From positions 1 through 64,000 of IMG/VR virus record IMGVR_UViG_3300044678_003030: a DNA stretch of 64,000 nucleotides. The stretch is one strand, 5' to 3'. Source of the DNA: a virus. The notes beneath the pieces are model-generated. The model made no database searches, was not told the DNA's origin, and saw nothing but the letters and a program-made list of their open reading frames with translations. The translations under genes were made by a program, and so were the position numbers. Of this stretch, positions 1-64,000 are shown in pieces. How positions within the stretch are numbered: position 1 is the stretch's first letter; each line of letters opens with the position of its first letter.

Positions 1-464
1 GGGTGGGCCTCGTACGTGCCGTAGTCCACAGCAGGATCTCGCTCGAAGAGGACCGCAGGCTTCCTCCAAGGGCGCCAGACAGAGCCGGCGAGGTCTTTGC
101 CCTTGACGCGGTCGAGCGGTTCGTTGCACGTCTTTTCGATGCGACGGAAGGCGTGCCAAGGGAAGGTGCCAGCGAGCGCTGTCTCTTCGTAGCTCTGCGC
201 GCCGCGCCGCGCGTTGCAGCTCAGGCACGCCGTCACCAGATTGGTGGGGTGATTCGTACCTCCCTTGGACCACGGGTCAAGGTGGTCCAAGGAGAGACGG
301 AAGCTGCCCTTGATCACGTCAGCGACGGGTGCCTTGCGGTTGCACCAGACGCAGCGAAGCTGCTGAGTGCGCTGGCAACGGTCACGCCAGTAGATGGCGT
401 AACGCGTCGGGGGGTGGCACCACTTGTAGCCCTGGTAGGTGGCGCCTTTGCCGCGAGCAGGCAT
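1..464 (-). CDS. HNH endonuclease (runs off the window edge)
   Basis: Not in the ORF track. Manual translation from ATG 464: MPARGKGATYQGYKWCHPPTRYAIYWRDRC...RCVWCNRK...LSLDHLDPWSKGGTNHPTNLVTACLSCNARRG, a typical CxxC...DH...GG.N...NL..AC..CN HNH motif. Confidence 0.85.
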   Translation of the reverse strand, partial: MPARGKGATYQGYKWCHPPTRYAIYWRDRCQRTQQLRCVWCNRKAPVADVIKGSFRLSLDHLDPWSKGGTNHPTNLVTACLSCNARRGAQSYEETALAGTFPWHAFRRIEKTCNEPLDRVKGKDLAGSVWRPWRKPAVLFERDPAVDYGTYEAH

Positions 465-725
465 CTAGTCCTTTGGAAGGATAATGAAGGGCTCACTCGC
501 GCGCTTCCGGCAGACCGCGTTGAACTGGCCCCGATACAGATGCTCCGCGAAGAGCGCGAGGAAGATCTCGTGCTCGTAGAGATAGTCGCGACACGGAAGG
601 GCGTTGGGAGGGGGAGGGTGAGTCTGTGTCACGCACTCGACGACCTCGTCGAAGCTATTCGCGAGGTCGAGCTCCACGGCCCACTTACGGGCTATCCCCA
701 GGAGGTCCCTCGTCAGATTCGCCAT
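465..725 (-). CDS. hypothetical protein
   Basis: 3' part of ORF 465..1211 from ATG 725 (MANLTRDLLG...); abuts the HNH start. Confidence 0.55.
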   Translation of the reverse strand: MANLTRDLLGIARKWAVELDLANSFDEVVECVTQTHPPPPNALPCRDYLYEHEIFLALFAEHLYRGQFNAVCRKRASEPFIILPKD

Positions 726-1299
726 GGTCTCCGAGAGAGACAGATGGGGCCAAAGCATCCACGTCTTCAGGTGCGCGTGCGACACGTCGTTGCGGTGCAC
801 CATCTCGTGCAGCGCGAGCGGCACGCAAGCCCATCTCGCTCTTGAGCTGTCGGTTCTGTACCTCCAATCCCTCGACTCGTCGTCGCAGGTGCTTGAGCTC
901 ATCGCGACGACGTAGATCATCTCGGATGTGTCGGGCGACGAGCAGGCCAGAGACGCACAGCTCACGCGCTCGATCCCAGCGAGAGCGCCAGTCGACGTAA
1001 GCGTCTCCTGACAGCTTGCCCTTGTAGAGCTTGGCGCTGCTGTCGATGTCGTCGAGTCGCTCTTCGTGGAGCCTGACTTGCAACTCAGCTTCATGGTGGT
1101 CCTTCGCCGTAGGAACAAACATCGAGTCGTCGAACGCGACGAACGAGTGGGGGAGACCCTCAGACTTGCAGAAGGTGTCGAGGCGGTGGATGACGGAGGC
1201 GAGAGACTCACCCGGGGTCACCCACACACGGATGCGGTTGGCGCCCTCACGGCACACGTCGGCGCTGCCGCGAACGAAGACGATGTCGAGGCCGTTCAC
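685..1299 (-). CDS. hypothetical protein with C-terminal coiled coil
   Basis: GTG start at 1299 overlaps the upstream TGA inside a TTCAC-N3-GTGAA palindrome. Confidence 0.6.
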   Translation of the reverse strand: MNGLDIVFVRGSADVCREGANRIRVWVTPGESLASVIHRLDTFCKSEGLPHSFVAFDDSMFVPTAKDHHEAELQVRLHEERLDDIDSSAKLYKGKLSGDAYVDWRSRWDRARELCVSGLLVARHIRDDLRRRDELKHLRRRVEGLEVQNRQLKSEMGLRAARAARDGAPQRRVARAPEDVDALAPSVSLGDHGESDEGPPGDSP

Positions 1300-1493
1300 G
1301 GAGTGAAATCGTCCTTGGAGTCTTCCTCCTCGACGACCTCGCGCAGCGTCTTGCGGCAAACGCAACAGCGCTTGTGCGCCTCGTCGACGTACACGGTCTC
1401 CAATGAAGTCTCTGGTAGCGGGCACTTGAGGCAGTAGTAGGCACCCTTCTTGATCTTCCACCCGTAGTGGGACTTGTTCATCACATCACCCAT
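1296..1493 (-). CDS. small Cys-rich (zinc-finger-like) protein
   Basis: CLKC...CCVC; ends FTP* within the palindrome. Confidence 0.55.
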   Translation of the reverse strand: MGDVMNKSHYGWKIKKGAYYCLKCPLPETSLETVYVDEAHKRCCVCRKTLREVVEEEDSKDDFTP

Positions 1494-1624
1494 CCTGCGA
1501 TGAACCCTGCCAGCAGGGACAGCGCCAGTGCGGTTGCGTAGATCAGAGGAGAGAACGATTCGTCGCGCCGTGGGCCCCGTCGATTGTCGATCTCGACAGG
1601 CGGCACGAAATCCCGCGTGGTCAT
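1481..1624 (-). CDS. small membrane protein
   Basis: ATG 1624 overlaps the upstream stop; C-terminal hydrophobic helix. Confidence 0.5.
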   Translation of the reverse strand: MTTRDFVPPVEIDNRRGPRRDESFSPLIYATALALSLLAGFIAGWVM

Positions 1625-2091
1625 CGCACGCTCCTTCCTGCGTACCGCCGAATCCATCCGACCTGCCGCATCGCTAGGGGATCGGGGTAGCATCCCGCGA
1701 AGGGCTGCTCGGGTCGGTCATGCCCGACCCCGTGGTGGTAGCGACCGAGCACGTCCGCCCACGGACGACCAGGGCAGCGCACGCGACGAATGAAGCGCAG
1801 GCTCTCCAGGGCGATGCCTGCGGCGCGTCGAATGGAGAGGCGCTGACACCCCTCGTAGTGATCACGGCGCTGACAGACCTCGGGGTGAAGGCTCACCCAA
1901 TGGGTCACGCCGAACGGGGGATAGGAGGCGACGTGGAACCAGTTCTCGCTCTTGGCGATGGTCGTGAGGGCCGCGCGCTCAACTGCGCTTTCCGTGACAG
2001 CGACGATGGCCTCTGCGTAGACGGTGCGCTCGGTGTGATTCCGCTCGCCGGCCATCGCCATCATCATGGCCAGTACCTGTGAGATATCCAT
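1621..2091 (-). CDS. putative lytic transglycosylase / lysozyme-fold protein
   Basis: IAKSENWF resembles the catalytic-Glu motif and LGRYHHG resembles the SLT AYNxG motif. Confidence 0.5.
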   Translation of the reverse strand: MDISQVLAMMMAMAGERNHTERTVYAEAIVAVTESAVERAALTTIAKSENWFHVASYPPFGVTHWVSLHPEVCQRRDHYEGCQRLSIRRAAGIALESLRFIRRVRCPGRPWADVLGRYHHGVGHDRPEQPFAGCYPDPLAMRQVGWIRRYAGRSVR

Positions 2092-2399
2092 TACAAACCT
2101 TCTTTCGCATGGTGGACGTAGAGCGCGCTGCTCGTGAGCGCCGCCCGAATACCATCCACCCTCACCCGACTCTGCACGCAAGGCGCTTCGACCTTGGAGC
2201 CTTCGCGGATGACAGTGACAGTGCTGTAGTCTTCGTTGAACAAGAGCTCGTGCCCCTGTTCCTCATACAGGTGCACGAGCGGAATCGCTGAGGACATGGG
2301 CACGAACGGGCTAAGACCCAGGTCCTTGAGCCACTGACGCAGGTCAAGGTGCGCCCAGGCGCGGCGCCACACTTCTTCCGAGATGACGTTGTCTTCCAT
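2091..2399 (-). CDS. hypothetical protein
   Basis: ORF tightly packed in the leftward operon. Confidence 0.6.
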   Translation of the reverse strand: MEDNVISEEVWRRAWAHLDLRQWLKDLGLSPFVPMSSAIPLVHLYEEQGHELLFNEDYSTVTVIREGSKVEAPCVQSRVRVDGIRAALTSSALYVHHAKEGL

Positions 2400-2401
2400 G
2401 A

Positions 2402-2884
2402 CTATCTGCGTTCGTATAACACGACCGGACAGTCAGGCGACAGGATCTCGTTGGCGATCCATCGCGTGCGGTCATCCGCCGACCGCAGGAGCGTGTGGCT
2501 CGTCTCAACGCGCTCGACCTTCATGGGCACACCGTTGACGCTGTACCAGCGCGCGGCGCGCGCGAGCACCACGACCGCCTTGCGCAGGAAGCCTTCCTCG
2601 CCCACCCATGTCCAGCGTAGACGCCCGTGCCAGTGGGCTGCGAAGTCAGGGCCTTCGAAGCTGTATAGATGGTCGGCGTCTTCGGGGGCGAGGACGACGT
2701 TCGCGGACCAGACACCCTTGGCGTCGAAAAGATGGAGGAGCCCCGCGAACACAGCGGCCTCGTTCGCCATCGCGTCGGTCACCGGGCCGAGGTAGACCTC
2801 GGTACGGATTCCGCGCGGGCGAACGGGGCCGCCGTAAGAAAGGAAGCGCATGGGAGGAAGGCGTGGGCTGTCGGCCATGCCCAC
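2402..2884 (-). CDS. hypothetical protein
   Basis: ORF in the leftward operon. Confidence 0.6.
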   Translation of the reverse strand: MGMADSPRLPPMRFLSYGGPVRPRGIRTEVYLGPVTDAMANEAAVFAGLLHLFDAKGVWSANVVLAPEDADHLYSFEGPDFAAHWHGRLRWTWVGEEGFLRKAVVVLARAARWYSVNGVPMKVERVETSHTLLRSADDRTRWIANEILSPDCPVVLYERR

Positions 2885-2943
2885 GAGCTTACGTCACGGG
2901 CCGTCGCGGTTGACGTCGCGGTTGACGTCGTAGCCGAAGCGGA

Positions 2944-3273
2944 TCATACCCGCATCCTCGCGACGTCGTAGAGGATCTGACGGTGCGTGTCCGCCTCGAT
3001 CGCGCACCGCGCCGCCTCGTAGAACTCCTTGTTCTCGACGAGCGCTTCGACCTGCGTGTTCGCGTAGTCGAGCTTGTCGATGATCATCTTCTCGACGGCA
3101 TCGAGCGCGCTGTTGTAGCTCTTGCCGTGCTCGCCTGACCCGCCGAAGTGGTGCAGGCAGTAGTCGATGAGGTCGGCGATCACGGACATGCGGATGATGT
3201 TCGGCAAGGCGCGGATCGCGTCGCGCGCCTTGACCAACTCTTCGCGGTTGAAGTGGTAGTTGGGAGGGGTCAT
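2944..3273 (-). CDS. hypothetical protein
   Basis: ORF with ATGA coupling. Confidence 0.6.
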   Translation of the reverse strand: MTPPNYHFNREELVKARDAIRALPNIIRMSVIADLIDYCLHHFGGSGEHGKSYNSALDAVEKMIIDKLDYANTQVEALVENKEFYEAARCAIEADTHRQILYDVARMRV

Positions 3274-3716
3274 GGGGTTTGCGCCTCTTGGTAGGGGGAG
3301 ACCTGGAGACCTTCGAGCAAGGCCGGGTCGAGGTGCTTGAGCAAGTCAGATCGCAACTTCAGCTCTTTGCGGAAGCGCTCCGTAGCGGCTTGCAGTTCCA
3401 GGATCTTGCGGTTCGCGTAGTCCTCCTCGCGCTGAACACGATAGAGCAGTGATCGTGCCAGCCGGTTGAAGGCTTCTTCCTCGTTTACGTCATTGACGTT
3501 CTCGCCGTAGTACACGCCATCGGCGTTGCACGCCTCTACGACTACGAGGACGCGCGTACCGAGTACGCGCGCAGAGATGTCGACCTTGTCCACACCCCAG
3601 AGATGGCAGGCGAGGCGTTCGAGGCGTTCACGCGGTGAAAACTTCCTGGTCGGAGGATGTCGCTCTCCCAGTAGGTCGAGCAGTTCGTCGACGTCGTTCT
3701 CGTTGGTGTTGTTCAC
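3270..3716 (-). CDS. hypothetical protein
   Basis: GTG start inside palindrome 3712-3724 (MNNTNENDVDELL...). Confidence 0.6.
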   Translation of the reverse strand: MNNTNENDVDELLDLLGERHPPTRKFSPRERLERLACHLWGVDKVDISARVLGTRVLVVVEACNADGVYYGENVNDVNEEEAFNRLARSLLYRVQREEDYANRKILELQAATERFRKELKLRSDLLKHLDPALLEGLQVSPYQEAQTP

Positions 3717-3835
3717 GGCGTGAAACTCACACAGCGGCGGAAGACATCGACCGTGAGGGAGTTGCGCTCTTTGTCCAGGTAGACGGCGACGCACGGGAAG
3801 TGCCAGCCTGTGACATCCTGAGGATCAGGGTTCAT
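3713..3835 (-). CDS. 40-aa hypothetical protein
   Basis: Manual translation MNPDPQDVTGWHFPCVAVYLDKERNSLTVDVFRRCVSFTP*; fills the gap and is coupled at both ends. Confidence 0.45.
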   Translation of the reverse strand: MNPDPQDVTGWHFPCVAVYLDKERNSLTVDVFRRCVSFTP

Positions 3836-4112
3836 GATCGAGAGACTCCACCTTGAAAACAACCGCGACGCTGGCCTCACCCTCGAACCGGCGCATCTCC
3901 AGGAGCTCGAACTCGATCCGGGTGTCCGATCGGACTTGGTCCACGGTTTCGGTGATGAACTTGAGGGCGCCGGAGAGGTCAGCGCTGCGCATGAAGGTCA
4001 TGAGGGGCTTGAACAGGTCGGAGATGTACTCGCCGCTCTTTGTGATGTGCGTGTGGTAGGTGGTGTTGATGCCCGTCTTGTCGCAGAAGAGCCTGATGTA
4101 CTCGGTCTTCAT
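3825..4112 (-). CDS. hypothetical protein
   Basis: Coupled ORF. Confidence 0.6.
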   Translation of the reverse strand: MKTEYIRLFCDKTGINTTYHTHITKSGEYISDLFKPLMTFMRSADLSGALKFITETVDQVRSDTRIEFELLEMRRFEGEASVAVVFKVESLDHEP

Positions 4113-4387
4113 GATTCCTCGTAGTCGAGCGAGATGCGGAACTTCGGACCCTGCTTCTCATCCAGGGTGACCTCCAGGTTTGTCGCCGTGAAGCCGAACG
4201 GGATGAGGCTCTGGATGGCGCTCGTAAGACCCCCCGCCAAATCAGCGAAGGTTGTCGAACCGCGCGTGCAGTGCTCGATCTGCCTGCGGACCATGTTGTA
4301 CGGCGCTTGCTGGAGCCCCGTCGAGTAACCCGTGATCCGCCCCGGCCCCTTGTGGGGGTCGGAGTAGAAGTCGATGGTCTTCTTCAT
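4109..4387 (-). CDS. hypothetical protein
   Basis: Coupled ORF. Confidence 0.6.
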   Translation of the reverse strand: MKKTIDFYSDPHKGPGRITGYSTGLQQAPYNMVRRQIEHCTRGSTTFADLAGGLTSAIQSLIPFGFTATNLEVTLDEKQGPKFRISLDYEES

Positions 4388-4554
4388 TGAATGTCCATCC
4401 CGTCGATCTCCACGATGGCGGTCTGCGGGTCAGCCTGCTTCAGCAGAGCCGCAGGGTTCATCGACTTGACTTGCTCTTCGATGTCCTCCTCGTCGACGCC
4501 CTCGACCTCGATGATACCAGCGACGCGGACGTCGTATGAGACGATTGCTCTCAT
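4384..4554 (-). CDS. small acidic hypothetical protein
   Basis: ATG 4554 MRAIVSYDVRVAG... Confidence 0.55.
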   Translation of the reverse strand: MRAIVSYDVRVAGIIEVEGVDEEDIEEQVKSMNPAALLKQADPQTAIVEIDGMDIQ

Positions 4555-4559
4555 TGTTC

Positions 4560-4949
4560 TCAGCCCTTCGAACTCAGCCAGCTCATGACCTCTGCCAGAC
4601 CCTTTTGCGCCACCGCCTCGATCTCTTCCACGGTGGGGATACGCGCCTTCTTGTTGTTCACGACCGCGCACGCGCCAGGGAAGTGAAGCAGCGTGAACTG
4701 GTCCTCGGGGGACCGAGGCGGGTTGAGAGCCTTTCCGTACTCTTTGTTGAGGACGGCCCAATAGAAGTCGCGCATGTACTCAGGGTTGCTCCACCTCACG
4801 GGGAACAACACTGTCATGATCAGGTGCACCGAACAGAGTTGCACAGGGTACACACCCTCACAGGCGCCCTCGTAGACCGCGAAGTGATCCCAGGTCACGC
4901 CACGGCCGTTACGCTCGTAGCGAATGAGATGAAGCACGCAGGCGTCCAT
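4560..4949 (-). CDS. hypothetical protein
   Basis: ORF from MDACVLHL... Confidence 0.55.
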   Translation of the reverse strand: MDACVLHLIRYERNGRGVTWDHFAVYEGACEGVYPVQLCSVHLIMTVLFPVRWSNPEYMRDFYWAVLNKEYGKALNPPRSPEDQFTLLHFPGACAVVNNKKARIPTVEEIEAVAQKGLAEVMSWLSSKG

Positions 4950-5218
4950 CACGGCAGTCCTCCATATCCGCACGTGCTCGCGAACGACTCAGCGAGCTCC
5001 GCGCGGCGTTGCATTTTCTCGTAGACGATGCGGCCATCGAGCAACCTCTGCTCCATCGCCTTGACGGTGTCATTGCGGATGTCGAGCGCGAGGCGCAGCC
5101 CCTCCCTTTGTTGGATCAGCTCCGCGAGCACCTGCGCGAGCTCCTTGTCCGGGTCCATGGCGAGGTTCAGGCGCATCTGCAATCGCTCGACTTCGGCGCG
5201 TACCTTGTCTTCCTTCAC
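4949..5218 (-). CDS. coiled-coil hypothetical protein
   Basis: Heptad-rich ORF. Confidence 0.55.
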   Translation of the reverse strand: MKEDKVRAEVERLQMRLNLAMDPDKELAQVLAELIQQREGLRLALDIRNDTVKAMEQRLLDGRIVYEKMQRRAELAESFASTCGYGGLP

Positions 5219-5574
5219 TGTGCATCCTTCTTCTCGTTGGCGGCGCGGAAGACGGCGACGAAGCCCTCGGGGTGGTCGCCGTTCTCGCGGTCAGACAGCA
5301 CGAAGACGTAGTCGGGGTGGACGTCGCGCCACACCGTGATCGCGGGGGAGCTACAACCATCACCGATCTCGACGCGGGCACCGATGAGGTAACCATCTCC
5401 GTCTTTGAGCTTCCACTCCTTCACGTGAAGCCACGTGAAGTCGAAGTTCACTTCACCATCAAGAGCATCAGCAAGCTGGCTCACGAGAGTTTTGCGGAAC
5501 GCCTCGATGGCGCTGTAGTGCGAGGAAATGCTCTCGATGAGCGTGGCCGTCATCCTTTGTTCGTAGGTGATCAC
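5215..5574 (-). CDS. hypothetical protein
   Basis: Coupled ORF. Confidence 0.6.
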   Translation of the reverse strand: MITYEQRMTATLIESISSHYSAIEAFRKTLVSQLADALDGEVNFDFTWLHVKEWKLKDGDGYLIGARVEIGDGCSSPAITVWRDVHPDYVFVLSDRENGDHPEGFVAVFRAANEKKDAQ

Positions 5575-5951
5575 TGAGCAGCCTCCTTCTCCAGGCGCTT
5601 CGCGATGTCAATCAGGTTGAAGATGTCTTCCTTGGTGCGTCCGTGCGCGTCATTGAACACCACGATGTCGATGTCTCCGTTGAGATAATCGGTGTAGTCC
5701 TCGCCCGTCAGGACACGCCCCAAGGCTTTGTGGAGCGGGCGGGTCGCGCGGTCGCGGACGTCGTCCACCCCGCTACGGGAAGCGCACGCGAGCACCAGCG
5801 CACCACGAAGACAGAAGGAACACGCAGTGGGCTCGGCGTAGTCCGTCGGCTTGCCCTCCGCATCACGGGCGTACGTCCCCTGCGTCCACCCCTTCTCCGT
5901 CAGGATCTTCTTGGTCTCATCCAGGACATCGATCACGTCGTTGTAGCTCAT
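5571..5951 (-). CDS. DUF6197-like phage protein
   Basis: GWTQG..ARD...FCLRGAL...FND..GRTKEDI pattern. Confidence 0.6.
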   Translation of the reverse strand: MSYNDVIDVLDETKKILTEKGWTQGTYARDAEGKPTDYAEPTACSFCLRGALVLACASRSGVDDVRDRATRPLHKALGRVLTGEDYTDYLNGDIDIVVFNDAHGRTKEDIFNLIDIAKRLEKEAAQ

Positions 5952-7618
5952 TGGATCTCCTCGATTGCCTTGTAGATGCTCTTCCAGCGGCGGAGCGCGA
6001 CGCCCTTGATGTTGGCGTCAAGCCACGCGGCGTCGTGGAGCTGCGCGATCGTGGTGCCGCGCTTGTTGAGGATGGCGCGGACGTAGGCGGCGCGGCGGCG
6101 CAGCCGGGCGAGTGAGTGGTGAGGGAAGCGCTTCAAGAAGTCCCCCCAGAAGTCAGCGCGCTTCCACTTCCTGGCGTAGAGCGACAGGTAGGTGTCCTCT
6201 GCGATCGTGAAGGGGTACGCCTTGGCCCGCTTGCGCCGCTTGGCGTCCGTGGCCTCGTTGAACGCCTTCTTCCAGTCCAGCTTGGAGCCATAGAGACGCT
6301 GGAGGTGCGCCGAGAGGGCCGGCTGCTTGAGATGCGTCGCGAGGACAGAGAGCGAGACGAAGAGCGTCGCGGGGACATCTCGGAACCGGTAGCAGGGGGC
6401 GCCGGCCTCGTTGTAGGCGGCGAAGTCCTTGGCGGCGAGGTTGACGAGGAGACCAGGAGGGATGTTGTTGAAGGCGTCGATGTTGATGAAGAGGGTTTCG
6501 TTCTTGCGGCCGAGCGAGAGCGTGGGCGTGGTGACGAGGTCCGCGAACTCGGCGGGAGTACGAACCGTGATCTCCTTGAGGCGCCGATGGCGTGGAGGTC
6601 TTTCACCCCGTGAAAGGTGCTGGCCAGTGGTCTTCTCGGCGCGCTTGATGAACGCGGAGGCGTCGGCCCGGTAGATGACCGTGAAGTTGGCAGGGCTGTA
6701 GCTGACCGACTGGAGCTGATCGGTGCGCTCGAAGATGCGCACGCACGTGTCCTGCCCTGCGGTGCGGAAGGTCTCGCGGAGCCAGTCGCGCAGGTTCGCG
6801 GCGGCTGAGATGCGCTTGGCCTCTGGCACGGCCTCGGCGATCGTTTCGGCGCGGAGCCACGCGGGGTGGTCACCCGTGGTGATGACGTCGAGGGCGACGC
6901 CCTCGTGCCGGATCACGACGTAGTTGTTGTCGACCATGACACCGTAGCGCTCGCGACGGAGGAGGGCTGCGAGCTCTTCAGCGTAGGAAGTGCGGCAGGA
7001 GATGGGGAGAGTGCAGACAGCGTCGACGAGGTGGGTGTTGTCGATGAGGCCAGGAGCGTCGACGAAGGCAGGGGCGTAGAGCTCGGAGACGCTCAGGTCT
7101 GCGTTGGAGGCGCCGGTCCAGAGGTAGGGGGCGAAGAGGAGGTTGAACTCCTTACGCAGCAGCGTGCGTACACGCGGGCGAAGGCGCAGCAGTCGCGCGA
7201 GCTGCGTGCGGACCTGGGAGAAGCGGTCGAGGTCGCCAGCGGTCGTGTGGCCAGGGCTCTCGACGAGGTGGGAGCTGAGGACCGAGGGGAACGGAGGTTG
7301 GACGAGTGGGCCGAAGGCGGCGAGGCGAGCCCTGATGAGAGGGCAGACGGCGTCGAAGGCGGGGGACGCCGCGATGAGCTGGAGCGCGATGAGCGTCGGC
7401 TGCGACGACTCGATCGAGCCCTCGGGCGGCAAGAGCCCTGTGGCGAGCTTCGCCCAGTCCAGGCGCAGACGGCGGCTGGGGGTGACCCCCGCGAACGAGA
7501 CCCCCGCAGGGAGCGACCCGGAATGGTGCGTTACGAGGTTTTGCAGGGCAGAAACCATATAACGACGCCAAGAGGCTTCCCAGCTAGGCTTTATAGCGAG
7601 CGGCTTCTCATCTTTCAT
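5948..7618 (-). CDS. 556-aa putative DNA-binding protein with C-terminal Myb/SANT-like HTH
   Basis: RBS CAAGGAG upstream. C-terminus FTIAEDTYL...W...FLKRFPHHSLARLRRRA matches the Myb repeat pattern. Very basic C-terminal third. Confidence 0.6.
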   Translation of the reverse strand: MKDEKPLAIKPSWEASWRRYMVSALQNLVTHHSGSLPAGVSFAGVTPSRRLRLDWAKLATGLLPPEGSIESSQPTLIALQLIAASPAFDAVCPLIRARLAAFGPLVQPPFPSVLSSHLVESPGHTTAGDLDRFSQVRTQLARLLRLRPRVRTLLRKEFNLLFAPYLWTGASNADLSVSELYAPAFVDAPGLIDNTHLVDAVCTLPISCRTSYAEELAALLRRERYGVMVDNNYVVIRHEGVALDVITTGDHPAWLRAETIAEAVPEAKRISAAANLRDWLRETFRTAGQDTCVRIFERTDQLQSVSYSPANFTVIYRADASAFIKRAEKTTGQHLSRGERPPRHRRLKEITVRTPAEFADLVTTPTLSLGRKNETLFINIDAFNNIPPGLLVNLAAKDFAAYNEAGAPCYRFRDVPATLFVSLSVLATHLKQPALSAHLQRLYGSKLDWKKAFNEATDAKRRKRAKAYPFTIAEDTYLSLYARKWKRADFWGDFLKRFPHHSLARLRRRAAYVRAILNKRGTTIAQLHDAAWLDANIKGVALRRWKSIYKAIEEIQ

Positions 7619-7752
7619 GAAGGCTCCTTGAGTTGAAGGGTCTTGCGGCGAACTAAAAATCAGGGGCGCTGTGAAATATAGGTACCCTGCGAAGGGTGTT
7701 GTTGCAGGAATCAGCGACGCTGTAAAGGAAATCGAGCAGGTTCGACTAGAGA

Positions 7753-7780
7753 CTTATACCAAATATATCAGGGCCTTTAG
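7753..7780 (-). promoter_or_regulatory. phage promoter AAA-N15/16-GGTATAAG (left IR arm)
   Basis: Reverse complement TAAAGGCCCTGATATATTTGGTATAAG, upstream of the leftward operon. Confidence 0.6.
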
Positions 7781-8377
7781 CTTTCGCAACGCAACCCATT
7801 GAAGCTGCTCAGGAAAGCCTGTGATCAGAATGTCACTATAGGACGAGTTTCACGTTTTGGCCTACAGCACAGGCAAATCCACGAGTTTTGCGCTCCAGGT
7901 TGACAACCTCCAAATACATAGGGGGGGTCTGAAGAGCTCACGTACGCACGCGACCTCCTCAACATAGTGTAGCGTAATGTATCTATAATATATTAGGTTT
8001 CCTGGACACGTATATATTGAGACCCTCAGAGCTGCTGAAATTCTGTAAAGGCTGCAAACCCCGTAGGGGCACCCTCCGGGTGATCCCGAACAAGGCGCGG
8101 CGCGGCGCCGCCCGGTTCGCGGCCTCGCGGTGTGTTTCGCTTGGATTCCCGGTGAATTCGCGCTGCCGGAGGTCGGTGGGAGATCGGCCCACCAATGCCG
8201 GGCTCCTCCGTGGAGGGAGTGCGCTCTGCTCTGGACCCCCTATGTATTTGGAGGTCGTCAACCTGGATCGCAAAACTCTCGGATTTGCCTGAGTTACAGC
8301 GCAAAACGTGAAACTCGGCCTATAGTGACATTCTTGTCGAAGCCTTTCCTGGGTGTTTTCAGCCGGTTGCGCTGCAA

Positions 8378-8408
8378 AAAAAGATGGCCCTAATATATTT
8401 GGTATAAG
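8378..8408 (+). promoter_or_regulatory. phage promoter (right IR arm)
   Basis: AAAAAAGATGGCCCTAATATATTTGGTATAAG. Confidence 0.55.
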
Positions 8409-8542
8409 TCTCTAATCAACGTTGAGCTTTCTACCTTGTTCTGCTGTGATTTCCTGCAACAACACCCTTCACAGGGTACCTATACTTCACGCGAAGGCTT
8501 CACCTTTATTTCGTTCGTTCACCTGCTTTTCAGGACGTTCCA

Positions 8543-8743
8543 GTGAACGATGAGAAATCGCCCAGTATAAAGCCTTCAACACAAGCTTTTCTCCCGTTAT
8601 ATCCGTTTCTCTGTGTGCTGTTCCGCTGTGGCCCTCGTGCCTCGCCGCCCGACCCCCGAATTCGCGGGCTAACGACCTCCCACGTCATGCAGCGTCCACG
8701 GCGCTCACCTCCCCTACGCTGTGTGTCTTGCACCTACATGTAG
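8543..8743 (+). pseudogene. degenerate inverted copy of the 5' end of the 556-aa gene
   Basis: MNDEKSPSIKPSTQA versus MKDEKPLAIKPSWEA; the DNA homology also covers the RBS region. Confidence 0.55.
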
Positions 8744-8794
8744 TAGACGCAGCTTTCCCATCCGTAGGCATCGGGAGCCTTCGGCGGCGTCTAG

Positions 8795-9487
8795 TTAGCG
8801 GGCTTCGAGGACAACGCGGTCGCGCTGATAGGTGTTGTACTGGTGGGAATCGTGATGCGGCGTGTACTTGCCCGTTCGCACGAGCAGGAAGAGCACGTCG
8901 TGAAACGCTTCGGACTCACGGCAGACGCTGCCTGTGATGGCGGCGCTGTTGAACTTGTGGAGTCTGCGCACGGCGTCGAGCTTGTTGAAGCACGGCCAGA
9001 GGTAGTAGGCGTTGTGGATCCTGTGCACACGCGCGCTGAGCACGCTCGGCGTGGTGTTTTGCCCGTGTGTCCACACGCCGATGGCGACGCCCATGCCATA
9101 GGCGCGCACCAGATAGTCACGCCGCCACGGTGCAGGCCAAGGAGCGAGGAAGATCAGCGTGAGCAACCACCACGGCGAGAACACCGCCAACAGCGCCAGC
9201 GCTGCAAACCCTTGTGGAAACAGCCACTTAGGCCAGAACAGCCTGTCCTTCTTTTGCTCTTCGAGGAGCACGTAGCCCTGCGCGAGCATCTTGAAGCTGT
9301 ACCAGGGGTCGGCGTCGTACGCCTCGGTGCTCGGTACGTAGAAGGTGCGACCGATCGCCGACCAATGATGGCGGTAGACAGGGATGTGGGCGTGCAGCAT
9401 CGACGCCTTCTTCGCCCGCACTTTCACACCGAGCCGATGAGCGATCTGCCGTTCGAGCGCCTCGCGAAGGTTGCGGTTGTCTGCCAT
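8795..9487 (-). CDS. membrane protein
   Basis: ATG 9487 MADNRNLRE...; Trp/Pro-rich hydrophobic hairpin. Confidence 0.65.
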   Translation of the reverse strand: MADNRNLREALERQIAHRLGVKVRAKKASMLHAHIPVYRHHWSAIGRTFYVPSTEAYDADPWYSFKMLAQGYVLLEEQKKDRLFWPKWLFPQGFAALALLAVFSPWWLLTLIFLAPWPAPWRRDYLVRAYGMGVAIGVWTHGQNTTPSVLSARVHRIHNAYYLWPCFNKLDAVRRLHKFNSAAITGSVCRESEAFHDVLFLLVRTGKYTPHHDSHQYNTYQRDRVVLEAR

Positions 9488-9500
9488 CAGTTTCACCTCG

Positions 9501-9529
9501 TGAAATAAGGCTACGAGGCGGGTATAAGG
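9501..9529 (+). promoter_or_regulatory. phage promoter GGTATAAG
   Basis: TGAAATAAGGGCTACGAGGCGGGTATAAG; overlaps palindrome 9492-9504. Confidence 0.6.
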
Positions 9530-9567
9530 GAGTAGACACAACCCTCTGGCAACGAAAGGGCCATCTC

Positions 9568-10056
9568 ATGATCACGCTGTATAGGTCGTACACGAGCCTC
9601 ATGCTTGGGATCGCCGAGGGGCGGTACCAGGACAAGGTTCTCCTTGATCCTGCGTGCAGGTTTTTCTTCGGGTGTTCGTGGCCCCTCGCGACCAACCCCG
9701 AGCGCTCTCTGCGCGAGAACTTCTACGTGGGCACACCCGCGCCGATCGTGCCCACCTCAGACGTGGACGCGCTACGCAACATCGTCGGGCTGTTCGCGGC
9801 CTACTACGGCGCGGATGTCGCGAACCTTCAGTCCCGCACGCGCTTCGCCAAGGATCATCACGGGGTCAAGACCGCGACGAGCGCGACGATCGAGCACCTC
9901 CTTGACTGGCCTTTCGCCACGTTCGAACGCCACCTTCAAGGGAGTCGTATCAAGGCAGAGAACGTCGTCGACAGCTATTCCGATCTGGAGGAGGCCGTCG
10001 AGATCGTCAACCTCTCCGGCATCGACCCCCAGGTCAAGGTCGTGTGGAGGCGATGA
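9568..10056 (+). CDS. hypothetical protein
   Basis: RBS GAAAGGG; first gene after the promoter. Confidence 0.65.
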   Translation: MITLYRSYTSLMLGIAEGRYQDKVLLDPACRFFFGCSWPLATNPERSLRENFYVGTPAPIVPTSDVDALRNIVGLFAAYYGADVANLQSRTRFAKDHHGVKTATSATIEHLLDWPFATFERHLQGSRIKAENVVDSYSDLEEAVEIVNLSGIDPQVKVVWRR

Positions 10057-10159
10057 CGCTCAACCCGGAGACAGTGCAGATGCTGCACTGCGCCATCTAC
10101 GGCAGCATCGCCCTGGTCATCGCCACGCCCCTCGCGGCGTGGTGGGAGAAGAGGAACCC

Positions 10160-10639
10160 ATGAGTCAGAAGGTTTTCGCCCGGGTCGCTGGTTCGCTGGT
10201 GCAGGTTGGCGAGGTCTTCTCCTACGAGCAGACCGAGCACGTCGAACGGTTCAGCATTCGGCTCGACCTGATCCCTGTCGACGGGGTCCTCAGCATCGAG
10301 CTCCGCCACGAGGAAGCGTCTCACGCAGTCCTGCGGGTGCGGGACATCTTTCAGGGATCGTTCTACGCCAAGGCCGGGGATTCCGTCCCCAAGATCCCGG
10401 CCATCAAGGCGTACAGGGAGGTAACGGGGTGCGGCCTCGGCGAGGCCAAGGCGTGGATCGAGAACCACGCCCCCACCGAGCAGAAGGGTCTCGGCGCCTG
10501 GGGGCGGCCTGCCTGGGATTACGCGCTCTCCCCGGAGCTCGTGTCTTCTCTCAAGGAGCGCGCGCTCCTGAAGCCTCTCAGGGCGTGTACGTCGGAGACC
10601 GAGGGCGTCTTCCCGGCCTGGGAGGTCATCTTCTCCTGA
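10160..10639 (+). CDS. protein containing a ribosomal protein L7/L12 C-terminal-like domain
   Basis: KIPAIKAYREVTGCGLGEAKAWIE matches the bL12 CTD motif KI.VIK.VRE.TGLGLKEAK..VE; RBS GAGGA. Confidence 0.7.
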   Translation: MSQKVFARVAGSLVQVGEVFSYEQTEHVERFSIRLDLIPVDGVLSIELRHEEASHAVLRVRDIFQGSFYAKAGDSVPKIPAIKAYREVTGCGLGEAKAWIENHAPTEQKGLGAWGRPAWDYALSPELVSSLKERALLKPLRACTSETEGVFPAWEVIFS

Positions 10640-10647
10640 CGCCCCTA

Positions 10648-10690
10648 GCAAACACCTACGGCGTCGGCGGCGCCGTAGGTGTTTGCTTTG
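10648..10690 (+). terminator. intrinsic terminator
   Basis: GCAAACACCTACGGCG/CGCCGTAGGTGTTTGC stem followed by TTT. Confidence 0.7.
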
Positions 10691-10694
10691 GCTC

Positions 10695-10723
10695 CGAAAC
10701 CCGCAGGGTCAGGGTGGTATAAG
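10695..10723 (+). promoter_or_regulatory. phage promoter GGTATAAG
   Basis: CGAAACCCGCAGGGTCAGGGTGGTATAAG. Confidence 0.6.
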
Positions 10724-10807
10724 GAGATAGAGCGAGCGCATGACGCGCAACGCCTCCCGCACCCACTAATTGGTGCTTGCCCCCAGGGTGATGGGGGCAC
10801 AGGAGTC

Positions 10808-11506
10808 ATGATCATGAACACGCCCAAGTCTGCCTATTACGCCTGCCTCGCCTTCGCTTCGAACCCCGCGCTCTCGTGGGACCGCGTCAGCGCGTTCGAC
10901 AACTTGCGCGCCGGCGCGCTCGCCCTCGCAGGAGGATCCTCGACCGCCTGGGGCGACGAGGATGTGTGCCTCGGGGAGGGTACCCGGGCCCGCAACGACG
11001 CCGAGCGCCAGGGCATCATTGATGCCTACCACGCCGCGAACGAACGGTTGATTGAGCTCCAGAACGAGCTCATTCACGCGGTCAACGCTGCCCCCTGGGG
11101 GCGTCAACCCGACGGCACCTTCATCACGGACAGCAAGTCCGGGGCTGAAGGGGGACGGCGCCGTGTCCTCCACGTCAACCGTCTCCCCGTTGCGGCCGTC
11201 TGCAATGGGTACAGGGTGAGCGTGCTCACGAAGGAGACCGCCACGAAGGTCCGGGACGCCGAGAAGGCGCGGACGAAGGAGGCGCAGTCCCAATACAACG
11301 CGTCGCGTCGTGAGGTCCTCACAGCGCTTCGGCGGGGTATCCGGCTGGAGCATCGAGACGGCCAGGAAGGCGGGGTGATCTATCCCCGCGTCGCCGGCAG
11401 GGCTGTCTCGGCCCGTGGGCTCATCGCCGCCCTGGCCGCCGAGGGCATCGATCTGAAGTTCGAGGGTGGTCTGGCGTTCGTCCCCGACTACCACGACGCG
11501 TACTGA
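10808..11506 (+). CDS. hypothetical protein (stand-alone cassette)
   Basis: RBS AGGAG; flanked by a promoter and a terminator. Confidence 0.65.
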   Translation: MIMNTPKSAYYACLAFASNPALSWDRVSAFDNLRAGALALAGGSSTAWGDEDVCLGEGTRARNDAERQGIIDAYHAANERLIELQNELIHAVNAAPWGRQPDGTFITDSKSGAEGGRRRVLHVNRLPVAAVCNGYRVSVLTKETATKVRDAEKARTKEAQSQYNASRREVLTALRRGIRLEHRDGQEGGVIYPRVAGRAVSARGLIAALAAEGIDLKFEGGLAFVPDYHDAY

Positions 11507-11519
11507 CCTGACGACGGAG

Positions 11520-11565
11520 ACGACCCCCGACGGCCCCACAAGCCGTCGGGGTCGCGCTTCGTTTG
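11520..11565 (+). terminator. intrinsic terminator
   Basis: CGACCCC(C)GACGGC/GCCGTCGGGGTCG stem followed by TTCGTTT. Confidence 0.6.
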
Positions 11566-11604
11566 GCTTCACTCCGTGAAATCGTCTGTGCTACCTCTCT
11601 CTGT

Positions 11605-11928
11605 ATGGCACGTAACAGCAGCAAGAAGAACGACGGCAACGGCATCCCCAAGAAGCTCCTGAAGAACCTCCCGCACGGGTTCCTGGAGGAGGTTCAGTCC
11701 ATGGGCGTCTCGGTGCTCAAGGAGACGGTCGTACAGACCAGCGGCGCGATCGCTGAGACCGAGATCGCCAAGGCGCAGGACGAGAAGCTCACCGCCGCCA
11801 AGGAGAAGGTCAAGGACCTCTCCGAGGGCTACAACGAGGTCCTCAAGGCGCAGAAGGCCAAGCGCAACCTCGCGCTTCACTTCCTGGAGAGCCAAGGCCA
11901 GCTCCAGGGTGCGGACATCGGGGAATGA
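11605..11928 (+). CDS. Lys-rich coiled-coil protein (possibly DNA-binding)
   Basis: Strong GC3 codon bias; helical heptads. Confidence 0.6.
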   Translation: MARNSSKKNDGNGIPKKLLKNLPHGFLEEVQSMGVSVLKETVVQTSGAIAETEIAKAQDEKLTAAKEKVKDLSEGYNEVLKAQKAKRNLALHFLESQGQLQGADIGE

Positions 11929-12128
11929 TCACGATCTACATCGACGACGTGCCGTACACGGTCACGCGTACGGAGTCGTCTGCCCGTGACCTCCTCGCCA
12001 TGGCCCATGATGACGACGCGGACGAGTTCGACATCGTCCTGCTCGACGAAGGCGACTTCGAGGTCGCGTTCGACTGGACGCCGTATCAGGACGGTGATCG
12101 ATTCGTGACGAAGAAGAAGGAGTTCTGA
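11925..12128 (+). CDS. multi-ubiquitin-domain-like (beta-grasp) small protein
   Basis: ITIYIDDVPYTV.....ARDLLAMA......FDIVLL......DGDRFVT fits the Multi_ubiq pattern. Confidence 0.55.
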   Translation: MITIYIDDVPYTVTRTESSARDLLAMAHDDDADEFDIVLLDEGDFEVAFDWTPYQDGDRFVTKKKEF

Positions 12129-12132
12129 GGGC

Positions 12133-12324
12133 ATGAGCCCTTTCTGCGCATGTTCCTGCCACAGGGGTTCGGGCGTCTTCTGCTCGTGCTGGCGAGCCTG
12201 CTGCCACCAACCCCACGCGCCCGAGGCTGAGCAGACCGCGCAGTCCAAGACGTCATCGATCCCGGTGACGCTCAAGCGCGTGATGTTGCCGTCCATTCCC
12301 TCCGCGACACGCAAGGAGGCGTGA
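12133..12324 (+). CDS. small Cys-rich protein
   Basis: CACSCH...CSCWRACCH. Confidence 0.45.
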   Translation: MSPFCACSCHRGSGVFCSCWRACCHQPHAPEAEQTAQSKTSSIPVTLKRVMLPSIPSATRKEA

Positions 12325-12327
12325 GCG

Positions 12328-13236
12328 ATGTTCGTAGATACCAAGTTCGTCGAGGAGACGGCCAACGCCGTCCTTCATCACTTCGGATGGAACCTCACCG
12401 CTGAGAGCGCAGAGGCTGAGCTCTCGCTCGACAAGCTCTACATCGGTCGGATGTATAGCTCCGAGCGCTACATCGTCTGGTCGCGCAAGGTCGGCTACGC
12501 GTTCTTCCGGCAGCAGGCGAACCTCTTCGCCGACCGCCTCACGGAGTGGGGCAAGCGCGTCAACGAGGTCCCCGACACCCGCATCGTCGATGACGCAGAA
12601 CGATTCGACCCTGGCCCGCAGCCCTCGCATGATCTGGTGTTCGAGTCGCGGACGACCGACTGGCGCTCGCAGGAGGCGCTGCGCGGTCTCGGCGAGGTCC
12701 GCTACGTGCAGACGACGCCGAACCGGCTCACCGAAGAAGGGACGTGCACCTTCTTTCTCGGGCAGCTCTACGTTCGCATGGACGACAAGGTCCACTGCTT
12801 CGGCAAGGTCCGCTCTGGCAACGGCCAGTTCCCGTTCTACGGCTTTCAGGTCACGTCATCGGCGCGTGATGGTGAGCAATCGGATCGGCTGGGCACGGTG
12901 ATCCGCTACGACGACCGCGAGATCGTTGGAGTTGTGACGGGCGAGTCGCTCAGCTTCTGCGACCGCTTTCAGATCGTCCTGGACATGGTCTCCCGCATGT
13001 GGGAGCCGGGCCTTGGGGTCCCTGAGGTCACAGGGGACCGTGTCCACCGCCTCTACGCCTACATGGCGCTCCACGACGTGCCGAAGACGTTCCAGGAGGT
13101 CGCCGACGAGGACGTCGCCCGCCTTGGCGATGCCGATGGCAACACCCTCACTGACCGGCGCATCGAGGCTGTGTACCTTGCCAAAGGGGAGAACCTCGCG
13201 GACTGGTACAACGCGTTCATCAACTTCACGGCGTGA
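12328..13236 (+). CDS. hypothetical protein
   Basis: RBS AGGAGG; ends FTA* inside a palindrome. Confidence 0.7.
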   Translation: MFVDTKFVEETANAVLHHFGWNLTAESAEAELSLDKLYIGRMYSSERYIVWSRKVGYAFFRQQANLFADRLTEWGKRVNEVPDTRIVDDAERFDPGPQPSHDLVFESRTTDWRSQEALRGLGEVRYVQTTPNRLTEEGTCTFFLGQLYVRMDDKVHCFGKVRSGNGQFPFYGFQVTSSARDGEQSDRLGTVIRYDDREIVGVVTGESLSFCDRFQIVLDMVSRMWEPGLGVPEVTGDRVHRLYAYMALHDVPKTFQEVADEDVARLGDADGNTLTDRRIEAVYLAKGENLADWYNAFINFTA

Positions 13237-13241
13237 ACTAG

Positions 13242-13397
13242 GTGGACTGCTTCGCCTACTTGACTGAACTCATTCACCACTTCGGCATTCCTTCCCCTGT
13301 CGCCCACGCCACTCTCACCCTCTGCGGTGTAGGCGCCGCTTGCCACGCTTCCGTGTGCTTCGCTGTGAGCCTATGGGAGTTATGGTGCGAGTCATGA
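13242..13397 (+). CDS. small hydrophobic protein
   Basis: Manual translation MDCFAYLTELIHHFG...LWELWCES*; ATGA-coupled to the next gene. Confidence 0.4.
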   Translation: MDCFAYLTELIHHFGIPSPVAHATLTLCGVGAACHASVCFAVSLWELWCES

Positions 13398-13564
13398 ACG
13401 TAGACCATCTCCTTGTCGCGTGTTGGGTAGTCATCGGCGTCTACGCGCTGTTCGAAGCCTTCTCAGACATGTACCCAGACATCCTTCTGTCCTTCGGCTA
13501 TTGGCTGCGTGAGCGCGGCGAGGCTGTGCGCCAATACGGGCGACGGCTCAAGCTGCGTGGCTGA
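13394..13564 (+). CDS. small membrane protein
   Basis: Hydrophobic N-terminal helix. Confidence 0.5.
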   Translation: MNVDHLLVACWVVIGVYALFEAFSDMYPDILLSFGYWLRERGEAVRQYGRRLKLRG

Positions 13565-13585
13565 CTTGATCCACGGGGTGAAACC

Positions 13586-14200
13586 ATGAGCGACCTCGAC
13601 ACATCCATCGCCTACTACGACGCGAATGCTGAGACGTACTGCGAGAAGACCTACCGCATCGACATGTCGGTGCTGCGCAACGAGTTCCTGCGACGGCTCA
13701 AGCCCGGTGCCCGGGTCATCGATGTCGGGAGCGGTTCTGGCCGGGACTCGCTCGGCTTCCTGCGAGCGGGTTGCTACGTCCTCGCCATTGACCCTTCGGC
13801 TGGCCTCGCGAGGGAGGCGCAGCGCTACGTCCGCTCGGAGGGGTACACCTTCAACGTCATCCCGATCCGCGCCGAGGATCTTTCCGCCGTAGACGAGTTC
13901 GACGCTGCGTGGTGTTGCGCCTCGCTCGTGCACCACCTGTGGACAGAGGCGGCGCGAGCCATCCACGCGATCATGCGCGCGGTGAAGCCCGACGGCTACG
14001 TGTTCATCAGCGTCCAGGAGGGCGACACGATCGACGAGCTCGGCGACGGACGGCGGATGGTTCGATACACCGAGGACGCACTCAGGAAGCTGCTCAAGCC
14101 CTACGCAGGCATCGTCGATGTCGTCTACACCGAAGACCGCCACCCCGAGAAGCGCGACATTCGGTGGATCTCCATCACGGCCAGGAAGTACACGAGGTAA
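13586..14200 (+). CDS. class I SAM-dependent methyltransferase (TehB-like)
   Basis: VIDVGSGSGRD motif I; FDAAWCCASLVH; VKPDG. Confidence 0.9.
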   Translation: MSDLDTSIAYYDANAETYCEKTYRIDMSVLRNEFLRRLKPGARVIDVGSGSGRDSLGFLRAGCYVLAIDPSAGLAREAQRYVRSEGYTFNVIPIRAEDLSAVDEFDAAWCCASLVHHLWTEAARAIHAIMRAVKPDGYVFISVQEGDTIDELGDGRRMVRYTEDALRKLLKPYAGIVDVVYTEDRHPEKRDIRWISITARKYTR

Positions 14201-14204
14201 CCCA

Positions 14205-14819
14205 ATGCCCCCGAGAACCAAGCAACTTCTCGTCGACACCATCTCGCGAAGGGGCGTCAAGGCCGACGTCTTCTTCATCCGCGACTCCAAGACGTTCGTC
14301 GCGACGCTCTTCAACCAACGCTACGAAGAGAAGGTCTTCGACACGCTCAGGAACACCCTGTACAGGAAGATGGAAGAGGCTGAGTCACCTGAGTGGGTTG
14401 ACGTGATCATTGTCACCGAGACCAAGCCCTTCGCGTGCTCTACCGGCAACTACTTCGGGTTCGAGCTCAGCCGTGAACACGTCTGGAAGCGCCCCGATGG
14501 CAAGCTGATGACTGCACGGTGGAATCCGTCTACGCCCTCGGGAGATCGGTTGGCTTATGCCCACGAGTCCTACGCCGTGGTAGGGTCAGACGTGTTCTGT
14601 GGGGAGTACAAGAGCGGCAATCCGAACGATGACCGCTCCTTCCGCATCCCGTACAACGAGGCCCTGTGGGTTTCACTGAGTGACACGCAGCAGAAGTTGC
14701 GAGCGCTCAAGGAGACCTTCCGCCACCTCGTCTCCTCCGAGGAGGGGCGCGCGAAGCTCATGAGCAGCGGCAGTGAGCTGCTGCGGCTTGGTGCTGCTGT
14801 GCCGGAAGGAGAGGACTGA
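14205..14819 (+). CDS. hypothetical protein
   Basis: ATG 14205 MPPRTKQLL... Confidence 0.6.
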   Translation: MPPRTKQLLVDTISRRGVKADVFFIRDSKTFVATLFNQRYEEKVFDTLRNTLYRKMEEAESPEWVDVIIVTETKPFACSTGNYFGFELSREHVWKRPDGKLMTARWNPSTPSGDRLAYAHESYAVVGSDVFCGEYKSGNPNDDRSFRIPYNEALWVSLSDTQQKLRALKETFRHLVSSEEGRAKLMSSGSELLRLGAAVPEGED

Positions 14820-14841
14820 TGTCTCGCATCGAAGCCAAGCC

Positions 14842-15033
14842 GTGAGCAACCCTGTTTGCCCCATCTGCTGCGCACACCCGTTGGTCGATGCCCTCATGTG
14901 CCAGAAGTGCAGCGCTGCCTACGACCAAGTCGACGACTCAACGATCTACAGCGCGTTGGTCTGGGCGGCCAAACGGGCGCGCTGGTACGAGCAGCGTCGA
15001 AAGTGGCAGCGACCGATCGAGGAGGAGTCGTGA
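14842..15033 (+). CDS. small zinc-finger protein
   Basis: CPIC...CQKC. Confidence 0.5.
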   Translation: MSNPVCPICCAHPLVDALMCQKCSAAYDQVDDSTIYSALVWAAKRARWYEQRRKWQRPIEEES

Positions 15034-15398
15034 GCGTCAAGCCCATTTCTCTCCTCTTTACCAGCCAGATCCAAGGCGACTTTTCCCCTGCGGAGGGCCC
15101 TCCTCCTGAGCGCGATGCGGTGTGTAGCTTCGCCGAGCGCTTCAAGTGCGTACGCGAGGTGTGGGAGGTCCATAGCGATCACGCTTACCCCTACTACTAT
15201 CTCGTCGTGGTCGACATCTCGTCTTGCCCTTGGACTGAGCCCTGGACCGAGTGTAAGCGGCAGAGCTTCTTCCTCGCGGTAAACGACGGCTTCTACGACT
15301 TCGTGCCGAAGGGCACGCCGCTTCACCTCGTGTCGTCCGACTGCTTCAAGATGCCTTCATACCCAAAGGGGAAGAAGGTGTACGAGAGGTCAGCGTGA
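15030..15398 (+). CDS. hypothetical protein
   Basis: GTGA-coupled; RBS GGAGG. Confidence 0.55.
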   Translation: MSVKPISLLFTSQIQGDFSPAEGPPPERDAVCSFAERFKCVREVWEVHSDHAYPYYYLVVVDISSCPWTEPWTECKRQSFFLAVNDGFYDFVPKGTPLHLVSSDCFKMPSYPKGKKVYERSA

Positions 15399-15483
15399 TG
15401 CAAGCCACGTCCTCGTTGGTCTTCTGTTGCGTAGCGCTCGCCGTTGCTTTCGGATTTCTCTTTGGCCCGCTATGGATCAAGCC

Positions 15484-15915
15484 ATGAATACTGACGACAA
15501 GTTGCCTTTCTCGATGGGCTGCACCGTGACGCACACGCCGTGTTCGATCTGCCGCGCCGTCGGACGGGAGTCTATCTGTGGGCACCCACGTCCTGATGCG
15601 CCGCCAGCCCACATCCACGAGGACATCGAGTTCATCCCGGTGATCTTCGTTTCTACCCCGCTCGACCGTGTCTCCGTGTTCCGCCGGCTCTACGAAGATC
15701 ACGATGACCACTCTGCACCGGCTCGGTTGTTCTCCGCTGAAGCCATCGAGGCGGCCAAGCTCAACAGCCTTGCCGAAGCGGAGGTCCACCTCGATCGCTT
15801 CCTTCACGCGGTGAAAGATGTCGAGAACGCAGTGTTCGGAAAGCGCGTCGTCTGTGTGCGGCGGCGAGAAGATGGGCACATCACAATCCTGGTTTCGCCG
15901 GAGGTCGTGAAGTGA
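15484..15915 (+). CDS. protein with an N-terminal fragment homologous to the prohead protease
   Basis: FSMGCTVTHTPCSIC...CGH...FIPVIFVSTPLD versus protease VSMGCNVRWDVCAKC...CEH...FFDISFVWRPAD. Confidence 0.6.
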   Translation: MNTDDKLPFSMGCTVTHTPCSICRAVGRESICGHPRPDAPPAHIHEDIEFIPVIFVSTPLDRVSVFRRLYEDHDDHSAPARLFSAEAIEAAKLNSLAEAEVHLDRFLHAVKDVENAVFGKRVVCVRRREDGHITILVSPEVVK

Positions 15916-16175
15916 TGTTCAAGCCCCAGGTGCTGTACATGTCCCGTACGCAGTGGAACCAGATCCGCGAGCTGATGGGATTGCCGCCGTGGTGTGAAGC
16001 CTGCGAGGGCACAGGGTTGATCCCTGGCGGCTACGACGACTGCGGTAGGGAGGCGCAGGCTGTGTGCAGCCACGACCGCAAGGAGATCGACGAGGAGCTT
16101 CGAGCGCAGGAGGACGCCAAGTTTCGCGCTACGTTAGAGGGGATTGCCGCGCGAGAGAGCCTCAAGTCCCTGTGA
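15912..16175 (+). CDS. small protein with a CxxCxGxG motif
   Basis: CEACEGTG. Confidence 0.55.
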   Translation: MMFKPQVLYMSRTQWNQIRELMGLPPWCEACEGTGLIPGGYDDCGREAQAVCSHDRKEIDEELRAQEDAKFRATLEGIAARESLKSL

Positions 16176-16391
16176 CGTGACCACCACGAACTCGACGCAG
16201 CCAGGGCGCGTCCTGTAGGGTGACGGCCTGTCTTCGATCGTCACCAGCTCCTCACACAAGAACCGTCGCACGACACCCGCGTTGATCTCCTGGCGGGGCT
16301 CAGGTCCTGTGTCACGAAGCCGTCGTAGTACGCCCAGGGCGTGAACTGATAGTGGATGGATGTTCTTCCCGAAGAGGGGTTCTCGCGTCAT
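16134..16391 (-). CDS. hypothetical protein (winged-helix-like)
   Basis: ATG 16391 coupled to the upstream gene; ends VTSQGLEAL. Confidence 0.45.
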   Translation of the reverse strand: MTREPLFGKNIHPLSVHALGVLRRLRDTGPEPRQEINAGVVRRFLCEELVTIEDRPSPYRTRPGCVEFVVVTSQGLEALSRGNPL

Positions 16392-16801
16392 GCAAGACCG
16401 AGTACCTCGCGGAGGCCCTTGTTGCCAAGCCACGTCGCCGAGTAGTTCGGCAGCGCCGCGCGGTGGTAGTCACCCAGGGCCTTGGCGAACCCGCTCTCCG
16501 ATCCATTGAGCCCTGCGATGTACGCCTTCGCTTGGTCGTACTCCGCCGAGTGAAGCCTCTGCGCTGCGCCCGACAGCGAGCCGGCCGGCAACCCTGTGAT
16601 CGCCCCACCGATGCCGGCGCCGTAGGCAGCGCGTACACGCCGGTCTCTGTCGGTGGCGTCAGCCGGGGAGGTGAAGTAGCCGATGCCGCCACCAATGGCC
16701 GCGCCAGGGAGAGCTGCCAGCGAGCCATGGGTGAGTCCTGTACGAAGAGGCGACCAGGGTTCGGCGGCGAGCTTCTGGCCGTATTCGTACGCAGCGTTCA
16801 T
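16388..16801 (-). CDS. glycine-zipper membrane protein, paralog A (K-x-A leader)
   Basis: MNAAYEYGQKLAAEPWS...GAAIGGGIG...GAGIGGAITG. Confidence 0.75.
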   Translation of the reverse strand: MNAAYEYGQKLAAEPWSPLRTGLTHGSLAALPGAAIGGGIGYFTSPADATDRDRRVRAAYGAGIGGAITGLPAGSLSGAAQRLHSAEYDQAKAYIAGLNGSESGFAKALGDYHRAALPNYSATWLGNKGLREVLGLA

Positions 16802-16805
16802 GCGA

Positions 16806-17243
16806 TCAACCAGCCCAGGTGCGAGGAAACTTGTTCATCTGCTCTTGAATGCCCTTCCCTCGCATCTCGACGAGGTCGTCGATGATCTTTTGATTCCCGT
16901 AGCCAGGAGGCATGGTGGACATTACCGCGCTGCGAAGCGCTTCCGGCGTCGCCATGTTCTTCGCGTCGTTGAACATGCTCACGTGGTCCTTCTGTTGGAG
17001 CGCGCTGAACCCTCCACCGAGCGTCCCGGTGACGGCGCCTCCAGCGAGCGCCCCCTTGCCGGCTCGCAGCATCCGTTGCTTGCCGGTGTACTCCTTGGGG
17101 GCCGTGCCGTAGCCGAGCGCCCCGCCGATCACAGCGCCAGGGATGGCGCTCTGGGCACCGTGCGTGAGTCCTGCACGCAGGACGCTCCAGGGTTCGGCGG
17201 CGACCTTTGCGAGCCTCTGCCCGTACTCATATGCAGCGTTCAT
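16806..17243 (-). CDS. glycine-zipper membrane protein, paralog B (K-x-A leader)
   Basis: MNAAYEYGQRLAKVAAEPWS...GAVIGGALG...GALAGGAVTGTLGGG. Confidence 0.75.
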   Translation of the reverse strand: MNAAYEYGQRLAKVAAEPWSVLRAGLTHGAQSAIPGAVIGGALGYGTAPKEYTGKQRMLRAGKGALAGGAVTGTLGGGFSALQQKDHVSMFNDAKNMATPEALRSAVMSTMPPGYGNQKIIDDLVEMRGKGIQEQMNKFPRTWAG

Positions 17244-17279
17244 GGACTCAAGCCTAGCGCAGGCGCTATCTTGCGTCTC

Positions 17280-17372
17280 GGTAGTGTGGCCGATCGGAAG
17301 GCAGCCGCGAGGCGAGCAGCGTACCTGGACGCAGGGCTGTTCACATGGAGGGTTCGAATCCCCCTGCTACCG
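17280..17372 (+). ncRNA. tRNA-like RNA with an atypical anticodon arm
   Basis: Acceptor stem GGTAGTG/TGCTACC; D-arm TGGCCGATCGGAAGGC; T-arm GAGGGTTCGAATCCCCC; TANNNT box 7 nt upstream; no canonical anticodon loop. Confidence 0.6.
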
Positions 17373-17597
17373 CTACTTGCGGCGCGAGAGCTCTTCCCCG
17401 AAGCGGGCGAGGGAGAGGTACTCGATCGAGTGGACGAAGTCGGCCTCGCCGAGCTCCAGCCGGTCGAGCGTCTTGACGTCTTGTGCGAGCTTCATGGTCA
17501 TCGGGAAGATGCGCCAGGGCGGGATCTTCCGCCAGCGGTCGTCTTCGAACCAACCCACCAGGAGCACCAGAAACGAGAACACGATGTCGAGCAGCAT
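17373..17597 (-). CDS. small membrane protein
   Basis: MLLDIVFSFLVLLVGW... Confidence 0.45.
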   Translation of the reverse strand: MLLDIVFSFLVLLVGWFEDDRWRKIPPWRIFPMTMKLAQDVKTLDRLELGEADFVHSIEYLSLARFGEELSRRK

Positions 17598-17713
17598 TAC
17601 TTGCCTGATCCCATGGTGTAACCGGCCATGTAGAAGAGCCACGACAAGACGAGCAGAAGGGAGGCCACAAGCACCTTCTTCGCATAGCGCCGGATCTGGT
17701 CGAGATCGCTCAT
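17597..17713 (-). CDS. small membrane protein
   Basis: MSDLDQIRRYAKKVLVASLLLVLSWLF... Confidence 0.45.
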   Translation of the reverse strand: MSDLDQIRRYAKKVLVASLLLVLSWLFYMAGYTMGSGK

Positions 17714-17913
17714 GGCGTTAGAGTAGTGGAACGACTTAGGACCCACCACGCCCACCCAGCCAGTAGGATCCACGCGTAGAGCGGGCTGATGGCTTTCGGC
17801 GTCGCCCCATCTTCGCAGAAGTGGCAGGTGCCATTGAGCCGTTCGTACTCCGGCAGTAGCCACCGTCGGGTACACGAGCACTTGCGGCAGACTGCGGTGA
17901 CTTCGATAGCCAT
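17710..17913 (-). CDS. small zinc-ribbon membrane protein
   Basis: CRKC...CHFC plus C-terminal TM. Confidence 0.5.
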   Translation of the reverse strand: MAIEVTAVCRKCSCTRRWLLPEYERLNGTCHFCEDGATPKAISPLYAWILLAGWAWWVLSRSTTLTP

Positions 17914-18242
17914 CAAAGTAGCTGAGTTGGGAGGAACGGCGCCGGGATGAGGCGCTTGTAGTAGAAGACGCACTTGTAGTCAGGTGCGTGCGCGCTGCGC
18001 TCAGCTTCTTCAGCGTACAGCGACGCGCCTGCGAACATGATGAGGAGACCGATCTTGCCCCCGCGAGGCAGGTCCTTGCCCCACAGTTGGACCCTCGACC
18101 AGTCCCCGTCGAACGTCAGGGCTCCGCCTTGGGCCTTCTCGGAGTACTTCAGCTCTACCGCTGTTCCTCCAAGGAGTTCGTGGAGGTCTGCCCCGTCTTC
18201 ACGCAGTGAACTCGCCCGAGCAGGGCCTACGAAGACGCGCAT
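17913..18242 (-). CDS. hypothetical protein (one copy of a local repeated domain)
   Basis: MRVFVGP...DLHELLGG...IGLLI...GASLYAE. Confidence 0.6.
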   Translation of the reverse strand: MRVFVGPARASSLREDGADLHELLGGTAVELKYSEKAQGGALTFDGDWSRVQLWGKDLPRGGKIGLLIMFAGASLYAEEAERSAHAPDYKCVFYYKRLIPAPFLPTQLL

Positions 18243-18970
18243 GCGGCCTCCTTCTTCACAGCAGGGACGATGCCAGCGAAGCTGTAGACGCAGTCCATGC
18301 CGTCAACGTCAACAGAGGCCGGCACGCGTGCGCCCTCGACGTAGATGTCGCCATTCGTGGTCGCGATGAGAAAGCCGAAGAGACGGCGAGGCGGCGTGTG
18401 AGGCGCCCAGGCATCACGCAGGGAGACCCCTGGTTCTCCGTAGCACGTCGCGATGTTCGTGTGGTCGATGCTGTTGGTCCGTAGCGAGAACGAGGCGCAG
18501 CCGAAGAGCTCGACGAGGTTCGAACGGGAGTCGTCCACGGCTGCGAACGACGGAGGGCCGACGAAGATGCGGAAGGTGACAGCCTTGACCGGGCTCGCCT
18601 TCGGGGGTGTGCGGACACGAGCGACTGCGTACAGATCCGTGGCTTCCACCTCGGGATCCGTGCGGCGAACGACGCCTTCCAGGTAGAGCTCGGTCCCGTC
18701 TGCGTCGACGAGGAGGCCGAACGCAGCATCATCCGCTGGCAACAACGGAGCCCATGCCCACCCATCAGGTCCCAGCATGGGCAGAGTAGCTGCCAGCCGT
18801 CGGGACGTCGGATCCATGCCGTAGAAGGAGACGTGGCTCAGGCTCATGGACATGTGCAGGCGCATGTTCACGGCGCCGAAGAGCTCGACGAGGTTCGATC
18901 TGTTTGGCAGGACGTCTGCCATCTTCGCAGGGCCCAGGAAGACACGCAGGGATCGGTACAGGGTGCTCAC
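18227..18970 (-). CDS. hypothetical protein (two copies of the same domain)
   Basis: LRVFLGP...RSNLVELFG and FRIFVGP...RSNLVELFG. Confidence 0.65.
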   Translation of the reverse strand: MSTLYRSLRVFLGPAKMADVLPNRSNLVELFGAVNMRLHMSMSLSHVSFYGMDPTSRRLAATLPMLGPDGWAWAPLLPADDAAFGLLVDADGTELYLEGVVRRTDPEVEATDLYAVARVRTPPKASPVKAVTFRIFVGPPSFAAVDDSRSNLVELFGCASFSLRTNSIDHTNIATCYGEPGVSLRDAWAPHTPPRRLFGFLIATTNGDIYVEGARVPASVDVDGMDCVYSFAGIVPAVKKEAACASS

Positions 18971-20706
18971 TTGACCTCCCTTGCCTTCGGCGACCACAGC
19001 TCGATCCGGTCGAACGTGCAGGAGAGGGTCTCACGGAACACGCTGCCAGCGGCCTGACAGGTGTAGGTTTCGGGCCTCGCCGTGAGTCCGAAGAGGCGGA
19101 ACCCCATTCGTGAGCCTTGCCCGTGAGGAGGGCGAAACAGGATGCCGAAGTCGCGCTTGGTGTGGAGCGATTGGTTGAGGTCGTTGTTCGCGTTCGGGAA
19201 GAGGCGGAGAACGAGTGGGCTGCCCTCGATCAGCGCGGCGTCGATGGTGAAGATGTTGCCACCGATCGTGAACTGCCCCAAGGGCGTGGGCAGCACGTCA
19301 CGGACGTCATCCGGGGCGCCAGGGAAGTAGGAGATGTCGTCGGGGTGGTAGGCCGTGTAGACGGCGCCCACTGTGCCGGCGATCTTCGTCATCGAGGCAG
19401 CGTCGGCGGCAGCTTGCTGGTTGCAGGTACGACACGGTCGCTTGCAGCGGGTTCGTGTTGCGTCGTCGGCTAGCGTAGCGTCTTCTCGTTGGTCTGTCTT
19501 CGACGCTGTTTCGCGACGCTCCGCCGCCTCCACGCGCTCCATGATCTTGTCGTTCACGCCCGGCGCTGCTTGCATCTTGATGGCGTCTTCCCTCGGCGAC
19601 TTGCATTCCTTCCGCATGGCTTCGAGCTCGTTCTTGACCGCCTTGACCGACGCCGAGGAGAGAGACAGCGTGAACCCCCGCTTCAGTGGAGCATCCCGAT
19701 ACTCCCGGGCGTTCAGCACGACCTGGGGCGAGAAGTACACGTCGGCGTAGCACATGACGGCGGCGTCGAACCATGCGTGGTCCTGGCCAAGGACCTTGAC
19801 CCCGCTGAACATGATGACGGGGGCGAACAGCAGCTCCTTCGTGATCCTGCACCACCTTTCACGCTTTTCCTCTGGGAGCGCCTCCCACTCACCGGGCACA
19901 CGCGCGATGGTCTGACCGTAGGCGACCTTCGCGAGCGATCGGATGTTGGCTCCGTGGAGCAGGTCCACGGCGGCTTCGAGGAACTTGCTGACGAAGCCGG
20001 CGTTCTCGACCGCGAACTCGATCTTGTTCGACTTGACAGCTTCGACGAGCTCGGCGAGGCGCATCCGGTCACCGGGGTCGCGCATGTCATCCAGCGAGAA
20101 TCCCAGCTTGTGGAGCACCGTCGCGATGGTGATCTCGGGGAGCTTCTTCTCCTTCTCGATGTCCGCGAAGTTGATCTTGCGCCCCTTGAGCATGTTGTTG
20201 ACGATCTCTGCGAAGGGGAACTGGAGGGCGTCGACGGTCAGCGGATGACGAGAGCACTTCGGGTGTGCCATGCCGGGCTTGTAGCGGCTCAGCCGCACGA
20301 CAAGCTGCTCGAAGATCACCTTGTCGTCGGTTCCCTTCATCGCGGTGAGGTCGACGTAGTGGAGCAGCATCTTGAACGCGGTACGGAGCAGCTCGATGTC
20401 GATCTTCTCTGGGTTCCATGCGAGCTGTGCGTTCTGCACGACCTTCGCGCGATCAGGTTCCCGCGCGAGTTCGATGAGGCTCTCGACGTAGAGTGCGTAG
20501 AGGCGTGACGGCGCGCTGTAGATGAAGTTGGCTCCGTTCACGTCGGAGTGGTCCAGCACATTCTTCGCGATGGAGAGGAGCTTGGTGCGCTCTCCGTTGG
20601 AGACGCTGTACCAGTTGACGCTCAGGATCCCCTCGCGCATCCAGAGGGTGTAGACCGCGCCCATCCAGGCGGCCTCAGCGATGGCTTCGATAACGTTCGA
20701 GTTCAT
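18967..20706 (-). CDS. 579-aa hypothetical protein
   Basis: Long ORF with coding-like codon bias. Confidence 0.75.
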   Translation of the reverse strand: MNSNVIEAIAEAAWMGAVYTLWMREGILSVNWYSVSNGERTKLLSIAKNVLDHSDVNGANFIYSAPSRLYALYVESLIELAREPDRAKVVQNAQLAWNPEKIDIELLRTAFKMLLHYVDLTAMKGTDDKVIFEQLVVRLSRYKPGMAHPKCSRHPLTVDALQFPFAEIVNNMLKGRKINFADIEKEKKLPEITIATVLHKLGFSLDDMRDPGDRMRLAELVEAVKSNKIEFAVENAGFVSKFLEAAVDLLHGANIRSLAKVAYGQTIARVPGEWEALPEEKRERWCRITKELLFAPVIMFSGVKVLGQDHAWFDAAVMCYADVYFSPQVVLNAREYRDAPLKRGFTLSLSSASVKAVKNELEAMRKECKSPREDAIKMQAAPGVNDKIMERVEAAERRETASKTDQREDATLADDATRTRCKRPCRTCNQQAAADAASMTKIAGTVGAVYTAYHPDDISYFPGAPDDVRDVLPTPLGQFTIGGNIFTIDAALIEGSPLVLRLFPNANNDLNQSLHTKRDFGILFRPPHGQGSRMGFRLFGLTARPETYTCQAAGSVFRETLSCTFDRIELWSPKAREVK

Positions 20707-20748
20707 GGGCCGGAGTGTTTCACGCGGTGAAGTTGTGGGTCAAGGGTC

Positions 20749-20776
20749 TGAAAAGGGGAGTCCGCCCAGGTATAAG
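20749..20776 (+). promoter_or_regulatory. phage promoter GGTATAAG
   Basis: TGAAAAGGGGAGTCCGCCCAGGTATAAG. Confidence 0.6.
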
Positions 20777-20815
20777 AAGATGAGCCGATCAACCAACGGT
20801 TCAAGGAGATCTCCC

Positions 20816-21322
20816 ATGAGCGACGCATTCCGCCTTGTTCTCGCCGCCATCGACAACACCGTCGCGGACCCCGAGATGGGGTGCAAGTACTTCCGTCGGC
20901 CCTCCGGGTCGTACGTGCCTGCCCTCCGGGCGGAGGGGGATAGCGAGGGCCCCATGGCCGTCGCAGCGCTCCGTGTCGCTACGGAGACGGCCTGCGTGGA
21001 GATCACGAAGGAGGTGCGGAAGGCCGGCACCTCCTTCGGGAAGTGCAGGTACTTCAAGGTGCCCTTGCCAGGGGTCGAGGCCGCGTGCCTCTTCTCCGAT
21101 CTTCCTCTCGGTACCGTGCTCGCGGTCGTCGTCGGCCAGCACGGGGTCGAGTTGGTCGCTCCGGGGGTGCAGCCGCAGATGGTCAACTTCTCGACCATCT
21201 GCGTCGGCTCGGGGGAGAACCCCGAGGAGGAGCCCACGCGCGAGAACGCGCGTGTGTACTTCTGGGCGCCCGGCCGGGTTCTCCCCAGGCAGACAATCGC
21301 ACCTGTCGTCAAGCTCGGCTGA
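20816..21322 (+). CDS. hypothetical protein (cassette)
   Basis: RBS AAGGAG. Confidence 0.65.
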   Translation: MSDAFRLVLAAIDNTVADPEMGCKYFRRPSGSYVPALRAEGDSEGPMAVAALRVATETACVEITKEVRKAGTSFGKCRYFKVPLPGVEAACLFSDLPLGTVLAVVVGQHGVELVAPGVQPQMVNFSTICVGSGENPEEEPTRENARVYFWAPGRVLPRQTIAPVVKLG

Positions 21323-21363
21323 GCCTGACGTACCCCAACGGCGCCTGCGCGTTTCAGCGGGCA

Positions 21364-21390
21364 GAAGAGGGCGGCAAGCCCTTTTCTTTA
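21364..21390 (+). terminator. intrinsic terminator
   Basis: GAAGAGGGC-GGCAA-GCCCTTTTCTTT. Confidence 0.6.
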
Positions 21391-21425
21391 TCCCTCAGCG
21401 AGTTCACTCGCTTATCGTTTGTTTG

Positions 21426-22220
21426 ATGCCCCTGCGACGCCCGACCCGTTCGAAGCTCGTCTTTGTCGCGAGCGACATCCACTTCGACCTACACGATCCG
21501 CCCACTTGGAGGGCGTTTGCAGCTTGCGTGAAGCGCGTGCAGCCTGATGAGATCATCCTCGCAGGAGACGTGATCGACTTCGGCATGCTGCACCACCACT
21601 TCAAGCCCGGGATGCGCGACCCGATCAACGCGATCGAGCAGATAACCTGCGCGGTGCGCGAGATCAACGCGGTGCGTGAGTACACCAAGCGCCTGCGCTT
21701 GCTTTCAGGCAACCATGAGGAGCGGTGGGACAAGTACATCCACGGGCCTACGCCCTTCGTCCTCGAAGGCGCCAAGGGCCTTCGCCTTCATGACCAGCTC
21801 AAGGTGCAGGGCCTGCGGCATGACGTCGAATGGGTGGAGGAGGGCCGAGGCACGCTCGGGATCCGCGTAGGCCCGTTCATGATTCGGCACGGTCACATGC
21901 AGTCAGGCCGCTTCGGGGGTGGCGAGCACCTCGCCGCCAACCGCATCAAGAAGAACAACGGGCAGTCCGAGCTCTTCGGCCACTTTCACCGTGGGCAGCT
22001 CATGGTCTACACGGCCTTCGGCCGAGACACGACCTGCATCGCCAACCCGTGCATGACGGGCTACCACGACTACGCAGGGCACTCGAACTGGCAGAGAGGC
22101 TTCACGGCGCTGGAGCTACACGCGCCGGACTTCGAGCGTGTGACGGCGTATCCGGTGCTCGCCACGAACGGGGTATTCTCGTGGGGTGGGTACACCTACG
22201 ACGGGAACGGGCTCGCCTGA
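21426..22220 (+). CDS. calcineurin-like metallophosphoesterase
   Basis: SDIH, GDVID, GNHE, HGH and GHFH motifs. Confidence 0.9.
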   Translation: MPLRRPTRSKLVFVASDIHFDLHDPPTWRAFAACVKRVQPDEIILAGDVIDFGMLHHHFKPGMRDPINAIEQITCAVREINAVREYTKRLRLLSGNHEERWDKYIHGPTPFVLEGAKGLRLHDQLKVQGLRHDVEWVEEGRGTLGIRVGPFMIRHGHMQSGRFGGGEHLAANRIKKNNGQSELFGHFHRGQLMVYTAFGRDTTCIANPCMTGYHDYAGHSNWQRGFTALELHAPDFERVTAYPVLATNGVFSWGGYTYDGNGLA

Positions 22221-22245
22221 AACATGGTGGCGCCTCGGGTATAAG
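22218..22245 (+). promoter_or_regulatory. phage promoter GGTATAAG
   Basis: TGAAACATGGTGGCGCCTCGGGTATAAG. Confidence 0.6.
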
Positions 22246-22292
22246 GAGATAGACAAGCGCGTGGTGCGCTGCGTCTCACCCGGGAGTTTTCC

Positions 22293-22496
22293 ATGGATAT
22301 CCAGGTCAAGAATCGCTACGAGACTCTGGTCGCTGCCGATTGCTATTACTCTCAAGCGGAGACGCGCGTGGCTGCCCGAGCGTATGCACACGCGCTTCTC
22401 GAAGACGGCGTGATTGCCGACCGGAAGGCGGCCCGTCAGATTCTGGATGAGGTGGCTCGTGAGGGGAACGCCGCTACTACGCCTCAAGACGTGTAG
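22293..22496 (+). CDS. small hypothetical protein (cassette)
   Basis: RBS GGGAG; lies between a promoter and a terminator. Confidence 0.55.
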   Translation: MDIQVKNRYETLVAADCYYSQAETRVAARAYAHALLEDGVIADRKAARQILDEVAREGNAATTPQDV

Positions 22497-22500
22497 CGGT

Positions 22501-22527
22501 GACGGGCGGTGCAACGCCCGTCTTTTT
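22501..22527 (+). terminator. intrinsic terminator
   Basis: GACGGGCG-GTGCAA-CGCCCGTC-TTTTT. Confidence 0.75.
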
Positions 22528-22548
22528 GTTTCACGCCGTGAACGTCGA

Positions 22549-22815
22549 CTACTCGCCGACGACGCCGAGGACCTCATCGGCCTGGAAGATGACCAGGGTC
22601 TCCTCATCGACCTTGATCTCCAGGCCACCGTAACGGGGCACGAGCACGGTGTCGCCGACGCTCAGGTCCTTCACGTCGCGGCCGATGTTGACGACGTGAG
22701 CCTCCACGCTTCCGTTCTCCTCGACGGTCTCGGGGATGTAGAGCCCCCCGGGGGTCTGGGTCTGCTTGGGGGCGCGGCGGATGAGAACGCGATTGCCAGT
22801 GGGTCGGATGTTCAT
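22549..22815 (-). CDS. groES: co-chaperonin GroES (Cpn10)
   Basis: MNIRPTGNRVLIRR...TPGGLYIP...VGDTVLVPRYGGLEIKVD...EVLGVV. Confidence 0.95.
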   Translation of the reverse strand: MNIRPTGNRVLIRRAPKQTQTPGGLYIPETVEENGSVEAHVVNIGRDVKDLSVGDTVLVPRYGGLEIKVDEETLVIFQADEVLGVVGE

Positions 22816-22837
22816 GACGCCGACCGTACACCAGCCG

Positions 22838-23515
22838 CTAGAACGCGTCCATGATCTGCTTGCGGTGGTCGTAGACCTCCCGTGCGCCCATGCCGAGCAA
22901 GCCCAGGAGCCCTGTGCGGGCCATGCCCTTGTGGTACTCACCCTGGTTGCCGTCTGAGATCGTGTCAGCCATGACCGTGTAGGGGCCGTGGAACTCTTTC
23001 TTCGCCTCGTCCAACACACGAGTCTTGGCGTAGGCGTCTGCATGCCGCTCAGCGATGAGGGGGAGGCCGTTCCAGAGCGTGCCGCCTACGACGCTCGCGG
23101 CGCGAGCAGCGCGCGATGGCGCCAGGGTTCCACCGAGCAGCGAGATAAGCGTCGGGAGAGGCGACTGCGTGGGGTTCCCGAGTTGGCTGGGAAGGCCCTG
23201 GGTGTGCCGTAGCACGCGGTGCTTTTGTAGGTTCGCGTGCCCGTGCTCATGGGCTACGACGTGTGCAGTGATGGCAGGGTGACGCGCCCAGCTCTTGTTG
23301 TTCGACGAGACGACGACATGATCGTCGCCTCTGTCGTAGAAGCCGCCGATTCTGTTGTCTGGGATGTGAGCTTGACGGGTCAGTACGCGCCCGGTGCGGA
23401 CGAGTTCGTCGACGATACGCTTGGTTTCGTCACCGAGCGGTGACCCGTCTGAGGCGTACTCAAACGGTTCCGTCTTCTTCATCCAGTCAGGGCGTAGATC
23501 GATGACGCGTGCCAC
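22838..23515 (-). CDS. membrane-associated Zn metallopeptidase
   Basis: VAHEHGH...ERHAD; hydrophobic glycine-rich helices. Confidence 0.75.
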   Translation of the reverse strand: MARVIDLRPDWMKKTEPFEYASDGSPLGDETKRIVDELVRTGRVLTRQAHIPDNRIGGFYDRGDDHVVVSSNNKSWARHPAITAHVVAHEHGHANLQKHRVLRHTQGLPSQLGNPTQSPLPTLISLLGGTLAPSRAARAASVVGGTLWNGLPLIAERHADAYAKTRVLDEAKKEFHGPYTVMADTISDGNQGEYHKGMARTGLLGLLGMGAREVYDHRKQIMDAF

Positions 23516-23536
23516 GCTGAGAAGCGTAGCGGAAGA

Positions 23537-24298
23537 TCAGTAGGTGACTTCGAGGCCGGCGGTCAGGTCGGCGGTGGTCGCGCTCCACCCCGAGCCGGTC
23601 TTGATGCGAACGTCGAGGACGTCCCCAGACATGAAGGAGAGGGCGTAGTCGGAGTAGGCGATCTGGTTGCGCGCGACGTCAGTCAGCGTGACCTCCGAGC
23701 CTTCCACCAGCGTGCCGTTCTTGTACACGGCGGCGATCAGGCCCGAACCAGCAGCGGCGGTGCTCAGCCCCACGGAGAGACCAGAGATGAAGCCGGGACG
23801 CAGCGCCACCCACCCGTGAACGATGGCAGAGGCGCCACCCCACCCGAGCTGCACAGCCGTCGCGCTGGGCGGAGACGCGTTGTCACCGGGCGCGACGTTC
23901 GCCAGCCCGTACTGGAGCACCTTGCGCGAGGGCATGAGAGGCTCACGGAAGACGAGGTCGTGGGTACCCACGACATCGGCGCCGGCGTTGCTCGTGCAGA
24001 TGAACACCTTGTCGGCCGAAGAGCCCTCTTCAACGACCACCTGGATGCCACGCGCCTGGGCGCCGACCGGCAAGGCGTTCGACCGAGTCGCCGGGACAGA
24101 GGCTCCGTTGAAGACGTAGAGCCCATCCTGGGTAGACGGGCTCTGGTTCACCGCGAGGAACTCCTCACCGTTGGCCATCGTCACGCCGTCGATCGTGGCG
24201 CCAGGAGAGGCGATGGTGACAGCGCCGTAGGACGCGACGCGCGCACGGAGGTCAGAGGGACGGGCAGGACTCGTCGAGTAGAGCTTGTAGAGCGGCAT
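23537..24298 (-). CDS. virion structural protein (fiber/decoration-type domain)
   Basis: TIDGVTMANGEEFLAVNQ...DGLYVF matches the IDGV.L..GDRVLVKNQ...NGIY virion domain; RBS AAGGAG. Confidence 0.7.
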   Translation of the reverse strand: MPLYKLYSTSPARPSDLRARVASYGAVTIASPGATIDGVTMANGEEFLAVNQSPSTQDGLYVFNGASVPATRSNALPVGAQARGIQVVVEEGSSADKVFICTSNAGADVVGTHDLVFREPLMPSRKVLQYGLANVAPGDNASPPSATAVQLGWGGASAIVHGWVALRPGFISGLSVGLSTAAAGSGLIAAVYKNGTLVEGSEVTLTDVARNQIAYSDYALSFMSGDVLDVRIKTGSGWSATTADLTAGLEVTY

Positions 24299-24348
24299 CT
24301 TCGGTGGTTACTCCTTGAGCTCGAAGTCTAGGAGTTTCACTGGGTGAA

Positions 24349-25092
24349 CTACTGGACTGAAGACGTCGGGATGACGACGCTTGGAACCACCAAGGCGACG
24401 ATGCTCACGTTCCCTTGGTAGACGACAACCACGGGCACCTCGTTCACGTTGTTCCAGCTACGGAGGATTGACACCAGCTTCGGCACGGGAGGGTCCGCCA
24501 TGATGATCAGCGGCTCAGGCATCTTCTCGATCCGGCGACAGACGGGGTCCATGTGGCGGATCAAGATGTTCCGTGGGAGAACCCCTGATGCGATGGGTAG
24601 CTGGTTGGACGTTCGGCAGTGCCGAACGAAGTCGTCTCCGACGAGCTCCTGAAACTTGGACGGGCAGAGCTCGTCGGTCACGTCGACGATGAAACCGGCG
24701 ATCGCGAGCGGCGCTAGGCCCTCATCGACGATCAGCTCGTTCCTGCTCGTGAGCACCATCTTCTTGTGCTGCTCGACGAGCTCGGCCCGGTTCGGCATGA
24801 CCTGGATCGTGGTCTTGCGTGACTTCGGGGCTGCGCTTCGCACCGCTTCCGAGGTGCGCTCGAAGAGGCACTCTTCGGGGTGTTCGTCGTCGGGGCCGAT
24901 GAAGCGGATGTCGATCGGGAAAGAGAACCGCTCCGCGAGGCGCTTGCGCACCTTGGACGGTGCGTTCTGGTCTGCCACGACGAACACGTAGCGCCCATAG
25001 GTAGTCGCTGTCTCCGCGTCGCGGTAGATGGCGAGCACTGCTGGGTGTGATTCGAACGCTGTGACTAGGTCACTGCTAGAGAACTCTGTCAC
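24349..25092 (-). CDS. hypothetical protein
   Basis: Long ORF. Confidence 0.6.
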   Translation of the reverse strand: MTEFSSSDLVTAFESHPAVLAIYRDAETATTYGRYVFVVADQNAPSKVRKRLAERFSFPIDIRFIGPDDEHPEECLFERTSEAVRSAAPKSRKTTIQVMPNRAELVEQHKKMVLTSRNELIVDEGLAPLAIAGFIVDVTDELCPSKFQELVGDDFVRHCRTSNQLPIASGVLPRNILIRHMDPVCRRIEKMPEPLIIMADPPVPKLVSILRSWNNVNEVPVVVVYQGNVSIVALVVPSVVIPTSSVQ

Positions 25093-25298
25093 GGCTCTTC
25101 GCCTCCTTCAGTCACGGTTTTGAGATGTTCGTCAAGCGCTTTCAGCGCGGCTTCGCATGGTTCTAGCAGCTCATTGATCTTGGCGGTGCGGTAGACGTCC
25201 TTGAGATGTAGCCGCACACGGGCTACGCGCATCCGCGCCGTCTCCACTTCCTTCCGTGCATCATCACACAGCGTCTGTTCTCGCGTCCACATGGTCAA
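25089..25298 (-). CDS. small coiled-coil protein
   Basis: Coupled ORF. Confidence 0.45.
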   Translation of the reverse strand: MTMWTREQTLCDDARKEVETARMRVARVRLHLKDVYRTAKINELLEPCEAALKALDEHLKTVTEGGEEP

Positions 25299-25341
25299 AC
25301 ATCAACACGCCGGCTACTTTCTCACAACGAAAGGCACTCAC

Positions 25342-25956
25342 ATGAACCAGACTTCTCGCATGCGCCTCATCAACGCCTTGTTCATTCTCCTCCTCGCGCT
25401 CCTCGGGTGTGGCTCGCCTGACCAACACGCGCCGAACACCTACGGCACCGTGCACGTCTGGATCTCTGCCTCCTGGCTCCCGATCGATCGGCCTCGGATC
25501 ATCGAGCAGCTCGCGAATCTCAGCCGTCTCGGGCCGACGTTCGTCGTCGACGACGCGCCCTACTACGCAGACGTCCTGATCTACCCGTTCAACTCGGATG
25601 ACTGCAAGCGGACCGGCGCCGGCCGTTGGTGGGTCAGCACCCGGAGCATCGAGGTGGACCCTGTCTGCACGCAGGGTGACACCGCTTTCCGTACGGCCAT
25701 CGGGCACGAGATCGGTCACGTGCTCGGCATGCGACACATCTGTACGTACCCGCAGGAGACCGCAGACTGTTCGCCCGTGGGTTTCGGCCGCGCGATGATG
25801 AACCCGACGCTCACCGAAGGTGACGACCCGCTCTCGCCGGTCCCGTTCACGGACCGACCGACGGAGCTTGACTTGCTGGAGTTCCGGCGCGTGTTCCGCG
25901 TCCGTCACCCGGTCGATGCCGGGTCCGTGTCCGACGCCACGGCGCCCACGGGATGA
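25342..25956 (+). CDS. metzincin (matrixin-like) Zn protease, lipoprotein
   Basis: Signal peptide with lipobox LLALLGC; HEIGHVLGMRH; Met-turn AMM. Confidence 0.85.
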   Translation: MNQTSRMRLINALFILLLALLGCGSPDQHAPNTYGTVHVWISASWLPIDRPRIIEQLANLSRLGPTFVVDDAPYYADVLIYPFNSDDCKRTGAGRWWVSTRSIEVDPVCTQGDTAFRTAIGHEIGHVLGMRHICTYPQETADCSPVGFGRAMMNPTLTEGDDPLSPVPFTDRPTELDLLEFRRVFRVRHPVDAGSVSDATAPTG

Positions 25957-26522
25957 CTTTCACGCCGTGAACTGGGCAGTGGAGTGAGGTCGGAGGGGAT
26001 CGGGTGCCACTCCCCTTCGGCGTCTTTCTGCTGGAACAGCGGGCCCCCCGAGGTCTGGACCGTGCGGACGGCCATGTACTGGATCGCCCAGGACAAACCC
26101 CCAGGGAGGTCTCCCAGTCGGCGTTCGCACTCCTGAAGCAGCCCCGCGTCTTCTCGCGCGATGCCGATCACGTAGATGCCTTCGGGCAGGGCGAGCACCT
26201 CGTCGTAGACACGGGCCCCGGCCAACGCCTTGACCGGGTCGTCTTCGAAGTGGCCGTGCGTCTTGAAGCCCACCTCGACCTCGCGCGTTTCGTCGGAGGC
26301 CGCGTGAAAGACCCCGATGAAGTCAGGGCGCAGGGCGCCCAGTCGGTTGGCGATGAAGGCGTCGACGCGATCCCAGACGATCGTGTGCTGGCATGCCATC
26401 GTGCTCACGGGCAGCACCGTGTCAACTCCTTGCACCGGGCTGTCTGCGAAGACGACGAGGTCGTGATCGATGCGGCCGACACGCCGCACGTTCTTCTGCT
26501 TGATGATCGCTTGGATGTCCAT
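25905..26522 (-). CDS. hypothetical protein
   Basis: ORF; TAGCGT box 8 nt upstream of the ATG. Confidence 0.6.
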   Translation of the reverse strand: MDIQAIIKQKNVRRVGRIDHDLVVFADSPVQGVDTVLPVSTMACQHTIVWDRVDAFIANRLGALRPDFIGVFHAASDETREVEVGFKTHGHFEDDPVKALAGARVYDEVLALPEGIYVIGIAREDAGLLQECERRLGDLPGGLSWAIQYMAVRTVQTSGGPLFQQKDAEGEWHPIPSDLTPLPSSRRESHPVGAVASDTDPASTG

Positions 26523-27054
26523 GGCATGGGACGCTACCTCAAGGGCTATCCTTCTGTCGATGCTCGGCGTACGCGTCGAATGGGTGCCCCCCTCTGGTCT
26601 CTTCTCCCAGGTCCTCTACCGAGGGGACGACGTCCTCGCTTACCTCTCTTCCGACGCGAACGTTTACGACGACGCAGGCGGGGAGGACGCGAGCGTCTAT
26701 CGGGTCAAGGGGTTCGACCAGGAGGGGTCGCTCCTTCACGACACGGGGCCGTTCCAGATGCCAGTCAATCGGGCGGCGATGTTGCGTGCGCGCACTCGTC
26801 TCGACCACGACACCGGCGCTGTGGACGCGCTCCGCTACGTCGAAGCAGGAGGCCAAGGGATCGCAGCTCTTGAAATCCGCGTGTATACGGAGGTGGACTG
26901 GCTGCAAGGTCGACGAGAATCCCCCATCGCGCTGAGTCAGACAGGATCTGACGGGAGGTGGCTATGGCCTGTGTTCGTTGAGCCTGGGTTTACGTACGTG
27001 CTACACGTACAGAAGAACGGTCGGGGGCCCGTCACCAACAGCGTGACGCTCTAA
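26521..27054 (+). CDS. putative virion protein (beta-sandwich domains)
   Basis: Beta-rich, with a TGSDGRW...VEPGFTYVL motif; start codon uncertain. Confidence 0.55.
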   Translation: MAWDATSRAILLSMLGVRVEWVPPSGLFSQVLYRGDDVLAYLSSDANVYDDAGGEDASVYRVKGFDQEGSLLHDTGPFQMPVNRAAMLRARTRLDHDTGAVDALRYVEAGGQGIAALEIRVYTEVDWLQGRRESPIALSQTGSDGRWLWPVFVEPGFTYVLHVQKNGRGPVTNSVTL

Positions 27055-27089
27055 GACCCAGAATCCTCTTCCTTCCTTACGCTTAGGCC

Positions 27090-27842
27090 ATGCTCAAGCA
27101 TGACCTCGCTGCAATCAACGTCCTTCAGCAGAAGCTGTCCGGCACTGGCGTCTTCAACGGCGCCGAGGTCGGGCGCGCTGCGCGTACTTTCGGGTCTGGC
27201 GGGTCTGCGGTTGTGTTCAAGGCGCGCGGCCTCGGGGCGGACGGCAACGCCATCAAGGTCGCGCTGATCGACCCGGTGCGCACGAACCCCTCCACGCGCG
27301 TTCGTCTGGAGGGCGACACCCACAAGGTCTACCTGCGGCATGACGGCTCGGCAGTGGCTGCCACCGCCGATGAGGTGGCCCTGGTCGTCAACAACCTCGA
27401 CTTGCCGTTCTACGTAGCGAACGGGGGCAGTGGAACCGTGGCGGCGGCTTCGGTCCAGAACCTCACGGGTGGTCTTGACCCTGTCGTTCGGCATTCCTCT
27501 CAGTTCCGGCTCAACGCCGCGACGAATGCACACGGCGGGCTCTTCTACTTCGACCAGGAGGAGCCGGTCAGGATCATCGCGGTGGCCGGTCGTTTCACGC
27601 TCGGTGGTGACACGGCCGTGAAGGTCGAGTCTGTCCCCCTCACGGCAGGTCTCGCTGCGATCGAGGAGGAGGCGACGACGCTTCACTCTGTGACGATCGC
27701 GCAGGCGGTCGCGAACTTCCGCTACGACGAGGAGTTCGTGATTCACCGTGACGAGGCGCTGCGCGTCACGATCAGCGCGCCCGGTGTCGTTCGTGTGTTC
27801 TTCCACCGCGTGCCGCGCGACACAACCATCGGCGTATTCTGA
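27090..27842 (+). CDS. virion structural protein with a sheath-like beta domain (paralog of 28510..29274)
   Basis: FKARGLGADGNAIKVAL...ATADEVALVVN...LTGGLD...GGLFYF. Confidence 0.65.
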   Translation: MLKHDLAAINVLQQKLSGTGVFNGAEVGRAARTFGSGGSAVVFKARGLGADGNAIKVALIDPVRTNPSTRVRLEGDTHKVYLRHDGSAVAATADEVALVVNNLDLPFYVANGGSGTVAAASVQNLTGGLDPVVRHSSQFRLNAATNAHGGLFYFDQEEPVRIIAVAGRFTLGGDTAVKVESVPLTAGLAAIEEEATTLHSVTIAQAVANFRYDEEFVIHRDEALRVTISAPGVVRVFFHRVPRDTTIGVF

Positions 27843-27873
27843 CGCTTCACTGGGTGAAACTAGGATTCGTCAC

Positions 27874-28314
27874 ATGCAGATCACCTGGGAGAGCATCGCG
27901 CTCGTTGTGGGCGTGTTCGGTGGCCCGACCCTTTTTCTTGCTACCTTCGGGAAGGGCTTCTTTGTCGAGTACGTAGCGCCACGTGTCAAAATCGAGATTC
28001 AAAACTTTCTCAAGAGCACAGACTTTCTTGACGCTGAGAAGATCGCGGTCAAGAGGTGCATCGAGGAAGAGACACGACGCTCAGACGGCGTAATTGGTGC
28101 TGAGATCGAGAAGCGGATCACGCAGGTGTCTACGGATCACAACAATCGACTGGAGCGAGCGCTCGTCGACATCAACCGCAGCATCTCGGACAACGTCCGT
28201 GCGATTGAAGGCATCTCGAACAAGCAAGACTCGTGGGGTCACGAGATCGACAAGGTGAGCGGCGGGATTGACGTGCTGCTGAAGCTCAACGGCGTGAAGG
28301 CAGATCAAGACTGA
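27874..28314 (+). CDS. N-terminal TM plus coiled-coil protein (holin/spanin-like candidate)
   Basis: One TM followed by heptad repeats. Confidence 0.5.
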   Translation: MQITWESIALVVGVFGGPTLFLATFGKGFFVEYVAPRVKIEIQNFLKSTDFLDAEKIAVKRCIEEETRRSDGVIGAEIEKRITQVSTDHNNRLERALVDINRSISDNVRAIEGISNKQDSWGHEIDKVSGGIDVLLKLNGVKADQD

Positions 28315-28489
28315 TCACGTCTCGCGCGACTCCCGCGTCCCACATACGGATCGCAGGGTGGACCTCGCTGTGAGTGTTCACCTCGGGGACTACGCGTGCG
28401 CACGTGTGCCCGAACAGTTGTGCCAGGATCAGACTGAGCACAAAACCGAGTAGAGCCTGCGTTGCAGGCCCGCCAGGAGGCCGGGGCAT
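28286..28489 (-). CDS. small membrane protein
   Basis: Hydrophobic helix; TAGTGT box upstream. Confidence 0.4.
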   Translation of the reverse strand: MPRPPGGPATQALLGFVLSLILAQLFGHTCARVVPEVNTHSEVHPAIRMWDAGVARDVISLDLPSRR

Positions 28490-28509
28490 GGTCATACACT
28501 AACGGTAGG

Positions 28510-29274
28510 ATGTACCCCGTCGCCCTTGGTGTTCCTTTCGTGGTTCAGGAGAAGACGCTCGACGCCAATTTCACGGGCGCTGTCGAGTACGCCAGGGCCA
28601 AGTGCACCATCGGCCCAGGAGGCTCACAGATTCGCGCGAGCGCCAAGATTCTCGGGGCCGGCCCCAACGGTTACCGGCTCTCGCTGATCAACACAGGTGT
28701 CACGACCGCAACGACTACGGTGACGCAGGTCGGCGCGGACTTCGAGGTGCGCCTTCGGCGTAGCTCGACGGTCGTGCTGGCAACGCCTCAAGAGGTGGCT
28801 GGCGTAATCAATGCCGCCAACCTGCCGATTCGTTGTGCGTGGAGCGGCACATCGCCGATGACGCAGGCGCTCCTCCAAGCGTTCACAGGTGGAGCCGACC
28901 CGACGCGGCGGGACCCGACGGGGACGCGCTTCGAGTGGGACCGAGCGACGACGCAGCTCGGGGGCTTCTTTTATTTTGGCAACCTTGACCACTCCGTGAT
29001 CATCTCCGGGATCGAGCTCGCCTTCACCGGTCTCAGCGTTTCACCGATTCCGTTTTCAGTTGAGCGGGTGAACCTGGACGACGGCCTCGAACCTGTCTCC
29101 GCGAGCGCCATGCCGATTCTCGTTGGCGAGGTGAGCTCTGCGCTCCCTACGTTCGCGGTCAACGGGATCGATGGGATCATCCTGCCTCCGTATCAGGCGC
29201 TCCTCGTGAAGTGTGCTGCGCTGGGGCGATGCTACATCACTGCGCAGCGCCTCATGCGCCACCCCTACGCCTGA
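28510..29274 (+). CDS. virion structural protein (paralog of 27090..27842)
   Basis: ASAKILGAGPNGYRLSL...ATPQEVAGVINAA...FTGGAD...GGFFYF. Confidence 0.65.
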   Translation: MYPVALGVPFVVQEKTLDANFTGAVEYARAKCTIGPGGSQIRASAKILGAGPNGYRLSLINTGVTTATTTVTQVGADFEVRLRRSSTVVLATPQEVAGVINAANLPIRCAWSGTSPMTQALLQAFTGGADPTRRDPTGTRFEWDRATTQLGGFFYFGNLDHSVIISGIELAFTGLSVSPIPFSVERVNLDDGLEPVSASAMPILVGEVSSALPTFAVNGIDGIILPPYQALLVKCAALGRCYITAQRLMRHPYA

Positions 29275-29296
29275 TCTTTCACGGAGTGAAACGCCG

Positions 29297-29785
29297 ATGC
29301 CCGTCACAGTCCCTACGACCAAGACGCGTCTGCCGCTGCGAGAGCAAGTCCGCATGTTCCTCCGTGACGTGCCGGGGCGCATCCCAGGTTCGGCGAGCGA
29401 GAACATCCTGCTCGACGACGTCGAGTTCTCGGACCCTGAGCTCGACTTCGCCAAGGAGCTAGCGGTCTCGCGGTTCAACTCGGCCAACCCACCGATTCGG
29501 CCGCACACCGCTGAGTCGATCCCCCTCGACATCCTGCTGCTCGGGATCTCTGGCTTCCTGATGAACGCCGAGAGCTTTCGCCAGCTCCGCAATCAGGTGT
29601 CGGCGTCTGACGGCGAGGTCCCGCTCGGGATCGACGACAAGCACGCAGCCTACGTTCAGCTCAGGAAGTTCCTGCTGGATGAGTTCGACACGCGCCTGAC
29701 CGCGTACAAGGTGCAGAAGAACATGGCAGCGTGCTGGGGCGGCGTGAACTCAGGCTACTCGTACCGTCTCTACCGAAGGGAGTGA
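29297..29785 (+). CDS. head-tail adaptor/connector-like protein
   Basis: VRMFLRD...EFSDPEL...helical fold typical of neck adaptors. Confidence 0.6.
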   Translation: MPVTVPTTKTRLPLREQVRMFLRDVPGRIPGSASENILLDDVEFSDPELDFAKELAVSRFNSANPPIRPHTAESIPLDILLLGISGFLMNAESFRQLRNQVSASDGEVPLGIDDKHAAYVQLRKFLLDEFDTRLTAYKVQKNMAACWGGVNSGYSYRLYRRE

Positions 29786-29788
29786 CAA

Positions 29789-30811
29789 GTGGGCGTGCTA
29801 GATAACTCATTCACGCGGAAGATGCTTACGAACGACGTGAGTCGCGCGTTGTCGGAGCGTTTTCCTGAGGTCAAACTCACGCTCCAAGGTGACACTGACG
29901 CGTCTTACATGCCGAAGTTCTTCCTGAACGAAGCGCCTGAGGTTACGATCGGGTCAAAGCACTTGGACTCGCCGCATGTTTTTGCGCACGAGTACGGGCA
30001 CCACCAGTTCGATCAAACACCTATCGGTAGCGCTGTTCAACACCCTGTTTTTCGAGGGATTTCTAACTACGCGAACATCCCGTTGAGCGCTTTGGCGGGA
30101 GTTGCCGCTGCTCGTTCTGACAAGAAGTGGGCTCCTTACGTAGGGGCTCTTGCTCCGGTGTTGACTTCGTTGCCAGTTCTCGGCTCTGAGTACATGGCGA
30201 CGCGGAACGCTATGGGGCTTATGCGCGACGCTGGGGCTTCCACGCAGCAGATCGCTGACAGTAAGAGAGAGCTCGCTGGTGCGTATGGGAGTTACGCGAC
30301 ACAAGCCCTGCTGGCAGCAGCCGCGTACGCCGCGCCGTTTTTGGCGAAGAAGTACTGGCGTACAGCTCCTCCTCCCCCCAGGTGGGGAGACGAGGAGTAC
30401 ATCAGAGGAGGGGAGGAAAATACCAAGGCGGCATCGCTCTTGGATATGGCGCCGAACTGGGATAGCCCTGTGCGCGCGCGTGTGATTCAGGGAGGGGTAA
30501 CTGGCGGCGCGGCGGGGCTTCTCGCGGGCATTCCCGTAGGTCTTTTGGCTCCAAGGCTGTATGGTGGTAGCGACGACCGGCTTAGGGGTGTGTTGTCGGC
30601 AGCAGGCAGCATGGGGCTATTGGGTATGGGTTCCGGTGCGATAGCAGGCAGCGTTCTTGGTGGTTACGAAGAAGGGCTTCAATACGGGAGTCATCCCGAT
30701 AAGTACGACTATGACCCGATTGTTCAATACACCTATCCCCCGGACCCGCTCGGGGCGGTAGCCAATAGGCTCGGCGTTCGCGATGGTGAGCGTTTTCGGG
30801 GTGCTCGGTGA
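29789..30811 (+). CDS. Zn peptidase + K-x-A linker + glycine-zipper two-module protein
   Basis: FAHEYGH...SEYMAT; TKAAS linker; GGVTGGAAGLLAG zipper; lower GC3. Confidence 0.75.
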   Translation: MGVLDNSFTRKMLTNDVSRALSERFPEVKLTLQGDTDASYMPKFFLNEAPEVTIGSKHLDSPHVFAHEYGHHQFDQTPIGSAVQHPVFRGISNYANIPLSALAGVAAARSDKKWAPYVGALAPVLTSLPVLGSEYMATRNAMGLMRDAGASTQQIADSKRELAGAYGSYATQALLAAAAYAAPFLAKKYWRTAPPPPRWGDEEYIRGGEENTKAASLLDMAPNWDSPVRARVIQGGVTGGAAGLLAGIPVGLLAPRLYGGSDDRLRGVLSAAGSMGLLGMGSGAIAGSVLGGYEEGLQYGSHPDKYDYDPIVQYTYPPDPLGAVANRLGVRDGERFRGAR

Positions 30812-33800
30812 GCCACTCCCACCGCTGGTCGTCTTTCTACGTCCCCGGCGACGCCTATCGGTACTGCGCGTGCGGCGCGATCGAGACGGTCTCGCCGGAT
30901 GGCGAGCACGGGCCTGTGCCGGCCAAGGAGGAGGGATTCGTCCGTCGCCACATCGAGCGCCTGGAGAAGAGCGCGGAGGCGCTCAAGAAGACGCTTGGGC
31001 CCTTCACCTTCGAGATCGATCGGCCCGAAGGAACTACGAAGGCGTGGCCCGGTGGCAAGTCCTTTACGTACCCCGTCGACTACGGATTCTTTCCGAAGCT
31101 CGAAGGGGAGGACGGGGAGGGACTGGATGCGTTCGTGGGAGATGACCCGCACGGTCACCTGGAGTCCTTCCAGAAGCTCAAGCCGAACAAGGACGGCAAG
31201 CTCGTCGCCGACGAGACGAAGTACCTGCTCGGCGTGAACGACCGTCAACGCGAGACCATCTACAAGCTCTACGGGCGAGAGATCAACGCGCGTCGCGTGT
31301 ACGACACATGGGAGGCGGTGGAGCGGTCGTTGGCGCGGTTCGAGAAGGAGGCGTCTGAGCCGGAGGAAACTCCGGTTTGGGAGAAGGACGTTCGCGACGC
31401 CGCCGGGGTTGCGCTCGCAGGGCTTGGCGCACGAAGTCTTGCGCATGGGGCTGCGGAGGACCTGCTAGGCGCGCAGAGGTTCTACCACGGTACTGGTGAT
31501 GCAGCGGCAGCGGCGATTCGCCGTGATGGCCTTTTGGCTTCAATGGGAGGTAACCCCAACGGCAGTGCGTCTCTTTCGGGAGTCCAGTCTTACGTAAAGA
31601 ATTCAAAGGGTCATGTACACGTCGGCACGGGCTTTTTAGGTGCGCAGGCGGCTCGCGGCTACGCCTCGCTCGTGGATGCCAAGGAGCGTAATCCGCTTCT
31701 TTCCAACGAAGGCGCAATGTACGCGTACCTGCGTGGGATGGGCCCTGGGCACAAAGGCACTGTTCTTCAGGGCGCTGTCCCGTACGAGTGGCTCTCCAGC
31801 AACTTTTCACCGGACCCTGATAGCGGCGGTAGCAGCGCTGCCCTCAAGGGGCAGGTGGACATCGGAGCCTCCCACATTTCAGACGGCGCCGTAGGTCTTC
31901 GAGACCTCTACAAGAATCGAGCTCCTGACCTCCTTGGGTACGTGAAGCGCAACCCACGTCGTGTTGCGCATGGCGCCTTGATGGCCGGAGGGTCTTTGGC
32001 CGCTGTGTACGCTGCATATCGACTGGCCAAGATGATCCAGGACCGACACAGTAGCCCAGAGCAGGAGCCTGTTGTGGAAGCAAAGCTCGGAGCTGCCGAT
32101 GCCCCCTCGAATCTTCTCGGACTCGTGGGCACGCCTCAGTACTACCTGACGCGCGCCGCTGACTTCCGTCGCCGACACCCTGATCTCCGCGCTCCTGACT
32201 ACTACAACGAGTACGGCGATCGCTACGCCCACCGCTTCGAGAGCCAGACTCGTCCTCGGCTCTCTCCGGCCGGGCAGGCGTGGTTCGACAAGACCAAGCA
32301 CGGCCTTCAGTATGCGATCGAGCAGAAGCGCCTCGAAGACCCTGAAGGGTTCGACGCCCTTGAGCGTGACCCCAAGGCGTTCCACCGCTTCGCGTACGAC
32401 ACGCACGGCCCGGTGTACCTGAACTCAGGGATTCGCAAGCTGCCGCTGCGCGACCTCATGCGCGTGGCGCGCACGCCAGACCTCAAGGATGTCATCAACC
32501 GAGATGGTCTACGTCTTGTGGGGCAGGTCTTGAATCCGTTCAACAAGGCGGCCTCGGTCAAGGAGGCGCGAGTCCCTACTCATGTGAAGCAGTACCGCCG
32601 CGCGCTTCAGATGTTGGCAGAAGGGCAACACGACTTCCACGGCACCGCGAATCTTCCTGGTGTTGTACGGACCGGTCGTGTTGTTGGCGGGAAGAATGAC
32701 GCGTACCATACAGGCGGCAAAGCGTACTTTTCGCGCGGTTTTCCACTGGCTGAGTACTTTGACTACGAGACCTCGAAGTACAACGATGGAGGGTTCGCCT
32801 TCCCTCGTGTACAGATGGACAAGAACAAAGCGGAGATCATTCCGGGGACACCTGCAACCTTGCCGGTTCCCTACGTAGCTGCTTGGCACGCCCCCCTTCA
32901 ACAGGGCGCTACCGTCTTTGTGACGTCTCCCGCTGCGAAAGTGCGCGAGGCAGCAAGCGCCGCGCAACGTAAGTTCAATCTGCGCCGCGTTGACCCCGAG
33001 GCTTACGCCCTCGCCGTTGAGACCCTGAAGGGCAACGTGTCTCCTGGTGCTTCCCAGCACATACTCAAGAACCTCGAAGGTCCGTATACCCCGGTTATGC
33101 CAGCGCCTTCAATTTCCGCCTCCTCTGTTGCAACCCCTCCCGCTGCGCCCTCTGTCTATTCCATCCTCAATCGCCGCAACGCCGCGATCGCAGGCGGTAC
33201 CCTCGCCACGGCTGCCGCGCTGTACGGAGGCCACCGTTGGCTTCGTTCACGGCGTGAAAAGGAACAAGAAAAGGTCGCTGACGCAGTGGAACAAGACCCG
33301 TCCGAACAGCCGCCGAAGAAGTCCTGGCTACGTCGCAACGCGGCCCCGATTGCAGGGCTGACGACGGCAGCGGTAGTTGCACCGCTTCTCTATCGCTACC
33401 TGCGTAAGCAGCGACTGAGCAATGACCCCGCACTCCGCTCGATTCAAGAGGCATCGGGCGGCAGGTTCGGCCGCATCCTTGAAGGGCGGCAAGAGGCGAT
33501 GTCTGCGCCACGTCGTTGGCTCGACCGATTGATCTACTCAGGTGGCGGCGATGTCCACTACCAGGACAACCTCATCGAGGCGGCGCGCAAGAGTGGCAAG
33601 GTGCCGCAGGTTGAGGGGGTGCTCCTTCACAACGCGCCAGGGAAGCAGCTTGCACAGGGGGCCTCAAACCTTATCGCGAATCGTGATTCCGATGCGGTGT
33701 CGAGCATCTTTGACAACGGTAACAAGTGGCAGGAGTACAACATCTTCGAGCACTTTGCGCCGGGGTCCATGGGAAAGACCGAGAACGTTGCAGACGTTCT

Positions 33801-34818
33801 CGCTGACATGGGGCACAACCTCGGAGCTCGCAACCCGCGAGAGCGCGGACAGCAGGTCGAAGCCTTCCGTAAGGCCATGTCCAACAACGGCGCGCGTAGG
33901 CGAGACATGCTCGCGGAGCTTCAGAGTAACCTCCGTCAAAGGTTTGGGGACGGCTTCCTTCTCAAGGACGTCGACGCTGCTGCTACGGGGGGGAAGTTCC
34001 CCTCGGATCTGCACAACTTCACAGATCTTGTGAACGAGGATTCGCCTGCGGCGAAGACTCTGATCAACGCGATCAAGGATCCGCGAAGTGTGATCGCGCA
34101 GTCGAAGCTGCCGCTCGCTCAAGGATCGTGGCTCGACCGGCAGTTTGCCAAGCTCCGTGGCCTGCCATCTACGCAGGAAGTTCGTGTCCATGTGATGAAC
34201 GGTGCGGTCGCCCCGGACCTCACAGTGCCGCGCTTCTCTCCGACGATGTGGCTCACCGGACGAAAGACGATGCGCGGCGCGGACCAGTACGCGCGTGATC
34301 TGCTTACGAAGTTGCCCGAGGAGCTTCAGCGCGGGACGTATGCGATGGACGTCGCACCGCTCGTGGGTGGCGGGTACAAACTCATTGAGTCTAATCCTGG
34401 TTACCGTAGTGGTTTCTTGAGCCCCGGTAACCATCCGGTAATCGGACCTCTTCTGCACAAGCAGTTCACTGGCCAGCACAGCCAAATGGTTTCTGGCCTT
34501 GGTGCCGGCGCGGGCGCTGTTGGCGGAGGGCTTACGGCAGCGGCTGGTGCGCGGTACCTCGCCAACCGGCAGCAGCCGGAGCAAGAGTCTGAGCTTCACG
34601 GCGTGAAACAAGCCAGCGCCTTCGACGCCCTCAACTGGGTCCCCGCTCCTTTCCAGGGGCGCGTGCAGTCCCCGCAAGAAATCGTCTACGCCGCGCGCTC
34701 TACCCCTGCTCTCGCGGCGACACAGGAGAACCTTCGGCTGCTTCAGGTCGCCCAGGACCCCTACGGCACCGGGTCTCCGACGCAGGGCGTCTCTCACCAT
34801 CGACGTCATCACGGCTAG
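30808..34818 (+). CDS. 1336-aa polyvalent protein: pyrophosphatase-like, two ADP-ribosyltransferase-like, one unknown helical and one ATP-grasp module
   Basis: YPVDYGF...DGEGLDAFV; FYHGT...IRRDGL; FHGT...AYFS; FLLKD...EVRVHV...AMDV...IESNPG; modules separated by K-x-A(-like) sites. Confidence 0.8.
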   Translation: MSHSHRWSSFYVPGDAYRYCACGAIETVSPDGEHGPVPAKEEGFVRRHIERLEKSAEALKKTLGPFTFEIDRPEGTTKAWPGGKSFTYPVDYGFFPKLEGEDGEGLDAFVGDDPHGHLESFQKLKPNKDGKLVADETKYLLGVNDRQRETIYKLYGREINARRVYDTWEAVERSLARFEKEASEPEETPVWEKDVRDAAGVALAGLGARSLAHGAAEDLLGAQRFYHGTGDAAAAAIRRDGLLASMGGNPNGSASLSGVQSYVKNSKGHVHVGTGFLGAQAARGYASLVDAKERNPLLSNEGAMYAYLRGMGPGHKGTVLQGAVPYEWLSSNFSPDPDSGGSSAALKGQVDIGASHISDGAVGLRDLYKNRAPDLLGYVKRNPRRVAHGALMAGGSLAAVYAAYRLAKMIQDRHSSPEQEPVVEAKLGAADAPSNLLGLVGTPQYYLTRAADFRRRHPDLRAPDYYNEYGDRYAHRFESQTRPRLSPAGQAWFDKTKHGLQYAIEQKRLEDPEGFDALERDPKAFHRFAYDTHGPVYLNSGIRKLPLRDLMRVARTPDLKDVINRDGLRLVGQVLNPFNKAASVKEARVPTHVKQYRRALQMLAEGQHDFHGTANLPGVVRTGRVVGGKNDAYHTGGKAYFSRGFPLAEYFDYETSKYNDGGFAFPRVQMDKNKAEIIPGTPATLPVPYVAAWHAPLQQGATVFVTSPAAKVREAASAAQRKFNLRRVDPEAYALAVETLKGNVSPGASQHILKNLEGPYTPVMPAPSISASSVATPPAAPSVYSILNRRNAAIAGGTLATAAALYGGHRWLRSRREKEQEKVADAVEQDPSEQPPKKSWLRRNAAPIAGLTTAAVVAPLLYRYLRKQRLSNDPALRSIQEASGGRFGRILEGRQEAMSAPRRWLDRLIYSGGGDVHYQDNLIEAARKSGKVPQVEGVLLHNAPGKQLAQGASNLIANRDSDAVSSIFDNGNKWQEYNIFEHFAPGSMGKTENVADVLADMGHNLGARNPRERGQQVEAFRKAMSNNGARRRDMLAELQSNLRQRFGDGFLLKDVDAAATGGKFPSDLHNFTDLVNEDSPAAKTLINAIKDPRSVIAQSKLPLAQGSWLDRQFAKLRGLPSTQEVRVHVMNGAVAPDLTVPRFSPTMWLTGRKTMRGADQYARDLLTKLPEELQRGTYAMDVAPLVGGGYKLIESNPGYRSGFLSPGNHPVIGPLLHKQFTGQHSQMVSGLGAGAGAVGGGLTAAAGARYLANRQQPEQESELHGVKQASAFDALNWVPAPFQGRVQSPQEIVYAARSTPALAATQENLRLLQVAQDPYGTGSPTQGVSHHRRHHG

Positions 34819-34836
34819 CGTGATAGGGTCTGAGAC

Positions 34837-35160
34837 ATGCTCTCGTTCGACCCTGTGGGCCACTGCCCTGCGTGCCAAAAGATGAGGAAGAAGCCGCGAA
34901 ATCAGCTAGGTGACTTCGCGCCGATCGATACGTGCGTGTGCCGCAAGGGTCAGGGCACGTTCGGCGCCTACGTCGACCGTCTCTACGCCCATGTCGACCT
35001 CGGCAAGGACGACACACGCGAGGTCTTGATGGTCCTCTGCACGCTGCTCGGGCGTGCGCAGGGCGCCGTGCTCGTCGGGGACCGCAAGGCATTGCGCGAG
35101 GCGCTCGCGCAGCTCTCGGCGATCGTCTGGCGGCTCGGGGAATCGCTGGAGTCAACGTGA
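34837..35160 (+). CDS. hypothetical Cys-containing protein
   Basis: CPAC...CVC; TAGGGT box 7 nt upstream. Confidence 0.55.
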   Translation: MLSFDPVGHCPACQKMRKKPRNQLGDFAPIDTCVCRKGQGTFGAYVDRLYAHVDLGKDDTREVLMVLCTLLGRAQGAVLVGDRKALREALAQLSAIVWRLGESLEST

Positions 35161-35699
35161 ACAAAGAAGGTTGGGTCGAAGTCATCACAGGGCCGATGTT
35201 CTCGGGTAAGACCGAGGCTTTTGTTCACCGGGTGAACAGGGCGACGCGGCAGCGGCAGCTTGTTCGTGTCTTTCGCCCTACGGCCGATTCTCGCACGAAG
35301 GAGATTATTTCCCACTCGGGTCACAAGCTCCACCCCTCTTCGTACCTCAAAGAGGCGTACATCGCCGACCTCCTGGATGCCAAGTACGGGACGTCGATGG
35401 TGGCCATCGACGAGGCACAGTTCTTCCCTCCGAGCATTGTGCCTTGGGTCAAGGGGGCGTCCGAGCGCGGGTTGCGCGTGATTATCGCCGGGCTTGATCG
35501 TGATTATCGTGGCGAGGCTTTCGGGTCGATGAAGGACCTCATCTTCCTCGCTGATCATGTCGATAAGCTACCGGCCGTCTGTGCTGTTTGCTGCCGTGAT
35601 GCCACGCGCACGCAGCGCAAAGATCCGAGCGGGCCTGTCACCCTCGTCGGCGCGGAAGACCTCTACGAGCCTCGCTGCAAGCTCTGCCACCGATTCTAA
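35157..35699 (+). CDS. tdk: thymidine kinase
   Basis: GPMFSGKT, IDEAQF, AGLDRDYRGEAF, YEPRCKLC. Confidence 0.95.
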   Translation: MNKEGWVEVITGPMFSGKTEAFVHRVNRATRQRQLVRVFRPTADSRTKEIISHSGHKLHPSSYLKEAYIADLLDAKYGTSMVAIDEAQFFPPSIVPWVKGASERGLRVIIAGLDRDYRGEAFGSMKDLIFLADHVDKLPAVCAVCCRDATRTQRKDPSGPVTLVGAEDLYEPRCKLCHRF

Positions 35700-35724
35700 A
35701 ATCGGCCCTGCGTGCAGGTATAAG
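35696..35724 (+). promoter_or_regulatory. phage promoter GGTATAAG
   Basis: CTAAAATCGGCCCTGCGTGCAGGTATAAG. Confidence 0.6.
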
Positions 35725-35792
35725 ACTGTGTCCAGAACCCTCTGGCTTGCGTCAATTCGGCGCGGCACACGAGGACGGACGGAGTTCACATC

Positions 35793-36464
35793 ATGACGCA
35801 GAGCAACAACATCAAGCGGGTCGAACTCTCCAACGCCACCGGGGCCGACGAGGTCGATGTCGTCAACCGCAAGCTCATCGACGAGACCTTTCGGGGTCGA
35901 GTCGCCCGGCACCTCCTCGCGGCCGGCGCCGCCTCCTCGCTCGTCGCCGACCTCGCCGAGCTCTACGGTCTGGGGGTGCTCGACACCGGGTCGCCCACTC
36001 GGGCGGCGAGCCGTTTCCTCCCGGTGACGGACGCCGCCGTCGCGATCGTCGACGCTGGTGGAGGCGGTGGGTTCGTCGACGCCGCGATCACCGAATACCT
36101 CGGGGGTCACGACCCCCGGAACGTCGTGATCCTGGTCCGCCGGATGGGCGAGTGCGGCGTCACCGGGCCCGCCAGGGCGCTCGTCGCGGAGCACATGCTC
36201 GCGCTCATCGGCGCGACCGACCGCTCGTTGCCCGCGCTCCGGCCCGTCTGGGCGGAGCTCGATCGCCTCGGTTCGGCGATCGCGATGGCGCGGCGCGGCC
36301 TCGGGACCAACAAGGTCTCGTCGGCGCTCCCTGAGCTCGTGAACGCGTGGCTCAGCGGGCGGCAGATGCACCTCGACGAGGCCGTCAACCGCGTGACCGC
36401 CACGCGAGGCAAGACCGTCGCACGGGCGTTCGCGCAAGCGGAGCTGCGCGCCCGCGCCGACTGA
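35793..36464 (+). CDS. hypothetical helical protein (cassette)
   Basis: RBS GGAG; very high GC3. Confidence 0.65.
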   Translation: MTQSNNIKRVELSNATGADEVDVVNRKLIDETFRGRVARHLLAAGAASSLVADLAELYGLGVLDTGSPTRAASRFLPVTDAAVAIVDAGGGGGFVDAAITEYLGGHDPRNVVILVRRMGECGVTGPARALVAEHMLALIGATDRSLPALRPVWAELDRLGSAIAMARRGLGTNKVSSALPELVNAWLSGRQMHLDEAVNRVTATRGKTVARAFAQAELRARAD

Positions 36465-36477
36465 GCTGCGCGCCCGC

Positions 36478-36523
36478 GCCGAGGCCCCGGTTCACGCCGG
36501 GGCCTCGGGCGTGGCTTTCTTTT
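36478..36523 (+). terminator. intrinsic terminator
   Basis: CCGAGGCCCCGG/CCGGGGCCTCGG stem plus TTTCTTTT. Confidence 0.75.
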
Positions 36524-36524
36524 G

Positions 36525-36553
36525 CCAAAAGCCCTTCCGTTATGCGGTATAAC
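36525..36553 (+). promoter_or_regulatory. phage promoter GGTATAAC
   Basis: CCAAAAGCCCTTCCGTTATGCGGTATAAC. Confidence 0.55.
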
Positions 36554-36602
36554 AACAGTGCGACGATCTGTGGCTTCCCCTCGTCGCACGGAGGGTCTAT
36601 CG

Positions 36603-36866
36603 ATGTTCATCAATCAGTTCAAGTCACGCTTTCGCTTCACCCGGGATCTCTACGCCGGGGAGAACCACGCCATCCTGCTCGACCAGCGCATCCGGGAGCG
36701 CATGCGCGAGACCGGCCATGACCAGGGCGTCAACCAGGGTGCAGCACGCGCGCAGGGGGGCGCCTTCGGCGACGGCATCACCGGGGCCTGGAGGATGTTC
36801 CAGGCGGCTCGCGCCTTCGCGCCGATCCGTGACGCGATGATCGACGCGCACTACGCCGGGCGCTGA
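36603..36866 (+). CDS. small hypothetical protein (cassette)
   Basis: RBS GGAGGG. Confidence 0.6.
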   Translation: MFINQFKSRFRFTRDLYAGENHAILLDQRIRERMRETGHDQGVNQGAARAQGGAFGDGITGAWRMFQAARAFAPIRDAMIDAHYAGR

Positions 36867-36879
36867 TACACCTGTCCTT

Positions 36880-36922
36880 CGGGGCCACGGTTCGCGCCGT
36901 GGCCCCGGGTGACGTTTCTTTT
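36880..36922 (+). terminator. intrinsic terminator
   Basis: CGGGGCCACGG/CCGTGGCCCCG stem plus TTTCTTTT. Confidence 0.75.
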
Positions 36923-36926
36923 GCTC

Positions 36927-36956
36927 TCAAAAACAGGCGCCGAGATCGGGTATAAG
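36927..36956 (+). promoter_or_regulatory. phage promoter GGTATAAG
   Basis: TCAAAAACAGGCGCCGAGATCGGGTATAAG. Confidence 0.6.
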
Positions 36957-37022
36957 AACATGTCCAGGAACCAATGGACGCGCGATGGTCGCGCGTCACT
37001 TCGGTTGGACACGAGGTTCCAC

Positions 37023-37298
37023 ATGATTCAGAGCATCCGCACCGGGTTCGTTGGCGTCAGCTCCACCCTCAGCTACTGGGGAGCCGTCGCGAGGCAGGAG
37101 CCGCGTGCCGTGGCGCTGACACAAGAGCTCGTGGGTTGGTACAACCATGAACTGGACACCATTATCGCAACCAGCGGTAGGCTGGACACGCTGCGTGCGA
37201 AGATCGTGTACATTCGGCGTGCCCATCTCCTGGGCAGGCGCTTCACGGCGGTATGCCGGGCGCGGATCCGCGCCGAGTACGGCGGCGAAGGCGAGTGA
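37023..37298 (+). CDS. small hypothetical protein (cassette)
   Basis: RBS GAGG before ATG 37023. Confidence 0.55.
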   Translation: MIQSIRTGFVGVSSTLSYWGAVARQEPRAVALTQELVGWYNHELDTIIATSGRLDTLRAKIVYIRRAHLLGRRFTAVCRARIRAEYGGEGE

Positions 37299-37310
37299 TC
37301 TCCAGGTCCC

Positions 37311-37347
37311 GGGGCGGTAACGCTTCGGGGCCCCCCGCCTCTTTTTT
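37311..37347 (+). terminator. intrinsic terminator
   Basis: GGGGCGG...CCGCCTC-TTTTTT between convergent genes. Confidence 0.55.
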
Positions 37348-37349
37348 GG

Positions 37350-37757
37350 CTACTGGAGGAGCCAGATGTCGGCCTTGAACCCTGCGACGCTCGACAGGTA
37401 GAGCGTCCGCGCGGTGCCGACGGGCGTGAAGAGGAGGATCTTGGCGCGTTCGGTCGGAACCGGGTCTGCGTCCATCGACAGGCGCGTCGGCACGCTGTCG
37501 TTGTTCGTGTCCCACTTCAGGTCGAGCGTCCCCGCGCGCAGCTCGACGAAGATGGCCTTCGGCGCAGTGATCGACCCGTCCGACACCGCGAGGTTCGTCT
37601 GGGCCGTCGCCATGTCGTACTCCAGCACGGCCTTCTGGCTGTAGTTGAGGACGAAGTCGAGCGCCATCGGTCCGGGGACCGCGCGATCGGTCAGGGTGAG
37701 GGAGAGGGTGCCTGCTGCCTTGAGCTGCTTCGCCGCCATACCCCGTAGGGTAGGCAT
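37350..37757 (-). CDS. putative virion protein (beta-rich)
   Basis: ATG 37757 directly after the endolysin stop and palindrome. Confidence 0.55.
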   Translation of the reverse strand: MPTLRGMAAKQLKAAGTLSLTLTDRAVPGPMALDFVLNYSQKAVLEYDMATAQTNLAVSDGSITAPKAIFVELRAGTLDLKWDTNNDSVPTRLSMDADPVPTERAKILLFTPVGTARTLYLSSVAGFKADIWLLQ

Positions 37758-37758
37758 T

Positions 37759-38550
37759 TCACGCGGTGAAGCCGAAGGCTCTGATGCCGTGTGCGTAGCC
37801 GCGTGCCTTGAGCGCTGCGACCGTCGCGGGACCAGGATCGCCATCGGCAGTCACCCCGAGCTCGCGCTGGCGCTCTCTCCAGATGGCGTCGGCGTCGGGC
37901 GAGAAGAAGTCGAACTTCTCGACGCCAACGGCTTCCAGGGCGAGCCACATCGCATCGCCAGGATCGCCGATCCCGCGCCCCTGATCACCCTGGTAGTGGC
38001 CGAAGACGCCGACAGGGCCCTGGTAGGCGTCGAGGTTCAGGCGCTTGCGCCCCACGCGGTAGGGCCAGTGCGTCTGGAACTGCACGCCGGTCTGACCGCA
38101 GAGCCACCGTACGAGCCGCGCGGTCACGTCGAGCTGCCCCTGGTAGATCGAGGCGTCGCGGCTGAACTGCACGATCTCGATGCCGATCGAGTCGAAGCTC
38201 ACGCCCGGCATGTGGTACGCCACTTCGGTGATGAGGTCGCACGTCTGGATCACCGAGCCGTCACGGTCGACGAGGAGGTGCGCGCCGGCCTGCCCAGCAT
38301 TGCCGGTCCAGTAGCGGACATTGTCCTCTGCTGCGTTACCAGGAGGACCAAACCCAGGTAGGATCACCTGAGGGCGCTGGTCCCTCCCGCCAGGAATGCC
38401 CCCTGTCGAGTGAATGATGATTCGACGGATTCGAGGCTTGGGTCGTGAGCGCCCATCGTTCCCCATCTTCAGTCGAATAGCGTTGTTGTCCCGCCAGTTC
38501 GACGTCACGATCCCAGGGACTTCCTTGGCGACACCATTGAGGATCAACAT
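37759..38550 (-). CDS. N-acetylmuramoyl-L-alanine amidase endolysin with a C-terminal PG-binding domain
   Basis: IIIHST, AHLLVDRDG, AYH, SIGIE, GH...DPG; LGVTADGDPGPAT. Confidence 0.9.
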   Translation of the reverse strand: MLILNGVAKEVPGIVTSNWRDNNAIRLKMGNDGRSRPKPRIRRIIIHSTGGIPGGRDQRPQVILPGFGPPGNAAEDNVRYWTGNAGQAGAHLLVDRDGSVIQTCDLITEVAYHMPGVSFDSIGIEIVQFSRDASIYQGQLDVTARLVRWLCGQTGVQFQTHWPYRVGRKRLNLDAYQGPVGVFGHYQGDQGRGIGDPGDAMWLALEAVGVEKFDFFSPDADAIWRERQRELGVTADGDPGPATVAALKARGYAHGIRAFGFTA

Positions 38551-39166
38551 GCAGACACCTCGACTCAAGTCTAACGATCGGCGCGAACTCGAACGTGCTG
38601 TTTACCACGGGTTGAAGTGGCGTGGCTGCTATTGGCGCGCAGGCTTCGATTTCAATGGCAAGGAGGTCGCGGTCGCGATGGTGCCGCCGTACCTGCTCAA
38701 TGAAATTGAGCGCGGGGCTACGACCATCGAGCGAGTCTCGCGGAACCTTGCGCGGCGTAGCCTCGTTACAAGTCGGGGCCCCTGTGACTTTGACGAGTAT
38801 TGCGGCCTCTGGGATGAAGCTGTGAGCTACGCCCTCGGGGTGAGGGAAGACGCTCGAAGGGCCGCTGAGTGCGGGCGTGCTGCTCTGGAAGCTGTTCGCC
38901 GAGGCGCGTGGTACGAAGCGGTCGAGCAAGCGTATCAAGCCTACGCGTGTGAGCGCCTGTACGTCTGGCGTGGACGTTTTTGGTTGCGGTTGCTACACGC
39001 GATCACAGACTTCCTGGTACGGTCTGGGTATGGACACATCCACCCCTACATCTTCCCTCGATCCCACCCAAGAGACCCGCCGCCCGTACACGGTCCTCGT
39101 CGTCGATCACCGTCCCGAAGGCGCAAGCGACGCCGAGGCGCAGGCGATGGGCGCGGAGGCGTGTGA
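38549..39166 (+). CDS. hypothetical protein
   Basis: MQTPRLKSNDRRELERAVYHG...; ATG overlaps the endolysin CAT. Confidence 0.55.
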   Translation: MQTPRLKSNDRRELERAVYHGLKWRGCYWRAGFDFNGKEVAVAMVPPYLLNEIERGATTIERVSRNLARRSLVTSRGPCDFDEYCGLWDEAVSYALGVREDARRAAECGRAALEAVRRGAWYEAVEQAYQAYACERLYVWRGRFWLRLLHAITDFLVRSGYGHIHPYIFPRSHPRDPPPVHGPRRRSPSRRRKRRRGAGDGRGGV

Positions 39167-39401
39167 CGCCTTCACGCGCATTCACAACCGTGACCACAGC
39201 GTCTCGATCGCGTCCACCGGGTCAGACGGAGAGCCGCTGAGCGTTCACGAGCTCTTCTTTCACTGGGAGATGCTGGGGCGCTACATCGTGAGCAAGGCGG
39301 ATCTGGCACAGGCGGCTGACTTGCGGTTGGTGCGGTTTCTCACCGCAGTCCTCTCACAGGTCAGGCTTCAGGATGTCCTCAAGCCTTCCCCTCCGCTCTG
39401 A
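39030..39401 (+). CDS. hypothetical protein
   Basis: ORF from MDTSTPTSS. Confidence 0.5.
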   Translation: MDTSTPTSSLDPTQETRRPYTVLVVDHRPEGASDAEAQAMGAEACDAFTRIHNRDHSVSIASTGSDGEPLSVHELFFHWEMLGRYIVSKADLAQAADLRLVRFLTAVLSQVRLQDVLKPSPPL

Positions 39402-39804
39402 GCCGCCGCTTCGTCGATGTCTTGTAGTCTGGCTGAACTCGTGCCGCGAGAGGGTGCTCTCGGTGGGTGCGCGGGTTCAGCGCGCCTCCCGCCCCCACAC
39501 TGACCTTCTGCACGCCGATGTCCCCGTGTGAGTGCACGTAGCCGGCCTTGTGCGCCTTGGCGCCAGGGGTGTCGAGCACCGTCTTGCGGTTGCCAGAGTC
39601 GCCTGTGATCCAGAGGTCAGGGGCTGTGAGGAAGACCTGTTTGGCTGCAAGCCCACACGGCTCGACCACAGGGCTGAAGTCCTCGTTGCAGCGCACAGAG
39701 TCTTCGACTCCGCACGGGCACGGCGGGCTGTTTGGCTTGCTGCTGATCGAGCAGAAGATCTCGAAGGTGTGCCCTTCAGGGCAGCGGAACTCGTAGGTCG
39801 GCAT
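39379..39804 (-). CDS. FmdB-family zinc-ribbon protein
   Basis: MPTYEFRCPEGHTFE...PCPCG. Confidence 0.8.
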   Translation of the reverse strand: MPTYEFRCPEGHTFEIFCSISSKPNSPPCPCGVEDSVRCNEDFSPVVEPCGLAAKQVFLTAPDLWITGDSGNRKTVLDTPGAKAHKAGYVHSHGDIGVQKVSVGAGGALNPRTHREHPLAARVQPDYKTSTKRRLRAEGKA

Positions 39805-39805
39805 G

Positions 39806-41506
39806 TTACTCCGGTCGACAACCAGCGTCTGGGCCGGCCGTCGGTTGCATGGCGGCGTCGAATGCCACCAGCGGGTCAGGGCTTGCGGTAGACGTTACAG
39901 GGTCGGCGGGACGGGTGCCATCAACAGACGTGATGCCTGCGATGACAGGGTCTTCTTCGCTATCGCCAAAGAAGGTCTCAAACGCTCGCAAGGCCCGAAG
40001 CACGGGCTCGGGATCGGGGCCTACGGCGACGAGCACAAACCCCGTGACGTACTCTGAGCCGAATGTGAAGTCGGGTCGGTCGGGGCTTTCGTCGAGGTCG
40101 AATGCGCGCGTCATGTCGCCAAGGAAGGTGCCGACGCTGCCCTGCCCTTGGCCCACGTAGCAGTGTGCGCCGGCCTGCGTGTTCATGAGGAGGGCGTTGA
40201 TTCGTTCAAGATAGCGCGTGAGCTCGTCGGCCTTCTTTGTGTAGCGATCAGCTTCTCGGGAGAGGAATGTGATCACGGCGTTCGTGTCGTCGTTCACCGT
40301 CTTGACCATGTCGCCGAAGACTTGAACCTCTTCCTTCACCCGGTCGATGAGGCCAGACACAGCCGGGAACACCCTCGCGACGCTCGGTGTCCGCATCCAG
40401 TCAGGAGGTGTCCCGTTCGAAGCTGCGCGGAGGGTACGGCGTCGGTCGAGGCGTACCGCAGCGCAAGACGAGAGCGCCGTGAAGCCGAGGTCGGTCTCTC
40501 CGCTGCCGCTGTCAGAACGAACCCGGAATGCGACGTTGTAGAAGTAGTCGACACCCTCATCGAGGTTCGCAGACTCCACCCATCGAGACGTGATGCCGTC
40601 GTATCGGTGCAGGGCTACGACTTCTGAGCCGTATTCGCCCTGGATGCCTTGCGAGAGTTCGCGATTGCCGAACAGGTCTTGGACGACTTGAACGGTACGG
40701 ACACGAAAGTCGCGCGATCGGATCACTGCGTAGTGCGTCGCTGAGAGCGTGGTGTCGCCGTCTACGCGGGTGGTCGGCGACATACGATCCCACGTGATCA
40801 CGACTCGGTTTTGCCTACCCGACGGCCGAGCTCTCACGTTCCTTGGCACGAAGGACACGGCGTTGCGATCGGCCGGGACCGTGTTGGCGTCGGCACCAAG
40901 GCCGAGCAGGCGCGAGAAGAACGCGGCCACTGACGCGGCGGCGGTGATGTCCTGAGCGCCTCCGACGACAATTGTGTAGGCCCAGTAGCTGTCTCGGGTG
41001 AACTGAGGCCGGTTCTCGTCGCCAGCGTCGTGCAGGCTATCGGCGACGCATCGCAGGAACCACGCGTTGCCGCCAACGAAGGCAGCCTCAGGGTCGAAGG
41101 CTTGCCGCCACGTCGGGAGATTCTTGAGCTCAGCCGCTGAGCTTACGCCCTTGAGGATGTTCGCTACAGGGGCGTCGACGAACGTGCTTGGCCCGCCTTC
41201 GGGCGCCGGGATCAGGCCGAGCAACCCCTTTTTTGGAAGCGGCACCACCAAGGCGTAGACGGCAGCGTCGTCGAGCGCGGCGTCGAGCGCGGCGTTGGCT
41301 GTCGCGATCAGCCCTTGGACTGCCGCGTTGAACGCCATGACGTTCGGTTGGTCCAGGCTCGACGCGAGCGCTCGGGCAGCTTCAAGGGCTACGCGCGCCC
41401 CTTGAATCCCGGCTTTCACTGCGTGAAGCCCTTCACTGACCGCCCCGCCCGCTGCGGAGAGCTCAGCCGGTGGTTTGACGCTTAGGCTCTTCCAAAGTCC
41501 GGCCAC
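39806..41506 (-). CDS. putative baseplate/virion protein
   Basis: 566 aa with an FN3-like middle (PRNVRAR...VITWD...YFYNV); downstream of the tail block. Confidence 0.55.
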   Translation of the reverse strand: MAGLWKSLSVKPPAELSAAGGAVSEGLHAVKAGIQGARVALEAARALASSLDQPNVMAFNAAVQGLIATANAALDAALDDAAVYALVVPLPKKGLLGLIPAPEGGPSTFVDAPVANILKGVSSAAELKNLPTWRQAFDPEAAFVGGNAWFLRCVADSLHDAGDENRPQFTRDSYWAYTIVVGGAQDITAAASVAAFFSRLLGLGADANTVPADRNAVSFVPRNVRARPSGRQNRVVITWDRMSPTTRVDGDTTLSATHYAVIRSRDFRVRTVQVVQDLFGNRELSQGIQGEYGSEVVALHRYDGITSRWVESANLDEGVDYFYNVAFRVRSDSGSGETDLGFTALSSCAAVRLDRRRTLRAASNGTPPDWMRTPSVARVFPAVSGLIDRVKEEVQVFGDMVKTVNDDTNAVITFLSREADRYTKKADELTRYLERINALLMNTQAGAHCYVGQGQGSVGTFLGDMTRAFDLDESPDRPDFTFGSEYVTGFVLVAVGPDPEPVLRALRAFETFFGDSEEDPVIAGITSVDGTRPADPVTSTASPDPLVAFDAAMQPTAGPDAGCRPE

Positions 41507-41627
41507 GCGCCGCCTCCAGTTGTTGTATGCGCGTCAGCTTGTCCTCTAGCTCGCGCTGCATTAGGGTGACCAGAGTCTGCGCCACTCGTTCAATCGCGTG
41601 AAGGACGCGTGGCCGTCTCGTCCACAT
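41463..41627 (-). CDS. 54-aa coiled-coil protein
   Basis: Manual translation MWTRRPRVLHAIERVAQTLVTLMQRELEDKL...; TACCCT box 7 nt upstream. Confidence 0.45.
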   Translation of the reverse strand: MWTRRPRVLHAIERVAQTLVTLMQRELEDKLTRIQQLEAARGRTLEEPKRQTTG

Positions 41628-41641
41628 GGGAAGAAGGGTAC

Positions 41642-42211
41642 ATGAAGATCTCGGAATATCACAAGGCTCACGGGCTCTCTGGCGTTCTCCGTGCGTTCGA
41701 CTCGAACACAGAGATCCACTTCACGTTCGAGAAGGGCAAGACTCGAACGGGGGTTGAGCTCAACCTCGGGGGGCACATCATCGAAGGCTACCTGGAGATC
41801 ACAGGTGTGCCGACCAAGGATCCGAACGCTGAGTTCGACGTGGCTCTGAGCCTTCTGGTCGGTCCGCGCCCTGCGCAGGACTACCAGCCCAATCCTCGGT
41901 CTGTCGGGGGCAACAAGGGTCCCGTCGCGACCCCGGAGCCCACCTACGAGCTTCCCCCTGCGCCTCCTGGCATGGTGCCGATCGCGGAGAAGAAGACGGA
42001 GCCGGCGAAGTACGAGCCTGTCGGCAGATTCGACCCAGGACCCCCGCCGCCGCCCCCGGAGCCGGCCGAGGTGGATGAGCCGGAGCCCGAGACGGCGAAG
42101 CTCGCCGTGATCCTCACGCCCGAGGAGGTCAGGAAGCAGGAGCAGCAGGGGCAGAAGGAGCAGCAGGGGCAGAAGTCGCAGAAGGCTCAGAAGGCCCAGA
42201 AGGGCCGCTGA
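41642..42211 (+). CDS. Pro/Glu/Gln-rich hypothetical protein
   Basis: Folded N-terminus, disordered tail with QEQQGQK repeats. Confidence 0.6.
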   Translation: MKISEYHKAHGLSGVLRAFDSNTEIHFTFEKGKTRTGVELNLGGHIIEGYLEITGVPTKDPNAEFDVALSLLVGPRPAQDYQPNPRSVGGNKGPVATPEPTYELPPAPPGMVPIAEKKTEPAKYEPVGRFDPGPPPPPPEPAEVDEPEPETAKLAVILTPEEVRKQEQQGQKEQQGQKSQKAQKAQKGR

Positions 42212-43399
42212 TCAGGACGCGACGCCGACGGTTCCTGAGAGGATGACCTCGTCGAGGCTGAGCGCGACGAGGGCATCTTCACCGGCCACGCAGCCGGCAG
42301 TGACCAGGGCGGTGTCGGCGACCTGGAGCGTCACGGCGGTGTCCGTGTACGCGATCACGTCCACGCTCGCGCCACCGATCGAAGCCACCGGGGTCTCGCC
42401 GCAGCCGCCGCAGAGGTAGGTGCGGGGGATCGGAGTGCTCGCCACGACGTCGTCGCCGTTCGTGCCCACGACCTCGGCGAAGAAGTGCTTCTGCGCCGTC
42501 GCGTTGTTGTTGATCTGCGCTGCGACGACGCTCGCGTCCGCATTTCCGCTGCCCGTCGCCGGGGTGACGGTCAGCAGCTTCGTGCTCGTGTTCACGGCCA
42601 CCGACCCACCCCCCGACGGGGCGAGCACGGTGACGGACCACTCGTTCCCACGGCTCCCAGGCAGCAGCCGCGTGACGCGCAGGCGCGTGCGAGCGAGCGT
42701 GGTCGGGAGGTCCACGAACGCCTGCCCGGCGCCAGCGTGGCGCTCGTTGTGGGTGAGGACGATCCCGTTCACCGGGCATCGCACGTCTCCGGTGCCGCCG
42801 CCGACGCAGGTCACGTGCTTGGTCACCGCGCCAGTGAACTGCGCAGCGATCGTGTTCGCCTGCGTTCCGCTGCCGCCCGACGCCGGGGTCACGTTGACCG
42901 TGACAGCACCGTCCAGGCCGTAGACGAGCTCCACGCCCGCCGAGCCAGGGGCCTTGAGGTTGATCGTGACCTTCTGACCGCGAGGGCCCTTCCCGGCAGC
43001 CGTGAACGTGAGCTGGCTCGACCCGGTACCGAGCACGGCCGACGCCTTGCGGCCAGCGATCAGGTTCTGACCACGGAAGGTGACGCTCTGGGTTCCACCA
43101 GAGAGGGAGAGGGCGCCGCCCTCTGCCTGGAGGAACCGGGGGCGCTCGTCAGACAGGACGTCGTAGCTCATGAGTGGAGACGTCCGGGTGGTGCCGGGGA
43201 TCTGAACTCGCATCTGCGAGAGCTTCTCCAGCGACTGCCGGATTCCGGTCTCGAACTCCGAGCGGGTCACGTAGATCTCGGCGCTCTGCCCTGCCGAGAG
43301 CGACACGGAGACGAACTGCTGGTCGAGCTTGTAGGGGGTCAGCCCGACGAAGTCGCCGACCGAGAAGTCGCCAAAGGCGGTGATGGCAATGCGGATCAT
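42212..43399 (-). CDS. virion structural protein with two sheath-like beta domains
   Basis: LTFTAAGKGPRGQKVTI...; LRVTRLLPGSRGNEWSVTV...ASVVAAQIN; RBS AGGAG. Confidence 0.65.
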   Translation of the reverse strand: MIRIAITAFGDFSVGDFVGLTPYKLDQQFVSVSLSAGQSAEIYVTRSEFETGIRQSLEKLSQMRVQIPGTTRTSPLMSYDVLSDERPRFLQAEGGALSLSGGTQSVTFRGQNLIAGRKASAVLGTGSSQLTFTAAGKGPRGQKVTINLKAPGSAGVELVYGLDGAVTVNVTPASGGSGTQANTIAAQFTGAVTKHVTCVGGGTGDVRCPVNGIVLTHNERHAGAGQAFVDLPTTLARTRLRVTRLLPGSRGNEWSVTVLAPSGGGSVAVNTSTKLLTVTPATGSGNADASVVAAQINNNATAQKHFFAEVVGTNGDDVVASTPIPRTYLCGGCGETPVASIGGASVDVIAYTDTAVTLQVADTALVTAGCVAGEDALVALSLDEVILSGTVGVAS

Positions 43400-43433
43400 C
43401 TATCTCTCCTGGAGGTGGTCGTTCGCGACGTAA

Positions 43434-44786
43434 TCATAGGACCACGTCTTCATTCTTCATCGAGTTCAGGTCGATGCTCAGCGGGGAGCCGATGAGCGGC
43501 GCGAGCGACGGGGATGCGACAGGTCCTGGGTGCACATGAGCCCCGACGAGGGCCTTCGTGTTGTTGTAGTCGGCTTGGAGCGCCTCAAGCTGCGTACGCA
43601 GCGCCTCGTAGTTCACGGCGTGAAAACGGGGGTTGCGGCCGAGCTTTACTCCATCAGGAATGGTGGTCTTGAGGATGACCGACCCAGTGCCCATCTCGAC
43701 GGTGTAGTCGCCTGTTCTCGTCCGGTGTGTCTGTCCGCCCGTTACGACGGTCACGTCGAGACCGCCGCCGTAGGTGAAGTTGCCGCGCCCTGCGACTGTC
43801 GCGCGATCGTCGCGCAATACGGTCGAGGATCTGTCTTGGCCGACAGAGAGCGCGTCGTTGCCTGAGACTTCAGCGCGGCGCCCTGCCTCATAGAGCGATG
43901 ACGCGGCGCCTGCGATACGAATCGTGTCAGTCCCGGCGACTTGAGTATCGCGGTCACCGGCGATTCGGACAGGCGCGCTTCCTCCACCATCTGTTTGGTC
44001 GATGCCGCCTGCGGCAAAGATCTCCAGCCGGCCTTCAGCGCTGACGTGCCAGCGGAACAATGTTTGACCGCGCGGTGTCGTGATCTCGAAGTTCACGAGG
44101 TCCCCGAGGTGCCCCACATCCAGGTGGATTGTGTAGCGAGATTCGTCGGGCCCTGTCTGGGTGAGCTGGTCTGCGCCGCCGCGCCACGTGAAGGACGTCT
44201 TGCCGTCTTCGTTGATGACTCTGGACTCTCCCATCCAGGTGAGGATGCTCATCACCCCTGCGATGAGCTGGACGTGGTCGTTGTCACCAAAGAGGCGTAG
44301 CTGCGCGAGCGGCCCTCCGCTCAACAGCGCCACAGGTCCTTGCCCGAGCGCCAATGCTGCGCCACCCGGGCCACGGAGCACTGTGTCTCCCGGCAACAGG
44401 TCGTTCGGCTCATCACCGGCGCGTGCTGTGGCGCCGTAGTTACGTGCGAGGTTCGGGTCTTGGCCACCGTAGCCGCTGACACCCATGACGGACTCTTCGC
44501 GGCGACCCTCGGTGCGGCGACCCTCAGGGGGGAGGATGCCCACGATGTAGGGCTCTCCGAGAGAGTGGTCGACGACGACAGGTGTGCCGTTTGGAATGAG
44601 ACCGAGGTCTCCTGGAAACGCGCGCATGCGTGGCATGGCAGCGACGCCGTTGGCGATGGCAACTTGATAGACGTGTCCGTCAGCATCACAGCTCACCACA
44701 GATCCGCGCTCGCGCCGGTTGTGTGGTGAGGCTGTCGGTGATGGAGGTGGACTCGGAGGAGCGGCAGGTGAACGTCGGCGAACCAT
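43434..44786 (-). CDS. baseplate central spike (gp5/gpV-like)
   Basis: OB-fold-like N-terminus, beta-helix repeats (IAGDRDTQVAGTDTIRIAG), C-terminal HVHPG metal motif. Confidence 0.75.
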   Translation of the reverse strand: MVRRRSPAAPPSPPPSPTASPHNRRERGSVVSCDADGHVYQVAIANGVAAMPRMRAFPGDLGLIPNGTPVVVDHSLGEPYIVGILPPEGRRTEGRREESVMGVSGYGGQDPNLARNYGATARAGDEPNDLLPGDTVLRGPGGAALALGQGPVALLSGGPLAQLRLFGDNDHVQLIAGVMSILTWMGESRVINEDGKTSFTWRGGADQLTQTGPDESRYTIHLDVGHLGDLVNFEITTPRGQTLFRWHVSAEGRLEIFAAGGIDQTDGGGSAPVRIAGDRDTQVAGTDTIRIAGAASSLYEAGRRAEVSGNDALSVGQDRSSTVLRDDRATVAGRGNFTYGGGLDVTVVTGGQTHRTRTGDYTVEMGTGSVILKTTIPDGVKLGRNPRFHAVNYEALRTQLEALQADYNNTKALVGAHVHPGPVASPSLAPLIGSPLSIDLNSMKNEDVVL

Positions 44787-44808
44787 GAGGATCGCGAGCC
44801 TACGCCGC

Positions 44809-45591
44809 TTACGGGAGAGAAGCCACCGTGGGGTCACCCAGCGCGGCGTCAGGGAAGCCGCCGACCCGGTTCGAGATCGGTGTGGGGAACACGTCGTTCG
44901 CGAGGCCGAGCACAGCGTCCATGAGGTTGCGCCCGACTTCAGGGTTCTCCATCGAGTCGGTCGCTTGGTAGGGCAGCACGCGATCACACATGCCCGACAC
45001 GGCCTCGGCGATCATGTTGCCGCCCGAGGTGATCTGCGCACCCCAGGAGTCGATCATGCAGAGCTCCAGGTAGAACGACATGATCGAGGTGTGCGACTTC
45101 GACTTGACGATCACCGCCATCCCGAACGGGATGTAGAAGAGTTCGCTGTCGAGGTTCAGGAACGCTTGCGAGTCAGGCTGCCCCTCGAACGCCGCAGGGT
45201 CGTCGAAGCGGTCCACCTGGATGCCGGCTTCGACGGCGTTGTGGTAGAGCGCTCGCAGGAGGTTGCGCCCGTTGATCAGGCAGCGGTTGACCTGCCAACG
45301 GGACTGCGACTTGCCGCGAAGGAAGAAGGAGCGGCCCGAGCCGATGGCCATCACCGGAGTGAGCGGCACGCTCGTCTGCACAGAGAAGTTCAAGAACATC
45401 CCGAGCGCCATCAGCGTACGGGTGGAGCTTCGCTGCGGCCGAACGACTCCCTTACGAGCAGGGCCCGCGAGGATGAGCGTGTCGTCCGGGTGCGCGGCCT
45501 CGTAGGCCGAGTTGTCGAGCATGCGCTCGACGTGGTGACGCTGGAAGTTCCAGGAACCCAGCGACTTGGTCACTCCGATCGGGTATGCCAT
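44809..45591 (-). CDS. tail tube protein
   Basis: Downstream of the sheath; MAIGSGRSFF, YLELCMIDSW motifs of myovirus tube proteins. Confidence 0.7.
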   Translation of the reverse strand: MAYPIGVTKSLGSWNFQRHHVERMLDNSAYEAAHPDDTLILAGPARKGVVRPQRSSTRTLMALGMFLNFSVQTSVPLTPVMAIGSGRSFFLRGKSQSRWQVNRCLINGRNLLRALYHNAVEAGIQVDRFDDPAAFEGQPDSQAFLNLDSELFYIPFGMAVIVKSKSHTSIMSFYLELCMIDSWGAQITSGGNMIAEAVSGMCDRVLPYQATDSMENPEVGRNLMDAVLGLANDVFPTPISNRVGGFPDAALGDPTVASLP

Positions 45592-45617
45592 CCTCTATCT
45601 CCGGGTGAAAGCGTAGG

Positions 45618-46220
45618 TCAGTGAGCCTGCTGCGGGCGTAGCGCTGAGTGGAGCATACCCGCCCCCATGACACCGAGACCGCCGACGTCGTAGAGGCTCA
45701 TCGAGTCACCGTGTCGGACTTTGTCAGCCGAAGTGAGCCCGAGTGTCGCCAAGCCGAAAGCGTTGAGCGCCGTCGTCAGGTCTTGGTTGTCGTGGATACG
45801 GTCGGAGAGGTACGGCAGCAGAAAGGCGCCGTAGCCGGCGGCGTTGGCGGCGCGGTGCCACGCCGGATCGTCATTCGCGCGCTTCGTGAGCCCACCGAGC
45901 GACAGTGTTTCACTCAGTGAAGCGCTCAGCTTGACGGTGGACTGCGGCTTGAACGCCGGCTGCGAGGTCGTCATCTTGAAAGACCCGGCAGGGTCCTTGA
46001 AACTGTCTTTGATGTGACTCGCGTTGAAGCCAAGCGTCGACGCAAGGCCCGTTCCCGACTGGCCGATGAGCCCGCCTACGAGCGGTACCTTGCTGCGCGC
46101 GAAGTTGTACGCGAACTGCCCCGCACCGCTGGAGAGAGCCTTGGACCCGAAGGCCTTGGCTCCGGCCAGCGCGAGACCGCCGGCCAGGGCGGTCTTTTCG
46201 CAGAGACCGCCGAGGGGCAT
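45618..46220 (-). CDS. K-x-A/glycine-rich membrane protein inserted between sheath and tube
   Basis: LGGLCEKTA and LGGLTKRA repeats; hydrophobic glycine helices. Confidence 0.65.
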   Translation of the reverse strand: MPLGGLCEKTALAGGLALAGAKAFGSKALSSGAGQFAYNFARSKVPLVGGLIGQSGTGLASTLGFNASHIKDSFKDPAGSFKMTTSQPAFKPQSTVKLSASLSETLSLGGLTKRANDDPAWHRAANAAGYGAFLLPYLSDRIHDNQDLTTALNAFGLATLGLTSADKVRHGDSMSLYDVGGLGVMGAGMLHSALRPQQAH

Positions 46221-49200
46221 CAGACCACCACGTAGAGATCGATGCCGTTGACGGGCTTCGCGATTTCGACGTTGACGTACATCTGGTAGCGGTCCTTGGC
46301 GAAGTCAGCGACCTTGATCAGGTTGACCTTGCCGTCGACCAGAGGCGGGCCGATGCGAGCGACGCGCCGCCCCTTGAGGTTCTCCATGCCATCAGAGACG
46401 GCACGGAACATCTCGTTGCTCGTCTCGGGGAGCACGTTGTACTGCCCGAGGAAGTCTTCGAGGATGTCCTGGAGGAACATCGACACGAAGTCGAGGTTGC
46501 GCACCACCGAGAGCTCGCCGGTCTCGACGGCCGTCGTGTCGGTGGTGAGCTGGTGCAGGCACACCGGCAGATCGGTCGGGCGGCGCTGGTGTAGGACGAA
46601 CCAGCCACCATCGGAGAGCCGCGAGAGCTGACGCTCGTTGAAGTAGCCGGTCGAGTAGCGCAGGCGCCGGATGCCGGCGAACCCCAGGTTCGTGAGGCCG
46701 GCCTGAGGCGGGAGACCCGCGAGGGCACCACCGACGATCGCAGCCGCGTAGAAGCCAGGGAGCCACCCGGAAGGCTCTGCCACCGTAGGCACCGTTCGCG
46801 GCACCGACCCGTCGGGGATGTCCGCGAGTTCCACGTCCGAGGGCCATACGAGCGTGACGCGCTTGGTGCGGAAGCTCTGCGCGAGGCTTGTCAGGGTGGT
46901 GACCTGCTCGTCCTTCGAGAGCGAGCGGCGCACACGGTAGCGCATGGCGTTGGGGGCCGCGTTGTCGACGGAGCGGCCTGCGTAGTCCCGCATGTAGTAG
47001 TGCGGGAGCTCGTTCGACGCAGACGAGGAGTCGTCGCGCCCGTTCTGGATCAGGATCCGCTGCTCGTTGATCACCTGCGCCACGAGGTAGGTGTGCACGC
47101 GCCCATCGAACGCACCCGACGTGTAGTCGTTCGCGTCGATCGGGATCTCGATCGTGTCGCCAGGGCGGATGTTGGAGGTGAGGAACGTCGCCTGCGCGTC
47201 TTCCAGCCGGTCGAAGAGCGCGTCGTTGATGATCACCTCTGCCGCGTTGGTGCTCACCGCGAGCTCAACGGCCGTGGCCGCGACCGCGCCCGTGACGGTA
47301 GATGTGCCGTTCGCCAGCACCTCTGCCGTGACGATCCCAGAGATCACGGTGTGCGCGTCGGCCAGCGCCTTGACGGCGTTGTGCGTGGTCACGTTGTTCA
47401 CGTACGTGACGGTGATCGCGAAGCCAGAGATCGTGATACCCGGGGCAGTACCCGCGACGTACGCGACAGTGTACGGCCCGCCGAAGACCGTCGGTGCACG
47501 CATCGACCAACGGATCTGGCCGGTGTTCTGCGTGATCGTGACCGCAGCGAGCTTGGAGACACGAGTCGTGCCGTCAGGCCCCTTGATCTGGATCTCGATG
47601 TCGCCAGCGCCCGTGCCAGCGGTGTCGTCCCACCGGCTCGTTCCCGGTTCGATCTCCAGCACCGAAGCGTTCCCGGGGTACGCCGGGTTCGTATCGGTGT
47701 AGTTGTTGTTGACGTGCGAGACGCGATGCGTTCCACGACGGTTCTGCCAACCGGAGGGAGCGCCGGAAGACGGGAGGCCGAACGTGATCAGGTCTCCAGG
47801 GAGCACAGCGGCGAGGCTGAACACCGCAGCAGCATTGACGGACACCGTACGGTACTTGCCAGAAGAGGCGCCCGGCTGCTGCGCGATGCCGTTGATCGTG
47901 CCGTCGTACACGGTCTCCGCCACAGGGAGGACACCGCTGCCGAGCACGCCACGAAACTTCTGCTGTACACCGTCGCGGATCGCGGCGGTCGGATCGGACA
48001 GGGTGTCGACCCCGAACTTGTACGACGCCAGGATCGACGTGTCGTTCGTCAGCGGCACGACCGCCCACATGTCACGACGGGCCTCCATGGCGGCGAGCGC
48101 CACAGCGTGACCGCCTGCGTCGTCCGACGGGACGCCGAAGTACATCATCGGTGCGGTGCCCGAGTTTTCGAGCGCCTTCTTCAGGCCGACCGCCAGGGGG
48201 TTGCGCGCATCTACGCGGCCGATACCCGTGATGTTCGTCACTCCGCTGCGCGACACGACGTCGACGGCGCTCACGCTGCCGATCTCCTGGAGATCCTGGC
48301 GCAGCGCGCGGTAGGCGAGGTAGACCTGCGCGTAAGAGAGGCGGCGGCTGGCCGTGGAGGTCGACGGAGACGGCGTCGCCACCGAGGGCACGGGCGTGAT
48401 GGCCACGCTGAGGGAGATGCCGCCCTTGAGCACCATCTGGTCATTCCCGGGCAGCGGGAACGTGATGTACTCGTGGTTTTCGTCGAGGAGCTCGGTGTTC
48501 GCGAGCGTACGCTCGATTCGGGCCTCGCCCGTAGCGTTGTAGGCCCAGAGCGAGGCGCTCGTCGCGCCTCCGGCCATGCCGGTCACGACGAAGCCAACGT
48601 GCGTGACCGTCTCCGTGACCGACTGATTACCCTCGGCGCCGCCGATGGTGTTGATCAGGTCGATGCCATCAGTGCCGTAGTTCGTAGTGTCGATGTTGAG
48701 CGACGGGGCAGCGTCGATGGCGGCCTTGATGAGCGCGCGCATCTGGGTCGCGGTCTCCGAGCCCGTGAAGATGATCCGACGAAGCGTCGCCGTCGGGGTC
48801 ACCGAGGCATCGCTGTCGAACTGAAAGGTCACGGCCGGGTTGGTGCCGTCGTTGAGGACGAACGTTTCGCCGTCGGCGATGTTCGCGCCGGTGGTCGTCA
48901 CGATGCGCCCCGTGGCCTTTGCGTCGCCCGTGGGCAGCGCCGACGTGATGCGGAGCTTGGTCGCGTCGGTGGCGAGTCCGTCTGCGTTGGGTTCGCCGAC
49001 GGTCATCACTGTACGGACGACGGACTGCGTACCGCGCGACGAGGTCACGATGACGCGGTCACCGGGACGCACCCCGGCAGCGATGAGGTCTCCCCCAGGG
49101 AACGTCAGCAGCGTGCGGTCGCTCTCGGAAGTGGTGACCGACGACCCGAGCGACGACCCGAGGCTCGCCTGGGTTGATCCGAGGATGACCTTCGGGGCGC

Positions 49201-49492
49201 CGAGGTAGATGCGGACGGAGGTGTGGTCGACCACGGATCCAGGGCTCTGCGCCGGGTAGGCGTTGACCGTGACCGCAGCTTCCCCGGTTGCAGGGGGCGT
49301 GTAGACGTCGCTCCCTCCCGCAGGTCGATCGAGCGACCCGTAGGTTGAGTCGAGGAGGATCTCTGCCGCGTCCTCGGGGTAGTCCTTGATGTCGTAGCAA
49401 GGGCCTACGATGATCGAGTTGAGGTCCGGGGTTGTCGGCGTCCCCGAGGGCTGCTGGATTTCCTGATAGACAGTGACAAGCGGTCGGGCCAC
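46220..49492 (-). CDS. tail sheath protein (large, with inserted domains)
   Basis: MARPLVTVYQE start; GFYAAAIVGG...GLTN...HQLTTD...ELSVVRNLDF...KPVNGIDLYVVV C-terminus. Confidence 0.9.
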   Translation of the reverse strand: MARPLVTVYQEIQQPSGTPTTPDLNSIIVGPCYDIKDYPEDAAEILLDSTYGSLDRPAGGSDVYTPPATGEAAVTVNAYPAQSPGSVVDHTSVRIYLGAPKVILGSTQASLGSSLGSSVTTSESDRTLLTFPGGDLIAAGVRPGDRVIVTSSRGTQSVVRTVMTVGEPNADGLATDATKLRITSALPTGDAKATGRIVTTTGANIADGETFVLNDGTNPAVTFQFDSDASVTPTATLRRIIFTGSETATQMRALIKAAIDAAPSLNIDTTNYGTDGIDLINTIGGAEGNQSVTETVTHVGFVVTGMAGGATSASLWAYNATGEARIERTLANTELLDENHEYITFPLPGNDQMVLKGGISLSVAITPVPSVATPSPSTSTASRRLSYAQVYLAYRALRQDLQEIGSVSAVDVVSRSGVTNITGIGRVDARNPLAVGLKKALENSGTAPMMYFGVPSDDAGGHAVALAAMEARRDMWAVVPLTNDTSILASYKFGVDTLSDPTAAIRDGVQQKFRGVLGSGVLPVAETVYDGTINGIAQQPGASSGKYRTVSVNAAAVFSLAAVLPGDLITFGLPSSGAPSGWQNRRGTHRVSHVNNNYTDTNPAYPGNASVLEIEPGTSRWDDTAGTGAGDIEIQIKGPDGTTRVSKLAAVTITQNTGQIRWSMRAPTVFGGPYTVAYVAGTAPGITISGFAITVTYVNNVTTHNAVKALADAHTVISGIVTAEVLANGTSTVTGAVAATAVELAVSTNAAEVIINDALFDRLEDAQATFLTSNIRPGDTIEIPIDANDYTSGAFDGRVHTYLVAQVINEQRILIQNGRDDSSSASNELPHYYMRDYAGRSVDNAAPNAMRYRVRRSLSKDEQVTTLTSLAQSFRTKRVTLVWPSDVELADIPDGSVPRTVPTVAEPSGWLPGFYAAAIVGGALAGLPPQAGLTNLGFAGIRRLRYSTGYFNERQLSRLSDGGWFVLHQRRPTDLPVCLHQLTTDTTAVETGELSVVRNLDFVSMFLQDILEDFLGQYNVLPETSNEMFRAVSDGMENLKGRRVARIGPPLVDGKVNLIKVADFAKDRYQMYVNVEIAKPVNGIDLYVVV

Positions 49493-49540
49493 GGTTTGGT
49501 CTCCTTGAGGTCTCGCAGGAAGGTTAGGTGCAGGTGGATT

Positions 49541-50233
49541 TCACCGCGTGAAGCCGCGCATCGCGAGTTCGAGTACCGACACGCGACCCGTGCTTACAGC
49601 GAGCGAGATTTCTTGGAGCAGTGTGGCGATCGGCTTTGTTGACCACTTGAATTCGTTGATGACGCGAAAGCTGACGACCGCGACGTACCCGGGAGCTTCA
49701 GCTTCGTTGTCTTTTGCTTCTTGTGGCTCTGTGAGCGCGGGTAGCCCGATCTCATGCAGCTTCATGACTTCGCGGATCTGGTTGGCGCAGACGGCGACGT
49801 GTGAACGGACGATGTCTGCGATCGTAGCGGCTTCCCCGGGTTCTCTGCCGTAGCACCTGACCGCGATGGTGAGGTAGTCGTGTGCGTAGAAGTCTTGGCG
49901 CCGATCGGGCAGTCGGACAGCGGCCCTGTTGCCGACAACAACTTGTTGAAGTTGCGCGCTTGGAACACTGACAACGACGCGAGGGAAGGTATTGCGCGCT
50001 TGCGGCTCGTTCGCGTAGACGCTCGTCACGTAGATCGGGTCGGGATTGTCGCTGGTCCCGTCTTGTGTCTCTTCTCGTGTGAATGATGGTGACCAGCGCC
50101 ATGGCATACTCGGCTCGTCAAAGCGCGCCTGGATGACAGCAACGAACACCCCAACGAGACCCAGGAGGCTACCGGGCAGGACATCTTCTGCTCCGCCCTT
50201 GACCTTCGCACCCTTGTCGCCTTCGAGGTCCAT
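49541..50233 (-). CDS. tail terminator / neck protein
   Basis: Lies between head closure and sheath; PRVVV motif. Confidence 0.6.
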   Translation of the reverse strand: MDLEGDKGAKVKGGAEDVLPGSLLGLVGVFVAVIQARFDEPSMPWRWSPSFTREETQDGTSDNPDPIYVTSVYANEPQARNTFPRVVVSVPSAQLQQVVVGNRAAVRLPDRRQDFYAHDYLTIAVRCYGREPGEAATIADIVRSHVAVCANQIREVMKLHEIGLPALTEPQEAKDNEAEAPGYVAVVSFRVINEFKWSTKPIATLLQEISLAVSTGRVSVLELAMRGFTR

Positions 50234-51054
50234 TAGAACAACGGTAGAACAGAGGAGGGATCTACCCGAAGGTGGTAGAGAGCGTGACCACGGTCCAGCT
50301 CTGCAACCGTGATTGTTTGGTGCGCAGGTTCGAGTCCGATACGCACTTCGTCGCGCTCCATCACACGATACCTCTGGTTGGTCTGGAGGAGCACAAGGAC
50401 GTCATCCTTGTCGACCTGCGGGACATCTGTCGTCGTGAGCCTCATTGAGGAACCGTCTGACTTTGGCTTGCCGGTGGTGCGCTCGATCCCGCTGCCAGAG
50501 AACTTCACGAAGACTTTCACGGGGTTTAGAAAGCCGCCATCAAAGGTTGTTCCCCAACAGACCTTGCAGCCTGAGCGCGTCGACACGCCAGTCTTCTTGT
50601 CGAAGCATTGCGGACACCTCAGGCCCCACACGCGAGCCTTGAGTAGGATCGCCTCATGCCCGACGACTCTCTCCAGGCCGATGCGTGTGTCACGTGCCAA
50701 CTTGCGGCGGATCCCGTTGCGCCGACCTTGCGCCGCAGGGCCAATTTCGAAGACGTCTACGAGCGTGGTCCCCTCGACCGAGACACGGTAGTAGACCGCC
50801 TGGAAGAAACGAGAGGTGTTGGGGAGGGGGTTCGCCTCACCGTCGTGGGCGCCGTCGCGAGGCAGCTCATCGAGGATGGCGTAACGGTTCTTCAGTCCTT
50901 CAGCGACGAGGTCCCACGGTCCATCAGGGCCGCCGCTGCGTTCCACCCGGAACGTGACGTCCGTTTGATCGTTGTTCGCGACGTCTCGCAGTGTCCACTG
51001 GATGAAGTGGCCACGCGGAGGGTAGGTTCGGCTCAGGATGATCTTGACGCGCAC
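50233..51054 (-). CDS. head closure/neck protein with a zinc ribbon
   Basis: RCPQCFD...CKVCWGTTFDGGF; DDVLV...RYRV. Confidence 0.65.
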   Translation of the reverse strand: MRVKIILSRTYPPRGHFIQWTLRDVANNDQTDVTFRVERSGGPDGPWDLVAEGLKNRYAILDELPRDGAHDGEANPLPNTSRFFQAVYYRVSVEGTTLVDVFEIGPAAQGRRNGIRRKLARDTRIGLERVVGHEAILLKARVWGLRCPQCFDKKTGVSTRSGCKVCWGTTFDGGFLNPVKVFVKFSGSGIERTTGKPKSDGSSMRLTTTDVPQVDKDDVLVLLQTNQRYRVMERDEVRIGLEPAHQTITVAELDRGHALYHLRVDPSSVLPLF

Positions 51055-51102
51055 GCCGGTTTCACTCCGTGAAGAGTGTAGGCGTGCGCGGCGAGGTCGG
51101 GA

Positions 51103-52014
51103 TCAGGCGAAGACGAGGTGCTGGACCGACTCGAAGTTCCCGATGCCGATGCCCGGCGCCGAGTACGAGTCGAAGGAGATGACGTCGCGCTTCTGCTCGA
51201 TGAACATCGTCGCGTCCTGGAGCAGGTAGAAGCGGCCGAGGAACTCGTTCGGGGCGAGCACCCAGCACTCCTTCTTGTCGTAGACGTGCACCTTGGTGGT
51301 CACGACCGCAGGGACGCCGTAGAGGTGGTCCTCGCCGTCGATGCCCTCGCGGTAGTGCTTCGACGCGATGTCGTTGCCGAGCGCGGTCGCAGGGAGGTCC
51401 ATCGCTTCACGGAAGAGTCGCTTGGTCAGCAGGAGCTTGCCGATCGGGCGGCGGCGGTCGTCCATCGCCTGGAACGAGCGCTTGAACGCGTTCGAGGTGA
51501 ACGACGACGCGCCGGTGCGCTGGATGGTCGAGTTCCGGTTCACGATCGAGAGGAGCGTGCGCCGGAAGTAGTGGTCCTCCTGGTCGCCCATCTTCTTGAC
51601 CGAGTTGTCGGCGATGACCTTGCGGATATCCATCCGGTAGGTCATGAGCTCCCACTTCGTCTTCTTGTACGTCGGCGTGGTGATCTTGCCGAAGTAGATC
51701 TCGTAGCGGTCGCCCTTGATCCAGTGGGCCTCGGGGGTGCCGGTGAGCTCGACCCACGTCGCGTAGGTCTCGTCGTCGCCCGGCTCCTTCTCCACGATCT
51801 TCATCGGGCGGTCGGTCGTGGAGACGCGGTCGATCTCGTCGTCCGCGAGACCGATCGGCTCCATGACCTCACGGACCGCCGCCTCCTGGAGGATCAGGTT
51901 GCGGATGAAGGAGTTCGAGGCGTCCTCGGCCTCCTTCGTCTGGCCGCTGTCCAGCATGGAAAGGAAGCGCGAGTTGTAGACGCGCGTCTGCACCTGAGTC
52001 GTTTCCGTCTTCAT
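51103..52014 (-). CDS. major capsid protein (HK97 fold)
   Basis: 303 aa, very strong codon bias, RBS GGAG; DRPMKIVEKEP...ELMTYRMDIR...FLGRFYLLQDATMFI...GIGIGN; follows the decoration gene. Confidence 0.85.
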   Translation of the reverse strand: MKTETTQVQTRVYNSRFLSMLDSGQTKEAEDASNSFIRNLILQEAAVREVMEPIGLADDEIDRVSTTDRPMKIVEKEPGDDETYATWVELTGTPEAHWIKGDRYEIYFGKITTPTYKKTKWELMTYRMDIRKVIADNSVKKMGDQEDHYFRRTLLSIVNRNSTIQRTGASSFTSNAFKRSFQAMDDRRRPIGKLLLTKRLFREAMDLPATALGNDIASKHYREGIDGEDHLYGVPAVVTTKVHVYDKKECWVLAPNEFLGRFYLLQDATMFIEQKRDVISFDSYSAPGIGIGNFESVQHLVFA

Positions 52015-52068
52015 CGTCCTGTCACTCCAAGAAAGCGTGGGGCTCTTTGTTGCTCGTTGTCGTTCGTG

Positions 52069-52581
52069 TCAGGTCGACTGCGGCATGATCACGTCGAGCG
52101 CGCCGTTCGCACGGAGCGCGCGAGGCCCCACGTACGCGATGTGCTTGATGTTGTCGTTGGCCAGCAGCTTCGGCGCGAGGTTGCCATCGACCGAGGGCGA
52201 CGGCACGAGGGGCTGCCCTGCCGCGTACGAGGCCGCGTCGATCTTCGTGGTCTCGAATCGCCCGCCGAGGAAGGCGAAGACGGAGCCGTCGAAGGAGAAG
52301 TCGTTGTTGCCGGAGAACACGCAGAAGTAGAGCTTCGGCATGTCGGTCCCGATGACGCAGTCGGTCGCCTTGACCCAGTTGCCCTCGGCGTTCATCTCGA
52401 TGATGAGTCCGCCCTCCCAGTCACCCTGGACCGGAGTTCCGTTGTCGCCGGGGACGCCGACGCCGTCACCAGCCGCGATGGCCTCGGCGACGTTCTGGGG
52501 CTGAACGTTCAGCCAGATGGCGCACATCGCGCCGGTCTGCGGCTCGTTGGTCTTGAGGTTGAACTTGGACGAGAACTTCAT
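52069..52581 (-). CDS. capsid decoration/cement protein
   Basis: Directly upstream of the MCP; YAAGQPL motif; RBS AAGGA. Confidence 0.7.
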   Translation of the reverse strand: MKFSSKFNLKTNEPQTGAMCAIWLNVQPQNVAEAIAAGDGVGVPGDNGTPVQGDWEGGLIIEMNAEGNWVKATDCVIGTDMPKLYFCVFSGNNDFSFDGSVFAFLGGRFETTKIDAASYAAGQPLVPSPSVDGNLAPKLLANDNIKHIAYVGPRALRANGALDVIMPQST

Positions 52582-52617
52582 TGGTGTCTTTCCTTGCCAG
52601 AAATACTAGGACGTGGT

Positions 52618-53031
52618 TCAGCGCCGGCTGTTGATGAGGTCTTCACCGAAGTTGTCGAACGCCTGCTTGTAGCGCTCCGCGCGCGTGCCCTGCGGGGCCT
52701 CACGCCGAGCCGACGGGTCAGAGCGTTCACTCGGTGAACCGAGGTCGTTCACGCGAAGGGAAGCCGCAGCGAGCTTCTCGACGGCGGCGCGCGCAGCGGG
52801 GTTCTCGGCCACTTCGTCAGGGAGGTCTTCACCCGTGGCGCGGCGGTAGGCGCTGCCGAAGGACTCGTCTTCTGCCTTCTTCACAGGCATCGCCTGTGGC
52901 TGCGCAGCTTGAACCGCTTTGGGAGCGGGAACTTCCTTCGCCTTCTTCGGCAGTTCCTTCATCGCCTTGGCCGTCATGACATCGGTCAGGGCTTCCAGGG
53001 CGCTTGCGATCTTTTCGTGGAGGTCGTTCAT
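52618..53031 (-). CDS. K-x-A head/scaffold protein
   Basis: EKIAS, KKAE, EKLAA; position typical of a scaffold. Confidence 0.6.
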   Translation of the reverse strand: MNDLHEKIASALEALTDVMTAKAMKELPKKAKEVPAPKAVQAAQPQAMPVKKAEDESFGSAYRRATGEDLPDEVAENPAARAAVEKLAAASLRVNDLGSPSERSDPSARREAPQGTRAERYKQAFDNFGEDLINSRR

Positions 53032-53390
53032 CGGGGCACTCGCTTCAAAAGGCTAAGCGCCCCGAGGGCGCGTACAGCGGCAGCACGCTTCTCGCGCAAG
53101 TCGAAGGCCCGATCGATGCCGGCGACGCGCACGGAGTCGGCGAGAGCACGGACCTTGCCGACAGCAGACCCGTCACAGGACGCGATCTTCTCGACGAGCT
53201 CTGCGCGACGAGCGGAGAGCGCGGCGTAGTCAGCCGTTTTCACCGCGTGAACGTCAGCGATCGTGAACGGTAGGTCCCCCGCTACACGCACTGCCTGTGA
53301 GAGCGCGCCCAAGGCCCGAGCGTACGGGTCGTCGTGTGCGCGCTTCTCCGCTCCATCGAGGTCACGAAGCGTGTCAGCCAATGTACCCAT
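53028..53390 (-). CDS. K-x-A head protein
   Basis: EKRAH, VKTAD, EKIAS, EKRAA. Confidence 0.6.
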   Translation of the reverse strand: MGTLADTLRDLDGAEKRAHDDPYARALGALSQAVRVAGDLPFTIADVHAVKTADYAALSARRAELVEKIASCDGSAVGKVRALADSVRVAGIDRAFDLREKRAAAVRALGALSLLKRVPR

Positions 53391-53736
53391 TCGGTACCCC
53401 CATCGACTGCGGTTGATCGTCCTTGGTGAGGTGGTGATAGAGCGCATACGCCACAGGACCCACCACGGCCCCTGTGTACCCGCGTGTCCCACCTTCAGGC
53501 GTACTCATGGAGTTCCCGACGATACCGCCCATCGCCCCGGCCAGGATCGACTCCATGTCCTTCCCTTGAGGGGCGATGACTGAGCCGATACCGGCGCCCG
53601 CCAGCGCGGGGCCGTGGATCTTGAGCTGCTGACCGAACGCCTCCGGGGAGAACGCGGCTGACTTGCTCAGCTCGTCGAAGGCAGCTCCCTTCAGCCCGGC
53701 GTGAAGCCGGACCAGCTCGGCGTCCGTGTGGCGCAT
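53374..53736 (-). CDS. K-x-A glycine-zipper protein
   Basis: MRHTDAEL...DELSKSAA...GAGIG...GAMGGIVG. Confidence 0.6.
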   Translation of the reverse strand: MRHTDAELVRLHAGLKGAAFDELSKSAAFSPEAFGQQLKIHGPALAGAGIGSVIAPQGKDMESILAGAMGGIVGNSMSTPEGGTRGYTGAVVGPVAYALYHHLTKDDQPQSMGVPNGYIG

Positions 53737-54296
53737 CAGCGGCCGATCGCCTGCTTGAGCGATTCGTAGCCGTTGAGGTAGTGCCCGGCGCCGAGCTCCT
53801 GGTACTGGCGCAGCTCGTTGTTCGCAGCCGTCTTGTCCTGCCCGCTCGCGGCGCGCTGCTCGTTGTAGCCACGCTCGACCTCGCGCAGGAAGCCCGCAGG
53901 GTCGGCCTGCGCCAGCTTGGCGAGCTCGATCGTACGGGGGTCGATGCCAGCGGCGGCTTCCTTCGCCATCTTCTCGGCGGCTTCGCCCGCCGACGTGAAG
54001 GTCGCCAGGGCCTGCTCCGCGAACGCAGCCCCGGCGAGCTTGCCTCGGCGGAACGCGCGCTCGTCGTTGGCCGCCTCGATCGCCTGGGCCTCCTTGGTCA
54101 GCACGTCGCTGACGGTGGTCGCGCTCGCCTCCTTGACGGACCCGAGCCCCGACACGACTTCGCGCATCGACTGGTCGAGCGTCGAGGCTGCCGGAGCGGA
54201 GGGCGCAGGCGAGGCGGTACCGGGCTGCCCGGCCGTCTTCGCCTCGGCGGTCTTCGTGGTCTGGTTCAGGTTTCCGATCAGGCTCTTGATCTGCAT
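53736..54296 (-). CDS. K-x-A head/core protein
   Basis: TKTAE, AKTAG, VKEAS, TKEAQ, GKLAG, EKMAKEAA, AKLAQ, DKTAA. Confidence 0.7.
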   Translation of the reverse strand: MQIKSLIGNLNQTTKTAEAKTAGQPGTASPAPSAPAASTLDQSMREVVSGLGSVKEASATTVSDVLTKEAQAIEAANDERAFRRGKLAGAAFAEQALATFTSAGEAAEKMAKEAAAGIDPRTIELAKLAQADPAGFLREVERGYNEQRAASGQDKTAANNELRQYQELGAGHYLNGYESLKQAIGR

Positions 54297-54313
54297 TACG
54301 TTCCTCTTGGAGG

Positions 54314-56182
54314 TCAGGACAGGAGTAGCGCACCAAGCGCGCCGCTGAAGTCGTCGAGCGATAGGGTAGGCGGTTCGGTCGAGTCTTCTGCCTGCTTCTC
54401 CCAGCGCTCGAAGTGATCATCGGCGAGATCTGAGATGCGGGTGCGGCGTCGCATCTCTGCGGCCATGTTCCCGCTGTGGCATTGCGCCGGCAGCCGCTCG
54501 GCGTAGTCCGAGGCAAACTTGGCCAGGACGGAGGCCAGCTTGAACTCGGTTCCCCCGGAGACGCGGACGCCTTGGTCGGTCAGGTACGCCGGGTTCCGGT
54601 ACGGGCGAGCGGCGCGTAGAACGTGAGGGGCGGTCACTGCGCCAAGTCCGATTCCACCGAGCGTAGAAGCCACGGGGTTCACGCCGCCGAGCCCGTAGAG
54701 CCCGAGCCCGTAGAGGGCTGACAACCCGACCGTCGTACCTACGAGACCCTTCATGTCTTCGTGGTTGGCGCGCATGGCGGCGCCACGGGTCGTCGTGTAG
54801 CGGTGCCCCGTATTCGGGTCCGTCATCGATAGGAGATCGGTCCTCGGCGGTTCTTGCGCAGAGGTCAGATAGCCGGGTCCGAGAGGAGGGTCGACCGTCT
54901 GGTTCACGCGCTGCTTGAGCCAGTCGTCCATCGAGGCGAGCTTGGCTTCGACCTCTGCGGACGGGCGCCTCGGGTCGATGGTCACATAGGCCCCGAGCTC
55001 TTCGGCGAGCTTCGGGTATCGCCCCATGATCGAGAGCACGGACGGCTGGAGCGTGACCATCCTGTCGAGCAAACGAGCAGAAGGGATCACGCCTGCGGTC
55101 TTGCGCAGGAAGACGCGCGCGAACTCGCTCGCCGTGAGAGACGCGTTCTTGGACGCGAGCGTCGAGAGCAGGGCGTCGAACGGCAAGCCAGCGAGGTCAG
55201 CGACTTGCGCCTCAGTCGCGCTAACCGGAGCCTTGAGGGGCACGGTCTGCCGGTACTGGCGGATCGCCTGGATGTCGGGCGCTGTACGGACAGCCTCGAT
55301 GTCTCCCGCGATCTCCTTCTGGATGTCGGAGACCTTGTTTACGGCCGCTCGCTTGGCTTCGTAGTCGGCAACCTTTTCACCGAGTGAAGCTCCTGTACGG
55401 ATCACGTACGCATCCTCGGCGACCTTCTTGAGCATGAACCCTGTGCGGTCTGCCGGGCGCCACACGAAGGAGATGTCGAAGAAGCTCGGTGATGGGTTGA
55501 GCGCGCAGTTCCTGATCCCCGTCGCCGGATCGATCTGGCGCATCGCCGAGCGGAGGTGCTCGCAGTAGTCCTTGCGGGTCGGGGCTCGGTGTCCGCACTT
55601 GGCGCACACGTCCCAACGGACGTTGCAGCCCATCGACACAGCCGGGAATTCACCTGCGTTGATCTTGCCGACGAGCTCAGGGTCGAGGCGATTCCTGATC
55701 TCCAGCAGGAGCTCGCTCCGGTGCATGGAGCTGTTCCAGAACGCCTTCTCGATTCGACCGAGCGACTTGCGGGGGTCCTTGTTGACGTGGTGCTTGTAGA
55801 TCCCGCCACGTGTCTCGAAGGTCTTGTAGTGCTGGGTGACAACTTCGTCCGGGGAGATCCAACCTTCGAGGTTGCGCGGTTGACACCCTGGATGGCCACA
55901 GGTTGCCCGCTCTCCCACGCGGTAGGTGCGCTCCGGGAAGGCGTCGCCGTTGCGGTTGTCATCGTAGTACTCGTAGGCGCCGAACGCGTTGACGAGGACG
56001 ATCGTGCATCCTTCGCGAGGGGTGACCGTCTTGATGTAGTCGAACGCCTCAGACGCGGTCTTTTCGGACGAACCCGGACGTTCGGTGTACCAACGGCCCT
56101 TCTCAGAACGAGCGATGACGCGCAGCGTCGGTTCGCCGGTCTTGGGGAAGTAGTCGTCGAGCTCGATGATTTTGGTGAACAT
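54314..56182 (-). CDS. prohead maturation protease (with zinc ribbon and C-terminal extensions)
   Basis: NRNGDAF, YKHHVN, SLGRIE, VSMGC (catalytic Ser), CAKC...CEH, FFDISFV.RPAD. Confidence 0.85.
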   Translation of the reverse strand: MFTKIIELDDYFPKTGEPTLRVIARSEKGRWYTERPGSSEKTASEAFDYIKTVTPREGCTIVLVNAFGAYEYYDDNRNGDAFPERTYRVGERATCGHPGCQPRNLEGWISPDEVVTQHYKTFETRGGIYKHHVNKDPRKSLGRIEKAFWNSSMHRSELLLEIRNRLDPELVGKINAGEFPAVSMGCNVRWDVCAKCGHRAPTRKDYCEHLRSAMRQIDPATGIRNCALNPSPSFFDISFVWRPADRTGFMLKKVAEDAYVIRTGASLGEKVADYEAKRAAVNKVSDIQKEIAGDIEAVRTAPDIQAIRQYRQTVPLKAPVSATEAQVADLAGLPFDALLSTLASKNASLTASEFARVFLRKTAGVIPSARLLDRMVTLQPSVLSIMGRYPKLAEELGAYVTIDPRRPSAEVEAKLASMDDWLKQRVNQTVDPPLGPGYLTSAQEPPRTDLLSMTDPNTGHRYTTTRGAAMRANHEDMKGLVGTTVGLSALYGLGLYGLGGVNPVASTLGGIGLGAVTAPHVLRAARPYRNPAYLTDQGVRVSGGTEFKLASVLAKFASDYAERLPAQCHSGNMAAEMRRRTRISDLADDHFERWEKQAEDSTEPPTLSLDDFSGALGALLLS

Positions 56183-57606
56183 CAGAAGACCGGCGCCGAG
56201 TACGCCTTGACGCGGTCAGAGAGCTGGTCGACGTCTTGCGCAGTGAGCTGCCCCTTGCCCCATCCGAGCATGTCGAGCGGTAGGTCCTTGTTCCCGGCGT
56301 TGAAGTGGTCCATCAGGCGTTGACGGTTGCCAGGGTCGCTGAAGATCTTGCTTGCGGGGGACAAGCTGCCAAGGTCTTCAGCCGCCCGGCTGAGCAGGTC
56401 GTACTGCCGCTGTGCCTGCCGTGTCTTGGACAGGGCCTGAGCCGCCTCCAGCGTCCGCTGGTCCATGAGCTCCTTGACGACTTGCCCACCGACCGCGCCG
56501 AGGGGCATACCCAGGAGCCCACCCATCGCAGCGCCGCGCAGCCGGTTGTCCTTGTCGTCCCACGCGCCGATGCCCGCGCCTCCGACCGCACCGATTCCCG
56601 CTCCGATGACACGGGGGTCGGTGTAGAAAGAGGCGGGGATGCCTGCGGTCTTCGGCTGAGCTTGTGCCGTCTTGAGCGGCCACATCTCGCGAAAGCTCTC
56701 CAGGTCTTCATCAGAGACCCGATCTCGGGGGTCACGGAGTGACGCCGCGAGGCGGCGATAACGTTCTGCGTCTCCCCCTTCCAGGCCGCCGAAGTAGCTG
56801 TCTTGGATATCGGGATGCCGCAACATCACGGTTTCGGGGTCGATCGTTTCATGGAGCGTTGCCCCTGGAAGATGTGCTTGAAGCTGCGCGAGGTCGAACG
56901 GAACGGGGGGCGCGGGCGGCGGCGCGGGCGGCGCCTTCTTGCCCCTGAACCAGTCGAGCATCCCTGCGGTCTTCTCCGCCTCGCGGGTGAGGTAGCAGAG
57001 GTCGTCGATCGCTGCCTCGGCCGAGAGCGTGGCGAGCTTCTCGGCCTCTTGCTCGGTGACCTCTCCCTTCGCGCGCAGATCGGCGATCTTGGCGTCGACG
57101 AGGTAGTTGCTCGCGAAGCTGCGCGCAGCCTCTTCTCGCTCTTCACGGGACGAAGCGGTCTTGGTGCCGGTGCGCTCGGTCTCGCTCCAAACACGCAGCG
57201 CTTCACCAGCAAGCCATTGCACGGGGTCGTTTGTACGCGCTGCGGCGATCTTCATCCGCTCCCACAGGCCCCGCTGCTCAGCGGCGACGGTCGTGCGGTA
57301 GCCCACTGAGGCGGTCTTCTCCTGTGCGCCCAGAAGAACTTTCACGGCGTGAAAGTCTGGCGTGAAGCTCTCGGCTTCCGCGAGCTTCGAGTCACCGCAC
57401 AGTGACCGCATGTCGTCGAACCCGGCTGCGAGCGCAGCCTCCTTGGTGATGTCTCCACTGATTGTCTCGCCGAGGTAGCGAGCCACGCTCGGGAGGTCCC
57501 ATGAGTCCGGGGCGTTGACGTCTCCCGTGTGACGAAGGTACTCCGTCGCGAACTTGGGGAAGCCGAAGACACGAATGGCCTCTCCGGCCTTGCGGTAGGG
57601 GTGCAT
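56182..57606 (-). CDS. K-x-A head protein with a C-terminal glycine zipper
   Basis: About 11 K-x-A sites; GAGIGAVGGAGIG. Confidence 0.7.
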   Translation of the reverse strand: MHPYRKAGEAIRVFGFPKFATEYLRHTGDVNAPDSWDLPSVARYLGETISGDITKEAALAAGFDDMRSLCGDSKLAEAESFTPDFHAVKVLLGAQEKTASVGYRTTVAAEQRGLWERMKIAAARTNDPVQWLAGEALRVWSETERTGTKTASSREEREEAARSFASNYLVDAKIADLRAKGEVTEQEAEKLATLSAEAAIDDLCYLTREAEKTAGMLDWFRGKKAPPAPPPAPPVPFDLAQLQAHLPGATLHETIDPETVMLRHPDIQDSYFGGLEGGDAERYRRLAASLRDPRDRVSDEDLESFREMWPLKTAQAQPKTAGIPASFYTDPRVIGAGIGAVGGAGIGAWDDKDNRLRGAAMGGLLGMPLGAVGGQVVKELMDQRTLEAAQALSKTRQAQRQYDLLSRAAEDLGSLSPASKIFSDPGNRQRLMDHFNAGNKDLPLDMLGWGKGQLTAQDVDQLSDRVKAYSAPVF

Positions 57607-58232
57607 TACTGGCCTCCGATTTCGCCGCGCCCTTGGCGCACAGTCTTCTCGATGTCGGCGAGGGACTTGGCGGTTGCGAAGTCGAGCTGGCCGCCGATCG
57701 TGGCTCCCTGGTTGAGGAAGTTCTGAGTGACCAGCGGGTCCATCGCGAGCGAGGGGGCGTAGGTCTTGAACGACCCGTACAGGCGCCGAATCATCTCAGG
57801 GTTCTCTCGGTGGATTCTGGCGAGCTCAGGGTCCATACCCAGGACCTCGTCAAACACCTTGCGCTGCTTGGGCTCGGTGTAGAGCTTCTTCTTGAGCACC
57901 GACTGAAGAGCGTTGAACGGGCGCTTGATGCCGATGTCGGCGACCGCATTGGCGAGCGCGCCTGTTGCGACGTCCTGGAACTTCGGAGCAGCGGCAGCAA
58001 ACGTGAGAGGAGAACCCTCGCTCACGTCCGCCAGCTTGCGGGTTGCAAACGCCTCGTGGCTCTGCTTGACGGTCAACTTGGGCAGCGCCGCTGTCATGTC
58101 GTGTCGCCTTGCGTTTGAGAGATCGAGCATTCGAGCCTCTTGCTCATCTTGCACCTTGCCGCTGCGCACGACCGCCGCAGCGGCTGTCGCAGCCAGCGCT
58201 GCGGGCACGAGTCGGTTGGTGGTCGTTGCCAT
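57606..58232 (-). CDS. head-associated protein
   Basis: Coupled ORF; RKLAD; APSLAMDP. Confidence 0.65.
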   Translation of the reverse strand: MATTTNRLVPAALAATAAAAVVRSGKVQDEQEARMLDLSNARRHDMTAALPKLTVKQSHEAFATRKLADVSEGSPLTFAAAAPKFQDVATGALANAVADIGIKRPFNALQSVLKKKLYTEPKQRKVFDEVLGMDPELARIHRENPEMIRRLYGSFKTYAPSLAMDPLVTQNFLNQGATIGGQLDFATAKSLADIEKTVRQGRGEIGGQ

Positions 58233-59083
58233 CAGGACCTGCACCACACATCGAACTCTTGCTTGAGCTTGTCACGCTCGGCGCAGAGCGACTCGTAGTG
58301 GCTTCGACCCTCTTCGTGCTCGACACGCGCCTTGGTCGCGACCTTGAGCAGAGAGGTCATCGTATTCGGCTTGCCGTCGGGGATTCGCTCGATGAGCGCT
58401 GCGACTTTTTCCTGCGGCAGATCAATCGCGCTGTGGCACGCCCGAGTGAGGGCGACGTTGAGGTCAGGGAGGGAGTCCCCGCCGAGCACCGCGAGCGCGT
58501 TCTTGCAGAAGCCGTCGAGGTCGCGGTTCAACGGCCTGAGGTGGAAGGAGACGCGGTCGACAGCATCGGTCCAGCGCTGTTCGAGCGAGCCGAGCTTGAT
58601 CTTGAGCTCGTGAGCAGCCTTCTCGGCCTTGTGGTAGCGGATGTCGAGCGGGATCTCTGCGGGGATGTAGCGAGCGGCGCGACGCGCGTCCTCTTCGTAG
58701 GACGCGGTCTTGATCGACGCCGACACGACCACATCTTCACGCAGCCGCGCCATCTCGTCTGGCAGGTCTGGATAGGAGTGGGAGTCCGACGCGGTCTTGG
58801 TCGCGGCGTCGTCGAAGAGCCGCCCGATGACGACCACTTCATCGGCGACAGGGAACGCAACGTTCTTGTCGCCGCCTTGAATCGACGCGAACTTCGACTC
58901 GAAGGTGTGCACGTTCACGGCCCGGCAGAGCCGGCGAACTTGCTCCTCGTTGAGGCTTTCGTCACGAGCGGTCTTGGTGACCAGCTCATTGAGGTCTGCG
59001 CCGTTCTGCCCTTGCCCGGCTTCGTAGGCCGAAGCGAGCTCGGCAGCCTTCGCATCGAACAGCGAGTTCGTCCACGTTGCCAT
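58232..59083 (-). CDS. K-x-A head/core protein
   Basis: TKTAR, SKFAS, TKTAS, IKTAS, EKAAH, EKVAA, LKVAT. Confidence 0.7.
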   Translation of the reverse strand: MATWTNSLFDAKAAELASAYEAGQGQNGADLNELVTKTARDESLNEEQVRRLCRAVNVHTFESKFASIQGGDKNVAFPVADEVVVIGRLFDDAATKTASDSHSYPDLPDEMARLREDVVVSASIKTASYEEDARRAARYIPAEIPLDIRYHKAEKAAHELKIKLGSLEQRWTDAVDRVSFHLRPLNRDLDGFCKNALAVLGGDSLPDLNVALTRACHSAIDLPQEKVAALIERIPDGKPNTMTSLLKVATKARVEHEEGRSHYESLCAERDKLKQEFDVWCRS

Positions 59084-59094
59084 ACGAGCAAAGC

Positions 59095-59799
59095 CTAGTC
59101 CTTGAGACCGGCGATCTCGTTGATGTTGACGCTGGCCTGCTCGGGCGTCTTTGTCTCGTCGACGAGGTGCAAGGCCAGTTTGATCGCGTGCGCAGCGTTG
59201 TCGCCATGGCTCGCGCTCTTCTCGTTCACGAGGGCGGCGGCGCGCAATAGCTCGGGGGCGAGCCGCAATGCGGCTTGTGCCTTGGTGGTTTCAATGTCCA
59301 GCCCTCGGTTGTCGAGGAAGCGGACGTAGAGGTCACCGAGGACAGCGCGCATGACCTCTTTGGGGTCAACAGGCTTGCGGTCGCCCACGCGAAACTTGTC
59401 CGCGAGGAATGTGGGTCCTTGTTGCGTAGCGCTGAGGTAGTACTGCCTCTGGTCATCAGTGCAGTTGACTGATCGTGCGTACGCGTAGACGTCGAGCGCG
59501 TGCCGGAACACGGAGACGTCAAAGAAGAGGTGCCGATAAACATCCGTCACGACTTCCGGTAGGTCCAGGGCGTCACGCAGGACCGCGTTGCTCGCCTTGC
59601 CCAGGAGCAGCGCATCGACGATGTGCCGGTACTCTGGCGATACGTAGATGAGGTAGGCGTCCTCGATGTGAGCGATCAGCGACGTGTCGCCGGCCGTTTT
59701 CACGAGGTGAAAAAGGGCGCTTTCCCTGGGATCGGTGCTCTCACATACGGGTGAGGAGAGCACCGATTGGGCGCGATGATCAGGCGATCGCCGGGGCAT
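59095..59799 (-). CDS. conserved hypothetical protein of the head module
   Basis: YRHLFFDVSVF motif; VKTAG, EKSAS. Confidence 0.65.
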   Translation of the reverse strand: MPRRSPDHRAQSVLSSPVCESTDPRESALFHLVKTAGDTSLIAHIEDAYLIYVSPEYRHIVDALLLGKASNAVLRDALDLPEVVTDVYRHLFFDVSVFRHALDVYAYARSVNCTDDQRQYYLSATQQGPTFLADKFRVGDRKPVDPKEVMRAVLGDLYVRFLDNRGLDIETTKAQAALRLAPELLRAAALVNEKSASHGDNAAHAIKLALHLVDETKTPEQASVNINEIAGLKD

Positions 59800-59803
59800 C
59801 GGC

Positions 59804-62605
<2,802 letters not shown>

Positions 62606-62633
62606 GCCGTGAACTTGGTGCGCGGAGGCTTGA

Positions 62634-64000
62634 TCAGCCCGTGGCGAGGAGCTCGCGCAGGCGAGAGTCGCGGTTGGACGGGGGAGCCGCGAGGATCTGC
62701 TGGAGTGCAGCGACCTTCTGCGACTCGGTCCAGCCGACCGGGAGCGCGCTGCCGTAGGCGGCGGCGACCTTGCTGAAGGACGCCATGTAGCTCGCGTCCG
62801 CAGCCTTCTTGTCTTCGCGCGCGACGACGTTGTCGGCGTTGACGAAGGGCACGCCGGCGCGCGGAGCCTGGACGACAGTCTCCGGGGTCGACGGTGCGCT
62901 CACGGGAGCCTTGCCCTGCGCGTTCTCGGCGTAGCCTGCGGGGCGCTGCTGCTTCTCCACCGCCGCGAGCTCGTCCGTCTTTGCGGCGTCGGCGACCGTG
63001 TTGGGGCCGTGCGGGGTGAGCGAGCCAGCTCCGGCGAGCTTGAGCTTCGAGGCGAAGGTCTGCGGGTTGCGACGCGCAGCAGCGGTCTTCGCGAACTCGG
63101 TCTTGACGAGCCACCGCGTCTCAGCCGAGGCGCACTTGGTGAGCGCATCGCGGTTGTCGGCGAACACACTGCGCAGGAGCGCGCTGGCGTCGGCGGCGGT
63201 CTTCGCGACGTGCGCGACGTGCGCGAGCACCTCCTGCCCCTGCGGGTGGTCCATGAGCCCGGCGACGGCAGCCTGGGACTCATCGTCCTCGGGGGCGAGG
63301 GACTTGAGCTTCTCCCAGATCATCTGGAGCAGCGCGGTCTGCTCGTCAGCGGGCGCCCCTTCGGCGGGCATGGGCGGCTCCGCGTCAGTCAGACCTTCGG
63401 CCGGGTTGCCGTCCCCGAACTCCGTGTCCTCACCACCGGCCAGCTTGTTGCCGAGCGCCGCAGCGGCGAGCTTGGTCGCCTGCCGCTCCGCCTTGTAGGC
63501 GTTGTAGTTGACGCTCGCGACCTTGGCGTACTCGCGAGCGGTGCTCGCGACAGCCGGGACCTGCTTGGCGATCTGCTCGTCGGTCGCGATCTTGATCAGC
63601 CGATCCGCGAGGAAGCCGATCACACCGGCCTGCGGCGCCTTGCCCATGGACGCAACCTTGACGAGCGCGTCCTGGTCCTCCTTCTTGAGCGTCGCCATCG
63701 CGGCCTTGACGTGCGCGTCGTTGAGCGCCGCGAACACGGGCGTCATGAACCCAGCAGCGGCGACCTTGGCCACGCGCTCCTCCACACCGGCCTGCTTGAG
63801 CCCCACGTAGAGGCGCTCGGCGGCGGCCTTGGCGCTCTGGTCAGTGAGCGAGTTCGCGATCATCGGCGAGATCTCTGGCCGGGCCGGGTCAGCGATTTCC
63901 TTGGGGCCGGTGATGCCAGGAGCAGGGAGAAGCGTGTCGGCGCCCTGCGGCTGCTCGGCGTAGCCGACGGGGCGTTGCGAGATCTCCAGGGCCGCCATCG
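62634..64000 (-). CDS. Ala-rich K-x-A head/core protein (5' end outside the window)
   Basis: More than 12 K-[VILTC]-A sites; internal repeat QRPVGYAE/QRPAGYAE. Confidence 0.75.
   Translation of the reverse strand, partial: MAALEISQRPVGYAEQPQGADTLLPAPGITGPKEIADPARPEISPMIANSLTDQSAKAAAERLYVGLKQAGVEERVAKVAAAGFMTPVFAALNDAHVKAAMATLKKEDQDALVKVASMGKAPQAGVIGFLADRLIKIATDEQIAKQVPAVASTAREYAKVASVNYNAYKAERQATKLAAAALGNKLAGGEDTEFGDGNPAEGLTDAEPPMPAEGAPADEQTALLQMIWEKLKSLAPEDDESQAAVAGLMDHPQGQEVLAHVAHVAKTAADASALLRSVFADNRDALTKCASAETRWLVKTEFAKTAAARRNPQTFASKLKLAGAGSLTPHGPNTVADAAKTDELAAVEKQQRPAGYAENAQGKAPVSAPSTPETVVQAPRAGVPFVNADNVVAREDKKAADASYMASFSKVAAAYGSALPVGWTESQKVAALQQILAAPPSNRDSRLRELLATG

Follow-up and report, generated by a model that had tools for sequence, protein, structure and literature searches.

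A long inverted repeat with outward-facing promoter candidates in an uncultured lake phage, tentatively read as a symmetric divergent-promoter control region

Divergent promoter/operator control regions are familiar from phage biology, as in lambda, where PL-OL and PR-OR lie around the immunity region, and in the immI region of P22 with Pant and Pmnt. Replication origins can also lie between divergent promoters, examples being the oriL and oriS palindromes of herpes simplex virus, the SV40 control region and E. coli oriC between gidA and mioC, and the lambda origin is subject to transcriptional activation. According to the twin-domain model, negative supercoiling concentrates between diverging transcription units. 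Inverted repeats are known from other settings as well: they bound invertible segments such as fimS, Salmonella hin, Mu G and P1 C, the last with repeats of 0.6 kb, and the large inverted repeats of the yeast 2-micron plasmid, plastid genomes and herpesviruses are homogenised by recombination. A literature search for a described equivalent of the element reported here found nothing relevant. The element lies in a window of 64,000 nucleotides, positions 1 to 64,000 of the 94-kb IMG/VR record IMGVR_UViG_3300044678_003030 (G000; 53% complete), and we tentatively favour interpreting it as a symmetric divergent-promoter control region that the Myb-like DNA-binding protein encoded next to it probably reads.

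The initial annotation had described arms of about 380 bp, most similar over the inner 260 bp or so, around a core of about 300 bp with an AT-rich and a GC-rich patch, and these dimensions were borne out. The arms align without a gap (254 of 381 positions matching), their inner 257 nt are 79% alike (blastn, E 1.8e-56), and the core has the extent given in Table 1. The three inverted-repeat segments listed there share a single gapless register, in which paired coordinates sum to 16161, and the inner-end block is the best-conserved arm segment between genomes. It is the sole spaced inverted repeat of at least 60 nt in the 94-kb record, within which every arm block is confined to this one locus. 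The repeat is real, and neither of the outcomes that had been named as fatal to it, an assembly artefact or a lack of conservation, was found: the arms are not identical to each other (67-83% alike), the arm/core junction is the same in an independent lake sample, and the layout recurs in related phages. A foldback or MITE-like mobile element was also considered and rejected, the element being single-copy, at a fixed locus and, in a sister phage (L003), between the same two flanking genes.

Table 1. Features of the repeat region and its neighbours, in window coordinates; promoter modules and hairpins are candidates.
Feature	Position	Strand	Remarks
556-aa gene	5948-7618	-	GC3 0.86
Left arm	7545-7925	-	Promoter module, leftward reading
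Left-arm RBS AAGGAG	7624-7629		Followed by first ~25 codons of the 556-aa gene
Left-arm 5' leader, conserved 40-nt block	7671-7710		Hairpin 7684-7697
Left-arm -10-like GGTATAAG	7753-7760	-	
Left-arm upstream region	7768-7925		
Inner-end block, left arm	7898-7925		Partner 8236-8263; 27/28
Inverted-repeat segment 1	7744-7925/8236-8417		182 nt; 82%
Inverted-repeat segment 2	7671-7710/8451-8490		40 nt; 95%
Inverted-repeat segment 3	7586-7617/8544-8575		32 nt; 81%
Core	7926-8235		310 nt; asymmetric, non-coding
AT-rich centre	7960-8020		GC minimum of the contig
Conserved motif ACGTATATAT	8008-8017		In the AT-rich centre
CTGCAA, then CGGTGTGTTT	8052-8057, then 8128-8137		Same order as in relatives
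GC-rich part of core	8058-8190	+	Candidate hairpins; terminator-like hairpin 8117-8130
Right arm	8236-8612	+	Twin promoter module, rightward reading
Right-arm -10-like GGTATAAG	8401-8408	+	
Right-arm leader block	8451-8490		
Right-arm decayed gene start	8543-8575		Without AAGGAG; non-coding GC3
Two short non-coding patches	8624-8656 and 8691-8720		Between right arm and next gene; conserved with L003
Membrane-like gene	8795-9541	-	Conserved; converges on right arm

The layout was found in five genomes: the window, the sister phage L003, in which it occupies the same place, and the more distant G001, G003 and G006, the last being a complete relative. Across these genomes the arms span 75-381 nt and the cores 217-310 nt. 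Within each of the five the two arms are 0.81-0.84 identical; between genomes arm identity is at most 0.73, or the arms cannot be aligned, and in 69 of 206 columns the arms agree within each genome while the base differs between the window and L003. This pattern, with arms matching at 81-84% inside a genome and diverging from one genome to the next, amounts, on these sequence comparisons, to concerted evolution. In the window, L003 and G003, near-perfect blocks of 25-40 nt mark the inner ends of the arms. Identical arm blocks do not coincide significantly in position between L003 and the window (Fisher p 0.06; Spearman 0.27, p 0.18), and selection acting on shared operator blocks is therefore not demonstrated.

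The genes beside the arms vary by lineage (556 aa, 131 aa or 288 aa), as do the arm sequences. A conserved 131-aa gene abuts one arm in both G001 and G003, and in G006 (172 kb) the arms abut two divergently oriented genes and contain the only TATAAT hexamers of the genome, both usable outwards. The small flanking proteins of the relatives had no Pfam or PDB match, so that calling them regulators would be a guess, and the idea that they are ribbon-helix-helix proteins was dropped as unsupported by the Pfam and PDB sequence searches. Six near-complete relatives at greater distance do not have the repeat, and neither the 556-aa gene nor the repeat-region DNA is present in 27 distant relatives. 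Scans of IMG/VR with the core motifs gave no match, and tblastx comparison of the accessory region with G001, G003, G004, G005 and G006 yielded mostly noise and one credible shared gene.

An outward promoter in each arm had been proposed at the outset, and each arm does carry one outward-facing -10-like GGTATAAG, a candidate in both cases. The initial annotation saw these twin modules and left them unused as an explanation. The motif occurs 9 times in 94 kb, against about 1.3 copies expected from base composition, and 11, 8 and 27 copies are present in G006, G005 and G008, respectively; it probably represents the phage's own promoter class, with activity predicted from the motifs. The right arm lacks the A-tract register found upstream of other GGTATAAG sites, and its promoter candidate has no gene to express. 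Homology between the arms was said to extend into the RBS and first codons of the 556-aa gene, and this holds for the codons and fails for the RBS, which reads AAGGAG on the left and AGGACG on the right. The right-hand copy of the gene start is indeed decayed: the ORF at 8543-8743 was ruled out as protein-coding because its GC3 is 0.60 against 0.86 in the 556-aa gene. A T7/SP6-like promoter, CACTATAGG, in the arm block is treated as chance because it is limited to the two arms and lost in L003, and the TTGACA that might mark a sigma-70 promoter at the inner ends of the arms has no -10 partner and is likewise not kept in L003.

On the left, the 556-aa gene is predicted to be driven by the left arm. 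Its product is a predicted DNA-binding protein in which a winged-helix-like domain (about residues 208-330) is followed by a Myb/homeodomain-like HTH (about 465-539). The family profile matches Myb DNA-binding domains in the PDB (3osf, E 1.2e-4). The family has 10 members among 1.84 billion proteins, and searches of IMG/VR, cultured phages and bacterial genomes added no further relatives of the gene. An AF2 model (pLDDT 82) gave fold matches with Z up to 4.7, which is under the noise level of the tool; the protein had no Pfam or PHROG match, and the protein atlas gave no usable lead. On the right, the membrane-like gene is 86% identical to its L003 counterpart in nucleotides and 84% in amino acids, and because the mismatches to L003 fall 28/23/55 over the three codon positions we regard it as a real minus-strand gene, whose true start is likely the ATG near 9487. 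Since this gene lies on the minus strand and plus-strand genes begin at 9568, the annotated genes diverge at about 9.5 kb, and the earlier statement that gene orientation flips at the repeat does not stand. Purine skew was also said to flip here; the purine fraction does change from 0.63 to 0.45 across 7-9 kb, and this change is local.

The core contains the most AT-rich DNA of the contig: the lowest-GC windows of 60-400 nt all fall within the repeat region, with the minimum (30% GC) in the 60-nt window at 7961, and the TATAAT at 7984-7989 is the only copy in the 94-kb record. Positions 7844-8160 are 69% identical to L003 in unchanged orientation, and short colinear core motifs are common to the subclade. 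The genomes have GC contents of 49-68% and their flanking genes change, yet the core centre is conserved in them; in the G001/G003 pair it is conserved as sequence and not as RNA fold. The GC-rich part, found in both the window and L003, lacks a clear counterpart in G001 and G003. A protein-coding core was rejected, no reading frame being conserved with L003. Positions 6500-10000 of the window match no Rfam family at an E-value of 1 or below, nor do the repeat regions of L003, G001, G003 and G006, and no tRNA or tmRNA was found in the window.

Our tentative reading of this region as a symmetric divergent-promoter control region would make the arms two copies of one promoter module, placed back to back and both firing outwards. 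The left copy would serve an operon starting with the 556-aa DNA-binding protein gene, and the right copy would be a non-coding twin transcribing towards the 3' end of the convergent membrane-protein gene. The likeness of about 82% between arms within a genome may reflect occasional gene conversion between them and, in addition, a requirement that one lineage-specific DNA-binding factor read both arms. The most plausible such factor would be the product of the gene abutting an arm, here the Myb-like 556-aa protein. The easily melted, AT-rich centre, which is conserved in the subclade, could act as a binding and unwinding hub at the point where diverging transcription units would concentrate negative supercoiling, and this hub may double as an origin. 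A concern about this reading is that arms of 100-380 nt are far longer than known operators.

A bidirectional replication origin, a cruciform or terminus-processing site and a recombination-invertible core were the explanations offered originally, and of these an origin stays a candidate, though one that we consider less likely than not. In such an origin the AT-rich centre would be the unwinding element, the arms would bind an initiator, perhaps the 556-aa protein, and the outward promoters would aid opening; it can coexist with a control region. It is favoured by the GC minimum, by the uniqueness of the repeat in each genome, by the conservation of the core centre beside changing genes, by the predicted DNA-binding protein encoded next door and by the GA-tracts and alternating purine-pyrimidine tracts that relatives have beside the AT centre. 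G001, alone among the genomes, also has a 47-nt tandem array of four copies 300 nt away. In the window, however, positions 5000-11000 hold no tandem array beyond trivial two-copy repeats, and no k-mer of at least 10 nt occurs three times in the region, so iterons were not found. Cumulative GC skew, the whole-genome check suggested at the outset, does not change direction at the repeat, either in this contig or in the complete genome of G006, which is weak evidence because skew in these phages follows gene orientation. DNA polymerase A is distant (87 kb in G006, 58 kb in G001), no DnaB-type helicase was detected nearby, and no Rep family or fold was recovered for the 556-aa protein. The small proteins encoded beside the repeat in the relatives are related neither to known initiators nor to the 556-aa protein in the corresponding position, and the six more distant relatives mentioned above do without the repeat. 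A more specific and somewhat more doubtful form of the idea is an origin peculiar to this subclade, of a design undescribed for phages, in which negative supercoiling from the twin promoters would open an AT-rich centre prone to non-B DNA, and gene conversion balanced against avoidance of inversion would hold the arms at about 82%. Recombination between the arms is also what an invertible core would need, with inversion redirecting a core promoter, and the concerted evolution of the arms, the near-perfect blocks at their inner ends, the presence of the contig's only TATAAT in the core and a core size that fits known invertible promoters (217-310 nt) are all in keeping with it. We nevertheless think a flip-flop core improbable and unsupported. 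Profile searches for serine or tyrosine recombinases (PF00239, PF00589), which gave matches in control genomes, found none in G000, G001, G003 or the complete G006, and the 556-aa protein has no recombinase domain. The core does not change orientation between the window and L003 or between G001 and G003, and contigs from three lake metagenomes showed one orientation without any inverted joint, contigs being assemblies that drop minority forms. With an outward promoter candidate already present in each arm, there is no need for an inverting promoter.

Pairing of one arm with the other (cruciform, hairpin of single-strand DNA, long RNA hairpin or telomere-resolution site) is favoured by nothing beyond the inverted symmetry and the arms' gapless register, and we hold it to be almost certainly wrong. 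Neither strand shows a bias of arm mismatches towards G.U or G.T (window, 30 against 32; L003, 16 against 17), and transitions and transversions are equally common, which led us to reject a long RNA or DNA hairpin. Cruciform extrusion is implausible with a long spacer and mismatched arms, and the asymmetric 310-nt spacer and 17-33% mismatch of this repeat make it so here; there is no palindromic centre, and the 556-aa gene has no protelomerase or other Pfam match. With G006, the only complete genome among those with the repeat, classed as having direct terminal repeats, the cruciform or terminus-processing site was rejected as well. The core itself might instead give rise to a small structured RNA, transcribed rightward from the AT-rich patch with the arms as incidental flanks, a suggestion that we find hard to credit, if less so than an invertible core. 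All 40 predicted pairs in 8058-8190 are kept between the window and L003, 8 of them changed on both sides, the G.U pairs fit the plus strand only, a -10-like hexamer lies 6-7 nt upstream of a conserved GGTTTCC in both genomes, and the terminator-like hairpin would suit such a transcript. The structure was, however, derived from the same two sequences used to test it. The core folds gave z-scores of -0.5 and -0.8, the former for a folding energy no better than shuffles, the G003 and G001 cores have no common fold (-4.6 kcal/mol), and the lack of an Rfam match and of a clear GC-rich counterpart in those two genomes also counts against it. Complementarity of the core RNA to neighbouring leaders is not above shuffles, and whole-length duplexes are not meaningful, so antisense pairing was discarded. 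Finally, the repeat could be a neutral relic, an old inverted duplication of a promoter region that gene conversion maintains and that has no function, as the dead gene-start copy in the right arm and the block pattern not significantly shared between genomes might suggest. We judge this very unlikely, because the layout survives in five genomes despite complete turnover of the arms and differing flanking genes, arm identity is held at the same level in all five, and the core centre is conserved.

The phages concerned belong to a group of uncultured large lake phages that encode their own RNA polymerase. The element is the one conspicuous non-coding landmark common to five genomes amid changing genes, and as such it is an obvious place to seek an early control switch or an origin. 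It also offers a concrete candidate DNA target for an otherwise orphan Myb-like protein, and, with long promoter-bearing arms held at constant intermediate similarity, a compact case for the concerted evolution of viral regulatory DNA.

The described systems each share part of this design. Like the invertible segments, the element has inverted repeats around a segment the size of a promoter switch, and P1 C illustrates that long inverted repeats can bracket an invertible phage segment; here, in contrast, the records carrying the repeat have no invertase gene, one orientation is seen and the arms themselves bear promoter candidates. The 2-micron plasmid, plastid genomes and herpesviruses resemble it in that two copies evolve in concert within a genome, although their repeats are nearly identical and kilobases long, whereas the arms here are about 82% identical in every genome examined. 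With oriL/oriS, SV40 and oriC it has in common an AT-rich centre, symmetric arms, outward transcription units (predicted here) and possibly a nearby gene for an origin-binding protein, but those origins have a short near-perfect palindrome or arrays of initiator sites in place of the asymmetric 217-310-nt spacer without iterons found here, where replication is a candidate role. From lambda and P22 it differs in that their operators are 14-20 bp long while the gapless arms here are 75-381 nt, in that no repressor family is recognisable and in that one promoter candidate of the pair is without a gene; the segment between the lambda promoters, moreover, holds cI, and the one here is non-coding. 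What it shares with lambda and P22 is the arrangement as a whole: two outward promoters, here candidates, around a short control segment, and repeated sites beside a gene for a phage-specific DNA-binding protein, here a predicted one, with the sites alike within a phage and different between phages.

The inverted repeat described in the initial annotation is real. Its three segments lie in one register, their paired coordinates always summing to 16161, and the arms therefore align without any gap, matching at 254 of 381 positions over the full arm length and reaching 79% identity over the inner 257 nt (blastn, E 1.8e-56). The arms are a mosaic in which near-identical blocks alternate with dissimilar stretches, and no second spaced inverted repeat of at least 60 nt was found in the record, a single sequence of 93,956 bases and 63% GC (completeness 53% by CheckV) of which the window covers the opening 64 kb and most of whose proteins have no match in Pfam or PHROGs. 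That the repeat might be an assembly artefact can be dismissed: the arms are far from identical, the layout recurs in other genomes, and the left arm/core junction (7751-8173) is letter-identical in a contig of a second lake sample from a different study. The public runs containing the stretch are lake-water metagenomes.

Coordinates of the inverted repeat, its parts and associated features in the window and in related phages
Feature	Sequence	Coordinates	Strand	Description
556-aa gene	window	5948-7618	minus	adjoins left arm
Left arm / core / right arm	window	7545-7925 / 7926-8235 / 8236-8612		core 310 nt
Inverted-repeat segment 1	window	7744-7925/8236-8417		
Inverted-repeat segment 2	window	7671-7710/8451-8490		
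Inverted-repeat segment 3	window	7586-7617/8544-8575		
Arm part 1 (outwards from core)	window	7898-7925 and 8236-8263 (inner-end block)		~165 nt upstream sequence; block almost perfect
Arm part 2	window	7753-7760; 8401-8408	minus; plus	octamer GGTATAAG
Arm part 3	window	7684-7697 (small hairpin)		leader with 40-nt block, 95% identical between arms
Arm part 4	window			first codons of 556-aa gene, or decayed copy thereof
Lowest-GC 60-nt window	window	7961		30% GC
TATAAT	window	7984		in core
Non-coding patches	window	8624-8656; 8691-8720		between right arm and 248-aa gene
248-aa gene	window	8795-9541	minus	convergent on repeat
Divergence point	window	9487-9568		
TTCAC-N3-GTGAA palindrome	window	9492		one of a dispersed set
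GGTATAAG site	window	9521		47 nt upstream of plus-strand gene at 9568
16-mer GGTATAAGGAGATAGA	window	10716-10731; 22238-22253		identical copies
Arms	L003	1580-1946/2235-2601		about 367 nt, gapless; core 288 nt
Arms	G001 (49% GC)			about 100 nt; core 217 nt
131-aa gene	G001	L086 2368-2763		64% GC
Tandem array	G001	L086 1-78		very contig start; telomere-like CCTCTAAAACCC-type repeat
Tandem array	G001	L086 1457-1645		47 nt x4
Tandem array	G001	L086 3016-3207		53 nt x3.8
Tandem array	G001	L086 3200-3272		11 nt x6.6
Arms	G003 (68% GC)			about 75 nt; core 278 nt
tRNA gene	G003	L099 15946-16017	minus	66 bits
Arms	G006 (complete, 172 kb)			119 nt; core 289 nt

The repeat is also conserved in relatives, 80 of which were retrieved through the head-protease protein. 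The long-armed form was compared from two sequences: the window and a 3.9-kb metagenome contig from a sister phage, L003, which is the one homologue locus reached and has the same layout of convergent 248-aa gene, inverted repeat, core and 556-aa homologue, with the first codons of the homologue falling inside the arm. Self-comparison of whole records revealed the same design in three more distant relatives (G001, G003 and G006), each with one spaced inverted repeat per record and with arms that terminate at an outward -10-like element. The cores have motifs in common in one order, ACGTATA[TA]A[TA], TTGCAA and CGTGTG, and also share GA-tracts and alternating purine-pyrimidine tracts. The repeat was not found in two other related genomes, G004 and G005, both incomplete, nor in six more distant near-complete ones, and 27 distant relatives lack both the 556-aa family and the repeat DNA. 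The flanking gene varies: the window and L003 carry the 556-aa gene, G001 and G003 a 131-aa gene (proteins 77% identical), and G006 one for a 288-aa protein together with a small divergent gene. The GC content of the G001 131-aa gene stands out within its 49% GC genome, and its counterpart lies in the 68% GC phage G003; this compositional island suggests transfer of the repeat-plus-gene module between phages. The 3-kb surroundings of the repeat in G001 (L086 1-3300) are crowded with tandem arrays, and G003 carries a tRNA gene.

Each arm was earlier said to carry an outward-facing promoter, and the octamer GGTATAAG, an enriched motif that points outwards from both arms, agrees with this as a prediction. 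It occurs nine times in the record, against about 1.3 copies expected from base composition, with eight of the nine on the plus strand, usually shortly upstream of a plus-strand ORF and usually with a GAAA/TAAA/AAAA element ~15 nt further upstream. Because it is enriched here and frequent in relatives (11 copies in G006, 8 in G005 and 27 in G008), we take it to be a predicted promoter-type signal of this phage group, with one outward copy per arm. The reported homology into the start of the 556-aa gene stood in part: the first codons are copied on the right, where they are non-coding (GC3 0.60 versus 0.86), and the ribosome-binding stretch is not common to the arms. Elsewhere in the window, the promoter-type octamer is fused to a Shine-Dalgarno-like AAGGAG in the 16-mer GGTATAAGGAGATAGA, a layout suggesting that some genes have transcripts that are very short or leaderless-like.

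The arms are alike within a genome and unlike between genomes. Within-genome identity in five genomes is 0.83, 0.82, 0.82, 0.81 and 0.84, whereas corresponding arms of different genomes reach at most 0.73 (window versus L003, with gaps) or are unalignable; where both arm pairs match in the four-way window/L003 alignment, 69 of 206 columns differ between the genomes. The arms are moreover gapless inside each genome though their lengths differ between genomes, a pattern from which we infer that the two arms of one genome change together, and the joint change extends to the first codons, whose copy in the right arm does not code. Gene conversion, joint selection through a shared binding factor, or the two together may account for this; the well-matched blocks do not lie at significantly common positions in the window and L003 (Fisher p 0.06; Spearman 0.27, p 0.18). 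With arms that range from 75 to 381 nt in length and whose sequence has turned over completely, the near-constancy of arm identity at 0.81-0.84 suggests an equilibrium or some constraint.

The core contains the lowest-GC window of the contig, and the lowest-GC windows at sizes of 60-400 nt all lie within the repeat region. The core keeps no reading frame relative to L003. Conservation with the sister phage is higher in its left two thirds (about 7945-8165) than in the arms, with 69% identity to L003 over 7844-8160. The hexamer TATAAT is strongly avoided: the 94-kb record has a single copy, in the core, against 7.4 expected, and the G006 genome (8.3 expected) has copies only in its two repeat arms, which adjoin two divergently oriented genes.

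Gene orientation had been thought to flip at the repeat. The 248-aa minus-strand gene is real, however: its identity with the sister phage is 86%, and the mismatches fall 28/23/55 over the three codon positions. The point at which annotated genes diverge is thus about 9.5 kb, away from the repeat. The whole stretch at that point is almost unchanged in L003, and the palindrome there overlaps the likely ATG of the 248-aa gene. The 248-aa protein is membrane-protein-like, with a hydrophobic, Trp/Pro-rich segment, and is much more conserved with L003 than the 556-aa protein (84% versus 60% of amino acids). The non-coding patches beside this gene are 73-92% conserved with L003, in a spacer of about 180 nt in the window and 440 nt in L003.

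What is directly visible is a pair of mirror-image, outward promoter modules (predicted) around a conserved, non-coding, AT-centred core, and we consider it highly improbable that such an arrangement is a neutral relic. The simplest mechanism, which we favour tentatively, is a symmetric divergent-promoter control region, both halves of which would be read by the same lineage-specific factor. The main rival, a possible but more doubtful one, is that the core is a replication origin, alone or combined with a control function, as its AT minimum, its uniqueness in the genome and its conserved centre would allow; the geometry would also place the AT centre where diverging transcription gathers negative supercoils, which would favour opening. 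On the other hand, iterons are absent, the DNA polymerase A gene lies distant from the repeat in G006 and G001, and the GC skew, which the initial annotation had proposed to inspect, makes no turn at the repeat in this record or in G006. None of these points would be conclusive in a phage. That the core contains a small RNA gene seems unlikely. The core has no Rfam match and is no more stable in folding than shuffled controls (z -0.5 and -0.8 for the two strands), and the G001 and G003 cores show conservation of sequence but no common RNA fold (-4.6 kcal/mol). Hairpins in the GC-rich part (8058-8190) are kept in both the window and L003: 40 of 40 predicted pairs hold, both sides have changed in 8 of them, and the plus strand is the only one that the G.U pairs fit; with the structure derived from those same two sequences, this is only a lead.

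The remaining proposals fared less well. Recombinational inversion of the core is quite improbable: no serine or tyrosine recombinase was found in this record, G001, G003 or the complete G006, core orientation is constant in both sister pairs, and contigs of three samples, which can miss a minority form, contain no inverted joint. Pairing of the arms as a cruciform, hairpin or RNA stem is scarcely credible, since the two wobble classes have equal shares of the mismatches (30/32 in the window, 16/17 in L003) and transversions match transitions in frequency, so selection has not acted on pairing; the asymmetry of the spacer and its length of 310 nt also speak against cruciform extrusion. A genome end, telomere or terminus-processing site was rejected, there being no central palindrome and no protelomerase, while direct terminal repeats are the class assigned to the repeat-bearing G006 and also to the related genomes G010 and G013.

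If the repeat is a symmetric control region, the reading factor in this phage would most plausibly be the 556-aa protein, working at the promoter of its own gene, and transcription from the right-hand twin promoter would run into the end of the convergent membrane-protein gene. The protein has two close homologues (60% and 48% identity). Among 1.84 billion representative proteins only 10 members of its family are detectable, and the family has no Pfam domain. A predicted role in binding DNA is likely. The 11-member profile hits solved structures of Myb DNA-binding domains (3osf, E 1.2e-4; 1h8a, E 0.009), and the AlphaFold model made with the family alignment (pLDDT 82) gives weak fold matches (Z up to 4.7) that cluster at residues 208-330 on winged-helix DNA-binding domains and at residues 465-539 on homeodomain/Myb folds.

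Follow-up and report, generated by a model that had tools for sequence, protein, structure and literature searches.

To our knowledge, the prohead proteases of the gp21/assemblin fold for which a specificity has been described, namely those of T4, phiKZ, 201phi2-1 and SPN3US, all cut after Glu. The motif is (L/I)-x-E in T4, in which gp21 cuts gp22, gp67 and gp68 into small pieces, and S/A/G-x-E in phiKZ. The herpesvirus assemblin precursors (pUL26 of HSV and PrV, pUL80a of HCMV), which carry R and M sites, follow the rule (V/L/I)-x-Ala↓Ser, where the arrow marks the bond cut; the R and M sites of PrV assemblin are YLQA-T and VQA-S (PMC4498786). The phiKZ-like protease gp245 of SPN3US cuts after A-x-E and prefers Ser at P1′; many head proteins are processed in this phage, the protease cleaves itself, and ejected proteins are among the substrates (PMC10052503).

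The locus described here belongs to an uncultured phage and was analysed in a window of 64,000 nucleotides (positions 1 to 64,000 of IMG/VR virus record IMGVR_UViG_3300044678_003030). The cultured members of its lineage are Salmonella phage Arash (OQ632216) and the Vibrio phages D69, D181 and D148, which have a syntenic head module, an MCP 33–35% identical and a protease 33–34% identical to those of the window, and which share with it the K-x-A enrichment and the MCP site discussed below. They differ from it in the preferred middle residue of the motif, which is E/Q/S/A/V in Arash and the Vibrio phages and Thr in the window (KTA in 18 of 74 sites), and in lacking the extra 474-aa gene that precedes the protease gene in the window. 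The features of the locus are listed in Table 1. The enrichment, localisation and conservation of K-x-A, taken with the modelled fold of the gp21-like protease and the Ser and His residues that are invariant in its alignment, lead us to infer that this enzyme reads the motif; on sequence grounds, we consider it likely that the serine protease with which the phage matures its own capsid recognises a motif centred on K-x-A.

Table 1. Features of the head module and adjacent genes in the 64,000-nucleotide window
Feature	Position	Strand	Basis or remark
Major capsid protein (MCP), 303 aa	51103..52014	-	35% identity to annotated Arash MCP gp226
Only K-x-A of the MCP, residues 27-29 (K-E-A)	51928-51936	-	Motif search
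170-aa protein encoded next to the MCP, on the side of the genes rich in K-x-A	52069..52581	-	No K-x-A
137-aa protein, 5 K-x-A	52618..53031	-	5 vs 2.0 expected, p 0.03
120-aa ORF, 4 K-x-A (EKRAH, VKTAD, EKIAS, EKRAA)	53028..53390	-	Gene status less certain
186-aa Ala-rich protein, 10 K-x-A	53736..54296	-	10 vs 2.3 expected, p<0.002
622-aa prohead protease with long C-terminal region	54314..56182	-	tblastn, PHROG, AF2 model
Protease catalytic domain, ~residues 45-252	55427-56050	-	Alignment and AF2 model
K253-V-A255, predicted release site immediately behind the final strand of the catalytic domain	55418..55426	-	25-sequence alignment
K41-T-A43, predicted N-terminal self-processing site directly before the catalytic domain	56054..56062	-	25-sequence alignment
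474-aa protein, 12 K-x-A	56182..57606	-	12 vs 3.2 expected
213-aa protein, one K-x-A (K71-L-A)	57606..58247	-	Unenriched in shuffles
283-aa protein, 9 K-x-A	58232..59083	-	9 vs 2.2 expected
234-aa protein, Arash gp219-like, 3 K-x-A including VKTAG at residue 34	59095..59799	-	Unenriched overall
933-aa protein, 6 K-x-A at residues 214-567, then Met/Gly/Gln-rich repeat	59804..62605	-	Site list
585-aa ORF (3′ part in window), densest carrier, 21 K-x-A	62634..64000 (full 62634-64391)	-	Motif count

The first line of evidence is the enrichment itself. A strict form of the motif, K[TVILEAS]A[ASDE], and a loose form, K-x-A, were counted in the head module, defined as nine minus-strand ORFs at 52618–64000 (3536 aa), and in the 60 other ORFs of the window (13849 aa); the expected counts were obtained from 500 per-protein shuffles in which composition was kept. 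In the head module the strict motif is found 35 times where 4.7 would be expected, a count reached by none of the 500 shuffles, KTA 18 times against 1.5, and K-x-A 74 times against 26.3. The rest of the window is at expectation (strict motif, 11 against 7.0; KTA, 2 against 3.1; K-x-A, 48 against 51.9). Ala stands at position +2 of 74 of the 181 Lys residues of the head module (41%), compared with 48 of 500 (9.6%) elsewhere (Fisher p 1e-18). Six ORFs are significant one by one (137, 186, 622, 474, 283 and 454/585 aa), and in the per-protein shuffles the counts of the 213-, 234- and 933-aa ORFs are without significance. In head modules at large, composition would account for about half of the K-x-A sites, and single sites are uncertain. 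A DNA-level origin is contradicted by the sites themselves, which use 48 distinct 9-mers and the same Ala codons as the remaining protein, and by the counts of the pattern in the three reading frames (78 in frame, 5 and 2 in the alternative frames). The enrichment is a protein-level signal, far above chance.

When all 400 gapped residue pairs were scanned over the head module of the window, K.A ranked first (z 8.7), and none of the x.E pairs was among the top pairs. The same scan on T4 gp67, gp68, gp21, gp22, gp23 and gp24, used as a method control, placed I.E first, L.E second to fourth and K.A at ranks 11–25, and thus recovered the known gp21 rule. An x-x-Glu specificity does not fit the window, where the MCP site also reads K-E-A.

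These results bear on the original prediction, which had proposed K-x-A as the cleavage code of the prohead protease. The per-protein enrichment it anticipated is borne out, no composition-keeping shuffle of the 500 reaching the head-module counts; so is the near-absence of the motif from the tail-side ORFs (39.8–51.1 kb) and the mature MCP, which have 0–4 sites each, near or below expectation, and so is the contrast with the x-x-E of T4/phiKZ-like phages, since no x.E pair is enriched in the window. The high density per ORF is real, but the counts given for the strict motif were too large and fit loose K-x-A: the strict counts are 10 (62634..), 4 (58232–59083), 6 (56182–57606), 4 (53736–54296), 2 (52618–53031) and 6 (protease), and the loose counts, in the same order, are 17, 9, 12, 10, 5 and 11. 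The first of these ORFs extends beyond the window end (62634–64391, 585 aa), and an additional ORF of 120 aa (53028–53390) adds four sites. The suggestion of about 10 core-type genes and a large inner core was overstated, five non-protease ORFs being enriched and three having 1–6 sites at chance density.

The second line of evidence comes from relatives. In most of 80 related IMG/VR loci, the gapped-pair scan places K.A at the top or among the leading four pairs. Over 45 non-redundant related loci, the head module contains 2039 K-x-A against 1024 expected, and the MCP and downstream genes 389 against 360; in all 40 loci compared, the enrichment is higher in the head module than downstream of it. 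Both Arash (53% GC) and Vibrio phage D69 are enriched, with an explicit [LMIV]-x-K-x-A-[SAG] pattern, and the enrichment recurs across lineages of very different GC content. In phage G, a putative user of A-x-E, K-x-A is mildly enriched (27 against 15.8) and A-x-E is not (12 against 15.5); an LLKIAS site is also present. The actinophages E3 and LinStu, which have a protease of the same family, show no K-x-A enrichment and a mild one of R-x-A, which indicates that the K-x-A rule is clade-specific.

Conservation and context of the sites agree with these counts. In counts that are phylogenetically non-independent, the motif Lys is kept in 48% of alignment cells compared with 30% for other Lys, and the motif Ala in 55% compared with 39% for other Ala; the middle residue is kept in only 25%. 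The residue at -2 from the Lys is hydrophobic (Met enriched 3.5-fold, Leu 2.7-fold, Phe 2.4-fold); directly after the Ala, Ser, Ala and Gly are enriched, Ser most of all (2.9-fold). The motif is also longer than first stated, with a hydrophobic residue at -2, often Glu at -1, and S/A/E/G at +3, and the fuller code is best read as [M/L/F/I]-[E/x]-K-[T/V/I/L/x]-A-[S/A/E/G]. A position weight matrix (PWM) built from the flanks of K-x-A sites in relatives only separates the head-module sites of the window from its other K-x-A sites (Mann-Whitney p 4e-11).

The third line of evidence concerns the enzyme. The 622-aa ORF is matched in tblastn by Arash gp222, Vibrio D69 and phage G gp19, as well as by two annotated prohead proteases, those of Rhodococcus phage E3 and Gordonia phage Stormageddon; its PHROG match is "head maturation protease" (E 1.2e-5), and it alone was named in a PHROGs search over the head-module proteins. 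It is encoded between the portal and the MCP, beside scaffold-like genes and with the MCP gene 2.3 kb downstream, an order that matches Arash, D69 and phage G. In an alignment of 25 diverse relatives S183 (in VSMGC), H131 and H132 are invariant, and a Cys/His cluster (C193, C196, C207, H210) is inserted within the protease domain. The AF2 model, which has a core pLDDT of about 90, gives T4 gp21 as its best match in VIA-align (5jbl_A; Z 9.6, rmsd 2.9 Å, 128 of 165 residues). The herpesvirus proteases are also matched (VZV, 1vzv, Z 9.5; PrV, Z 8.6; HSV-2, Z 7.4; overall range 6.5–9.5), many of them, at Z 6.5–8.6, ranking higher than unrelated MCE-domain rows (Z 6–6.7). As modelled, the catalytic domain has the gp21/assemblin β-barrel fold. 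Establishing this required VIA-align because Foldseek by itself gave only weak rows (E 0.05–0.2); Pfam contained no family for the protease, and its sequence profile retrieved nothing relevant among PDB sequences. An hhalign comparison with T4 gp21 pairs VSMG with T4 VSSRG and the KHH histidines with T4 NHP; since it is not significant (E 0.16), the equivalence of catalytic residues rests on the fold match together with this plausible but weak alignment. No third His of a Ser-His-His triad was found in the alignment of 25 relatives or in the weak alignment with T4 gp21.

The likeness to T4 extends to gene order, the protease gene being surrounded by scaffold-like genes and located upstream of the MCP gene, and to a two-residue-spaced motif with which small neighbouring proteins are saturated and which also lies at the N-terminus of the MCP. 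The window differs from T4 in the motif, K-x-A instead of (L/I)-x-E, in the lack of significant sequence similarity, in the size of the enzyme, which has a 370-residue C-terminal extension, and in the Cys/His cluster insertion, which is without counterpart in the T4 gp21 alignment. With SPN3US gp245 and phiKZ gp175 it shares a short, x-spaced motif in many head proteins, but their cut is A-x-E↓ and x.E pairs are unenriched in the window.

The placement of sites within the protease is consistent across the clade. All pentapeptides quoted in the original prediction are present (EKTAS at 41, KKVAE at 253, EKVAD at 270, RKTAG at 361, AKLAS at 414, FKLAS at 548, AKFAS at 555 and EKQAE at 596), and of the 11 K-x-A sites none falls within residues 45–252. 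The K41 site, at which K-T-A or K-T-S is aligned in distant relatives, lies in a low-pLDDT stretch (residues 29–42) before the folded core and scores 4.3 on the relatives-only PWM. At K253, nearly every one of the 25 aligned relatives shows xLxK[VLIA]A[S/E/Q], with LEKVAS at 248 in phage G gp19; low-pLDDT residues 257–268 follow this site. The arrangement resembles that of the assemblin precursors, in which an N-terminal protease domain of the common fold is extended towards the C-terminus, a site (here R-site-like) comes immediately behind the domain, and Ala (here the putative P1) precedes a small residue. The final K-x-A lies 24 residues from the C-terminus (about 20–45 in roughly half of the relatives) and recalls the M-site, at a distance no different from that predicted by the density of sites. 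The window differs from the assemblins in that Lys instead of Val/Leu/Ile stands two residues before the Ala, and that dozens of sites are spread over many separate proteins instead of two or three. Compared with the herpes-type rule, Ala is fixed and Ser is the residue most enriched after it, while Lys stands where that rule would place an aliphatic P3.

The MCP provides the fourth line of evidence. The quoted TKEAE is confirmed near its N-terminus. Most of 49 distinct orthologues have a K-x-A at the corresponding N-terminal position; in Arash gp226 it is K27-E-A29 of LVKEAG, for which a mature N-terminus at Gly30 is predicted. Across orthologues, the N-terminal 40 aa contain 42 K-x-A against 10 expected, and the part corresponding to the mature protein is depleted (22 against 63.7, 0.35x). 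The mature MCP is predicted from its sequence to be about 274 aa long.

Among the other head-module proteins, the carriers are Ala-rich (13–22% Ala), moderately Lys-rich and probably helical. The clearest case of positional conservation is the 283-aa protein: in seven close orthologues the motif Lys is kept in 74% of cells, compared with 11% for other Lys, and in a wider alignment the middle residue is T/V/A/I/Q/L/H/Y/F. In the 585-aa ORF, the 21 sites compare with 7.2 expected (Poisson P 2e-5), and many of them score high on the relatives-only PWM. All 12 sites of the 474-aa protein lie in residues 18–321; the C-terminal ~150 aa are free of them and include a glycine-zipper segment (weak Pfam match to Gly-zipper_YMGG, residues 333–375); a Pfam search over ten head-module proteins gave no family apart from this match. 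The 186-aa protein, in which KTA, KLA and KMA columns are kept in three orthologues, is the best scaffold candidate, its gene lying directly downstream of the protease gene as that of T4 gp22 does relative to gp21. The best site of the 137-aa protein, HEKIAS, has a PWM score of 6.0, and the 120-aa ORF, with a GC3 of 0.70, was missed by the GC3 filter.

Some proteins have few sites or none. The Lys of the single K-L-A of the 213-aa protein is conserved in seven of seven close orthologues, and K34 of the 234-aa protein has a PWM score of 4.4. The 933-aa protein has a weak N-terminal likeness to Arash gp218; it was considered as the portal and ruled out, the portal gp14 of phage G matching positions 75101–75976 of the full record, outside the window. 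K-x-A is absent from the 170-aa protein and seven orthologues, so that it probably lies outside the substrate set. Its gene has the same position as phage G gp26, by which it may be a decoration protein; a search for a sequence match found none.

If the motif is a cleavage site, events inside the prohead could be envisaged as follows. Cuts at K41-T-A and K253-V-A would free the catalytic domain, and about 29 residues would be removed from the MCP at K27-E-A. The site-dense proteins (186, 137, 283, 474 and 585 aa) and the C-terminal 370 residues of the protease would be cut into small pieces, and for proteins with one or few sites the outcome would be trimming alone. In Arash, homologues of the site-dense proteins were recovered at 80–100% coverage in virion preparations (PMC10585845), which counts against their complete destruction; however, the preparation lists 116 proteins, metabolic enzymes among them, and is not clean evidence either way (PMC10585845). 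The Arash paper and its supplements mention neither a protease nor cleavage and contain no peptide-level data (PMC10585845). Literature searches returned only unrelated papers for a Lys-X-Ala motif and only SPN3US papers for prohead protease cleavage motifs in jumbo phages.

The comparative evidence favours the originally proposed cleavage at K-x-A by the prohead protease, while the choice of the bond is a matter of analogy. Given that the motif is the cleavage site, we lean slightly towards the Ala↓X bond, taking A-x-E↓S of SPN3US and the herpesvirus (V/L/I)-x-A↓S as models; the two-residue spacing and the small residue that follows agree with known enzymes of the gp21/assemblin fold. A cut after the Lys, [L/M/I/F]-x-K↓x-A, is in our opinion unlikely. 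It would keep the T4-like rule of a hydrophobic P3 and a determining P1, with P1 Glu changed to Lys and Ala as a P2′ determinant, and the enriched Met, Leu and Phe at -2 do reproduce the spacing of T4 (L/I)-x-E↓, L/M-x-K being very regular in Arash and D69. In the window, however, position -2 is much less regularly hydrophobic, while K and A are fixed; a near-invariant P2′ Ala would be unusual for this fold, and the Ser/Ala/Gly directly after the Ala fits the P1′ preference of SPN3US and the herpesvirus A↓S sites.

It is improbable that K-x-A is a non-proteolytic assembly signal, i.e., a short motif through which scaffold and internal proteins dock or pack against one another, the portal or the inside of the capsid, or else a structural repeat of Ala/Lys-rich helices. 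The Ala-rich, probably helical carriers and the high coverage of their Arash homologues in virion preparations would suit such a role, yet the motif is present in unrelated proteins, at the MCP N-terminus and in the disordered segments flanking the protease domain, and it is avoided by the mature MCP. Moreover, helical periodicity predicts coupling at i+3/i+4 and not at i+2, and the equivalent signal in T4 is the cleavage motif. That another protease cuts the motif, whether a host enzyme or a putative phage HExxH peptidase, is very improbable: peptidase-like ORFs were noted elsewhere in the window on first reading, but the sites flanking the gp21-like catalytic domain are conserved clade-wide, phage G included, and the enrichment is confined to genes around that protease in 40 of 40 loci. 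Chance arising from the composition of Ala-rich and moderately Lys-rich carriers is refuted, as none of 500 composition-keeping shuffles reaches the counts, the pattern is in-frame only, and it recurs across GC contents.

Recognition of K-x-A by the phage's own protease has consequences beyond this locus. In this uncultured phage of ~180 kb and about 80 relatives, the head proteins are dense in Lys-x-Ala, which most likely marks cuts by their own protease. The motif offers a sequence-only annotation aid for "hypothetical" head-module proteins in ~80 uncultured genomes and three cultured groups, sorting them into scaffold-like proteins (dense sites), trimmed cargo (a single N-terminal site) and non-substrates, and it points to other proteins of the genome that are candidates for delivery in the capsid. 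Among the cultured phages, Arash, which grows on a laboratory Salmonella strain, and Vibrio phage D69 make the hypothesis directly testable. Tentatively, the Arash-like lineage (about 180 kb, mostly uncultured) may possess a protease-scaffold fusion of the gp21/assemblin fold that cuts after Ala, with cuts like those at release and maturation sites. If so, its capsid maturation would stand functionally between that of phages and that of herpesviruses, and the K-x-A code could be read genome-wide for proteins that are loaded into the capsid and diced; beyond the head module, candidates could include polyproteins and RNA-polymerase inserts. A clade-wide Lys-x-Ala rule, if true, would give phages a second class of specificity, either convergent with the Ala↓Ser rule of the herpesvirus assemblins or inherited together with it.

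The K-x-A motif (Lys, any residue, Ala), which the original prediction took for the cleavage code of the prohead protease, is enriched in the nine minus-strand ORFs of the head module beyond what Lys/Ala composition would give. Against expectations derived from 500 shuffles per protein, these ORFs contain 35 matches to the strict pattern K[TVILEAS]A[ASDE] (4.7 expected; none of the 500 shuffles reached 35), 18 KTA tripeptides (1.5 expected), and 74 K-x-A sites overall (26.3 expected). The corresponding counts for the remaining 60 window ORFs sit at expectation (11 vs. 7.0, 2 vs. 3.1, and 48 vs. 51.9, respectively). Ala stands at +2 of 41% of head-module lysines vs. 9.6% of those elsewhere (Fisher p 1e-18). 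The signal belongs to the protein level: the sites are encoded by 48 distinct nonamers with ordinary Ala codon usage, and AAR-NNN-GCN matches number 78 in frame vs. 5 and 2 in the remaining two frames. All pentapeptides quoted originally are present in the proteins, and the ORFs proposed were recovered by a GC3 filter; the per-ORF counts agree with K-x-A but not with the strict four-residue pattern. The proposal that the module has about 10 core-type genes, and hence a large inner core, exceeds the data: besides the protease, five ORFs show individual enrichment, and another three carry sites at chance density.

An unbiased scan of all 400 residue pairs separated by one position, measured against composition, places K.A at the top in the head module of the window (75 vs. 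28.7, z 8.7); no pair is comparable in the rest of the window. When the same scan was applied to 80 related IMG/VR loci fetched by protease, K.A ranked first in most and among the top four in nearly all, often with L.K just beneath it. In the T4 control (gp67, 68, 21, 22, 23, and 24), I.E ranked first, L.E second to fourth, and K.A 11 to 25. I.E and L.E constitute the experimentally known T4 gp21 cleavage rule; thus, such a statistic recovers prohead protease specificity from sequence alone. Nor does the scan return K.A for every head module, since actinophages E3 (L085) and LinStu (L086), which have a related protease, show no K.A enrichment. Both phages display mild R.A enrichment (z 2.6-2.8) and K-L-A-S/H about 45 residues into the major capsid protein (MCP).

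The enrichment is regional. Among 45 non-redundant loci, the head module, taken as the ORFs that lie between a point 6.5 kb upstream of the protease and the start of the MCP, contains 2039 K.A (1024 expected), compared with 389 (360 expected) in the MCP and everything downstream and 217 (191 expected) in far-upstream ORFs; in 40 of 40 loci, the downstream genes fall below the head module. Site flanks in these 45 loci define an extended motif: M/L/F/I at -2 from Lys (enriched 2-3.5x), Glu at -1 (3.6x), Lys followed by T/V/I/L and Ala, then S/E/A at +3 and E/D/A at +4. It is plain in phages Arash and D69 (e.g., TIEKTAS, PMEKAAS, ELVKEAS, DLEKAAA). A weight matrix built from the flanks in relatives, with the window left out, scores window K.A sites at a mean of 1.15 in the head module vs. 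-1.23 elsewhere (Mann-Whitney p 4e-11). Three of the 10 best-scoring non-head sites by this matrix fall in the 1336-aa ORF (residues 54, 180, and 1267), which fits the idea that it may encode a protease-processed polyprotein.

In orthologue alignments, K and A are constant and the middle residue varies; one column of the 283-aa protein reads KTA, KVA, KAA, and KIA among sequences 25-40% identical. Across seven proteins and up to eight close relatives, cells that are not phylogenetically independent, the motif K is retained in 48% (30% for other K), the motif A in 55% (39% for other A), and the middle residue in 25% (35% for all other residues). The MCP has a single K-x-A, at residues 27-29, and most of 49 distinct orthologues have one at the same place; K.A occurs 42 times in the N-terminal 40-mers (10 expected) and 22 times in the mature parts (63.7 expected). 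The 170-aa protein adjoining the MCP lacks K-x-A in all eight sequences. In the sub-lineage of loci L026, L030, L034, L041, L044, and L079, MCP N-termini carry Q-L-[T/S]-E-A-G in place of K-x-A, and T.E is among the enriched pairs in several; a variant site or an altered specificity may explain this.

The source IMG/VR record (93,956 bp, estimated completeness 53%), of which the window forms the first 64 kb, implies a genome of about 180 kb; window GC is 60-68%, and from about 39.8 kb onward the genes of the window are on the minus strand. The closest cultured relatives are Salmonella phage Arash (180.8 kb; 35% identity to the window MCP and 33% to the protease) and Vibrio phages D69, D181, and D148. 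The head module is syntenic with those of Arash and D69. More distant relatives of the protease are phage G gp19 and the prohead proteases of Rhodococcus phage E3, Gordonia phages, and cluster-C mycobacteriophages. The window does not include the portal; the match to phage G portal gp14 falls at 75.1-76.0 kb of the full record, and genes for RNA-polymerase subunits stand between the portal and the other head-module genes.

Features of the window and full record, listed in the direction of head-module transcription (high to low coordinates)
Feature	Position	Strand	Remark
Portal ORF (full record)	74768-76498	-	phage G gp14-like, E 4e-12; ~12 kb past window end
Arash gp216-like match (full record)	65353-67176
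585-aa ORF	62634-64391	-	extends beyond window end
933-aa ORF	59804-62605	-	N-terminus weakly like Arash gp218
Tandem-repeat tract of 933-aa ORF	about 60206-60595	-	imperfect repeats of 9-51 bp
234-aa ORF	59095-59799	-	Arash gp219-like
283-aa ORF	58232-59083	-
213-aa ORF	57606-58247	-
474-aa ORF	56182-57606	-
Glycine-zipper/TM-like segment, 474-aa ORF	56482-56610	-
622-aa protease	54314-56182	-	candidate prohead protease
Cys/His cluster of protease	55553-55606	-	residues 193-210
Glycine-zipper/TM-like segment, protease	~54650-54800	-	C-terminal extension
186-aa ORF	53736-54296	-
~120-aa ORF	53028-53390	-	gene status less certain
137-aa ORF	52618-53031	-
170-aa ORF	52069-52581	-
MCP, 303 aa	51103-52014	-
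1336-aa ORF	30808-34818	+
ORF holding second gp19 match	15427-15915
Second phage G gp19 match	15412-15669	+	tblastn, weak (E 6e-4)

Several further features were observed. The repeats of the 933-aa ORF encode a long Met/Gly/Gln-rich low-complexity tract with units like GGMDPSMMGQMGGM, and this protein has no K-x-A beyond residue 567. The glycine-zipper/TM-like segments (GAGIGAVGGAGIG...; GLYGLGGV...GGIGLGAV), comparable to those of Arash gp221, may act on membranes as parts of ejected proteins. The ORF holding the second gp19 match, which had no match in a PHROG search, may represent noise or a degenerate paralogue resembling the protease.

In the AF2 model of the protease, residues 55-256 form a confidently predicted core; the best structural match of the model is T4 gp21 (5jbl_A, Z 9.6, rmsd 2.9 Å over 128 residues), along with the herpesvirus assemblins (VZV Z 9.5, PrV 8.6, HSV-2 7.4, HCMV/KSHV/EBV about 6.5-7). 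At the sequence level, neither a profile search of PDB sequences nor hhalign against T4 gp21 was significant; the hhalign pairing is nonetheless sensible, aligning VSMG with T4 VSSRG and KHH with T4 NHP. In an alignment of 25 diverse N-terminal domains, H131, H132, and S183, the serine of the originally proposed VSMGC, are invariant, and C193, C196, C207, and H210 are conserved. The latter form a Cys-x2-Cys ... Cys-x2-His cluster inserted in the catalytic domain and conserved throughout the clade; in some lineages, the Cys pairs are separated by a longer insertion. The cluster resembles a zinc-binding knuckle, falls at a gap in T4 gp21, and accounts for the repeated appearance of C.H among the enriched pairs. 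None of the 11 K-x-A sites of the protease lies within residues 45-252, and the motif is position-conserved on either side of the catalytic domain: K41-T-A within the disordered leader and K253-V-A immediately after the last strand, in a clade-wide column xLxK[VLIA]A[S/E/Q] (LEKVAS in phage G gp19). This order of protease domain, release-type site, and long C-terminal region is reminiscent of herpes pUL26, in which assemblin is released from the scaffold part at the R-site (PMC4498786).

If the motif is the cleavage site, we infer that the scissile bond is, on balance, Ala↓X, since the spacing and the small residue after Ala mirror the A-x-E↓S sites cut in SPN3US (PMC10052503) and the x-A↓S/T sites of herpesviruses (PMC4498786). 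Cleavage after Lys, [L/M/I]-x-K↓, would preserve the P3/P1 geometry of T4, but seems less probable, as it makes Ala an invariant P2', which would be odd for this protease fold. Homologues of the dense-site proteins are reported among Arash virion proteins at 80-100% coverage (PMC10585845); that paper does not mention processing. The virion preparation lists 116 proteins (PMC10585845), so the coverage argues neither for nor against destruction of scaffold-like proteins.

In the mechanism proposed, the protease would co-assemble into the prohead, its catalytic domain would be freed through the two flanking sites, the MCP would be trimmed after about 29 residues, and dense-site proteins would be diced. 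By analogy with T4 gp22, the strongest candidate for the scaffold is the Ala-rich 186-aa protein, which is encoded just downstream of the protease and contains ten K-x-A sites. All 12 sites of the 474-aa protein lie in its first 321 residues; cleavage there would leave the C-terminal ~150 residues, glycine zipper included, as a possible mature product. A literature search, with the phage G mass-spectrometry paper outside its reach, turned up no phage prohead protease described as following a Lys-x-Ala rule. The protease fold and the logic of maturation are known; what is new is the K-x-A specificity that we infer for this lineage.
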